Shown: positions 1 through 64,000 of the stretch, in pieces
Layout: each line of letters begins with the position of its first letter
Numbering within the stretch: the first letter of the stretch is position 1
Source: Podarcis pityusensis
Lineage: Eukaryota
Strand: one strand, 5' to 3'
Length of the DNA: 64,000 bases
NCBI GenBank assembly: GCA_964106645.2
Contig: OZ067038.1
Translations under genes and position numbers: made by a program
Notes under the pieces: generated by a model
Database searches by the model: none
Told to the model about the DNA's origin: nothing
Seen by the model: only the letters and a program-made list of their open reading frames with translations

Positions 1-2471
1 TGATCATATTTGCATTGTTGTTATATTTGGACATTTTATTCCTTTCATTGCTTATGTATGAGGATGGAGAGTGTTGTTGCTTATAAAAGGATTCTTGCTA
101 TTTTGTTCAGATCATTAAACTTCAGTCAGAAATGCAAGCAGTGGAAAAAGGAAGCAGTTAACTTCTATGCCTGTAATGGGAATCAGAAAGTATAATGTGT
201 ATAAGAGAAGTGTGTATATGGAAGAATAGTATGGGAGTAAAGATGGGAGTTGGATGGGGATTAGGTATTTAGCAAGCTGTGAAAGGAGAAGGAAGCATAT
301 CTTTATAGATCACTAGACTTCTGTGATGAAAATGCATATGGATTTGATATGCATCAGCTAACTGTGGAAGATTAATCAAATACCTTTTAGATTATAGTTT
401 GGGGCTTTCTACTGCCTTTGGATTTCTGCTGTTGGTGGTGTAGTCCTTTGTTCTGAAATCTGCATGGAACCCCTTTGGAGAGATTGCTTGAGATTTTTGG
501 AATGAGGTGCCAAGAGTATGCTGATGACATCCAACTCTGATGGCTTTTTCAGATGTGATTTTCCTGGGTTTAAAAACCATAATTAAGCCATGAAAGTCTG
601 TAGGGCCTGCACATTTCTCTCTCCCTTTCTCTCCCTTTTCTCTCCCTTGGTCCTGGTCAGTTTACATTGCAGTTTCACATCATGTCCAAAAAGGCGGAAA
701 TATGACTTAATGCCAACTTATTAACCAGGATCTTAAAGCCAAATCAATCCAGCAAGGTTACTGTTTTCCCCAGGCCATTTGGGTGTGCAGTGCAATTTAT
801 CTGCCACTTCAGTTTTTATTTTAGTGCTTTTTTATGAGTTTGGGTCCCTTTTTATGTTTTTGCTGTATTGTATTGAATGTTACTGTGTTTTATGTTTTTA
901 TGCTGTAACCTGCTTTGGATTGATCAGAACAAACTCTGTGCACAGTTTTAAGTACAACAGATAAAACAAAATAGACCCTGACAACAGATTCAGAGTCATA
1001 CTACATGCAGCAGGGCAGCCATGCTTATTTGTGAATCTGCCCAGCTTGCTTATGGAGCAGGATTGGGGTGACGCCCATTTTAAAAATTGAAACAGAGTAC
1101 ATAGATGAGGGATGTTGGTGCTAACTTCTCCCCAATGTACTTCCTTGCCCTCCATTTCTCCACTGTTCCTTTCAAGCTTCCAGCACTGGAGTTGAATTGA
1201 GAGAGAGAATTGTTTGAAGCACAGCTAGCTTATGTTGTACCCTCCAGGTCAGGGTGGTCCAATACATGGCCCAAAGGCCCTCAGCAACATTTGACCCTTG
1301 TGCTGAATTCCAGAAAGGTGCTGGGTTTTGGGAAAGAGGCGTGAGGGCTCTGATAGGGTCCTAGAGTCCACTCCTCCTTCCCAAAGCCTAGTTAGTGTTT
1401 CCCAGCTTTGGGAATGAGGTGGGAGGACTCTGGGACCCTGCCAGAGCCTTGCACCTCCTTCCAAAGCCTGGAATTTCCCTTACCTGGCTTTGGGAAGGCA
1501 GTGCAAGGGCTGGATTGGGTGGGTGTCCCTGGGCTCCTTTGGGAGGAAGACTGGACAATAGATAGAAATAATAAACATAATACCCAATAGTTTCAGGGTG
1601 AAGCAGATAGGTATGCACAGATCTCCATTATCCACTGTACTACAGCAGCTTTCTCATTTTAAAATAGCTCTCTGGTTAGACATTGAGCAGTTTGTGTTTT
1701 GAGGTATGACAGTGGGTGCACCAGTTTCCTCTGAAAAGTCTTTTCTTCACAACGTGGAGATTGGATTTATGAGAGGATGCCACAAAATCAGAGCTCTCTA
1801 AGGCCTCTTAGATTCCCTGCAGGTCAATTGGTGTCAAAGGGAACAGCGACATCTATTGACCGGCCTTTCCTTCCTGGTGGAAAATGCATTGTAAGGAGTA
1901 ATCGAGAGTGAAGTGGAATCAACCAGCCAGTTTCTCCCTGCCAGCCAACATAACCTTTGATTCTTTTAATTTCCAGTAATAGGCTGCCTGGTCTGAATGG
2001 AGCCTGCTCCTCTCAAAAGCCTGGACGTATCAGTAGGACATTGTTCCATGGAATGCTTGAGAAATTAAACCTTTGCAAATGCCGATATGAATTGACCTGA
2101 TTTGGACCTTCTGGACCAACATGTAGATTGGAACTTAATTACCCACAGCCTTTCATGTTTCCTGAACGTTCTGACAGAGTTCTTGGTGCAAAAATGTAGC
2201 AAGTTACATTTGCAAATGTGCATTTTGAGAGAAAACACATTTTTAAAATAGGTATTCAAATGCACCTTTTTGTGTGACTTTTTAAATAAAAAGAATGCAG
2301 AGTGATGTGGAAATAAGTGTACATAGGCAAAACCGACATGGATTGAATATTGTTGTTCTATTCACTTTGGAGAGATCAGACCTTTTAGTGGAGATGGATA
2401 GCTGCTTGCTCTTTTACAAGACTTTCTTACTGGTCACTCTAAACCACTTGTTTTGCTTATGTCTTCTGCAG

Positions 2472-2536
2472 GGGAACAGAGGCCGGACAGGAGTAGTTAT
2501 TGCTGCCTACATGCACTACAGCAACATTTCAGCCAG
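2472..2536 (+). CDS. TNS1: TNS1 exon (65 nt, phase 0/2): [24 protein letters not shown]-like domain
   Basis: ttctgcag| acceptor, CAG|gtaaga donor; tensin PTP-like peptide. Confidence 0.96.
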
Positions 2537-3752
2537 GTAAGAGAGCCTCATGCTATGTTGCATGAGGGGTGGTGAAGACTGTAGTTTTAGTGGTGAGAGG
2601 TAAAGTGGAAGAAGGAACAGGCTATTCTGGAGTCTCTGCAACTTTAGCATGTCTGTTTTGATCATAGCAGTCCAGAAAACAACCTTGGAATGTACTTTCC
2701 TGAAGCAAAGTCCCAGATCACCCATCCTAATACAGGCACTCCAGTCATGCTCTTGTGCCGCATCAAAGCTGGTGTTGATTATAGAACTGTTCTATAGAAC
2801 ACAAAATACCTAATGGGAAATAGCTCTTGTCTGGCCATTCTTCTGTGAGTGGGAGAAGTTTCCCACAGTGCTTTGGCTTCTGGAGAAAGCCTTTCTGTTT
2901 GGTTTATATGGGAACGAAGGGCCCCAATGAAGCTTCCTGCTGGCCAATTCTCCAGGGAATGAGCTTGAAGGGAGGTGGCCAGAGAGAGTGACTGGAGGAC
3001 AAGGCCAACAAAGAGGGATGAGAACATGCATTAGGGCCACTGAGTTGGGGTGCAGAAGCTTTGATCTTCTGGGTCTCAATTTTTTTGGTCCCAGAGGGGT
3101 CAGTGAAAAGGAAAAAAGTTTGTTATAGTTAGGCTGAGACCATTTCCTGCTCTACAAGTTGAGGCAGAATCTCCAGTAAGTGACAGTATTATATACGTAC
3201 TATACTAGAGAAAGAAACATAAAGCTGTGATATATGCATTGCTCTACTGAGGATTGGCTTATTGCATCAGTACCTCAATTGACTTATTGCATCAATACAG
3301 TCAATTGGCCAAGGCAGTCAATTAACTTATTGATAGGATGCCTAGAAATGTCATCATTTTTCATTTGAAACAAAACATTGGGCAGCATGATAACCCATCC
3401 CATGCATGTCTATTCAGAACCCCTACTGAATTCAATTGGATTTGTTCCCAGTTGGGTGTGTATAGCCAGTGTTGTGCCCTATCGATGTTATTGGGCTGCA
3501 GCTCCCATCAGCCCCACTCAGCATGGCCAATAGGCAAAGGTCAAAGAACTCCAGCAACATATGGAGGGCAGCATGTTAGCTGACCTGGGATTGCAGCCTG
3601 AAATCCCTATTGAAATTCCCTATATCAATTATTGGGGAAGAAAGAAGAAACCTCTTCTTACTTGGGGCCTCTCTTTTTTTCCAGCTCACTTATGAACTTT
3701 CCCCCTTTCCCATGGAATATGTCTGTGCCAAACTCTTTTCTTTATTCCACAG

Positions 3753-3836
3753 TGCAGACCAAGCTCTGGACCGGTTTGCCATGAAGAGGTTCTATGAGGA
3801 CAAAGTGATCCCAGTGGGGCAGCCATCGCAGAAGAG
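3753..3836 (+). CDS. TNS1: TNS1 exon (84 nt, phase 2/2): (S)[27 protein letters not shown](R)
   Basis: ttccacag| acceptor, GAG|gttagt donor; PSQ motif of the PTEN/tensin fold. Confidence 0.96.
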
Positions 3837-5022
3837 GTTAGTCTGGAGGGCAGGCTGGTGAGGGTTTTCCGCCTTCTATTGAGTGTGGGCTGATTTTGTT
3901 GTGAGACATTCAGAATGGATGTCTTTATGGCTATCATAGTGTAGATATCAAAGCTCAGGATGTTTCTCATGTTGCAAAAAAACACTCTGTTTAGTGTTGA
4001 ATTTCTGAAAGTAAGATACCTATTGGACCTGCAGTGTATTTTCAGTCAGTTTCACTAGGTGGTGCTGGAGCCAGTCATGATGAGTCTTTGGTTTTTAATG
4101 GGCAAATGTTCCTCTGTCTTGTAGCCACTACCGACATCTCAGCATAAGCTCTCCTTTTTAAAGGGCGTTCCAGCATCAAAATATGATCAAAATATGAACT
4201 TTGCGTTACATAATATAAATACATTTTTCATGTCTGAAAACAGTTGCCCCGCAAATAAAGTGGAACAGGGGACGAGTCGTTCTGCTGTAGACCCCTGAAG
4301 TAAATCAGAACTGATTAGTTAACCATTGGCACTCTAGATAATGCATACAGAAGAACTGAAAAGACTTAGGTCGGCACCTCCATTTTTTTGTGTGAAGGGT
4401 CCCCACTTCCGAGTAGCCTATGGGCATTTGATTGGTTCTCCTAGTGCTGTTGGGACTATATCCAGTGGCTCTGTTGACTACAGAAATATGTCTAGGCACC
4501 CAGGCTATGTTTCTAGGTTAGCCAGAAATGGAGACACCAGGACTGCATAAAGCAGCCTCTTAACAAGATTTCATCCTTGTGAATGTTATACTACAAATGA
4601 AGATACCTGTCCAAGCCCAGAACTGCACTAGCAAGATTTGACACCAAATGTATATCTGGTTGGTATTTTAGAATATTAAGACTAAAAAGAACCAAACTTG
4701 TGCCAACAGCTGTCAGGAAGATTATTCAAAAACAGGCCCTACAGTGCCTAAAGCCAGGGAAGGCAACACACTAATTCCAGACAAGTTCTGCTGAGCAAAA
4801 ATCTTTCATGCCAGCTTCTGAGATATCTTAAGAAAATCATGAAGCACGTTTAAAAAACAAGCAGATTTAGAGACTTGTGACTGAGACTTTAGTATAAATC
4901 ACTATGAGAGAATTGCCCAGTTTCACAGACTGTTTGCAGAGGGCAACTTTTCTTCATTGAATCATTAGTCTTTTAAGAGGCTCCAACTCACCTCCTGACT
5001 ACTATTGTGGTTTCTTCCCTAG

Positions 5023-5135
5023 GTATGTCCACTACTTCAGTGGTCTGCTGTCTGGCACCATCAAAATGAACAACAAACCCCTCTTCTTGCATCATGTCAT
5101 CATGCATGGAATTCCCAACTTTGAGTCTCAAGGAG
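5023..5135 (+). CDS. TNS1: TNS1 exon (113 nt, phase 2/1): [41 protein letters not shown]2 junction
   Basis: ttccctag| acceptor, GAG|gtaact donor; translated by hand, absent from ORF track. Confidence 0.96.
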
Positions 5136-6206
5136 GTAACTGGCCTTTTCCAACCCAGCCAACATCATGCAAACATAGCTGTTGTGAGGCTGAAAGATAA
5201 CAATGTCAGTTAGTTGATGAGGAATCCCGTAATTTGTAATTCTCACTACGGACCGACAGATACAGAAGAACAAAGTGACAGTATATTCAGTAGATAGAAA
5301 AGACTGCGCCATTGTAGAATGCAGGGTGCAGATCATGTTTTTAAATGTCCTCCTCCATTGCAAATTTCTTGCAAGCAGAAAGCCAAATCAAGGAAAGGGC
5401 ACATTAGGAACCATTTTCCTTGACATGCTAGTTTTCTGTTTGCATGGATTTCTTTTTCTTCCTTTTTTATCTGGAGGAGGATTCAGAAGTGGTGTCCTAC
5501 ATGCCTAACCTGAAGTTGTACAATTTGTTTTACCACCTTATACTGCAACATGATAGGGCCACTCACAGCCACAACTGTCTTCCTTTAACCCATTGCTCTT
5601 GCTTTCAGCAGCTTATTTTGGCAGCTTCTGTTGGTTTTATCACATGGAATTGGAGCAGACGTTCTCACATGTTCCAAGTCAGCTCAGATTCATCCATCTA
5701 CTTGCAGTAAAATCCATTTTAACATCCTTGGGCCGAATGTTCTTGCAGTTATTCAATTCCAGCTCAGGATGTTTGATAAGAGCATAAGAACAACCCTGCT
5801 ATGTAATTTCCAGTGTTCCCTCTACTTGTGTATCATGCCCCTAGGACACTGCAAAGCAGTGGAACAACAGTTTTGTGTCACCTTAAATTTTATTATGACA
5901 TCAACTTCTATGAACTAGAACCTATGAATCAGATGCTTGAAATGTAACATTTACTTGGCAGGTATGTATATGCATATGGGGGAGGGATTGTAAGCAGTGA
6001 GATCAGAAGGAATTGAAATAGAAAATAGTGCAGATAGTGACAATTCAATTAGAGCTAGAATGCCTGCAAGATCAGCACAGCTACTTTTTACAACAGCAGT
6101 GCTAGGTGATAAAACAATCCACTTGACAGAGCCACGCTAATTAACATCTGTAGAGGGGAAGGAAAACATCAACTCTATTCAGATCCAAATGAACAGAGTT
6201 GAACTT

Positions 6207-6488
6207 CCAAAATCCATATCAGTCTAATACCTTTATTAGGCCAACTAGAATGCCTCAAAATAGTATGCAAGCTTCTGACTTATCCAGATCTATTCATCAG
6301 CTCATGGTAAACAGAGTGGGGATAGAGAAGAGAATATATCTGATCACAGTCTTAAAGCAGAATGTGGGAGGCTGTAGTGGGAGTTCAAATGAGGCTTTGT
6401 TAGCTGTTATGCAGGTTTTAGGTTGCACCTGGAATTTTGTGGCAGTTTGGTTGGCCTAATAAAGGTATTCCTCTAATAAGGATTTTGG
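6207..6488. mobile_element. Inverted-repeat element, probably a Penelope-like retroelement remnant
   Basis: Perfect 20-bp inverted repeat AATACCTTTATTAGGCCAAC (6226-6245) and 6450-6469, with outer CCAAAATCC/GGATTTTGG; family assignment from memory. Confidence 0.55.
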
Positions 6489-6998
6489 GCTTTCCCCCAT
6501 GAGCCAATATGGTTATCTTTTCTTTTTGTGCAATTGTTATTACAATTTCTGGTTTCTCCTAGTTACTTTGACTGCACTGAACTCCCCACCCCACCCCCTT
6601 GCTGTTGTTTGTTTATATTGTTTTACTGTTTTTATTGTACACCACTGATATCCTTAGGGAGAAAGAGTAAAAGGACGATGATGATGTCAGGCAGTTTCAT
6701 GTTGGAGCCACTTGTTTTTCAAGTACTGCCACTTTAAGATGAGTTGCAGAGTGTTCTGGGAGATTGAAATGTTACTGTACTGGGTTATATTGCTGTTTCA
6801 GATGCCAGATTTGTGTCCATTTATTCTTTAGCATAGGAACTGATATACACATGGTACCACAAAACTCTTCTTTGGTTTTGCTGCAACAGTTGTAAATCAT
6901 CACAAGAATGGGGTGATCCATTCTGTGACACCAAGACCCAGCTTTCAGCCGTCTAGATCTATGTGGTCCTACACACAGCACTCTTTGATAACTTTGAT

Positions 6999-7024
6999 AC
7001 ACACACACACACACACACACACAC
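6999..7024. repeat. (AC)13 microsatellite
   Basis: Seen directly. Confidence 0.95.
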
Positions 7025-7457
7025 CCATACACACCCCCATCTAATGTGAATGTTCTGGGCCTACAGATTGGATGTACAGTATTATTTATCTGAATTTGGC
7101 TGCCCAACAGAAAGCTGCACTAGTTCTTTTGGTTTTCTGTCCTCTGGGCTTTAGGCGCACAGCACACCTTTGCAACAGAGAGAGCTGGGCAGGGGAAATT
7201 AGGCAGTACATTCAGGGAGATACCTGAACCCCTTATGCCTCCAAATATAGGAGGAGCCTGCTGTTTGTGCCCGTGTTCTTTTCCAGGGCATCTGTCAGTG
7301 TCACAGACCACGTCTTGTTGGCTGCAGGGTCACTGGAAAGCTCTCCTCCAGGCGAGACTGTTTGTCTTGGCCTCTTGCTGTTTGTTTTCCCTTCTCCAAC
7401 TAATCTCCCTGACTAATGAAGGTCTTTTTCTCCCTGTCTCTGATTTATGTTTCTTAG

Positions 7458-7518
7458 GCTGCCGGCCCTTCCTCAAGATATACCAAGCTATGCAGCCTGT
7501 CTACACATCTGGAATCTA
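7458..7518 (+). CDS. TNS1: TNS1 exon (61 nt, phase 1/2): (G)[19 protein letters not shown](Y), C2 domain
   Basis: tttcttag| acceptor, CTA|gtaaat donor; phases match both neighbours. Confidence 0.95.
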
Positions 7519-8821
7519 GTAAATATTGCCCTGGAATTGGCACTTCTTTTTTTTATTCCCAGCACTCGTTTCCCCTGTGTTCCTTTCAGACCAATGGGGT
7601 GGGGACTCTGTCTGAATCTTGGGTAGAGGTGGGATCTGGGAGGGTTCTCATTGCACATCATTTGTCCTTTGCTCTAACCTACCTTGCCAGGAACCTGCCA
7701 AGAAAACCATAAAGGAGGGAGACCTATTGAACTGCATAGGCATAGCAAAGGGCAGGAGAAGATATTATGGACATACTATCACCCATGAGAGCAGCATTTA
7801 AGACTCTCTGCATGTGACACTTAATTTTTCCTCCATGTGGGAAAAACATCATCTACTAAGTAGCCTTTGGTATGTCTACAGGGTTAAGCTGTTTTCAGCT
7901 CAGTATAACTTTTCTCCCAAGGAAGGTGGCAAATTGTTGGTCTATGAAACAGCTACAGGTCTTAATTGGCTATTCTTTTTTAAAAAAAAAATGGCTACCA
8001 AGATGAATTTTAACTGAGGGCTTACTTATATTTAATCACTTAAATATAAAAGTTCATATTTAATAAATCTACACTAAAACTTTAGATGTGTTTTATTCAA
8101 AAGGAAATTTGAGATTGAAAGAAAGGCAGTCTTCAATACCTTCTTTTTTGTTTTCAAATCAACAAGTGTGTCATCCAGTTTCAACCTCACCCATTAAAAT
8201 TTGTCCTGACTGATTTTTGACCTGCGAAAGCTTTGGTTGATTCTTGTACTGATTGAATCTCTGGTTGCAGAGCAGCAGCAGCAGCAGCATTGAATGAGCT
8301 GAAAGAGTTCTGCAAACATTTGTCTAGACATATGCAGCACTGAAGGGAAGGATTAGTACCTGTTTATGGAGTAGCAGCTTCCATATTAAGAAACTTCAGA
8401 AGTGGAAGTGCTGAGTAGATTGAGTAAAGGAGGTTAGGATTGTGCAAACTAGTCATGTTAAATTCTGGGACAAGATTTTGTGAAGACCATACAAGCTTTC
8501 TCATCAGCAATTTTATTATGGAAGCTCCTCATCCATGTCTTTGCTGATTGCTATAGGTTGTCTTGCCTAATTGACATGTTCATAGTGCCGATCCCCTGTT
8601 CTGATCTCTCCAAATAAGACAGGAATGATCAGTGTGAGTGGCAATGGAACTGTAGCCAACCAAGGCAGCCCCAAACTCTCACACTAGTTGACTCTCCTCT
8701 GTTCTTCTGTCCCAATTTCCTGTTTAGATCTGCCCCGAGTAAATGAGGCTCCTATGTGGACCCAATGTTAGGGAACAGCATCCCAGCTGTCTATTCTTAA
8801 CTTATTTCTTCTTTTTTATAG

Positions 8822-8897
8822 CAACGTGCAGGGGGACAGTCAGACCAGCATCTGCATCACTATAGAGCCTGGACTACTCTTAAAGGGAGATATCTTG
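8822..8897 (+). CDS. TNS1: TNS1 exon (76 nt, phase 2/0): [25 protein letters not shown]
   Basis: tttttatag| acceptor, TTG|gtaaga donor; LKGDI C2 motif. Confidence 0.96.
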
Positions 8898-9039
8898 GTA
8901 AGAGTAAAACATAGCTGGTCCGTTTGTTTGCTTTGGTCCCTTTTCTGCCATTGTGGGGCTTTGGCTCCCTCAATTTAGCAAGGAATGAGAGAGAAGTTAG
9001 TTCTGTTCACATTTCAGTTCATGCTTCCTGAACCAATGA

Positions 9040-9611
9040 GGCTGCATACACACCATACATTTAAAGCACATTCCTCTCTTCACCAAAGAAACCTAGGAAC
9101 TGTTGCTTACTACTCACAGAGCTACAAGTTCCAACATCCTTATCAAACTCCAGTTCCCATAATTCTTTGTGTGTGCATGTGCCTTGAATATATGGTATAT
9201 AATGTGGGGACGTGGGTGGCGCTGTGGTCTAAACCACTGAGCCTCTTGGGGTTGCTGATCGGAAGGTTGGAGGTTTGAATCCCTGTGACGGGGTGAGCTC
9301 CTGTTGTTGTGTCTCAGCTCCTGCCAACCTAGCAGTTCAAAAGCATGCCAATGCAAGTAGATAAATAGGTACCACTGCGGTGGGAAGGTAAACGGCATTT
9401 CCGTGCACTTTGGCACTCGTCACGGTACTCTGTGTGCCAGAGGCGGTTTAGTCATGCTGGCCACATGACCCGGAAAACTGTCTGTGGACAAACGCCGGCT
9501 CCCTTGGCCTGAAAGCAAGATGAGCGCTGCAACCCCATAGTCACCTTTGACTAGACTTAACCGTCCAGGGTTGCTTTACCTTTTTTTACCTTATATAGTG
9601 TGTACACAGCC
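9040..9611. mobile_element. MITE with GGCTG(C/T)-type termini, split by a SINE
   Basis: Left end ggctgcatacacaccatacatttaaagcaca; the right end is its imperfect reverse complement interrupted near 9207. Confidence 0.6.
9207..9592 (+). mobile_element. Sauria SINE, full length
   Basis: GGGACG head with pol III A/B-like boxes, GTAGATAAATAGGTACC core, TTTACC tail; imperfect TSD tatataatgtg/tatatagtgtg. Confidence 0.88.
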
Positions 9612-9742
9612 TTAGCAAAATGAAACACAGCTGTCCTTTGAAATTTGCATTTCTCCAAATTTTATGATACAATTCCTCCAACCAAAAACTGTACCACTAT
9701 GCATATATCAGTGAAAATAACATACAAAACATTATAGTAGGG

Positions 9743-9878
9743 CAGGTGTAGGCAAACTCGGCCCTCCAAATGTTTTGGGACTACAGCTCCCATCACCCCT
9801 GACCACTGGTCCTGTTAGCTAGGGATGATGGGAGTTGTAGTCCCAAAACATCTGGAGGGCCGAGTTTGCCTATGCCTG
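9743..9878. mobile_element. hAT-type MITE (136 bp, near-palindromic)
   Basis: CAGG..CCTG termini, long inverted arms, perfect 8-bp TSD TAGTAGGG at 9735-9742 and 9879-9886. Confidence 0.92.
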
Positions 9879-10282
9879 TAGTAGGGGAAATTGCTTGCAT
9901 AAAAATGTGTGTATTAGGCAAATGTGCATACAAATATGCATATATTGGGAGAGATGCACACAAAAATGCACACAATTTTGCATGCAGAATTTGTGAAGAT
10001 TTTTTTGTTCTCAAATTGATGCAAAAATGGGGCAAACTGCATAAGGTTGAGAAAATTCGGAACTGACATGGACAGATTCATCCATCCCTACATGCCGCAT
10101 TAGTAGGTGGTTCAGTTTTGGAGATGCCAGAATAGGATGCTGGAGACATGCACAGTCTGCAGGCCACAATCTGCTTACTCTGGGATACTGTGCAGCTGGT
10201 GTGGGGTGGAGAGAATTGTTTGTTTTCTGGCAGGTCCCCAAGCTTATGACTCTTCCCTTCCCTTCTCTTCACCCACCGGCAG

Positions 10283-10412
10283 TTGAAATGCTATCACAAA
10301 GAGTTCCGTAGCCCAACTCGAGATGTGATCTTCCGAGTGCAATTCCACACCTGTGCCATTCATGACCTGGCCATTGTCTTCAATAAGGAGGACCTGGATG
10401 ATGCCTTTAAAG
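10283..10412 (+). CDS. TNS1: TNS1 exon (130 nt, phase 0/1): [43 protein letters not shown]
   Basis: Pyrimidine tract plus ggcag| acceptor, AAG|gtaaga donor; FRVQFHT tensin C2 motif. Confidence 0.96.
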
Positions 10413-10470
10413 GTAAGAACAATTGTATAAATGGGAATGAAGGGAAGCTGGCTTAGTAAGCAGAGGATCA

Positions 10471-10598
10471 AATCATAGAATTGTAGCATTGGAAGGGACC
10501 CTGAGGGTCATCTAAGCCAACCCCCTGTAATGCAGGAATCTCAACTAAAGCATGCATGACAGGTGGCCACCCAACCCTTGCTTAAAAATCTCCAATGA
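10471..10598 (-). mobile_element. CR1 LINE 3' fragment
   Basis: atcatagaattgtagcattggaagggacc... resembles the reverse-complemented CR1 3' end. Confidence 0.65.
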
Positions 10599-12024
10599 GT
10601 ATAAGAATGTTGTTGTTTTGTGTTTTTTTTGTTTGGAGAGTGGTGCCCCCTTTCATGTAATGCAGCTTTCCTGTAGTTCCCCTCACTGTGGCACTTAAGA
10701 GTGTAAAGGAATATGCTGTTTATTTATAAAATTTATATACCACTTTAAAAAAAATGCAATGTTCATAAAACTGCATGGAACAATTGCCAATGGGCACAGA
10801 TAAAATCAGGGAAAACTTAAAAGCAAATGCTAAAATCTAGATAGGCTTGTTTAGCTAAATTAAAAAGTATGAGCAAGTGCCTAAAAGAGTAAACAAAGTT
10901 TTCTGCCAGATGTTAACAGCAGAGAGTTCCAAAGGACAGATGCTGCCATGCTGAAAGACTAACTCCCAACAGATGTGAAACAAACATTATATGGCACTTG
11001 TAAAAGTGGAAACTCTGCAGTTTGAAGCACTCATGTAGGCACATGTGGGGCAAATCGATCTTTCAAGTGAACTGGACCCAAGCTGTTATTTTTGGTTTAT
11101 GTTAGGATCAAATCATTTAGTTTGTTGGGCCACAGGTAGATTGAAGGATCTGTTGGTGACTGTAACTATTAACCTTCTCTGGAACTTGGCATTCTATTCA
11201 CTTACATTGTTATCTCTTCCTTGATTTTGATTTGCTGCACTACGCTTCTATTGACCATCATGACATTACCCAAAGTAGTGCAAGAATCAGTTTGGAAGTG
11301 CATAAAAAAGATTCTGCCCCCCACCCCGGGCTTTACAAGCCAATTGAAATACCAGACAGATGAATTGACCTCCTGTCCTCATTCTGATTGTCCTGCCAGT
11401 GTGGTAGGCAGGGACCAGTGCTTGAGAGGGTCATGTGAGTGACTCCTCCATGGCTGCCAGCCATTCCAAGAACAATCCCTCTTCAGTCTTACTTCCATCC
11501 CAAAGCCATCACCTTGGCTCCACTAGAAAAAGAGGAGACTTCATTGTGCTTTATTCGTATAGTGCCAATGCACGTTTGAAGAGGGTGAGCTGCCTGGTGG
11601 TGTGTGAGACAGTTGTTGGCTGTGATAAGAGTGGTCTTCACCAAGAAGTGCAGGGGATGGGAAGAAATGTCATAAACATACTCTCATTAGAGCCAAAGCT
11701 GTGCGGATGTTGTCTCATGGTGAACTATCCTTTGATTGTTCTGTATGGGACAATGACAATAAAGATATCGTATCGTAGCTAGATGAACCGAGAAAAACAC
11801 AGATTATTCATAGTAGTCATAGCCATGAGGATGGGCAACTTGTTGGTGTGAGACCCCAGGATATCTAGACAGTGAAGCAATGATCCCTGTTGGCATATCC
11901 CTAGCAGATCCCCACTGAATTCAGCTTCCCTAGCAGTCATGGTATTGCCCCAGTTTATATGTCCTAAGTCAGTATAGACAGCTAGATATACCTGAATATC
12001 GTTTGGTCTTCTTGTTCATTGCAG

Positions 12025-12090
12025 ACGAGCGGTTTCCAGAGTATGGGAAGGTGGAGTTTGTGTTCTCCTATGGACCTGAGAAGATTCAAG
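12025..12090 (+). CDS. TNS1: TNS1 exon (66 nt, phase 1/1): (D)[21 protein letters not shown], contains the KVEF PP1-docking motif
   Basis: attgcag| acceptor, AAG|gtactg donor; KVxF is the known PP1-alpha site of tensin-1. Confidence 0.96.
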
Positions 12091-12519
12091 GTACTGTGTT
12101 TTCTAATCACCAACCTCTGGCACCTACTGCTCCCATTCCCTGCTTCCTCCCCATTGCCAGGCCCTACAGATCTGTGTCTGGAGCTCCCCGCATGATTTCT
12201 TCACAGCTTGGCCATTCTTTGCTGATAGGGCAGGTAACCTTGCATTGGGACTTCCCCTTCCCCTTTGTCACTGCTGCTGGTGGGCAGAGGGTACTTCAGT
12301 TCACCAGCATCATCATAACTAAGAGCCAGCTGCTGATCCAGTTGAGCCACCTGGTCCTGCTTTTCCTTACCAGCAGACACCTTCTTTCCCCATTCATGCT
12401 TGCCTGGTTGATTGAGGCTTCATCCATGGCATTCCCAAATGTCCGTAGTGGACTCTTCTGGGAATAAAATCTTCCAGATCCATCTTAGGTCCTTGCTTGA
12501 GTGGCAGTTCACTTGGTCT

Positions 12520-12698
12520 TAAGAACTGCCATATACTCAGTCAGACCATTAGTTTGTCTAGCTTAGTATTGTCCACACCTGTGGTAGCTCTCCAGGGTTT
12601 CAGACTGAGGTTTCCCCCAGCCCTGCTTGGAGATGCTGGGGATTAAATTTGGCATTTTCTGCATGTGGATCAGATGCTCTGCCACTGAGCTACAGCCT
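12520..12698 (-). mobile_element. Old tRNA-derived SINE; related copies near 21080-21230, 34210-34395 and 53060-53200
   Basis: Shared ggagatgctggggattgaacctggg...ttctgcatgc...ccactgagct motif (reverse-complemented tRNA head). Confidence 0.6.
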
Positions 12699-12983
12699 TG
12701 CTTGTCCTCAGGCTCTTCCATAGCTGCCCACCCCACCTGCAGCCTCTAACCTTGCGCTGCTCCCCTCTTTCTACCCTTTGATTCCTAACTGTGACTCAGT
12801 TCTGGGTTTTCCTTGCATCATCTGTCTTCTACAGGTTCTGTTTCCCCTTTGTCTTGCTCCCTCTGTCTCTTCCCTTCTTCTTACCTTTTCCTTACCACAT
12901 TGCTGGCTTCTTCTGTGACTGGGCATGCACTGGAAGGGGTCGGCCAGCTCTGTTGCTGAAACCGTGCTGTCCTTCCTCTCCAG

Positions 12984-13100
12984 GCATGGAGCATCTCGAG
13001 AACGGCCCCAGCGTCTCAGTGGACTACAACACCTCTGACCCGCTCATCCGCCGGGACTCCTATGAAAACTTCAACATGCGTCGTGAAGACAGCATGGAGG
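12984..13100 (+). CDS. TNS1: TNS1 exon (117 nt, phase 1/1): (G)[38 protein letters not shown]
   Basis: ctctccag| acceptor, AGG|gtaggt donor. Confidence 0.95.
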
Positions 13101-16100
13101 GTAGGTGCCTCAGACTCCCATTGTATACACCCTAGCTCAGGGGTACTGGTGTGCTTGGGTGCCACCTGGTAAATGCCATCTCAGTGAAAGCAAGCATTTT
13201 TTTGGCCTATTACTAGGGATAAACTTTCTGGAGGGCATGAGATAAAGCCTAGCATCATCTTACACTTCAGCGTTGTGATCCAAGTCTTAAATTGATGGAT
13301 GTGCTTCCTTTGGTGCCCTTCAGATAGTGATATCTATAGCTCCCATCAGCATTCCTCCCCTATTTTCAAATAACATTTTAGGACAATGCACATGATTGTA
13401 TGCATCTGTGAAGTGCTTCTCGAGACCTTTCATGCAAAAAAGAGGAACTCTGGAAACTTATCAGAAGAAGACTTCATAGTTCACTAGCATTTATGCAGCA
13501 CAATCAGTTCAGGTGGGGCTATGTTGCTCTTCTGGCTTCCCAATGCCACTGCCCCTTACACTGAGGTGCAGTGGCAAGGCAGTGGGGAATGTGGCACAGA
13601 GCAGGAGCGATGGTGGAGCCCACTTGATGCTTCACCTGCACCATGCTAAGCTCCCTATCACCTCGCCCTTCTCCCTCTTGGTAAGCAGCAGCAATATGCA
13701 GTGCTAGGAAGCACTAGCTGCTACTGAATCCACATGTTACTTTAAAAAACAGAAGCAAGAAGCAGGCCTCTGCTCCAAGGAGCTTACAGTCCAGATCTGG
13801 CACTGGAACAGGGACTGAGGGAGAGACAAGGGAAACAAAGCAATACTGAGAGGGAAGGAATGGGAGATGCTAGTGCAACAAGAGCTAGCTTTCATGCTCT
13901 TTGTTTAAAACAAGGTCTGAGTCAAGCAGGGGATCACACTCCTTACACAGGGTCTAATTGGCATTCCACCCCCCCCCCTTTCTAGTATTCTTATCCCAAA
14001 CCATTTCTGCTTTCAGTCTTTGAATGGGAGTTCTTGAAAACCAAACCTCGATGTTATAATGTCTGTGCAGTTTCCACTTCAAGCCCTCTCCCATATTGTG
14101 ACCACACTTTTGAAGGAGCACAGTTTCTTCACTTAGATGCCAGAATTGGATGGTAGCCTTCCTACTTACTAGTCTGGAAGGGGGAGTGCCTGTGTGGGGT
14201 TGGTCGACTGGTTGTAGAATGACACAAAAGGGATGGAGAAGAGTTAACAAGTATACAGATGGGCAACATACTACAACATTGTGTTTAGGTAGCTGCAAAA
14301 ATGTATGTGTTGGGCTCTGGAAAATCAAAGATTCAGGTACTTTTTGAATCAGGTTAGGCAGCGGGATATTCTACTGCTGAGCATATGACGCAGAAGTTGA
14401 TACATTAGGCTGTCTTTTTAAGAAACTTTGTTTCGTGCAACTCTCCGGTATGGAATGATGCCAATAGTGGCAGTGTAAGTAGAGCTCCATAAGGATTAAA
14501 TACTTTCTGAAATGGCAATAGCTGTTCAACAAAGATGATCAGTGGACTGCCAACTTCATGCTCAGGATCTCCCTAAATCTCAGTCTGTTAGATGCTTGGG
14601 AATGAATGGCTTTGGGTGAACGGCTGTATTGTATGTGCTTTTGAGGGGTAGGGGAGGGGGAGAATTACTCTAAAACACACTTTGGAAACAGGACAATGGG
14701 TTGAATAAACCACTGTTCTGACCATAACTACCCAAAGCTGTACAGCAAGACTGTGGCAGAACAGGTAAAAGGGGGAGGAGGCTTTTTCCTGCAGCCCTAC
14801 TGAAAACCAAGTGTTAGTTAAAGCAGTGTGAACCAATGTATGCAACATTTTCACATGGTGATGCATAAATCAGTTTTGTTTAAAAGTGGCTTGTAATATG
14901 AAAGCAAAGCCTACATTTCCCCTCTTTTGCTTCCTGTTACACATTAGCAGCACTCACAATACGCGGCTCAGAAAGTGCTTTTAGTGTTGCATCTGGAATT
15001 TCCCCTTAGTGGGCAAAAATTGGTTTGATTTATAAGGAAGCAATTGCTAATGCAAGTAGCCACTGCAAATGCATCTTTTAGTCAGGCAGCCCCTTTGCCT
15101 TGACCTCTGCGTCCAACTGAATTAAATTGGCTTGAGATCATTTCCAGATGAATCCCGTGATGACACCAAAAGGGTGAGTTCCTTTTCCTAGGGCCAGTTT
15201 CCACTGAGGTCACTCGACAAACTTGGCAACGGTGTTTTATTTTGCCTTGGGTTCCCCCCATCCCAGTTGCTAAGTCATGGTCACTCCTATCCTTGCCCAC
15301 ATGCCTAGCACAGACTGTCACGGGCAGCCTGCCTCAGAGCCAGTGTACGAAGAGGAATGGGGAGAGGTGGGAACAGATGCATTTTCTGGACGGCCTGAAG
15401 GTCACGTGCAGCAAGCGGGCCCTGCCCAAGAAACAGATGGCATGGATGTTTGCGAAGTGCCCGACTGATGTGTATGATAAGGCCCAGAGAGCAAAGCCAA
15501 GATTTCTGCCGAGTCTCTCACCCAAGTCCTCAGGCTGAGTGATAGGTTAGTGATAGGTTCCATAGAGACAGGATGCTTCAGCTGCCTGAGAGTGAGAGCG
15601 AGTGCTGCAGCTATCGATGAGCTGGCTGGAATGGCATGGCTTCCCTCCCATCCTTGCTGGCTATGGAGAAATGTCTGGACTCCTGCCTGAGAGAGCAAGC
15701 TGGGCACACAAACTTGAACACATGGTGGGCGTACTGGTAGTTCAGCTTGAGCTCACCTATGCTGCTCCTAGAACGGGCTGCAATCGCGACCAGTTTCTCA
15801 GAAGACAGTCCTTTGGCATTTACATTTGGATGGGCAGAAAGAGGTCCCTACCCACCAGAACTGTGGAGAGTTGTTGTTCTTTGCTTACCATCTCTGAGAA
15901 AAAAAATAGGGTTGAATGTTCACTGTGTATAACTAAGCAGCAGAGATGAGACCTTGTTGTGTGCGCAGGGGTAGGGGTGGACAGGGCTGTTGGAGAATTC
16001 TGACGAAGAAGGAGAGAGGACCAGAAATGGCTGAGATTTATTTATCTGTCCCATGTTCGGAACAGAAAACAATCCAGAGAGTGCAACTGGTATTTGCTGC

Positions 16101-18411
16101 TGCTGTTGCTTTCTTTCCTCAAATGATATATTATTGATTACTTCCCCTCCATTTGCATTGATCCCCCCCTTGCATTGAAATGAATGGAGTGCAATAACAT
16201 ACAGTAATGGCAATGTAACTTATGTAATTAATTGTGTAAATAATGTGATTTTGCCACAGTGGACAGCAAGATGAAAAATGTAGTCTTTGGTGGAAGATGA
16301 ACTGCAGCAGAATGGGAACAATGCTGCATGTGACTTTGAAACCAGCAATGCTTGGCTTCTGCTTATCTCACCCAGCAAAAGCCTATTGTTATTAATTTTA
16401 CTGAGTGATGAATAAGGTGGATGATTCTATGGCCTGAATATTTTCGGTATATAAGGATCCCCGTTGGATGCTGTTCCAGAGAATTAGAGACTCTGTAGCT
16501 TCTTTTGCATGTGCCAGTTTATTGTGGGGTGGGGGGAAGAGTTTTGAGGAATGTTGTAAAATCACCACAATTACCAGCCAAGCAGAAAATTGGATCAACT
16601 TTGGGAAATGTAGTGATTTATATTGGCCTCTGTGGCCTGTTTGGCCCCGGATGTAATTTATTGAATCCTAAAATTATCTGTTTATGCTTGGAGTTACTAT
16701 TTTTTATTGGGAGTGTGTATGTTACTCACCCTCCCATTCAGGTTTAAGGATGGTGCTGAGGAGATGAAAATATTTTCTCCTGGGGGGCTTCATAGACAGA
16801 TATTCTTTCCTCACAGAGCTCCAATTCCATATCAGGGGGTGAATGTTGGTATGTTTTGTTTTCCTTTGTACTTTAGCAGTCTGTCTTTCTTACTTGAACC
16901 AACTAGTTGCACATCGCTGAAAAGTTCCTTATTGTAGAAACCTTTTTGACCTGCTTTATCTAGACTTCATGGTACACTATGAGCCTGGAGATTTAGGCCA
17001 GGGGTAAGGAAACCTGTGGCCTTTCAGATATTGCCGGACTCCACCTTCCATCATTCCTGACTATTAGCTAGGCTGGCTGGGGCTGATGATAAGAGTTGGA
17101 GTCCAACAATATCTGAAGGGCCACAGGGACCACATCCCTTTATAAAGTCTCAAGTGATAAGGATGATAAATGCTGAGGATTATGCTTCATAGCCTGGTAG
17201 CTTAGGATAGCTGTTGAGATGGACACAGACAGTTCTGACTTCTGCCTCTTAACTGTAAAGCAACAACTGCTGCATCAGATCTCTCCTTCTCAAACTTCCA
17301 CCTCTTCCTGACAGTCCTGTCCTCTCCATACTGTGTAGGCACCGAGTTGTATTATCCATGATGGAAACAGAGCCTCCTCAACCTCCTTTGTCTGTTTGAT
17401 TTTGTAGAAATGTGAAAAGTGTTTAGCAGAGCTCTGACTACTTACAGCTTTTGTGCTTAAATAGTTTTTTAGATGCAGTTTAACTGAAAACAGAATGTTC
17501 ACATGCAATCAAATATTGCATTGGGCAGAACAAGGATAGGTTGTTTTGGGGATAATCTATCTATATAGGGACCCAAGTATTAATAGAAACTGTTCCCAGC
17601 CTTTGGAAAATGCCAGCCCATTTGCAGAATTGTCTCCAACTAATGCACTGTCTCCAACTAATGGATGTGCAATATAAATTTTCAGCAAGGCCTATTATAT
17701 GCATCTGTGCTGCACAATCCCCACAATATCACCCTGGAATGTTCCTAAGCTTCACTGCCCATCTTCCATGTAGAACCCCCATTCCATTTCCTTGCAAGGT
17801 TAGCAAAGGTTTCCATTTCTGGAGTCATTAGCATTCAAAGCACTTCATCCCATGTGCAAGGAAACATTAATGATAATGGATGGGTTGTGAAAATCTCAAA
17901 GGAGTCCTTGCTTCATCTTTGGTATTTATGGCTTCCCCCTGCTTGTCACGCATCCTGTAGTTTCAGAAGGTGGAAGATGTGCAGAAAGGAGGGAACTGGG
18001 ATTGTATTTTCTAATGCTGAGCCTTTCATTGTTGGACAAAGTCCCTGCGTGGCAGCCACATGGAAAATACTCAGGCAAATTGAGCCAAAAATCTGTTCAG
18101 GAAGGCTTGGCTCATCTTCCAGTTGGGTTTGGTATTCAGAATTGTTCTTGCTCCTCTCTCCTCCCCCACTCCCCTTTTTCTCACAGCTGGAGAACTTCTA
18201 CTTCATACCTCAAGGAGTTCTTCATTTTGAAAAAAAATTGAAAGGAGAGAACAGGATTTCCTCTCTGCAGTAAGGCTATACCCATCTACCTTAGATCTAG
18301 GCTAGCATTGCCATAGCAGTATCATTGTTAGGGAAGCTAACAGTGCATAGATTCAGGTTGCAGTTCTGTACACACTTTAGAGTAGGCAGGATAGAATTGC
18401 ATCTGTCAGAA

Positions 18412-18772
18412 CAGGAGTGAGGAATCCTGTTCAGCCAGAGGGCCACGTTCGCTTATGGGCAGCCTTTCAAGGGCCACATGCCAGGGGTGGGCAAAGCCAG
18501 AGAAAAAAGTGGGCAGAAGAAAGAATGTGAATTTTATTTTTGTACTTTAGGCTAGTTTCTACTCACACTCACACACCCCTCTCTAACCTCCATCCAGACC
18601 AGTGAGAGGTGTCAAGGACACATTCCAGCCAGGCCAAAACACGCAAGGAGGGTGCGAAGCCAGTGAGGGGTGTAGCCTGGGAAAAGGGGGGGCAGATGGG
18701 CAGAGCTCTGAGGGTTAAATAGAGAGGCCCAAAGGGCTGTGTTTGTCCCATGGGCACGAGGTGACTCACCTG
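18412..18772. mobile_element. Degenerate hAT-derived non-autonomous element
   Basis: CAGG...CCTG ends and subterminal GGGCCAC motifs. Confidence 0.4.
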
Positions 18773-21700
18773 TGCATTTGGCTGTACACAACCCTGCAGA
18801 AACTAACTGCACAACGATCTGCTCACCACTTTTGGCTGCAGAGGCCAGTGGCACAGAACAATGACAATTAATTTCTGCCTAGGGATAGAAGCAATTTCCG
18901 GTTGCAGGAAATTTCACTTCAGGTAATCTCCCTCAAAGCCCCCATCCTGCAAAGTATTTGGTTGTTCTTGCTGCAATATGTTTTTGTTATCTGGCTTTAG
19001 ACTGCCCAGATGTGCTTTGGTGCAAAGTGGCAGGGTATAAATATTGAAATACACAAATTTTAAACCATCAGTTGTGATACTTGTAATTCCCCAGGTCGAT
19101 TCCATGAGCAGATGCCCATGCAAGTTCATGCTCAGGTTACCGAAAGTCTCAGTACTTTACTTTATTTCGCTTTGCTTACTTTCTTTCCATCTGGGACTTC
19201 CCTCCCTGTTCTCAACATCTCCTTTTTCCATAACATGGGAGGCGAGAGGGATAGGATGAGAGAAATGGTCAAGTTTTCTCTTCATACACTACAAGCAAGC
19301 ACAAAGCGCAGGAAGTGCAAATCTACTACTGCTTCCTGTTGCCCATTTATTAAGTAATGTCTGAAGTACTCCAGGATATACAGAGATACAAGCTGGGATG
19401 TAGGCAGATATTTGTTCAGTCTGCTTTTATCAGCTGTTGTAGCAGAGTGACGAAGGGCCAGGTGTGCAATGTATTTGCATGCATCCTGTTAATTTAAGGG
19501 GGGTGGGGTTGAGGAACACACAACCAAACCATTTGGGAATTCTGTCTAGCTGGAGTTTTTGTCAGAAAGAAGGGAAAAAACATGGCCAGCACAGAGCGGT
19601 AGGTGGGTGGGACTGGAATGAAGGCAGAATATTCCTTATTTACAATTTTTCTTGCCATATTTGGCGATGGAGCTGCATGCAGATTTTCTGGCACAGCAAT
19701 AATATGTGTGTGCCTAATGGTCAGGAGAAGCTGGCATGAAGTTGAGGAAGTCAGAGCAAGGCAGGACAGATGGTAGCTTCATCGCCAGAATGCTAACACG
19801 AGAGACACAGACAGAGAGGGATGGGAGGTTTCTCCAGACAATGATGGTTCAGTTCTCAGTGATGTGCAAGATCTTCCTTTTCAAGGGGGTGGGGGGTAGA
19901 TAAATAAGAAAAAGACTTTAATTCCCTTCCTGACTGCCACAAGAAAAGTGTGCCAGTTGGTTGCTAGAGCAGCTTCCTTCTTTTGTAAAGTAGCTGGGGA
20001 TGTTGTGTCGCAGTCTGGATTTGATCTTTTATTAACTGGATTAACAGATGTAGTAGGTAAGGAGCCAGCTACACAGTTGAAATGGCTGAGCTGTTGATCT
20101 AAAGTTTACTCCCTCATCACCACCCCCCACCCGGCCGGCTGCCTGTCCTGCCAGTTGCTGGATGAAGAACTTATGGTTTCTGCTGTGGCATGGGTTCAGT
20201 GGCATAGCAGGTGGTATGCATGGCTAAGCAAGAGAAGATTGGGAGGGTTGGACTAGATGATCCTCTGGATCCCTCCCAACTCTACAATTTTATGGTTTCA
20301 CGTTGATCCAACAAACGAGCCACCCCCTGCCCTTTTTAAAGAGTAGAACAGGTACCACTTTAGTGCAGCTAGCAAGAGGCATCTTTGGACTGGGTGAGCA
20401 AACGGGCACTCCTTCAAGAGGCTAGCAATTGAGCAGTCTCTTTGTACCATCATTTGGCACCTTCTCTGCGAGTGCAGACTCCTGGACAGGAGGATGGTTC
20501 CTGCATGGAAGGGGGCTGGTTGGAAGCATCTGATGACACAAGGGTGGGTACCTGCTCTGACAATCTACCTGGTCCTTCCCTGGGATCCAACTCTGCACCT
20601 GTGGCTTCCTCCTTGGCTGACTCCAAGGTTTCAGATCCTGACCTGCTAGGACCCTCCCCAAGGTCATTGGGCTTCAGGTCTTTGAGCTCATCTCCCCCTT
20701 CTGCCTGATCTGACCATCCCCTCCAGGAAAATCTCCACATGGCTTATGACACCATCCTTCCCTGGTGTACAAGCACATTGGAAGGACTGAAACTCTGAAA
20801 GCAGCTTGTCTTTGCAATGTGCTTCTGCTGTCTCCAGCCCCATCCCCGAATGAAGTTGCAGGACATGGGGGTGTGAGAAGGAACAGCCCACCTGAAGCTG
20901 TGCTGTTTTTCCAAAGCAGAATTAGCATGTTTCTCCAGTGCTACTATAGCTGCAGCCAGAAACTGCTGTCTGGCCATGTGTTGCCTTCTCTGGTTGCTGG
21001 AAAATGTCAGGCTGCAGGTGGTGCGCTGCATGTATGCCAATCTTGTCTGGAACTAGAGTTTTGCAGAGTTCCTCATCCATATAGTTCCATCTAGCACAAA
21101 TCTAATCACTCCTCTTGGCAGTGGCTCTCCAATGTCTCACATAGAAACTTTCCCAACCCCGTGACCTAAGATTGCTAGAGATGATTAAACCTGGGTCTTT
21201 TTGCATGCAAAGTATGTGCTCTATTACTGATCCCATCATTTGTGCCACAATCATCTTTACCATGAGTTATTTTGCCCCCAAAGACAGTGACTAACATGTC
21301 AGCAGAGAAACCAGGCAATAGCAGAACTCACTGCATGAAGGGGTTCCCCCAGTTCAAGTCTGTCTTTAAAACTATGAGAGAGGAGATACCCTTCCATCTT
21401 TTATTCCTAAAATGAAAGCTTGTATGTACAAAGGAGAATTTTAGCAGTGGATACCACTTCTAATATTCAGGTACATAAAACTCATAGGAAATTTGTGGCA
21501 AAACCTCAAGATTTTGCAAGTGAAAATCAAGCAAATGGAGATATTAGATCTTGCTACCAATGAAAACTCAGGGCTTGTGTTTAGAGTTTGTATCCTTTCG
21601 GAAATGCATTGCCTTTAAGCGTAAGTTACTGCTTTGTTTTCTTTCAGCTGAGCCAAATATCTTGGTCCACTGTGCCACTGGCAAATTGCTTCAGTACCCT

Positions 21701-22926
21701 TGCAAATGCATTTGGGCCAAGCTGAGGCTGGTCACATGGATGGGACAATGCCAATGACTTTTCCAAAGATAGACTCTCTGTTACAGATGTTACATTGTTT
21801 GGCCAGAGCTTTGCCCCCACCCTCTTGAATTCCTGCCTCAGTGCTTCCTAGATGAGAAGGGATTCAGAGTGGGGGGAAAGGGGTCACATTCTGCTCAAGT
21901 GCTTCATTAAGAGTCCCTTTGGCCTGGCAATAGCATAACTGGGATACGATGTCTAACTAGGAGTCTGAAAGATGGTGGTGGGGTTTGGGAGCACCACAAG
22001 AAACATGAATACATACACACCATACCAGCCTAGGAAAGAGCCAGTGCAATTGCATTGTAGCTGCATAGAACAGAGGCTGGCACTTATCCAGAAAAGTGCC
22101 CTTTTATTCATCCTCCGCACTGAGAAGATGGTTCCCAGTACAGCGGTATGGTATGTGCTCTGCAAAATCTCAGCACAGCCTAGTGCTGCTAAGCATCTGT
22201 AAAAGTTATTCTCCAGGGCAGAGTTCAGATTTCACAAGGGGTCTACCAAGAAGTTGCAATACTTAATCACAGATTCCAAGGAGCCAGTCATGATAATTTG
22301 CTCTAGTATACTAAGAAGAGCTCTGTGGCACATAAATACTTAAGATTAAATTGGTGCACAGAATACTATATTGCAGAGCCCAGTGTGAAAGAGTTATCTA
22401 AACATTGCCTAACTCACAAGAGTAATCACATTTATTATTATTATAAAAACGAACAGTAGAACTCTCTTTCCATCAAACGTTGATGACAGGGATAGACAAT
22501 GTGGAGCCCCCAGATGTTTCTAGATTGTAACTCCCATCATTCTTGACCTTTGCAATGATAGCTGGTGCTGATGGGAGTTGGAGTCCAGCAGTATCTGGAC
22601 GGCAGCACACTGGTTCCCCCTGGTTTATGTCCAGGTTTTGGTTTAACCATGAACTACCATAGCCTTCATATGCAAATGCTACCAGGGACTGGGGGAGGCA
22701 TCCAACCAAGTAGCTCTGTTAATGCTAGGATTTATATTTTTGCAACCAAACTTCTTCCTCTCTTCCCCATGCCCCCTGGCCCTCCCCAACTCTGCTCCAG
22801 ATGGTTGGGGGACACCCACCCACACCCCGAGCAGACTGGGGGCTGCAGAGAGTGGAAAGGAAGCTGCAGTTCCATTGTGCAGCCAGAAAACTTTGTGCTA
22901 ATGGAACTACCTCCCCACATGTTCTA

Positions 22927-23168
22927 CAGTGATACCTTGGGTTAAGTACTTAATTCGTTCCAGAGATCCGTACTTAACCTGAAACTGTTCTTAACCTGAA
23001 GCACCACTTTAGCTAATGGGGTCTCCTGCTGCCGCTGCGCCACCACAGCACGATTTCTGTTCTCATCCTGAAGCAAAGTTCTTAACCTGAAGCACTATTT
23101 CTGGGTTAGCGGAGTCTGTAACCTGAAGCGTATGTAACCTGAAGCGTATGTAACCCGAGGTACCACTG
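22927..23168. mobile_element. Tc1/mariner (Tigger/pogo-like) MITE, 242 bp
   Basis: TA TSD, CAGTG.TACCT/AGGTACCACTG TIRs, internal TAACCTGAAGC repeats. Confidence 0.9.
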
Positions 23169-23446
23169 TATTTACTTTTTGTCACTTACCGGTAGTTATC
23201 TGTAATCTATCCCCATCCTAAAGGCTAGTGATGGTTAATGCTTCATTTAAACTCCAGGCTTTTAGCTATTTTATCCTGTGGTAGCAAATCCACAGAGTGT
23301 TTTGTCACAGGGTGCCAAGAGTATCTGGTTTTTTTTGCGGCATAAGCTAGAGTGCACATCTACACTTAAGTCTACAAAAGCTTATGACATAATAAAACTA
23401 TTGTATTCAAACTTCAATCCATCTTTATCAACAGGTCCAATAGCAG

Positions 23447-23502
23447 CTTCTTCTTCTTCTTCTTCTTCTTCTTCTTCTTCTTCTTCTTCTTCTTCTTCTT
23501 CT
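23447..23502. repeat. (CTT)~18 microsatellite
   Basis: Seen directly; source of the spurious poly-Ser ORF. Confidence 0.95.
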
Positions 23503-24191
23503 CCTCCGTGCGAATGTGCTTTCAGTTTACTTTAAAGTGGCTCTAAGTGGTCATTAGGACAGCAAATTCAGTGAGGAGAAAAGGTATAATTGGCAGGATG
23601 GTGAACTGCAATCCCCAAAGGGTCTTCCTAAGAGGAATGCAAAGCTTTCTGCAGGTGCAGCCTTTTGGCAGGGATGCCAGAGCCCCGCCCCTGTTTCTCT
23701 GAAATGCTGGATTAGCAGCATGAAGGATGTATCTCCGCTATCCCTGCGACAGGCTGCCAGAAGCAATCACTCCTGCTGCACTCTAATTACCCTGTGGCCT
23801 GGTGCCAGCAGACGTTCCTACCAGGAGAGCTTGTTGTGAGGCAGGCAGCAGCGCAGCTTCTTGCTGCGTTTGTGTGTAGAAGGTAATTGTTTTTCTGTGC
23901 TGGGATCATAAAGTAAAATGAGGGTGAGGGTAAATCCATTTGATTCTGCGCACGGCAGGATTCCCGGCAACTCTTTAGCATGCATTTATCTCCAACCGTC
24001 TGTTGCACGCAGTGAAGCTCAAATAGCTAAGAATAATACAACAACAACACCTTCATAATTCAGGCCTGCCACCTCATGGAAAATCACTTTGGATTTTGAA
24101 ATTTGCTGTTTGTAAGGGCATGCCTTGGTTTAATTAGTTCTGCTTTCTTTCTCTGAATTGCAGCTTCATTAGTTCTGCCATTCACTGGAGA

Positions 24192-24388
24192 ACTAGCACA
24201 GTGTAGTGGATGGTGTGTCAGACGAGAACTGGGATGGCACAGGTTCAAATCCCCACTCAGCCTTGAAGCTCGCTGAGTGATCTTGGGCTGGTTGTTATCT
24301 TCCAGCATGACCTACCTGACAGGGTTGCTGTGAAGATAAAACAGGAGGCAGAGATTTCCTTGGAGGAAGGACTGGATAAAATTGTAAA
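24192..24388 (+). mobile_element. Old tRNA-derived SINE
   Basis: A-box-like GTGTAGTGG, B-box GGTTCAAATCC, ACCTACCTGACAGGGTTG core; inverse relative at 57480-57682. Confidence 0.65.
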
Positions 24389-25044
24389 CAGTAGATTCAA
24401 ATAACTCTGTCAAATGCCTGGGAGAATTCCAAGGGCTGGCCAAAAGCAGAAGAGAGTGGAATTGCCCAACAGTGAGGGAAGGCCTTGTGGTTTGCAAGGG
24501 GGATACTTAATGCTGATTAAACTGCAAGGTAGATGATCTGGAGACAAGGTTCCCTGCCTAGAATTTGCACAGCTAGTTTTCTTGCCCAGTTAATTGGTTT
24601 CAGGAATCTCGGGTTTGGGGAATCCTAATCACATTTTTGGTCTTTGTTCTTGGTTCCTTGAGTAAAGGGGAGATGACCTCCAGAGAACACTTCATCTAAG
24701 AAGGGCAGTCCAACTTTTCATACGGGCCACAAGAGTGCTTTGAAATGGAACTCATAGACCTCGCACTGCCTTGTTGCACAGGGTGTGGGGAGCAAAGCTA
24801 AAATTTGACACACGCAGCCCAGCCCTCACACTTCCTTCCCAAGGCCTTGAGAGCTGCATGCATGTTGGACCACCCTGATTGAAGATCTTAAAAGTACCAA
24901 ATATTCATTTGACGTGCTGGCTGAGCCTGATGGGAGTTATAGCCCCAAACACCAGGATGGTAAATGATGCTCTGTTGGAACACGATCTGCACTAAATCTC
25001 TTGATTCAAAAGGATCAGGAAGAATATTTAAGTTTACACAAATA

Positions 25045-25286
25045 CAGTGGTACCTCGGGTTAAGTACTTAATTTGTTCCAGAGGTCTGTTCTTAAGCTGA
25101 AACTGTTCTTAACCTGAAGCACCACTTTAGCTAATGGGGCCTCCTGCTGCCACCACGCCGCTGGAGCACAATTTCTGTTCTCATGCTGAAGCAAAATTCT
25201 TAACCTGAGGTAATATTTCTGGGTTAGCAGAGTCTGTAACCTGAAGCGTATGTAACCTGAAGCGTATGTAACCCAAGGTACCACTG
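25045..25286. mobile_element. Tc1/mariner MITE, 242 bp, second copy in the same orientation
   Basis: TA TSD and TIRs; colinear with 22927-23168. Confidence 0.9.
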
Positions 25287-25447
25287 TATAGACATTCCCA
25301 GAATAAATAGGATAACTTGGGGGAAATGTAATTAAAATGAAGCATACATTTTTTCCTTCGGTGTATAATTTACAGAGATTGTGGCTGGAGAACTCAGAGG
25401 CATTTATAGTGTACAATTCTAAATCTTCCTGGGCTCTTCAGGATGAG

Positions 25448-25895
25448 TTAAAAATAGCCCCTTTCGTGTATTTTGGAAAGCATGTTTGATCCGTGTATCT
25501 GTGTGTGTATATGTTGGTTGCTGTACACATGCTTGTGCTATAAACTAATACAGTAGCTGCCTGCTGTCGTCAGTGCATGTATATGTTACATGAGGCTCTC
25601 TGCCTTCAGATGTTTGCCATGCTTTCCCCACTAAGTCCATATTGTTATTTACAGCCCACTACGTCGGTTCCTCCCCATCTTTGGTATCATTTTTTAATTC
25701 ACGGAGTTGAGTGCTTGGAGCCCTTGTAAATCATCTGCCTTCACACCAGGGAGCAGAGCAGTAAAGGGGGGCGGGATATATCTAGTTTGCCAGTGAGGTC
25801 ACTGCGGGTTGTGGCGCGGAAAAGGCTCGCAGCAGCTGCTTGTGGCACAAGTGTCTTGTCTCTCTGGCTTGTTAATACCCACAGGGCTATATATA
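25448..25895 (+). promoter_or_regulatory. Candidate internal promoter motif cluster
   Basis: MEF2 consensus TTAAAAATAG 25448-25457, GC box GGGGCGGG 25768-25775, E-box CAGCTG 25833-25838, TATATATA 25888-25895, local CpG cluster. Confidence 0.35.
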
Positions 25896-26174
25896 TTGGT
25901 TTTAGGCAGTATTTCAGATATTCGTGTCACCTTTGTGTCACAGTGTGGATCAGGGCATGCCTAAACCCCAAGCTCCCTCTGTGGGTTAAGTTCCCTCCAT
26001 CAGGCAGAAACCTGTCACAACACCCCATGTTTGCACCCTACCCATATTCCCAGGATCATCTTGTGTCTCTTGCCCTCCATGTTTAACATTCATTGCATCT
26101 ATACCTTTTGGACAAGACTAAACAGATTAAATCCAAGCTTGCTGCAAGAGCTCCCATCCAGTGCAACTACTGTC

Positions 26175-26208
26175 ATGGCCCCAGCCTTGAGCCCAATCCC
26201 AGAGGAGG
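26175..26208 (+). CDS. Candidate alternative first coding exon of TNS1 (MAPALSPIPEE)
   Basis: gtcATGG Kozak context, AGG|gtaagc donor in phase 1 compatible with the 43556 acceptor; no expression evidence. Confidence 0.45.
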
Positions 26209-27095
26209 GTAAGCTAGGGCTGCTGTTCCACCAGCTGATAACTGGACCGGGATCTTGACACCGAACTTGTGGTTAGTGGTCAACAGCTGGTAGAAGCCAA
26301 GCCTGGACTCTAGTGAGCATCTTCTTCCATGCCCACTTCACCTGAATCAAATGCCTCCCTCTACACTGTACCTGCCCAGCAGGAGGCTACAGAAAGAAAA
26401 AGTGCTAGTCTGTAGGCCTAGTGGGTGACCCATTAAGGATTCACCCTCTTCAGGGAAGCAGGTGGAGCTTAGGAGTGGTGCATGGGATGGACAGACTCAC
26501 AAGGCCTCTGTTCACCACCAGCCTTGTTGGAGCAATTTGCTCAGTTGATCTTTCTATGATGCTGTCTTGTGAATCCATCAGTCCATCAGTACAATTATTA
26601 GGATATGCTTTGCAAGAATCCATTTGCAAGAACACCGATTGAAATTTACGAAAACTGGAAAGACAGAATGAAATGTTCATTAAATCTATTGTTCAGCTCT
26701 AAAATGTAGCATCACTTAATATGTTTACCTCGAGCAATAAATTTAGAGAAGTAATCCAGATTAATATACAGATATTATAAGAAATGATTACGGACCTTTT
26801 GAAAGTTGTTGACTTTCACCAGGATTTAAATTTCAGAGATAAAATGAAGGAGCCGAAAATGCCTTATTTGTTTTTTATACTTTTTTTAGTAGGCATTTTC
26901 CAAGGACCATCAGAAAAAAATGGTTCTGCAGAAGTGTATAGGATATATTTTCTTGCTGTTTGGTTGGGGGGGGGGGGGTTAGGGTCTGAGATACAGGCTG
27001 TGTCATGCGTGCCATAAATAAGCCACACTGGGTATATCAATTTTAGTTATTTAGAATGCACCGCAAATCTTCCACACACGAACTGCTGCCTAACT

Positions 27096-27350
27096 GGAGC
27101 CAACATGGTGTAATGGTTAAGAGTGGTGGACTCATAATCTGGTGAACCGGGTTCGCTTCCCTGCTCGTCCACATGCAGCTGCTGGGTGACCATGAGCTAG
27201 TCAAACTTCTCTGAAGTCTCTCATCCTCATGCACCTCACAGAGTGTTTGTTGTGAGGGAGGAAGGGAAAGGAGATTGTTAGCCGCTTTGAGACTCATTAA
27301 GGGGAGTGAAAGGTGGGATATAAAATCCAAATTCCTCCTCTTCTTCTTCT
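27096..27350 (+). mobile_element. tRNA-derived SINE with (TTC)n tail (Squam3-like)
   Basis: TGGTGTAATGG A box, GGGTTCGCTTCC B box; reverse complement of 32273-32553. Confidence 0.8.
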
Positions 27351-27385
27351 GCTCACTGTCCCATCAAGTGGTCACTAACTTGATA

Positions 27386-27735
27386 GTAAAGGTAAAGGGA
27401 CCCCTGACCATTAGGTCCAGTCGTGGCCGACTCTGGGGTTGCGGCTCTCATCATGCTTTATTGGCCAAGGGAGCTGGCATACAGGTTGCGTGGCCAGCAT
27501 GACTAAACCACTTCTGGTGAACCAGAACAGCACACAGAAATGCTGTTTACCTTCCCGCCGGAGCGGTCGGTACCTATTTATCTACTTGTACTTTGACATG
27601 CTTTCGAACTGCTAGGTTGGCAGGAGCAGGGACTGAGCAACAGGAGCTCACCCCATCACGGGGATTTGAACCGCCGACCTTCTGATCGGCAAGCCCTAGG
27701 CTCTGTGGTTTAACCCATAGCGCCACCCATGTCCC
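27386..27735 (-). mobile_element. Sauria SINE, full length
   Basis: Reverse complement of the 9207 family; perfect 9-bp TSD AACTTGATA at 27377-27385 and 27736-27744. Confidence 0.9.
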
Positions 27736-29095
27736 AACTTGATATATCACTTTATTTATTTATTTATATATTTATTATTAAATATATATCCTGCTAAGCA
27801 TAGCCTAGTGGAACCTTCAGGTAGGCTAACAACATGTACCAAAGAATGTGACACAGAAGGAATTCCCCATCACCACTCATAGGACAGGTAAGAGGAGAAC
27901 CAACAAACTGAGATCATACCAGCTCCCAACTCGGCAAGGTGACCCAGAAGGATCCCATGGCTCATGGTACTAAAAGCAGCAGAGCAGTCCAAGGAAACCA
28001 ACAGTTTCACACTTCCTCCACAATAGAGAACAAAACAAGGCCCAAAGCCAGATCAATACGAAACACAATGGCCAGTATCACCCAGCACTCCCTGGAAATG
28101 AGTTATCACCCCCATCTGACCATCTTGCTTGAGAATAGTATATTAGAAACTGGCTCCTAATTATTTTGCAACAGAAGGATAAAATGTGGGTACAGCATGT
28201 ATTTGCTGATGGTCAGGCTAAGTCCCTGGTAAGAACCCCCTACACATTAATTCCCAAACTATCCTTAATTTAATAAGCTCTATGGACTTGAAAATTCATC
28301 TCAGTCTCTTCTGCTACAGAGACAGTAAATAAATCTGGGCCTAACCATGCAGGGCCAATAGAAATAGATCTCCCAGAGTGAGTTTATTTAAGGGACTGTC
28401 TCTGTAAGGCACCATATTTATCCTGTTTGTCCAGGGTTTTGTGGCTGCCTCATAAATAGCATTTAGGGTCGGAGAAGAGCAGCAGCGAATGTAACCAAGC
28501 TACTGTGGGTTCCTAAATCATCCTGGGATACTGAGAAAGAGAAATGATCAGGGGGCATTTGTGTGGGAAGGATGTGAAGTTGAATATCAACAGACTGTCC
28601 CTGGCAGCCACTTCCGTCTGTGTATTTGTGGCCACCCTGTGTTGTTGTGATGGGTGGCCATCTTGGGAAAGTGACGAGATCCTGATGTGCCTGTAGTATT
28701 TAAGGGGCAGTTGTGGTGGGGGGACGATAGAGAATTGGACTTGCTACTCATTTTCACATGTCACTTTCTTGAAATATTGCAAATATAGAGCAGCAGTACT
28801 TCCTAGCATTTGGTTTGGGCCGTAGGTCTGCTGGGCATGGATCTACAAAACAAACAAAGAGAATGTACTATTTAATACAGCCAAAGATGGCATTTATTTT
28901 CTACATTCAAATGAAGCTTTAAAGAGGGTGAATGAAGTAGCATTCTCTACCTTCGTAAGCAGTTTCCTGCTGTGAAATTAACACAATGTGGATTTTTTTG
29001 AAGTGGAGCTCCATTTTCCTCAATATGTTCTTCTTTCATATCATCATGTCAGTTGCTTTCAGTGACAGGGAAGTGGCTCTCTTGATTCTCTAAAT

Positions 29096-29228
29096 CAGGC
29101 GTAGGGAACCTTTGACTCACCAGGTGTTGCTGAACTACAACTCCCACCATCCCTGGCCATGCTTGCTGGGGCTAATGGGAGTTGTAGTTCAGCAACATCT
29201 GGAGGACCAAAGGTCCCCCACACCCCTG
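29096..29228. mobile_element. hAT-type MITE; decayed relatives near 3490-3590, 17000-17140, 22485-22620, 32215-32600 and 52960-53060
   Basis: Inverted ACTACAACTCCCA/TGGGAGTTGTAGT arms; imperfect 8-bp TSD ctctaaat/ctgtaaaa. Confidence 0.8.
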
Positions 29229-29367
29229 CTGTAAAAGGTTTCCTGAAGCCCTTTGAAAGGACTAAGAGCTGTTGGAATGACTACTTTTTCACCCACGGCC
29301 CACTCAACAACTGCAAGGCCTTTACCTTTGGTTTCCTCACCTGCCTAATACTGCTGACAGACATATA

Positions 29368-29748
29368 AAGATAAAGGGACCCCTGACAGTTAAGTCCAGT
29401 CGCGAACAACTCTGGGGTTGCAGCCCTCATCTCGCTTTACAGGCCGAGGGAGCCAGCGTTTGTAGACTCCACAGACAGTTTTCCTGGGTCATGTGGCCAG
29501 CATGACTAAGCCACTTCTGGTGCAACAGAACACTGACACCGGAGCAGCGCACGGAAACGCTGTTTACCTTCCCACCAGAGTGGTACCTATTAATCTACTT
29601 GCACTTTTTGGCGTGCTTTTGAACAGCTAGGTTGGCCGGAGCAGGGACAGAGCAATGGGAGCTCACCCTGTCGCAGGGATTTGAACCGCCGACCTTTTGA
29701 TTGGCAAGCCCAAGCGGCTCAGTGGTTTAGACCACAACACCACCCGCT
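29368..29748 (-). mobile_element. Sauria SINE
   Basis: Similar to the 27386 copy; flanking GACATATA duplication. Confidence 0.87.
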
Positions 29749-30194
29749 GACATATACTTTGAAACAAATGAGCAGAAATCCATCCTGGTGCTGATCTCAG
29801 GGCAGCTCAGCTCAAAAAGGCCTTAAGAGGCCCTATATGTTCCCATCTTGCCTCCCCCACTGACTCTTCTCTCTCTTTTCATCTTCTGAGTGCCTCTCAT
29901 TTCATGCCCACAACACTCATTTTGTTCTTGGGATGTTCCCAAGCAAAAACTTCACAAATATGTGGTGGGAATTGTGGGCTTGATTCCAGTACTTCATAGT
30001 CCTGAAGGTGTGTGTTCTGAATTCTCTTCCGTAGCTTGTCCCCTTGCTCAGCTACTCTCAGAGGTTCAGCTGTAACTAGAAGGATACAGGAGTGGGAGAG
30101 GGATGTGGAAGAGTCATTTTTGTATGGAATTATGATTTATCATTTTATACTACTAATAAAAGGTGGGAAAAAAATGGTGTGAAGTTGGTAGAAA

Positions 30195-30656
30195 GTAAAA
30201 GCTATGGTTTTCCCAGTAGTGATGTAGGGAAGTGAGAGCTGGACCATAAAGAAGGCTGATCGCCGAAGAATTGATGCTTTTGAATTATGGTGCTGGAGGA
30301 GACTCTTGAGAGTCCCATGGACTTCAAGAAGATCAAACGTACCATTCTTAAGGAAATCAGCCCTGAGTGTTCACTGGAAGGACAGATTGTGAAGCTGAGG
30401 CTCCAATACTTTGGCCACCTCATGAGAAGAGAAGACTCCCTGGAAAAGACCCTGATGTTGGGAAAGATGGAGGGCACAAGGAGAATGGGACGACAGAGGA
30501 CAAGATGGTTGGATAGTGTTCTTGAAGCTACCAGCATGAGTTTGACCAAACTGCGGGAGGCAGTGGAAGACAGGAATGCCTGGCGTGCTCTGGTCCATGG
30601 GGTCACGAAGAGTCGGACACGACTAAACGACTAAACAACAACAACAACAACAACAA
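30195..30656 (+). mobile_element. BovB/RTE LINE, 5'-truncated 3' fragment with (AAC)n tail
   Basis: ESWTIKKA-RRIDAFELWCWRRLLRVPW and LQYFGHLMRR-LEKTLMLGK-VHGVTKSRTRLND peptides; TAG at 30225 and a frameshift near 30340. Confidence 0.92.
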
Positions 30657-31291
30657 GGCTCAGTATCTCATTAGCATCTTTCTGTGGTGTTTGTTGAACG
30701 CAAAGTTCTTTCTCTGTTTGAACAGTGACTCCTTTGCCCAAATCCTTAGTCCATCACCTTCCATGTCTATCTTTTGATAGTGTTGTTGCTGTTGCTTAAA
30801 TCTCAAGCCAGGGAAAATACATTATTTAGAACCTTTTCTTTTCTGAAAACTCTTAGGAAATGTTCTTTACAAATCTTTAAATATTTAATTTGCACTTGGA
30901 ACCTCAAGATCTTTTGGTTAGGACTGAGGCCACAAGTCATCCAAACTCTTTGTCTAAGAAAAACAAATGCTTGGTATATATCTTTGTTTTTTGAGATTCC
31001 ATAGTGCTGCTTGTTAAAAATGAGTCGATGGATGTTTCTTTATACGCTTGTTTCAGTGTTGTATAGGTTTTGATCTTAGCTATTTAGCAGCTGACCTCTT
31101 GCAAAACTTATCCTAATAGTTATAACAGTGGAGCTGAGCTCTTGTGATAACTTTGTGTTTACTCCAGTGCCACACAACTTGCTCAAAGGATCAACATGCA
31201 ACAGAAAATAGCAAAATGGGAGTTATGCTGTGCATGGACTTCATAGGTTTTGGTAACAGCATGGTGTGGAGTGTACCAACTTGTTTTTCCC

Positions 31292-31292
<1 letters not shown>

Positions 31293-31326
<34 letters not shown>

Positions 31327-31728
31327 TTATTATTTATACCCCACCCATCTGGCTGAGTTTCCCCAGCCACTCTGGGCGGCTCCCAATCAAATGTTAAAAA
31401 CAGTACAGCATTAAATATTAAAAACTTCTCTAAACAGGGCTGCCTTCAGATGTCTTTTAAAGATAGGATAGCTGCTTATTTCCTTGACATCTGAAGGGAG
31501 GGTGTTCCACAGTGTGGGCGCCACCACCAAGAAGGCCCTCTGTCTGGTTCCCTGTAACCTCACTTCTTGCAAGGAGGGAACCGCCAGAAGGCCCTCGGCG
31601 CTGGATCTCAGTGTCCGGGCTGAACGATGGGGGTGGAGACGCTTCTTCAGGTATACAGGACCGAGGCCATTTAGGGCTTTAAAGGTCAGCACCAACACTT
31701 TGAATTGTGCTCGGAAACGTACTGGGAG
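31293..31728 (-). mobile_element. L2-clade LINE 3' fragment with (TTA)n tail
   Basis: LVLTFKALNGLGPVYL...RTLRSS...APTLWNTLP...FKRHLK peptide; (AAT)n at 31293-31327. Confidence 0.85.
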
Positions 31729-32272
31729 TGATCAATCCAGGGATCATCTTAGCACCTGCACAGTTTGTGAGCCTGAGCAATGCCACTGGGCTTATGTGCC
31801 CAGAGCCTCCGTCCTGTTTACTAAATGGCAGCCATTTTCCTTTTTCAGAGTGGGCTTTAATTTTACATTTAGTCTGTGGCTGCTGCGCCTGCACTTGATG
31901 ACAGTCTGACCTAATTTGGCACATATGACTAGGGGAATCTGCTCATCCATCTGGGTGAAGCAGATGGGTTGGCACATATTGAAGTGCTGCTGGGAGCATG
32001 GGAATGAAAATATTCCCTTCTACAACTCAGAAATGAGAAACGCAGATAGTGCCGTGATGGTGAGCGCATGTGAAATACAGAGGATGCAAGCTGCCAGGCA
32101 TACAGCTGTGCACATGAGTTTGCCTCATGGCTGAAGAGGAGGGATAAACTGTGCGTTTGACACTGCCCATTTGAAGGGAACGTTTCCTCAAGGGAATGTT
32201 TAATGCAGGGAACAACCAGTGCGGTGCCTTTCAGATGTGGTTGGACTCCCCGTTCCAACTAGCATGACCAAT

Positions 32273-32553
32273 AGAAGAAGAAGAAGAAGAAGAAGAAGAA
32301 GAAGAAGAAGAAGAAGAGTTTGGATTTGATATCCCGCCTTTCACTCCCTTTAAGGAGTCTCAAAGCGGCTAACATTCTCCTTTCCCTTCCTCCCCCACAA
32401 CAAACACTCTGTGAGGTGAGTGGGGCTGAGAGACTTCAAAGAAGTGTGACTGGCCCAAGGTCACCCAGCAGCTAAATGTGGAGGAGCGGAGACGCGAACC
32501 CGGTTCCCCAGATTACAAGACTACCGCTCTTAACCACTACACCACACTGGCTG
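32273..32553 (-). mobile_element. Squam3-like SINE with (GAA)~15 tail, inserted in a hAT MITE
   Basis: CpG-retaining reverse-complement relative of the 27096 copy; MITE halves lie on both sides. Confidence 0.82.
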
Positions 32554-35500
32554 TAGCCAGGGACAGTGGGAGTTGTAGTTCAACAACATCTGGAGGGCAC
32601 AGATTCTTACTGAAAACTTCTTGCCTTAGACTTCTCTCCTTCAGCTCACCTAAGCAGACTTGACAAAGAGTTCTCCTTTGGGAAACGTATCTATTGTGCT
32701 TCTGTCCCATTTTCTGCTTTTTAATTGTCTGCAGCTCTTATTGATCCTGTCACTTAATGTGGCTTTTGTTTAATAAGATAATATAAGGGCCTTTTTGAAG
32801 GCAACCTGGGTCCTGTGGGGTACTATGGGTGCTGTCCTTTGATTTGCCACCCCAATGGGCATATGTGTCATTAGGAGCACAGCCCATTGCCCCCGCCCCC
32901 ACCCCCAGGAACATTAAAATGAGAAGGGTGGTATTGGTCTCAAGCCCAGCATAAAGAAGTATGAACTCAAGAGTGAAAAGACCACAATAGTCAATACACT
33001 TTCAAACCACAGAAAAGCTGGCGGAGGTGAGTGATTGACCGCCTTTCACATTGAGTTGTGCCTTCTGTCTGCCTGAACTGCTAAAGCTATCGACAACCCA
33101 CATGAAACTCCCATCAGCAGGCGTAAGGCTTTTGTTTTCACCATTGTGTCTGGCTCCTTCACCCTCTCTCCCCTCCTTCCCTCCCCTCGCTCTTGCCTGT
33201 AGGGAGATGGAGGCTGTCTCCTTGCCTTTCAACAGCTGACTAAAGCAAGAGGAATCTACCTTCTCTGCTCCCTCCCCCTTTTGTTGGCATGGACAGCCTC
33301 TACTGTGGTCTGAGTTTTCAAGGTGCAGGACTAGGAGCTGGCGGGAAGTCTTCTTGACTGCCGCAGTGCAGAAGCCTTTGCTGTGAAATAGGGACAGCCC
33401 TGCTCTGAGATATGGTGCATTGCAGGGCTGGCCCACCCATGAGGCAAGGTGAGGCGGCTGCCTCAGGCAGCAGGATCTGCAGGAACAACAGATCCAGCCT
33501 CCAAGGAATCCATTGCCCACTGCTACTGCATTCCCCCCTTGCCCCCATTGTAGATCTTCACCCCTCCCCCTTGTTTTTGATGCAGGTCTTCACTCACCCT
33601 TTCTTCCCTGGTGGGTGGGGAGGCATTTTGTGGTTTGTCTCAGGTGCCAAAATGTATTGGGCCAGCCCTGGTGCATTGTGTGATATGATGTGGAAGCAAC
33701 ACCACCTTCCTCTGAAAATACCTTCCAACTTTGGAGTTAAGCCTTGGACAATACATCTTTCCATATCTGCTCAGGCTGGACCATGCCCCCTGAATCTTTA
33801 TGTCTTCTAAATAGGTACCCCACCTGCCCCACCACCATGGGTCATTGTTAGAAAACCTCCCCACCTTCCATTCCAGAAGCTCTGAAGTTGTGCTCCAGGT
33901 GTCATCCTGAAAAACACTAGTAGAGCACTTCAAAGAAGGCATCATTCCCATTGTGGGGTTTTAGTTTTAAAGCGATTTTGGTGCACTGGTACTTTGCCTA
34001 TGCCAACCCAGTGGACTCGCAACAAGTATCATCCTGAACAGCCCTGATTCACAGAACTGTGAAATGCAAATGGATAAAAGTAGGAAGCAGGCATTCTTCT
34101 GTGCAGAGTGAGAATGACACTGGTGTTTGATGGGCCCTTCCCCAATCTTGGGGCCTTAGCCAATGGCCAACAACACTCCCCTGAGGAGCCTGCCCTGGCA
34201 GATGTGGGGAACATAAGAAGCTCTGTTATGCGGAGTCAGACCTCTGATCCATCTAGCTCAGGCTTGTCTGCACTGACTGGTAGTGACTCTCTCAGATTTC
34301 AGACCTACCTCCCAGTGCTACTTGGAGATGCTGGGGATTGAACCTGGGACCTTCTGCAAGCAAAGCAGATCCTTGACCACGTAGCAAAGGGCCTTATAAT
34401 GTCACCTTTCGTTTGCAGTTGCTAACACTCAGGAGAGCTTAAAATGTATTTAGAGTTGCATTCTGCAAGCTGGCTCTACCTCTCAGGGGCAGACCCTGGC
34501 ACTGTCCATTCTTCACTTGAAGTGGTGAACGACATCATCTACCTTCCTCTGAAAGGAAAGGAGGCACTTTTTTTGTTGTTAGGACAAGGATATGAAAAAA
34601 ACAAAGCAAAGATGTTCTTTTTCACTTCCAAGATTCCCTTCAGTTGCAAGCCAGCCTGAGTAATAAGAGTGTATTTGGCTGGAATTGTTCTGGGTTTTTT
34701 TTGGGGGGGGGAGAATGTGCACACCTCCCTGTCCTGCATCTGACTGTGAATACAGCAGGAGCATCAAATGACTATATCACTCAGTTGCAACAGTACTAAT
34801 AAAGCTTCAGCCTCTGAACAGTCTTGGAGAAAAAAAAGTTTTAAAGCCCCACTAAGTTACATGATGATGACAACGATGGTGATGTATTAAATTTATATAC
34901 TGCCCTTCATCCGATTCTGCTCTGCCCACCATGGTGAATGATGAGGGCTTGGCTTCAAACTAAGACATCTTTTCTGATGTAGGTTGCAAGGCGGTGGGGA
35001 GAAGGCTGGCACCTCCAATCCCCAGGAACTTGGGTGAGGAGAAAGAATATGATGGGAGTTTATAAGAGAAGCAGGGAAGCAGCGAGACAGTGCTGGTGTC
35101 AAGAAGCGTGAAGGAGACTTGATATTTAGTTTTCTGTTGGTCTAAACCCATCAGTCCATTAGTTTTAACACAGCGAAAGGTGTGGACTTGACCCAAACAG
35201 TGTTCTTTAAATGCCATCTGCCCTTATTTAAAACCAAGGCTGCTGGGCGCGGGGGGGGGGGGGTGAGGAGAGGAATTATGCCTTTCTATGTCTTCATTGT
35301 TCAGCAGCTGGAAAAATGCTGCTGTGGTTGTGTGAGGTCCCTCTGGAAGAAAAAGAAAAGTTTTGGCGAGTATGGAATGGAAAGGAATGATCTGGCTGTG
35401 TCTCTGGTCTCCTCCCCTTTGGGCAGAACTGTCTCTTTTTCTCTCTCCCTCTCTCCCTCCAGCTGCACTCTTTTTCCACTCCCTTCTGTCATTCTGCCTC

Positions 35501-37882
35501 TTTCCCCACCTCTTTCCCTCCCTCCTGCTCCCCCCCCACCACTCCCCAACTCTCTGTGCCTCTCAGTGACTTGTGTTGAGCATTTCAGTGGCTGGGAGCT
35601 CCCAGCAGCCCTCCTTCTTCCATGCTCCGGTCACTCAGCCTCTTCTGTGATGTCATTTCTGAAATCACATAACTACGGGATGATAAGTGGAGCCCTCGGG
35701 ATCTGACTGGCTGAAATTACAGACAGGGTTTTATCCCACTCGCTTCCTACAAGCCAGGGGGAAAATAAACCTCACTCCCATGCCTGACAGATGGAAAGGC
35801 AGTGTGCTCCAGCAGGGTCTTCCAGGAGCAGCCGCTGCAAACTTCAGCTCTGAAGAATAAATAGCCAAGCCCAGTTTCTCTCCAGCTGAGGAGAGGCTTT
35901 CCTGTGCGGTGAGTTTACCTTCCCTGTCTTGGGGTTCAATTTTTCTCTTGGGATGATCCGTGCTCAGAGTGTTCAGTCCTTCCCACCTGGGTTGATGGTG
36001 CTGGGAGACAAGGAGCAGTTTCTTGATATTGCAGCAGCCTCATAGCAGAAGCTAGGCTGGCACTGAGGTTCAGAGTACACAGTGCACACAGCTCTCCTGG
36101 TGGAACTGCGGCGTAGCCTTGCCCCCTCAGGGTCTTCGCCTACCTACAAAGAGAGCATCTTGTGCAGGCCACTCTAACTGCAAGCAAACTGGAAATCTGC
36201 CCAGGGCAAGCCACTTTCTGATTATAATTATCATTGGGTTTTTTTTGTTTTTTGTTTGCAACATACACAAATAGAAGCCTTGTAGTATTAACTTGATTGA
36301 ACTTGTGTGAGTTAATCTTCACAGCATGCCCACTCAAGGTGTTTTCGTCATCTGCCATGTGTTAAGACTTGTCACACAGTTTCTCGGGATGGCACAAGGG
36401 TGACAGGATGCAAAAGCTTTACCTAGAGGTTTCTGGGTGCAAATCAGTACTCTCTGGGGTCAGTGGGGGCTGGCGGGCTGAATCCTACCAAACGTACCTC
36501 TCAGGGTACTACTACATACTGAGCACAGGTTGAAAGCTGAACCCAGTGCTAACTGCAGTCCTCAGGGAATGGGAACTGAACTCTGAAGAATAATCCAGCC
36601 TCCCCAACCCCATCCCACCCAAAGCTGAATATTTGATTTTGTACTCTCTTGTCTTAGGGGTTGTTGTTTACTCCGACATGTAAACGATTCCTTCGCGTTC
36701 GTATTTTTACGCAGGGATGCAGCTGACGCCACCCAGGCTTGCAAAAAGTATATTTGGAATTGACTTTCATTTCATTTTCATTTCCAGAAAGCTGGACTCT
36801 GTGCCAATTGGCACCACTGCCTTTCTTACTGCTGCTTCTGTTTATATCTTTTGTCTATCTGGACATGGACTTGTTCCTTTTTGTATGTGGGGTGAGGGGT
36901 GCAAGATATGTGGCCAAGGATTCAGGGAGACAGAAAACTGCTTGAGTATACTGGTATATTATTTTCAATTTTGGTGAAAGAAGTGCAGCTTCAAAGGCTG
37001 GGTGTGGTATATGCCCACCTGGCTAGGCTGGTCAATATCCATCAGTGAAGCAGAGAGCGGGGGTGAGATCCGGAGGGGAAAGGGCTTGTTTTCTCCTGGT
37101 GTTGAGATCCCCGTTCTTGCATCTGAATCAATACAGATAGCTCCAGCTACTTCTTCCCCCTTTCATACCATCGCAGTATCAAATGCCTCTGACAGCTCTG
37201 GCAGCTGGGTCAATAAACAAATGGGTGTTCTTCCTCCTCCCTTCATGTCACTTGACTGAATAGCTCTGCTGGCACTCATTACCGTAACAGAGGAGATGGA
37301 CAAGAGGGGCACCTGTTACTAGTAAGCTGGGCATCGCAACAGGTTTTTGTTGTTGTTTAGCTTCTGGGGAATTGGCCCTTGTGTTAGCTGGAAACAATCA
37401 TTGAGTGCGTGCAGGAGAGAGTGACAAACAAAATGTTAAAATAAATCTATTGACAGAGGGCATGTGAGGGTGGTTTGACCTGTGGATTCCTGTTTGTGGC
37501 ACATATGGTGATTCTCCATCATAATAGGGTGCCAGCGGTAATGTTGATCTCTCTTGGAAGAGCTCACAGAGATGGCAAACAGAGACAGTGAGGAGCACTG
37601 CAGTTGTTCACCTGCCTGGATCTTTCATTTCATTGTAGTTTCACAAGTCTGCTGACTGGTTTTTGCCTATTGGAAGCAAAACCTTATATTCAGGAGGCTC
37701 AAAAAGCATGAACTTTGGAGGTAAAACCCATGACTTCTGTGGCAGCTGTTTACCTGTGAGAGCAGCCTGTGCAGAAGGACGGGGGGGAGGAGAGAGAACA
37801 CACAATGGCCTTGGTGCTGGGTTCGTAGTTGCCTCTAGGGAAGGAAGAGGGTACCAGAGGTTTTTATGTGGCTGGGCCCCCA

Positions 37883-38384
37883 TTTTTTTTTATAAGATAT
37901 TTATTAAGATTTTTTTAAATATTACAATAACAAATGAAAAAGAAAAAACAAAATAAAAATGATTAAAAACCACTCAATTTTTCCATTGCTTATTTTTCCT
38001 TAGCTTGTTTCCCGGACCTCCTCATACCTCCCTTTTTTGTATTCCAGTTCAGTTTGTTGGTTCAGCAAATCCTTACCCTCTTTATTTGTCCTAATCTTTG
38101 GTCTTAAAATAGTAATGTTAGATTTTTACCTCTTAGCAACCCATTTTTCATATTCCCTTAAAGCATTACAGCTGGAAACCACTTTATTTCTATCCAACAT
38201 CGTTCTAACATTCATTAATTTTACAATATGTCTGTAGATAATCTTTGAACTTCTTCCAATCTTCTTCCACCGACTCTTCTCCCTGGTCTCGGATTCTGCC
38301 AGTCATTTCTGCCAGTTCCATATAGTCCATCAACTTCATCTGCCATTCTTCCAGAGTGGGTAGATCTTGTGTCTTCCAATACTT
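37883..38384 (-). mobile_element. L1-clade LINE, 5'-truncated, with poly(A) and long TSD
   Basis: Minus-strand open peptide KYWKTQDLPTLEEWQMKLMDYMELAEMTGRIRDQGEESVEEDWKKFKDYLQTYCKINEC*; TSD TGTGGCTGGGCCCCCA at 37867-37882 and 38385-38400. Confidence 0.88.
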
Positions 38385-41300
38385 TGTGGCTGGGCCCCCA
38401 TTGCTCGATGCACATCGAGGGTCGCCACCTCTGTGTGGTCCAGTAGCCCCTCTGGATTAGGTCTGAAAATACCAATGTGAAAGCAGACTTGAACTGCACA
38501 TCGTTTCTGTACCATAATGCCACCTCTAAGGAGAAACATAGACAACCCAAATTTTGTTGATTTTATCTATAACTTTTGATAAAAAACTTTACAGTATTTT
38601 ATGTAAACTGCTAAGGTCTTTTTCTTTTTCTTTTGATCAAGCGGTCCATTGCATTTTGTTAAGTAGAATAAACAACCCCAACTGTTTCCTGCAGCTGCTG
38701 CTGTTATGTAAAACAACAAAATGGTGGGCACACCTGATCATAGATGCTGAATTGCATCTGACTTGGCCCTGATCTGTCATACCTTGATGTGAACTTCTCG
38801 CTTGCCACAAATATTGTTAGGCCCATTTTCATCCTCAACAGTGAGGGTACACAGCAATGTAAGCCCTATGGAACCGAGGCACCCTGGACATCCTCAAGTC
38901 CCCCCACCCTTCTTTTGCTAAGTGGCTTGTGGCATGTTCAGACTGGCAGGATGGTGGTCGACTAAGTTCTACTCAAAGTAGACCAGCTGGTATTAATAAA
39001 CATAACTTAGTGGCGCTAATTAATTTCAGTGAGTTGACTTTGAGGAAAACTGAACTGAATACCATCCTCAGTATTTTGTGGGAGAGATTCAAGTGTCTGC
39101 CGGAACTTTAGGTTTGCACAGTTAAAGTGGATTACAGGCTTCTGTCACCCTTGCGTAGCAAATCCACTAAAAAGGGGAAAGAAAAAAACCCCAGACTTTT
39201 TGTGATTTGGAAAGTGATGGAGAAATGCATTGAAAAATGCATGAACACATGTAAATCGGGTTGAATGCTCATTGCCATATACTGTAACTGTTCTGTAACG
39301 CATTGGAACAAGTGCTGAATAAAGACCAGACATAGTCTAACAGCTGGGTAAGCTCCGTGCAAGCAGATCAGGGTGAATGGTAAATAAACAGATCCTCTTA
39401 ATGTGCTCTTTCCCCTCTGAAAATGGCATTTCAGGGGAAAGGGATGAGTCTCTTTCCTCTGTGTCCCCTACTAATGTTACCGTGGGCCTTTCAAATAGGA
39501 TGACACTCAGGGTGCATTCTGGGATGTTTTCTGGCTGTGTTTGCAATTTAAAAATAATCACTTGAGCTTGGCAGAAGGATAACTTTGAGAGGGTTCTACT
39601 GGCACCAATAGGCGGATGCTGGTCCCATTGACCAAATAAAGATACATGTGCTCCCCCTTTTTCTTTTGTTCCTCTGTTTCCTATTAGTGCCACCTGCCCC
39701 ATGTGCTTAATACAGCAGCAACACCAAGAGACCTGGACAAATTCACCCATGGCCACAGTTCCATCTTTCTCCACACAAACTATCTGAGGGAGGTGGTTAG
39801 AGATCTGGAGAGCTGGTGTTCCTTCAAGAAAAGTGGGGAGTGGAGTGAACTTTCTCCTCCAGTATTACTTTGTGGCTTCCCCACAAAGTTCACCAGTTGA
39901 TTTGAGGGCTATGTGTGTGGTTGCCCAGCCCTTGGGAAGAATGTTAGAGCTTCGTCCCATCCTTTTTAAAGCGAAGTGGGAGGCATGCCAGCCGATGGGC
40001 AACCTGGGCTACAAATAACCATTGTGGGAAAAGGTCAGTTTAGAGAAGCTATGTATGGAGAGCTGCTTCTCAAAAGGGGCCAGAAATTATTTGATAGGCT
40101 TGGGTCAGCTGGATACATAGAAAACACTGGGAGGTAAGCTAGTATATTTTATGGCTGCAGCTTTGTGAATACATATGTCTGCGTTCTCTGGAAAACAGTT
40201 ACTTTAAATAAATTTTGGAATGGTGCTGAATGTGTATCCCATACCACTGTCCCATAATTGCTGGTGTGTGAAAGAATGTACATTATGTGCCGCTGCTTCT
40301 CTGGGCATATACTGGTTAAGCACAACTGTCTCTGTGTGTATTTCTTGATGGTTACTCTGTGTATACACATATAAAAAGTGTGATTGTTGCTTTTGAGTAG
40401 TATTTTATATGCAATTGGTGGTGGTGGTTATTCTGAGTCCATGTCTGTTCCCGTTTGCTGAATATTTGTGTGTGCTACACCCACCCACACCCCTATAAAC
40501 ACCCAAGTTTGGTATTCTCTTCTCTCTTTTTGAAGTATTCTACAGCTTTAGTAGCTGAGAAAGAGGGGAGTGAAGTAGGGCTTGGTCTCAGTGAAGACAA
40601 CACAACTTTACTTGGTTGTCTGCCTTGTGTGATGGTTGGTCTAAACCTATTTTCATTTTCTGCCTGCTGCTTCTGTGTGTTTGTGTTTGTGTGTGAACAT
40701 GCTTGTGCTTAGGTAGTGTTCTGTAGGAAAGAAATTGGGCTTCCAGTTGGCAGGTTAGAACTTCGAAGCAGTTACGGAAGTGCTTGCTGTTTGCAGATAG
40801 GAGCCCTATGACTTCACACTCTTCCATTAGGCCATCTTCCGTTCCTGAAGTCAATCCTTGGCTTATTGCCAGATAGAAGTCACTTTTTCCCCTAAATGAA
40901 AGCATTCCATATTGTGGTGCAGCCAGTTCCAGGAAACCTCACAGGAGACCTAAGAAAAAGGCAGAACGTTTCTGTGTGAGAAAGAAAGGATCCTCCAGCA
41001 TGAGCTGGAACTCATGTTGAAACAATCCTATATCCCAAATTGCTTTGTTTTCTGTGCAATTAAACATTGCCATTTTTAAAAAATTTTTTATGTTTCATGA
41101 GCCCACTTCATGCATGCTTAAAATCCCTTCATGGAGCAGTCCTGAAACCTCAGCTGCAAAGAGAAAGTTATGTGTGATCTAATGAGACCATATAGTTTTC
41201 CATTGATGATTACACAAGCACAAGAGTATAATAAAAATTGTTGTTGTTGTTATGTAATAATGTATTAGATACCATGGTTTTAAGTCATGGCTTCTTAAAA

Positions 41301-43555
41301 TGATTAAAAACAAATAAACAGCATAATCACAGTCATGATAACAGCAGTAAAAGTATTGTAGATCAATAGATCACAGCCAACTATTTTAATGTAAGACTAT
41401 AAATTGAAGTTTGCCATCTATAAAATCACCTTTTTAAAAGCAGTCCTGAACAAAGACCTTTTTAAGAACCCAGGTGGAGGGGCTCATCATTTATCTGGGG
41501 GTGGGTGGGAGAGTAATCCATAGTTGTGGGGCTGCCTCAGAAAAGGTCTCATCTGTTGTACCAGCCAGCCAGCCTGACCTCCCTTCCTGGTGGGCACATG
41601 AACAGAACTTTGGTGGCTGATCTCAAATCCTTGACCGGTTACAGTACAGGTCACAGGTGCTCCTTTGATTTACTTGGTCCCAGATGTTTCAGGAGGACTT
41701 TAATGGTCACTATTAGGGCATATAGACAGAGAGTGCAGCTGAGGCAGAGTAGGTGGGTCCTCTGTGCCCACATGAACTGTCACCAGTGTCTTGACTATAA
41801 TAGTGCAATAGACTATAATACTATAATAGATTGCCCAAAGAAGGTGGGGAAAACCTGTTGCTGCATAATCCCATGACTGAGGAGATCGAATATCTCCTCA
41901 AAACATTGCTGCCTTACCTTGCAAACCACCTGCAGCATAAGGTTCATCTCTAGATCTGTCTATACAATTCTTTAGTGCCCGTGATGCTAGTGAAAATTAG
42001 ATGGATCTTCCACTTGCTTGTTTATTCATTCATTCATGCATGCATGCATTTAACATGATTTATATACCGCTTAATCTGAGAAACCTCCAAGTGGTTTATA
42101 CAAAACAGTCTTACGGTGAGCAAAAGTGTAAAATGTTCTCCGCCACAAACACACATTTCTTAAAAGCTTTCCCAGTGCTATTCATACCCATGTTTCTTTT
42201 CACTAGGTTGATATCATTTTATTTTATTTGGTTAGGTTCTCTTTTTTCTGAAGTGACCCCATCCAGTCAAGCACCACTATTAGTGAGTGCCAGGCTTGCC
42301 TAATTCCAACTGAATTCAGAGAGAAGGCAGTGCTTCCTGCATTGCATGATCCTTACTCTTAATGGGCATTTGTGGGGAAGGCAGAACACAGCAACCACTT
42401 AAATGGGTATGAAGAGGAAGGTAAATTCCTGCACTTGCAACACTACAAACACTTTTTCTCCCTTTCAAGCTCCCTCTCTCATCACTGAAAAGAGGAGAAG
42501 AGGTGCCGATTATAGATTAAAGTGTTAGTGAGAAGTGCCCCCCTCCATTTTAACTTGGCCCTGGCCTTCAAAACATCTTAATCAAAAGCAGAATGAAACA
42601 TTAGCAGGAGAGCTCTTTTTATCCCCATCAAGACCATTTGTTTTATTTTGGACTGCAAAGTGAACACAGTGCTTTTTTTAGTTGATGGAATCAGGTTGTT
42701 GTTGTTGTTTTGCTGTTTAAAAAAGCATTGTTTCTTGAATTAAGGTTAAATGCCAGATGAGTTTCCATGTTTCTCTGAGCAGGCACACTTGGGCTACTTT
42801 TGCTCTTACGTTAAAGTTCCAAACCTATAGAATGGAAGCTGGTGGTTGGCTTCCCTCTCATGAGAAGGTTGCTTGTTCTGAGCCTTTGGTTGGAGGATCC
42901 AGCCTTGGTGCTACGTCAGGGTTATACAACACCAGGGCTGTACGACAGGTGACTCACCAAACCTAACACAACCCATCAGCTGCATATTGGGGCCTGCCTG
43001 TGCCTAAAAGCCCCCCCTGGTCATGCAGCAAAAATAGGATTATTGAAGTCCTTTGTCTTGGTGGGTCACAACTTGTGCAGACTTGACTAGAGGATCTTCT
43101 GGTCTCTGCCTTTTCATGGTGTCCCAGCCATTCTCAACTTGCTTACCTCTTGCAAAAGAGGTTTCATGTATCCTGGGATCAATACAGGTACATTTGCTAC
43201 AAAACATGCTGTGTTTTGTAATAGCAAGTCAAGAAGAAAATAGCCAGCAAATGTGTTTTAGTCCAGTAGCCGCCAGCACTTCTAGGCTGCGATTAGGTCC
43301 TGTGGGAGCAGAACATGGCAGGGGCTGTGCTACCATCAGAGAGACACACTGGCGTCTCTTGTCTTCAGAGGCCTGGAGGGCACAGGATGTGATAATGCTT
43401 GGCAGCTGCTTGGCAGGGTCGCAGTGTCCCTTCTCATTGTAGCTAAATGCAGACGACCAGCCCAGGTATTGTTTATGTCTTAACTGGAACACATAAGCTT
43501 TTGCAGCATAACAGCTATTGATTTTCCTGTCTCCCTTCTCTCTTCCTCCATGCAG

Positions 43556-45292
43556 AGGTTGGTCACACCCAAGGGCCTCTGGATGGCAGCCTATATGCCA
43601 AGGTGAAGAAGAAAGACTCACTTCACGGCAGCACCGGCACCGTCAACACCAACCGCATCACGCTCTCGGCTGCCCCCAACCACATTGAGCACACACTCTC
43701 TGTTAGCAGTGATTCGGGCAACTCCACCGCCTCCACCAAGACAGACAAGACTGACGAGCAGGCCGTGCCCACAGTCCCCGGCAGCAGCGGAGGAAGCAAC
43801 CCTATACTAACCCCAGAGGAGAAGCGGGAGCTTGACAGCTTGCTCAGCGGCTTTGGCTTGGAGAACGAGGCCGCCATGCATAACCACAACCCCAGCGGGG
43901 GAGCAGTGGTTGCTTCCACCACCTCAGGCCGCCACATCGTTCCAGCTCAGGTGCATGTCAACGGGGAAGCTGCCAGCTTAGTGGCCGAGAGGGAAACAGA
44001 CATTCTGGACGATGAGTTGCCCAACCAGGATGGGCACAGCGTGGGGAGCCTGGGCACCCTCTCGTCATTTGATGGCACCACCAACACCAGTGACATGGGC
44101 TACCACGAGGCCCCTCGGATGGAGAGCCTCAACTCCTTGCCCAATGGGTCGTCCAACTTCAACGGCATAGACAAGCTGCACGATTCAGAGACGGTGATCA
44201 ATGGTGGCTACCCCTACAACAACCAGAACACCTTGCGGAGCATGATGGGACGTCACCCCCAGGACCCGTATGGGCACATCCGTCCTTCAGTGTCTGCCCA
44301 GGAGAATTTGGCCGACTACTACCAGCATGGCTTCCCCACTCCTGGCTGGTTGCAACCCCAGCCGCCGGCTGCCAGCCAGCAGTACCCTTATGGCTACGAT
44401 CCAAATGGCATATACCGCTCGCAGTCCTTCCCCACAGCGACTGCTGAGAGCCCCCAGCTGCCCCAGGCACCAGCCCGGAGCACGAGTAGCCGGGAAGCGG
44501 TCCAGAGGGGACTTAACTCTTGGCAGCAGCAAAGTGGAGGCAGCAGACCACCTTCCCGTCAACAGGATGGTGCCCGAGACAGCCAAAGTCCCAGTGTTTC
44601 CAGTGCAAGCCCTCAGCCCAGCCCTTCACAAGCAGCACACCCTCAAAGCATCAGCATCCCTGAATTCCCCAGGGTGGCCTCCCAGAAGGAAATAGAGCAG
44701 TCCATTGAGGCCCTCAACATGCTCATGCTTGACCTGGACCCTTCTGTCTCCATGATGCACAAGTCCCAGAGTGTCCCGGTGTCTTCCAGAGAAGATAAGC
44801 CACGCCCGGTGGCTCTCTCAGTATCTGCCCAGCCTGTCACTGGTCCTCAAGTGGTGCAGCCAAAGTCTACCAATCCTTTTGGCCCTATTCCAGGAAGCCC
44901 TTCCCACAACTCCATGGGCATCTCTGTGTCCCAGCTGCCTGACCACCAGGCGCCTAAAGCTCATCCCACAAAGCTATTGCTCCACAATGCTGCAGAGCCA
45001 GAGTACCCCGCGCAGGATGACCAGGAGGCTTATTTGTCCTATGGCTATCCGAACCAGCAAGCCAGGAGCTATGGCCAGGCTGCAGGAAGCCCTCCTACAT
45101 CTCCCAGGCCTCACGCAATGGCATATAAGCTCATGGAAGCTCAGCATCCCCTGCTGACATCACCCCCATCCCCTGGGATGACAATTCAAGCCCAGGTACC
45201 AATAAAGAATGCGGAGAACAGTGAGGAACCTTCTCGCCCCACAGAGGAAGAGCCTTTGCATCTTGAAGGTCTGGTGGCCCACAGGGTAGCAG
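43556..45292 (+). CDS. TNS1: TNS1 large exon (1737 nt, phase 1/1): (E)[19 protein letters not shown]...[15 protein letters not shown], disordered region
   Basis: Long pyrimidine tract plus tgcag| acceptor, CAG|gtagga donor; same frame as ORF 43603..45372; length 579x3. Confidence 0.96.
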
Positions 45293-48200
45293 GTAGGAAG
45301 CCTTATTCTCTGTTTTCTTATGAATCAGGGGTTTTTATCCTTAGGGCTCAGAAGTCCCACACCCCTACATAATCTTTTAGGGCTGGTAGGAGAAGAATGC
45401 TGCTCCAGGGCCCCGGATTGTTTCATGTGGCTTAGTCCAAAATAGAATGGATAAACTGAACTGTTCCCACAGCAGTCCTGGGGGTGATGTGTTGGGGGAA
45501 TGCCTGGTAGGAGGGCTCTAGCAACCAAACTTGCAAACATTCAAATGCTATAGGATCTATCTATGCCGGGGTGGGTGGGTTTTTTGGGGGGTAAACATGC
45601 CAGGGGTGGATGGCTTTTTGGGGAGGTAAACATGCCGTACTAAGGCATGTTATACCTTTAAAGCACATTCTTTCCCTCAAATAATTCTGTGCACTGAAGG
45701 TGGTTAAGAGTTGCTAGGAAGTGCAACTCTTTAGTGCAACTGCTACACCCCATTCCAGATTATTTAACAAGAAGCATTTACCGTACTGTGAGGGGTAAAT
45801 TGGTACCCAGAAATCCATGGGGGGAAAGAATGTGCTTTAAATATACAGTGTGCACATAGCCTTAGACACAAAGTATTTGTTAGTGCAAGTCTAGTGTGCA
45901 ATATAGTCCTTATATAAAGTGTGTCATGCCCACCCTGATTGGCTTGGGGCAGTTTTGTCTCAAGAGAGGAGGGGCCACATGGAGGCCCATTGCAATAATC
46001 CAGTCTTGAGGCTACCAATGCCAGGATCAAAGTGGCTGTCTTGGTCCAGTAGCGGCCGTAGCTGTCTTACCAATCGAAACTGGTAAAAGGCACTCCTAGC
46101 TGCCAGGGCAATTTGTGCCTCAAGTGACAGCCCTAGATCTCAGCCTCTCTCCCTGTTCCTTCAGAAGGCACAGGGAGGCTTCCCTTCATCCTCTGCAAGA
46201 GAACAATTGTTGCTCTGGGGCAACTGAATGCATTGTATAGATTTAGATGCATCTCCCCGAGTCCTGGTGGCTAATGCCAGGTTTCTGCAGAGCTAACTGC
46301 AAACCTGCAGCTTGGAACAGATGAAAGCCATCATGCCTGATTTGTAACTTACTGGTATTTGGCATTAAGGCATGGGATGCAACATGCATGGCAGGGTTGG
46401 AACTTAGGAATGAATTGCTCAGCAACTGCTGGGGAGACGGCTGTAAACAAGGCAGGGCTCTGACTTGATTTTATGCTCACTGAATGAGCGGCACAAGAGC
46501 CTTTAATGATTCTGCTGCGAGATGTTGAGTCAGGAAGGAAATGTCCACCACACCCACAAAAGGGTAATATTCCATAGCCTTTGGCGCTTCTTTCATACCC
46601 TTCCTCTGAAGCCCAGTGCTCTGGCAGTCTTGGGCAGGACTCTGTGTTCTCGGCACCAAGGGAGCTGAAATTTACTCAGAACAAATTATGCACTTTTGCT
46701 TAAATGGGTGGGATTCATACAGTTCCTTCTGTGTATGGCTTTTGCAAGATTCAGGACATTTTGTAGGGGCTCGGACAGTAATAAAAGGCAAGAAATGAGG
46801 GGAAGGCATGGAATGAAGAGGGCGGAGCAAGTGGAATTAGTCCTGGAAGCCACAGGGGGAGGTGTAGGTGGGACACCCAATCATCATTCTTTGGGCCTAG
46901 GGGCCCAACAGACATGATTGATACAGGAACTTCATGCTTGGAGCTCCTGACACCTTAATATTTTGGAAAAAGTCAACACAGGGAAGGGGGCAATTTAAAT
47001 TGAGATGATGCCATGGGGAAAATGAGGCAGTTTAACCCTTTGCCTTCTCCACATCCCCAATCCAAATTAGCCCTCCCCCAAAGTTGCTTTAATCCCCCGA
47101 GAGGAAAATATACAGGCTTTTTAAACCTGCGGGTTTTCCTCTCAGTACTTAGTAAGCCAAATCCAAATCAGTCCTCCATTCCCCTCTGGTCACTTTTTCA
47201 GAAAGAAAAAGGATAGTAGCAGCTCCAAGCATGGAGCTCCCCTGTAACATCTGTTTGACCCATCCCTTCAAGCAGACATTGCTTGGCTTTTGGGGGGAAA
47301 CCTTTCCCTAAGACCCTGAGGGATAGAAGCTTGTTATTTGAAAATAATAATAATAATTATAGTCATATTTTTCTTTTTAAGCTGAGATTCTAGATTCTAC
47401 CTCATGCTGTGTATAAGTATGAAGAGCGTACATACACAAATGCCTTTGTCTTGGGAACTTTCAGGGTCTTCTGATGTGTACAGCTGAGTCTCTTTTTTAA
47501 CGGGTTCTAACTGGTTGTCCCAGAATGGAGTGTTTCCTCCATGTAATTCCCCTGGGCATCCTCACTAATTCTCCACAGGGCACACTGTAGACCGGGTTGC
47601 CCAAGCATGAATTATGGGCAGTGATGGGAGAGGGCGCACACTTTGCAAAATGATCAGTCTTTGGGACTGAGGCATTTGGGCTTCTTGATAAAAACAACAT
47701 ACAGTGTTGCTTAAGGACTCCTGTGATGTCTTGTATCCGGTATGCAGCCTCAGCCCTGGCAGCTCCTGGGATTGTAATTACACATAAAAGTTTTTAATTG
47801 CAGAGCTCCTCAGAAATGCCCTGGACATAATCCAGCCTGCAATGCCAGGCTCAGCTGCTGGGCTCTGTCCAGTTCAGCTCCTGGACCACAGGCATTAAAA
47901 GCATTTGGCCAAAGGGAAATGGCTTGGTTCTGGGATAAGGAGGGCTGGAGGATGGGAAACCAAGCTGGAGGCTGAGTCACTGTGGCATCTTAGGGTGTAT
48001 GCAGAGGTACACATAGCGTGAGGAGCAAACCTGCTATAGAAATGCACTCACCACATTTTCTTTAGATGTACAATTTTCTTTTCCAGACTGGGCTCAGGGG
48101 AAATGAGTTCTTTGTGTCCATAGCAGAAGCTAGCTGTTAACAGCTCTGGTTTTCTGGAAGTTGGTGACATCATGTTTCCCATCCTCGCCAAACTTGCTTT

Positions 48201-50115
48201 TCAGCATTGTGCAAAATTGATTCCTCCTTTACTTATTTGTTTCTAAAATCTACACCTAGTGCTTTACAAGTAATACGAGAAAACAGGAAGACCACTTGAA
48301 GTGCAGAGGGGAGCACAAAGCAGACTGATGAATCAGTGTTTGATTTGATGTCCATTTTACTTTGCGTTGCAAAGGCAGGGGGCAGCTGGGCTCAACCCGC
48401 GGTAAAGCAGTAACAACACACAGCAGTGTGTGAGGTGAACCTCGGAGCCCTGCTGGGTCAGACCAATGAATGGCCCAGCTAGATCAGCATCCTGCTTCTC
48501 ACAGTGGTCATCCAAATGCTTCTGGGAAGTTCACAAGCCACTGTATTTGCCATTTACACCAGCATTGAGCTGCCTCCCTCCCCCATGGCCATGCATGCAC
48601 CCACACACTTCCATCACGTTGAGATGCTGATGCAGATGGAAGAGGACTAGATTTTTACCCCATTGCATTACTACATAGCAACACTCTGGTAGGGAGAGAA
48701 AAGGTATGGTGGATGGGCATATGTGAATCAGAACCATGGGAGGAAACTGGTGCAGAATTACCTGCTTACAGTGGCGTTTTCCAACTCACCTGTTCCTGAT
48801 TTGGGGGGGGGGGCATGGCAGCCTTTCCGAGCGTTGTTATATTGTGGCAACCATCTACCTGAGCTGCAGATGGACCAGTGTATAATCCCAAGGGACACTA
48901 TGTCCTGAGATCCTGGGGAAAGAATAGCTGCTGTGGAAGCATGAGCCTTCACTCTAGGTTCACAGTTAGTAATAAGTGTCCCATGATCACAGAACATGGA
49001 GCAAAGCAAGAGATCTGGACAGTGCTAGAGAGTGAGGAAGAGGGGAGGGGAGGGAATGGAACTGGCTACAACAAGCTGTGAGAGAGGGGTTGAGAGAGAG
49101 AGAGCTCAGGGGCCAGCATGTTATTTACAATGCATGCTACTATAAATTGCCTGTTTGTTCCAAGGCGAGTATGTGTGGAATTTCACAGATCATCATCCTC
49201 CCTGGTTCTCGCTATCATGAGAACTCAGATTTCCTATGCAGCAGGGTGGGAGCAGCCTGTAATGATTAAGGCAAAAGGCCTCTAGGAGGACACCCTTCCC
49301 AGGGAAAGCTCACCACCATCACCACCACCTCCCTCAACTGCTGCAAATCCTGCCTGGCGCAGAGACTCAGGGACCTGAAATGGAAGCTCTGAAACAATTA
49401 GCATGAGCCAGCTGAGTCAGAGATGCCTCCACAAGTTGTTTCGTTACCGTTTCTGTGTTTTGTTTACCCACTGTTGGAAATCCCTGTCCAAGCGGCAAAA
49501 CAGGGATGTTCCAGGGCTGCCAGCTACATCTGTGCCCTGGTGCTGTGCAGGTGCATCGGTGGGAGAGCAGGAGTGGTTCGGCCAGTGCCTCCCACATTCT
49601 TGCAATATTTCAATTTCTATAGTCATTATCCTGCTGATTCTCCACATTAGATGAAGGAATGTTTCCTCCAGTTTCCCGACTGATAACTGAATTCCAGAAA
49701 CAGTATACAGGGTAGATATGATTCTCATATGATTTTCTAGCTCCTCTTGAATCCAAAGAAAGCCAGGGAACTACAAGGGATTTATTACCCCACAAAACAT
49801 ACTCCTGAGGTCAACCTATTCACCCAAGATCTCATGAAGAGGCTGGTAATTGACTTGGTTCAATGGTATCTCGTATTCTGATGTTGACCCAGCTTCACCC
49901 CAGATCACATTGTATTCAAGCCTGGGGTGTATTTCCAACTAATATTTTTTCTTGTATTTTCCCTCCCCTTTCTCCTTTGTCTGTTTGTGATGTTTGTTCT
50001 GTCTCTGACTACACACTCTCTTTCTCACTCTCCGTGATGGATTTTGTTTCATCCTTGGTTGACCTTCTCCTGCTGCTCTATTCCTACCCACCCTACCTCC
50101 GTCTCCCCCTGTCAG

Positions 50116-50202
50116 AATACAACGCCAAACTCCGGGACATCCGGAAGAGCATGAAAAGCCCCCATCCTCCTCTTCACCGACAGCGATCCTTCTCCTTTTC
50201 TG
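50116..50202 (+). CDS. TNS1: Probable TNS1 cassette exon (87 nt, phase 1/1): (E)YNAKLRDIRKSMKSPHPPLHRQRSFSFS
   Basis: ccctgtcag| acceptor after a ~190-nt AG-free tract, CTG|gtttgt donor; 29 codons, open in the required frame, CpG-rich like the coding exons. Confidence 0.8.
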
Positions 50203-53200
50203 GTTTGTTCTGTTGCTGCTTCTCCTCCTTTCTCTTCAGCCTCCCCTGCCGTGGATCTCCCGCATGGTTGCTGTTTCCCTTGCTGTTGCATGGACAACAG
50301 GACAGAGAGCTGGGGTGGCTGTTGAGAGTCCATTCCAAAGTGGCGCCAGAAAAAACCAAAATGGTGCCAGAGTAAGGTTGTCTCCTAATTTGTGTGCGGA
50401 AAGGCAAGAAAACATGATTTCCTGCTTCCCACCCACATTAGCAATTACCTCCAATACTGCCAGGTCCTTTTCTCACATGTGACAGCTGTGCATTCCCATT
50501 GGATAAAAAAAAGTGTCTGTTAGGAACTCTGGGAAGGATCTGACCTGGTTTTGGGGCCTGTCAGGTTTGGACTCTACAGCCTTGCTCTAACTCCAAAAGC
50601 TCCTTATTTATTTATCTTTTAATCATTGGTTGTGCTTCCTCCTCCTTTTCCCTTGCAGTGTGTGGATTCATTTGCTACGTGTGGTGCTCATCTGTGGTAT
50701 AACCAGAAGTCACTTGCAAAAGGATTGGGGGAGGGGGCTTGTTTATCTCAGTGGCCACCACACTCACCGCTGCTTTGTTGTTGGTGCTATGTCAGGTGTC
50801 TCCATAACATCAAGGGGAGGTTTTTGCATGGGTGGAAGTTGGGGCAGAAATGGGATGATCACTCACTGTAGTGCTTGGCCAGCACACCAAGGTTTATTTA
50901 GGGGCTATGTGTGTTGTACAGGCATTGCTGGGGTGTTTTACTTCAGATCTTTCTGCTGTGGCTGGCGATATTGACTGGAACCAGGAGAGAGGCTTCTAGC
51001 ATGGCTAGCAGAAGGGGTGAAGTGTGTGTGTGTAAATTCTTGGAATCTTACTCAGCAGGTTGCTCTGGAGAAAGGAGCCTCTTGATGGATTTCAAACATG
51101 TGGTTGTTCCAAAGCATCTTTCTTGCATGTTTGGTATTTATGGAACATGAGCTCTTGGAGCCAGAAGAGGAGAGACGAGTTTTCACCGGAACCTCATATT
51201 CAGCAAGGGCTCCTGGGTGCTTGTTTTGTTTTGTTTTCTGATCTCTTTCATTGGTGCAGGTAGCCTCAGTATATCAGAGTTAACAGCCATTTCCACAGTG
51301 GCCTTAGGACTACTTCTGAAATCATTGCAGATGTGTGACATCTCTATACCCCTGCAAAAAAAGGATGGGTTGCCATTCCAACAGAAGATGCTGTTTTTTA
51401 TTATTATTCTATGTGTTTCATTTGCCCCAATACAGGATACTTGGCTCTTCTGAATCCACCCACCTCTCTCCCTACAGGTTTGGAATTTGTACTCCTGTTA
51501 AATTTCACAGTGCTTTAGTTGACTTGGTCACTGCCTTTTGCCACCCCCCACCCTGGCCCCCAAGAAAATATCCCATAGACATTGCCTCTTGTGCTCACAC
51601 TGCTTCAGGATTAATGCAGCAGCATGGTGTATGCTTGATATCCTGTCACTCTGGCTTATAGTCCCCGCTTGAAACGGTGACCTGTGGTCTATGCATACAA
51701 TGCCCAAATTCTAATGGAATGTCACATTCAAAAGAGAGCAGCAGACTAGAAGGATGGGCTCCTGTGCACACAATCACTGCTTTGGGGTTGCGTGGGATCC
51801 TCATGCTCACTTGCTTTATATAATGTTCCTACAGGAACGTAAAGTTGAAAGAGGTATTTATTTGTTTAGTTTAAATGAGAGAACTTACTAATATTGTTGG
51901 GGAGTTCCTAGAGACATGCTCTGGGCTGTCCTTGTAATAGGCCCAGATGACATTCCACAAGTCTATTCTGATAAACCATGGTTTATTGCATTGAGAGCAA
52001 GCTGTGTGTTCTTACACTCCCTTCTCTCCTCCCTTCTTCTGTCCTCGTGCACCCAACTTCAGTGCTTCTACCCTGGCTTGTCACTTTTCTGTGACATAAG
52101 AACCAGTTTTGTGTGCAGATGTTAAACTGAAGATACCACGGGAAACTGTGGAGTGTGAGGCCACGCAGCTCATTCTCAAGCCAATAAACAATGGTTTACC
52201 AGGCCAAGATTGCTATCTCTGAACTTAGGCTATAAAGTTCCTCTGGATGTTAATCTATTAATAAGAAACCAGACTCTAAACTATTTTAATGAAAGAATGT
52301 TTCCTATGTTCAGAAGAGTGGGCTTGTGAATTAAACCTCTGTGTTCTCATTTCTTGTGAATAATCTTTCAGTTTGAGAGTGGAGGAGTTGCTGTTGGAAT
52401 ATTCCTTTGGCATCTCCTCCAAAATGCCAGAGGAAGTTTTGATACAAGTATTGCCCACACAAAAGGAAAGATACAAATTGAAAAATAAAATATGCTGTCT
52501 GAATCCTTGCAGAGTCAAGTAATATAACATAAGATTCACTCAGTCATTGTTATTAGCCATGGTACAGCTACCTGGAAATGTCTAGAGGCAGCCTATGGCT
52601 GAATACCAGTTGTTGGGGGACCAAGAGTAGGGGAGAGCTGCTACCTTCATGTCCTGCCTGGTGGCTTCCCAAAAGCACCTGCCTGACTCCTATTGCAAAC
52701 AATCAGTTAGATGGACCCTTGGCTAATGTAGCAGTGCTGTTCTTATGTACTATAGTGCATCAACTGACTATGCTTTCTTTGCAGTTGAATGGTAAAAAGA
52801 AAGTAAGGTATGGTTTTCCCCGGGCCATTGGGTGTAATAGTGTGCAGTTTACCCAGAATGCTTAATTAAGCATCAGAAGGAACTTGCCATGCATTCAAAT
52901 AGCAAAGCTATGAATTTACTTACATTTACATGTCTATAAATGCATATGTGAGTATATGCTGCTCATATGTTGTTGGACTGCAACCCCAGTCATTCCTGAC
53001 CTTTTGCCATGCTGGCTGGAGCCGATGGGAGCTGTTGTCCAACAATACCTGGAAGGCTAGTCTGAGTGGCAGCAGCTATCCAGGGACTGAAGGAGCCTTT
53101 CCCATAACTCCCAATGTTATCCTTTTTAAAATGGATATGCCTCGGATTGAGTCTGGAATCTTCTGCATGCAAAGCACATCTTTTACCTGCTGAGCTAGGG

Positions 53201-56200
53201 TCTATTGCTTTCAGTAATGTTCCACCTGCCCAGTTTAATTCTAGTGTCAGACCTGAGTGTAGTACATCAAGTGGGAAAACACTGTGAGGCAGAGACACAG
53301 AAGAGGGGAGATGGTTCAGCTCCCCTCCCCTCCACTTCATATGAATAATAGATCCTTTCTCCCTAGAGTTGTAGGTGAACAGTGCAGGTAGGTAAACAGT
53401 GCTGGCATGCCTAGCTTGGCCCGGTAGGAAGGGTTTTCCAGTGCCATCTTGATGAGTCACCTTGAAGCTCTCCTGTGATCCAAAGTTTCATGATGGCACT
53501 TGCTTGTTGCTGGATTCCATTAATGCTGGGAAGGAACTAATCCTCCCCTGTGTGGCTGAAGAACTTGGCTGCAGGTTACAGAAGATGGTAGCCTCACTCT
53601 AGGGAAGGGACACTCTGTATCTTCTCAGCTTAGAGTTTTGCTAGTAAATATAGCACAGGAGGAGGACGGTGCCAGAGAGATAATTTTGTTGAGCAGCACT
53701 GTTGCTAGTGCCCAGCTTTTCCTGCTCCTCAGCCATTCCAGGGAGCCTGGTCACCCTGAGCCAAGGTGTCACCACTCTTGGCTCTGAAAACACTGGTCTC
53801 CTTCTTCCTCCCCTCCCTCTGTCTGCTTTAAAGAGAAGAAGGAAATAAGGCATATAATAAAAAGGCCAGAGGAAGTGGAGGGTTTCTAAAGTTTGGTGCA
53901 AAGGTTTTGAAGCCTAGGGCGGAAGACGTTTGAAATGTGCGTGCAGCAGCAATACAGAGGGAACTATGGCAGCCATTCTCTGGGTGTGGGAGTTATATGG
54001 AATGCCTTGAATCAGAGGGCAATGGCTTCTTTCTCTGCGCACATTAGCAGTATCAGTCTGAGTTTTGCCCACATTGCAATTGGCACTGACCTTTGCCCGT
54101 ATCTCACTGCTTCCCAATGAGTTTCCCACTCAAGCATCCAGCAAGGCTGTTGCTTTCTTGCTCTCTTCCCCTCCTTCCCCTTCCTGTGTGCCATGCTCCT
54201 TTCGCTTCTCAGCGAACAGACTCGTGCCTTTCCTCAAGGTCTCCTGGTACCGACAGCTGGCATCTTGCTTGTATGTTGTGCTCACTGTGTTCGGGATAAA
54301 ACTTAAAAGTTGCAAAGGGCTTGTGTTGGCCTTCAGGCTTATGCCAGCAACTGCAAGAAAGTATGATTCAATAGGGATTAAGGGTTTTAGAAAGGAAGCC
54401 AACTTCCATGCATCTCCTGCTTGTTGATGCCAAAGGATGGGAGTATGAACAGAAGGAGGTATTATCCCCGAAAATGCATTATCCCCAGCTTCAAACATTC
54501 AAGGAAGTTCAAGGAAGACAACACAGTGTGGCAATAACTGGAACCACCCACTTCCACTCGCAGAGGCCTGATAGATCTAGATCCAGATGCTGCTCACCGG
54601 ATCCCTTCCACCTCTGCGATTCTATAGGAGAAATATTGTGCCTCTCCAGTGACAAGGCTGCAGGGAGGGATAATATACACACTTTGCATATATTAGTTCA
54701 CTGAAATGAGGATGATCTTGAAACTTAACTGCTGAAGCTTAACTTGAAAAATGACTGAAATATTTTGGGGTTTAAAACCAGTCAGGTAACAGTCCTTGCA
54801 GAAAGGGATTTGTCTCCCTTAGAGGCACTCCCTGGTTTGAGGTGGGGGGGGGGGCTCTGGGCACTCTACTTTTCTCCCTCCCTGGTGCTCTACCTTGACT
54901 TCTTTTACTTTTGCTGTCATGGTTGCCTTGGTGGCAGCCGTACATTTCTCCCTCCCTGAGTGGCTGGATAGGTAGGAGGCAGATGAGGACAAAGTTGTTG
55001 GCTGGAACATGCTACAAAGTGGTGCTGCACCAGCCAATTACTCTAAGGCTTAAACTGCCCACCATTTTTTTTAAAAAGTACTAACCCCAGGGTGAGAGTG
55101 ACAGTGAGCTTTTCCAGGCAGAGGCCAGCCTACTAACCTTGCTTCTCTCATTGGTCCTGCATCCCCAAAGGGGTGGCTTAGCTCCCTGCCGCTACTGTCC
55201 TGGGCTTAGCAATTGTTAAAATCAAAATGGTGGGCTGCTAAAGCCTTGTCTGTCTGTGCAGCCATTCACTTCCTATCTTGGGGGGAGTCTTTTGGAATGC
55301 TTGGGGGCCAGTGAGCTATGCAGTCGCTGGACTTGAACCTGTTAGTTCAGCCTTAGCACCACTTGTCCCTGTTTTTACACACACACAAAATGCTGCTGCT
55401 TTACTTTAAAGAGTTTTGTGTGTGGTGCTGCTTGAGCTCACTGCTCTTTTCATCAATGGATTTTCCTTAGTTCCGGATGTTGTATTGTGGTTGCTTCTGT
55501 TGCCATGGATTCTGGCTCCCTCCTCTTTCTCCTCCCAAGTGGGTTTCTGTTTTGGGAATCTCAGAACGCTGCCCAAAATCTGTGCATTCCTGTTCTTTCC
55601 CTCCTTTAAAGAAAAAGAAAAGAAACTTCCCTTTTCTTTCAGCTGTGTGAAAAGCAAGACTCTCTGCAGCTGAGAAAATGGCATAGCTGTTACTAATCAG
55701 GGAGAGATCCAGATTAGCCAAGGGACTCAAAAGCAGCCCTAAAGCCCCATGAGTTTTAGAAACGTTTTAAGGACATCTCCCTGGGACCAGTGCCTTAATT
55801 TTTTTTTTTTTTAAATCATTCAAATGTGTTTGTGGGGTGGGTGTAGGAGGGAGGGAATTCATTCATTGCTGCTTATATAAAAGAAGTGGGCTCTTTTCTC
55901 CAGTTGGGGTTTGAATGGGCTGACATGTAGTGTCTCCAAAGCTTACATCTGCAAATCTTAAGTAAATGAGGTGGAGCGATCTTACCCCATTTAGTGAACG
56001 AGACCCCTCCCTCTGACAGGTTTCTTTAAGGAAAAGAAGAAAGAAAGAAAGAAGTCCAGGCACTGGAACAAACACATCATTATACAGCTTCACAACTGAT
56101 GAGAGTTTGGTGTCTCTCGCTTGCTCTGACCGCCTCTGTTCCCTGGCACTGCTGTTTCGTTTTACAGCTGCAGGGCACAATTTGAAATGTTGCAGGTGCT

Positions 56201-56492
56201 GTTCCCAGCTACAAAGTTTTCATGTTAACAAAATCCATTGCTGCAGATGACTTTCAGGATTTCACTGTTATGCATCAGTTGAAATCAGAGACTCAGGTTG
56301 ACATCAGGGCACATCTGCACCGCTAGACATCTTAAGGTGTTTATCAACAGACTTCAATCTCAGTTTGGAGCAGGCTCACCTAAAACAAGCTAATTTGGAT
56401 TTGATTAGAACAGGCCCAAGCTTGACTCATTCTTAGCTATAGCCCAGTCACAGTTTTGAGTCTTCTTGCACTCCCATTGGTAGTGTCATTGG

Positions 56493-56897
56493 TAGGGATG
56501 GGAAAGAAATTTGATTCAGTTCACAATTTTCAAAACAATGCGCAAAGCAAAACACAACCGTCTTTTGAAATCTGCACTTCTCTGAATTTTGCAGTGTGCT
56601 TCTCCTGCCAAGTAATGTATACAAAAATGCACATATGAATGCAAAGTGTGCATATAAGTGCATATATTAGTGGAAAAGAACATACAGAATGCATAATTTC
56701 AGGATAAATTGCTTTACCAAAAAAAAAAAAAAAGTTTGTAAGAGGAGAAATTCACCCTTAAGTGCTGATGAATCTGCATGAGGACTTAAAAAATAATAAT
56801 AATCACAAACTGGCATGTAAAGGTGGAGAACTTGATGTCAAGCTTGGATAAATGAGAAACTGAGAGGAAGCAAAATTGACAGATTCGCCCATCCCTA
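56493..56897. mobile_element. Non-autonomous hAT-like DNA transposon
   Basis: TIR TAGGGATGGG/CCCATCCCTA; 8-bp TSD gtcattgg/atcattgg. Confidence 0.8.
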
Positions 56898-57479
56898 ATC
56901 ATTGGGAACTCAGTGAAGCCTGAAGATCTCCCAACGAGGCCCCCCCTGCTTGTTGCAGTAACCACTGCAGCAACCTTGAATAGGCTTTAAAAGGTTGCAG
57001 CAACAATTAACTGAGCTTTGCTTGGTCTTCTCAATAACGGAGCTACATTTCCCAGGTGTCTTGGCACCCACAATGCTGCTGCCGTGCTCCAGGGCCCAAT
57101 AATGGCTGCAGCAGCAAGTCTTCTCTATGCTGCTGCTAACAAGTAAGTTTCAGCAGGAAAGGGGAGAGGCCTATGGTGGTGGCAGCCAGAGCAAAGCTCA
57201 TTGTAAGCCAAGCCCAAAGTGTGGAAATGTTTGCGATTAGTTCAGAAGTTCCAAATTAGGGAAGTTTGCACTCTGAACCCTCTGTTCCAATTTTTGGCAG
57301 CATCACATTCATAAACAAGTTTAATAGACTAGGGATGGGTGTGTGTGTCCGTGTGTGTGTATGCACCCCCCCCCCCCAGACCACTAAGAGAAATTTATCA
57401 GCACCCACATCAATCAGCATTTCCCATAATTAATCCAGGGAGCGTATACTGTTAGGGGGAATAAGAGCCAATTAAATTA

Positions 57480-57682
57480 TTATTTATTGTTACATTTATA
57501 CCCTACCTTTCTTCCCAGGAGCTCAGGGTAGCATACATGGTTCTCCTCCTAATTTACAACAACCCTGTGAGGTAGGTTAGGCTAAGAAACTGCCACTCAC
57601 CCACCAAGACTCATGGCTAAGTGGAGATTTGAACCCTGGTCTCCCAGGTTCTAGCCCAGCACTCTAACCACTGCACCACACA
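57480..57682 (-). mobile_element. Old tRNA-derived SINE
   Basis: acaaccctgtgaggtagg core, GATTTGAACCC B box and CTAACCACTGCACCA A box on the minus strand. Confidence 0.7.
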
Positions 57683-58668
57683 AAAAGCATATATCTTCAG
57701 AGACTTGAACTTTCCTCTCTGTTGCCTTAGATTGACTCTGAAAGTTGAAGAAGACAAGAATAGCAAGCAGCCTTCAATCTCTTTTCTGGACCACGTTAGC
57801 CAGTGGCCTTGGGGTTTCTCTCCCTTCCTTTCCCCTTCAGTGTGTGGCCTTGCTCAGCTGCTTGAGTCTTCTGGACCTATTCCCCCCCCCCCAGCACACA
57901 CACCCTGCTTCTGGCTCAGTGTGGCATGGAAAGGATTGTATACGAGGATCCCTTCCAATTCTCTTGACCTGTATCTGCCTTCTCCTGCCAACTGCTTCCT
58001 GGGTCATTGTATGGAAATGTTGGAGCAGGGAGAAGGATGAAGGCCTCAAGACAAGGAGGGGAATATATTACTGTGGTGGAGAAGTCTTAAGTTGCCTAAG
58101 AATATGTGGTAATATTGGGTGAATGGAAGGAAAAAAGTAATCAGGCTGTTAAGTTTGCCTGCTCTAAGTACACCCTACGAAAATCAGTGCTTTGGTTCAT
58201 GTTAATAAATCCTACACACAGATCACATGCACACACCTATTACAGCCAGGTAAGAGAAGTAAAATACGATGCAGGGCACCCACACCAACGTCTTATCCTC
58301 CAGAAGCCCAGCTCAGGAGGCGAGGAAGGAAATGAACAGGGCATCTTGGGGATTTTTGGCTTCAGCATGAACTCTATGCTTTCTCCAATGCAGCTGCTTC
58401 ATTATGCAGGGATTTTTAAATGTATGAACCGGGTTGTCACAATTTTGAGTTGTGCTTGTTGGGTTTGGTTTGGTTTTCACTATAATCCGCTGGTGGAAAG
58501 TGATGGATTTGCCCATTTCCCCTCTCCTGATTAATTGATTCAGTTTCTTTCCAAAGCCAAGACACAGCCCAAAGATCTGAATATTGGCTCATAAAGACTT
58601 TCTAAATGTATTGAAGCTCTTCCTGTGCTTGGAACGCCACTTTTCTCACAGTGCAATTGAACTTTCAG

Positions 58669-58868
58669 GAGTACAGTCACCTCGGGAGAAGTCACCAGAA
58701 GAAGCTGAAGCCCCTGTACGGAGACGTACCACCAGTGAAGGCCAGTATGAGAACAGTCCCCAGGATCCTAGTTCACCACGAAGCCCCACAGTTCGTTCTC
58801 CAGTTCACTGTGTCTCACCGGAGGTGGTCAGCACCATCGCAGCCAACCCTGGAGGAAGGCCCAAAGAG
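58669..58868 (+). CDS. TNS1: TNS1 exon (200 nt, phase 1/0): (G)[30 protein letters not shown]...ANPGGRPKE
   Basis: ctttcag| acceptor, GAG|gtgctt donor; TNS1-like peptide. Confidence 0.94.
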
Positions 58869-59756
58869 GTGCTTTTCTTTTTCTTATTAAAACACTATTT
58901 TCTCTTCTGACCTTGCTGCTTGCATGCATGGAAACACAGAGGGGATATATGTCTCTTTGACCCCAGCGCTTGATAGTAGGTAGGGAAGGGCCAGGGTTGG
59001 GAAGGGCAATGAATTTAGTTTGGCAGTAGAATGGATTAAGTAAATGGCACATGCATGGGTAGGCCTCCCTAAGTATTCCTTGGGTAGAAATTGCTTCTTC
59101 AGTTTTGGAAGAGGTTGCAATGGTTTGGGACTCAGAAATGTCCATGGTTGTTCTCATGTCCAACATGATGGAATACCAGTTGCAACCTGTGTTGCTGAAA
59201 CTGGGAAGAGCCACCATCAGTCCCTCCTATTCTGGCCACTTGCTGGAAGCCTCTGGACCGTCACTATATTCCGGGACAGATTCAAGTGCATGCTGGAAAT
59301 TTAGACTTGTGTAATCAAAGTGGATGAAAGTCCTCTGTTGCACTAGTGCCACAAATCCACTTTTTAATTTTGGGAATGGACTTTTGCAATTAGGAAAGTG
59401 ACAGGGAAGTGCACTGAAAATGTGGGATCAATGACTGACAGGAAGATGCAAATGAATCAGAATGAATACTCAGTAAAGCAAATTATTATGAATGCTCAAT
59501 TAACGGGTCATCTGTAGGAGCTGTTTCTGACAGTATGGGGAACGGAAGCCCACTACGGAAGCAGAATGTTTTCTGAAATTAAGAGCGGGAGAAAGGGACA
59601 TAAAGGCAAGAAAAGGAAGCATAGGAGCAAGCAGTTTAAAGATGGGGGAAGCATCTGGCAAAGAGAAGGCAGGCATTTCTCCTGCCCCAATTTGTGGGGG
59701 AGAGGTCAGAAAGGTCCTGAATTTTGATAACTGATTCTGCTTTCCCTCTTTTACAG

Positions 59757-59895
59757 CCCCATCTCCACAGTTACAAAGAGGCCTTTGAAGAGATGCAGGG
59801 GACCTCTCCAAGCAGTCCACCTTCCAGTGGTGGTGAGACCTCTCCCCCAACCCCTGCCTTCCCTGTCTCACCACAAACCCCTTACAGTAACCTAC
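59757..59895 (+). CDS. TNS1: TNS1 exon with two donors (76 nt to 59832 or 139 nt to 59895, both phase 0/1): [25 protein letters not shown][[21 protein letters not shown]]
   Basis: ttttacag| acceptor; GTG|gtgaga and TAC|gtaagt donors 63 nt apart. Confidence 0.92.
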
Positions 59896-62800
59896 GTAAG
59901 TTCCATGGCGGGGGACGGGAGAGGGGGGCATTGGTGGGTGGCTTGGGCAAAGCCAGACTTAAGAGGCAGTCGGTCAAACCGTTCTCAGCTTCCCAACACC
60001 CACCACCATTTTAATCACCCCTTCACTTTCTCGTTTCTCTCTGTCTGCCAGTCTTGGCTTCTTCCCCCATCACCTTTCATCTCTGCTTGCTGTAAATTTC
60101 TCACAGTGTCACCAATAAGTATGCATTCGTCCATGATAATTATCATCACAACAGCAAAGTTTTGCAACTCTTGGGGGGATCGATTATGGTTAGAGTCATT
60201 AGCTACCAGCAAGTGGTGAAGAGGAGCCACAATTTCTGAATGTCAGCATAAACCATAGCAGCAGAGCCCTGTACTGTCTTCTACACTCTCCTTCTCGTTG
60301 TCCGCCAGACAAGGAGGTTCACAATTGTTCATAAATTTCCAAAGTGTTGGCTGTGCTAGCTAGTTACAGCAAAAAACAGTAAAGAGCCTTGCAACTTCTT
60401 GAAGACTGTTTGCTGATTTTGAAGATGCCACAAGGCTCTGTTATTATTGTATAAAAGTTCTGCAGTTAAGATAGCAGAACTGTGCAACTTACGGCCTGCT
60501 AAGCTTAGTGAAGCCCTCTAGCCATGTAGGGCAGCCTACTTGGGGCTTGATAATACTTCTGTTCTTGCTGTCAACCAGCGATTGCAGGATTGGAGTTGGG
60601 TGTGGCTTGTTAAACCACAGCATATGCCTGGTGGGTTTATTTGGCTATGTAGGTCATCCATTCTGCAGGCCTATTTTAGAGAAACCCATCAAATGTTTTT
60701 GGTACACAATATCTGCCTTCCTAGATGCCAAGGGGGAAAAGTTAAATGAGCCTTGCTCTCCATAGCATGGACAAATACACAAAGTTGGATTAAGAAGAAT
60801 GTCACATGGTCCTGACAGTAGTTTCCCCATATCCATCAGCAACACTTAGTAGTTACGTATATGAGTTATGTAATGCACTTATAACAATGACATGATTTAT
60901 GAACCTCTATGAAAACACTTACATAGTCAAATTTGCTTCCCTGCTGAGGGAATTTTATACCACACTATGAAGATTCCCAGTTCATAAATTCTAGATGGTA
61001 CATAAGTTCAGGTCCTTGTTATTATGAATGAAGAATTCCCCATCCCGTGAAGCATCTGGCAGGATCATGGACTTAAATTAGTAATTACATTTCCCTGCCT
61101 GACAATTAAAAACATATCTGCAAGCCCTGGTGCATAAGCTGGAGAAATCCCTTTGGTCTGATCATTCAGGGATACTCTGACCAGTGTAATGTTCCAGGGA
61201 TTTTTTTTAAAAAAGTATTTTTTTTAAGGAGGAGCGGAATCACTTACTGTACCTATAAACCTGCCTATCACATGTGTCAGTCAGTTTCAGAACTATTAAC
61301 TGCTTTTCTAGACAGAAAAACAATACCGCAAATCTGCCAGAGTTGATGGGTTAGAAAAGGCAAACAGTCCTGGTTATGCCTAACACCTGAGCTGAGCTGA
61401 GCTGTGGAATGTCCCAAAGGAGAAGTATTTAAAGTTTAGGTTTTTGGCACACAGATCCTACTTTAGGCAATTTTTACGTGGCTTCCTCTCTCTATGGGAG
61501 AGGGAGAGAGAGGCAGCTGTTTTCTGCAGGTGGGAGGAAATAAAAATTAACCCAAGCCCTAAAGACACCCTTGAAATACCTCCACAACAGGACATGGGCT
61601 TATGCAGAACAGATGGAGGGATGCGTCAGCTCTTTCGCATGGAAAGGTCCACTGTTCTTCCATCCCAAGCACCCAGCATTCAAGGCCCTTAGCAAATTCA
61701 TTCTGCCTTCTGTTTGCGCTGACAGAAACTGATGGTTGTAAATTGGGACCAGACACTGCAGTGCACAAAATCTTTCAAAACTGATGTGTGCCATTTAAAG
61801 CAGGACCTATGGGCTGGATGCAGCCCCTTGGCCTCTCCATCTGCCCTGCTGACCTCTCCTGTGCAGCCACATTTCTCCCATTGCTCAGCTGTTTCTGCCA
61901 GTCAGCTGAGTGGTAGCAAAGGAGGTGGGAGGTTGCAGGGAGGTTCAAACCTTGTCTTCTCTAATCTCTCCTATCCCACTCCCCTCCCAAAAACGCTGAT
62001 CATGAGGAACAATGGAGCAATGAGGGAAGAGATGCAATGGCTGCAGAGTCCCACTGCTTCCATTGGCAGCTTGCTGCATTTCTGTGCTGAGAAAAAGGAA
62101 GCTCATTTCTCAGCATCCCAAAAAGAAATGTGACCCGGATGTATGGATACGTGTGAATCGTGGAGGGGTATGCGTATGAATGGAGGTGCAGGTGTGTGAA
62201 TGGGAATAGTGTGGGGATAAGCGGATGGGTATGAATGGGGCATGCATATGTAGATCACTGTGATTGGGGTGTGTATTTGTGTATATAGCTTTGGCCCACC
62301 CCTGGCATATGCCCCTTTCCCTCTAAGCAGTTACAAGGGAATGCAGTCCCTGGACTGAAAGAAGTCCCCAACCCTGGTATTGGGTAGAAAGTTCAGATAC
62401 AAATTTAACGAATGATAGCTCCCACTCCCTTCTAGGCAGTTTTGTAAGGAAGGACAGGGTATACAATTCATACATAGAGTGCATATGCTGCAGAGGCCAC
62501 AACTTATTCCATAGGTGTGTACATATGTGCACACACCTACACCAAATGAGGAATGAGTGGTTTCCATTCTACAAAGATACAGCTTTAGGGCATTTGCTGC
62601 GTTGCACACCTGTTACTCCTTCAGTTCTCAAATGAAAGTGAACAACATGTAGATTTGCTTCTCTTTTTCTTTTTTAATGTAGTCTTCGCCATTTTAAGAA
62701 AGAAATGGAAATTGAGGACAATAGGAAAAGCCCACACCGGCAGGGATTCCATTGCACTAATAGGTGCAAATGTGCCTTTTTAATCCAAAGCTAAGGGAAC

Positions 62801-63372
62801 CAAAGGCCAAAGAGGTGCATGTACTCTTTGGTCTGTAGCTCTTCAGTGGAAGAGGTAAATCTAGCTGCAAATTTATGTGTGTTTCAATGTAGGTATGTGT
62901 GTGTTTAGATCTGTCAGAGTTTGAAGGGGCTAATGGGGACTGAGAGTGTGTCCTCAGAGTTACAGTGAGACCCTTTGCCGTCCATTTGTAACCAATTGAA
63001 AGCTGTTTGCAGCTGATCTGTGCTGTCAACAAAAAACCAAACCAAAACAAAAAAAACCCTTGCAAAGGAAGAACCAGGAGTTCACTGAATGCTCCTGATT
63101 TTTCCTTTGTAGCCACATCCTTTCCTGCTTCACACCTGACATTATGTTACATTCAAATAGTTTATGTATTTAGATAATACTGCATTTAATATTGTTGTTT
63201 CTCTTTGATTCAGAGTTGCACCAGGCCAATGCAGAGACACTGTGCAGTATACCATTTAGCTGAGTCAGTAGTTAACTTGGTCTCAACTGACAGGTGTTCC
63301 ACCCATCTGACAGGGAAGTTCCAAAGGAGTAATGCCACACGCAACCAAGCTGCAGTGTGATAGTAGCTTGTA

Positions 63373-63622
63373 CAATCGTACCTTGGATTCCAAACGCCTT
63401 GGTACTCAGATGTTTTGGCTCCCGAACTCTGCAAACCAGGAAGTGAGTGTTCTGGTTTGCAAATGTTCTTTGGAACCCAAACGTCCAACATGGTTTACAC
63501 GGCTTCTGATTGGCTGCAGGAGTTTCCTGCAGCCAATCAGAAGTCGCGCTTGGGTTTCTGAATGTTTTGGAAATCAAACGGACTTCTGGAATGGATTCTG
63601 TTTGACTTCCAAGGTACAACTG
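63373..63622. mobile_element. Tc1/mariner (Tigger-like) MITE of a different subfamily
   Basis: TA flanks; imperfect TIR caatcgtaccttgga / tccaaggtacaactg. Confidence 0.7.
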
Positions 63623-64000
63623 TAATTATGAAGCACAAGCAAAATATTAGAAGTATCATTGTGTAAAATGAGCCCAGGCTGTTAAACCTGGCACATCTGG
63701 TCTGTTTATGCCGTGGTTACTGTTGTTGTATGCCCAGACCTTAATCCACAGATGCCTTGAGATTTCTGTGGTAGCTCAGCTTCTGAGGCCGTGGGTGAAA
63801 ACCTGGTCTTTAACTTCCTCTTGCATGCTCTGTCTTCCTTACTTTTCTAGTCAAGCATGCCTCTGAATGACTAACCCTTTGATAACTTGGTGGTGGGTTT
63901 TTAAATGTAATTAATTTAGCTTTGAACAGTTCTGCCAATATTTCATCTGGCAGTGCTAACATGGCTAAGTGCATACCAACAGCAATGGACCAGTGAGCAG

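Follow-up and report, generated by a model that had tools for sequence, protein, structure and literature searches.

A candidate internal promoter and coding first exon in the tensin-1 gene of the lizard Podarcis pityusensis

Results

The long intron of the tensin-1 (TNS1) gene of Podarcis pityusensis contains one place, and one only, where promoter motifs, a Kozak ATG, a strong splice donor and the right phase coincide. We tentatively interpret this place as a minor internal promoter with its first exon, restricted to lacertids or squamates and one of several TNS1 starts in the intron. Two other putative internal promoters of the same intron are better supported by the sequence comparisons than the candidate at 26175, and were predicted from conservation rather than from reads. 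All coordinates refer to the window, the whole stretch of 64,000 nucleotides that was analyzed (Table 1).

The window is identified by its sequence as the middle of lacertid TNS1, on the plus strand. The large exon is 99.65% identical to that of Podarcis raffonei and 99.1% identical to those of Lacerta agilis and P. muralis, which bears out the tensin-1 assignment made in the preliminary description of this DNA; KVEF is likewise present in the exon to which it had been assigned. In P. raffonei X1 (1914 residues), the large exon begins at residue 487 and KVEF lies at residue 434, within C2. Downstream of the acceptor at 43556, the domains of this protein are SH2 and PTB only, SH2 (residue 1155 of the downstream part) being the first Pfam domain. 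In birds and some turtles, not in squamates, the exon before the intron is extended by about 15 codons via a downstream donor (L002 15226-15279; L005 1434-1479).

Table 1 Features of the TNS1 window.
Feature	Position	Strand	Remarks
PTP and C2 domain exons	2472-13100	+	
KVEF-encoding exon (PP1-binding motif, end of C2 domain)	12025-12090	+	Skipped by any internal start
Final canonical exon ahead of the intron	12984-13100	+	Phase-1 donor
Long intron	13101-43555	+	30.4 kb
Putative internal promoter A (competing)	19624-20056	+	CArG box 19655-19664; donor after 20056 is strong; lacks an open in-frame ATG
MEF2 consensus match	25448-25457	+	8 such matches in the window; lies 160 bp past a MITE-like repeat
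Mild CpG cluster	25600-25950	.	Observed/expected about 0.45-0.5
GC box	25769-25774	+	One of 4 in the window
E-box CAGCTG (myogenic-type core)	25833-25838	+	One of 49 in the window
TATA box TATATATA	25888-25895	+	Sole copy in the window
Upstream ORF 1	25957-25989	+	10 codons
Upstream ORF 2	26027-26086	+	19 codons; overlaps ATG 26079
Acceptor-like site	26030-26054	+	Exon would start at 26054; permits an internal exon
Weak in-frame ATG	26079-26081	+	Would add 32 residues
Candidate coding first-exon segment	26175-26208	+	11 codons plus 1 base; contains LxxIxE
Phase-1 GT donor	26209-26214	+	Strength matches several real donors of the gene
Putative internal promoter B (competing)	35281-35908	+	Donor after 35908 conserved; stops close its ATGs
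Large TNS1 exon (acceptor)	43556-45292	+	First in-frame Met 43876, GCCGCCATG context

Sequence features of the candidate first exon

The ATG at 26175 has G at both -3 and +4 and opens the reading MAPALSPIPEE. The last exon base is 26208, followed by the GT at 26209 (AGG/GTAAGC); the 34 coding bases give phase 1 and the codon joined to 43556 is GAG, so that the splice frame proposed earlier is correct. The donor scored 4.7 bits, within the range of 0.8-7.4 for the real donors of the gene, on an approximate vertebrate matrix. Upstream of the ATG, the window contains MEF2, E-box, GC box and TATA sequences, all as consensus matches. The TATA box, E-box, MEF2 match, Kozak ATG, upstream ORFs and weak ATG lie where the preliminary description had listed them; its GC box is also present, starting at 25769 instead of 25768. 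A muscle-type specificity of the promoter is suggested solely by such consensus matches. The surrounding CpG content is in the top 3% among 300-bp windows of the intron, yet forms no island.

A MITE-like repeat ends at 25289, upstream of the candidate promoter, and 25290-27097 had no match within the 317 kb of squamate and bird DNA compared. This absence of a repeat match and the mild CpG excess favor a genuine promoter. The repeat is one of two 91%-identical copies (22925-23171 and 25043-25289) of a MITE-like element that is 247 bp long and contains a 16-bp tandem, and SINE-like repeats occupy 24201-24334, 27098-27353 and 27387-27749. A 20-mer beside the site (26342-26361) gave three hits in a metagenome scan, all unrelated and attributed to chance.

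Under the interpretation that we prefer, the TATA promoter with its GC box and E-box would initiate transcription near 25918-25920. Ribosomes would pass the two upstream ORFs and the weak ATG and start at 26175, and the first exon would be spliced from 26208 to 43556. The product, of up to about 1440 amino acids, would lack C1, PTP and C2, hence KVEF, and would retain the disordered region, a talin-binding-like helix, SH2 and PTB. Its motifs, frame and domain content are read directly from the DNA; transcription, splicing, translation, binding and tissue of the isoform are predictions.

Rarity of the arrangement

We compared the intron with a Markov null. Donors of this strength numbered 12 against 11 expected, and ATG-donor pairs 2 against 2.9 expected. 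A Kozak ATG in phase 1 with an equally strong donor is expected 0.54 times per 30-kb intron, which falls to 0.033 when a TATA box 40-450 bp upstream is added and to 0.003 when LxxIxE is added as well. The cluster of TATA, GC box, E-box and MEF2 occurred in 0 of 400 simulated introns. The arrangement thus exceeds the chance expectation for one intron, tempered by the facts that the scored features were picked post hoc and that a genome has thousands of comparable introns.

It is quite possible that the site is an ordinary stretch of intron in which a TATA box, an ATG and a donor coincide, and that genuine short TNS1 would arise at the conserved promoters of 19.6 and 35.5 kb and begin with Met 43876. 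The donor and ATG-donor counts agree with that reading, as do the 20 LxxIxE matches in the six frames of the window, the absence of the N-terminus from the annotated proteins collected, the missing counterpart in birds and, with so many introns per genome, the coincidences that would be expected in some of them. The joint cluster of promoter motifs speaks against it: of the five sense TATA boxes in the intron, none besides that at 25888 has more than one companion motif. The post hoc choice of motifs and the three upstream ATGs, in turn, weigh against the candidate as a first exon.

Annotated tensin proteins

We collected 552 proteins by one profile search, three homologue searches (318-3200 amino acids) and cluster listings. 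The candidate N-terminus occurred in 0 of the 552 tensin proteins (for the lacertid cluster, among the 15 of 89 members listed). The canonical junction is present in the 142 TNS1 proteins of squamate type, which come from about 30 species. All isoforms of the nearest outgroup, Rhineura (X1-X15, full isoform listing), and all those of Hemicordylus and Varanus, for which the listings were nearly complete, are full length, and no short squamate RefSeq isoform was among the matches of a search at 513-1633 amino acids. These results count against the candidate. Short unrelated proteins (P0322, P0546 and P0548) are clustered with tensins in the protein collection, so that cluster membership is noisy.

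The general idea of the preliminary description, a TNS1 without PTP/C2 whose promoter lies within this intron, nevertheless holds. Internal starts that use the acceptor are of a known kind. Short RefSeq isoforms of parrots (Pezoporus X13, Neopsephotus X12), degu (Octodon X12) and sloth (Choloepus X8) enter 43556 via other, lineage-specific first exons. They share with the candidate the acceptor, the domain loss and a unique N-terminus; none of them has LxxIxE. A degu-like MGRALRVK at 18696 was rejected, as it runs into a stop. Gene models of Xenopus tropicalis, Eleutherodactylus, Columba and Naja begin at a Met inside the large exon.

Conservation of the candidate and of two other putative internal promoters

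Tiles over 25300-26400 gave null-median scores against the sparrow intron (gapped) and a second, gapless bird intron, with no counterpart, although four other lizard blocks (19.6, 33.2, 35.5 and 40.8 kb) align or tend to align in order with birds. The gapless bird intron contained no LxxIxE. The expectation that the exon would be conserved thus failed in the two bird introns. A 20-base sparrow match near ATG 26079 was set aside as chance, since 8 of 202 reverse-strand tiles scored as high and a deletion removes the match in the second bird. Among the squamate loci compared, that of Lerista (skink) begins at about 28.8 kb and that of Naja (cobra) at about 29.7 kb, the candidate being at 26.2 kb. 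The 3 kb of gecko DNA upstream of its 27.4-kb anchor, mostly repeat DNA, had no match to the candidate; another gecko 'anchor' at 24150 is the head of a SINE.

The CArG element in 19624-19694 is kept in both birds, and the segment is likely an SRF-type internal promoter. The alternative first exon of parrots lies in the bird segment syntenic with 19.6 kb, whose donor follows about 270 bp later, and not in the counterpart of 26.2 kb. The highly conserved squamate block at 35281-35908 includes a CT-rich stretch. Gecko, skink and cobra show 74-83% identity over this block, about 130 bp of which form a nearly invariant core; its donor is kept in 4 of 4 squamates (GTGAGT or GTAAGT), and in sparrow the syntenic DNA forms a CpG island. 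The block is likely an internal promoter with a non-coding first exon of TNS1. Since neither putative promoter has an open in-frame ATG, transcripts from both would start at Met 43876, after two short upstream ORFs, and would encode no LxxIxE. This Met (GCCGCCATG context) is kept in all squamate loci, is conserved from frogs to snakes, and is the start in several gene models.

Further conserved blocks were observed in the intron. Non-coding 40678-41054, kept in gecko, skink, cobra and both birds, is the strongest bird match of the intron and a probable enhancer. All squamates share the block at 32930-33419, with weaker conservation in birds. At its edge, a further Kozak ATG with a phase-1 donor (33412-33448) is not kept in gecko. 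Additional blocks conserved among squamates are 36618-36871, 37052-37686 and 39409-40298.

The candidate could instead belong to an internal exon, 26054-26208, which is unlikely. Joined to an upstream non-coding exon (donor 20056), it would provide the same start codon; joined to the exon ending at 13100, it would shift the frame into stops and act as a poison exon. A pyrimidine-rich CAG acceptor at 26054, the length of 155 nt, the stops in the phase-1 reading and the conserved upstream promoter A are consistent with such an exon. The acceptor is only moderate, however, and the TATA cluster 160 bp ahead of it would be left unexplained.

The LxxIxE motif

The preferred PP2A-B56 consensus has L1, I4 and E6, acidic residues at 7-8 and Ser-Pro at 2-3 (PMC10970375). 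The candidate motif, L1-S2-P3-I4-P5-E6-E7-E8, has L, I and E at positions 1, 4 and 6, with S2, E7 and E8 as acidic or phosphorylatable positions; V9 is not acidic. It therefore fits the B56 preference, as the preliminary description had claimed. The motif sits in an N-terminal tail, outside folded domains. In a subset of B56 binders, a basic patch precedes the motif by no more than about 15 residues (PMC7108865); just four uncharged residues precede the candidate motif, with no such patch. LxxIxE was found nowhere else in squamate TNS1 proteins. The peptide, if made, would probably bind PP2A-B56, and selection on the motif is not indicated. Loss of PP1 binding would accompany any internal start, and, with no conservation found, the motif could be incidental.

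Discussion

Internal promoters are used by tensin genes (PMC11702514, PMC9596163), and the closest parallel to our candidate is the erythroid eTNS1 (TNS1-208), which was experimentally shown to have an internal promoter and a short unique coding first exon (9 amino acids) and is primate-restricted (PMC11702514). The internal promoter, the short coding first exon, the loss of PTP and C2 and the lineage restriction would be common to both. Unlike the candidate, eTNS1 starts one intron later, past the large exon, is LINE-derived, and is driven by GATA1/TAL1; the candidate, a putative exon, would keep the large exon and contains no recognized repeat.

Truncated products also exist among other tensins. 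TNS4/CTEN is a tensin without the N-terminal PTP-C2 region that keeps SH2-PTB. A short TNS3 isoform similarly lacks PTP-C2 and keeps SH2-PTB (PMC9596163). These differ from the candidate in being a separate gene or a much shorter product, and no B56 motif has been described in them.

Among PP2A-B56 ligands, the BubR1 KARD motif (PMC10970375) shares L1, I4, E6, Ser-Pro at 2-3 and acidic 7-8 with the candidate, which differs from known docking motifs in having no upstream basic patch and in being known from sequence alone. Repo-Man also docks PP2A-B56 through LxxIxE. We found no literature that describes LxxIxE in a tensin or a first exon of TNS1 used in muscle.

The preliminary description had further proposed that promoter choice could switch the recruited phosphatase from PP1 to PP2A-B56. 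KVxF in C2 binds PP1-alpha (PMC9687257) and KVEF would indeed be lost, but the switch was overstated, because KVEF is lost with any internal start in the intron, and an isoform from either of the two better-conserved promoters would not contain LxxIxE. In its full form, as an old, muscle-regulated exon that selection has kept to replace PP1 with PP2A-B56 at adhesions, the model agrees with the preferred B56 residues of the motif, its uniqueness within squamate TNS1 and the PP1 binding of KVEF, but is very improbable given the exon's absence from two bird introns and from the annotations of the about 30 squamate species covered, the missing N-terminal basic patch (PMC7108865) and the generality of KVEF loss.

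A younger variant, in which a squamate- or lacertid-specific muscle promoter produces a PTP/C2-less tensin-1 that recruits PP2A-B56 to integrin adhesions by a motif born from intronic DNA, is doubtful as well. If it applied, a single scaffold would exchange its phosphatase according to the promoter used. The disordered region of tensin-1 contains a counterpart of the talin-binding helix of tensin-3 (PMC9462884), and the short form would retain this region. TNS1 adhesion behavior depends on phosphorylation and on the disordered region (PMC13396368), and therefore a B56 anchor could matter.

The more robust finding of this study is the pair of conserved putative promoters at 19.6 and 35.5 kb, which suggest that sauropsids generally have a short TNS1 that begins at the conserved internal Met. 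The candidate at 26.2 kb is now a testable lead in one lizard lineage. If used, it would yield a tensin-1 with a novel N-terminal truncation and would exemplify how a short docking motif can be acquired with a young first exon.
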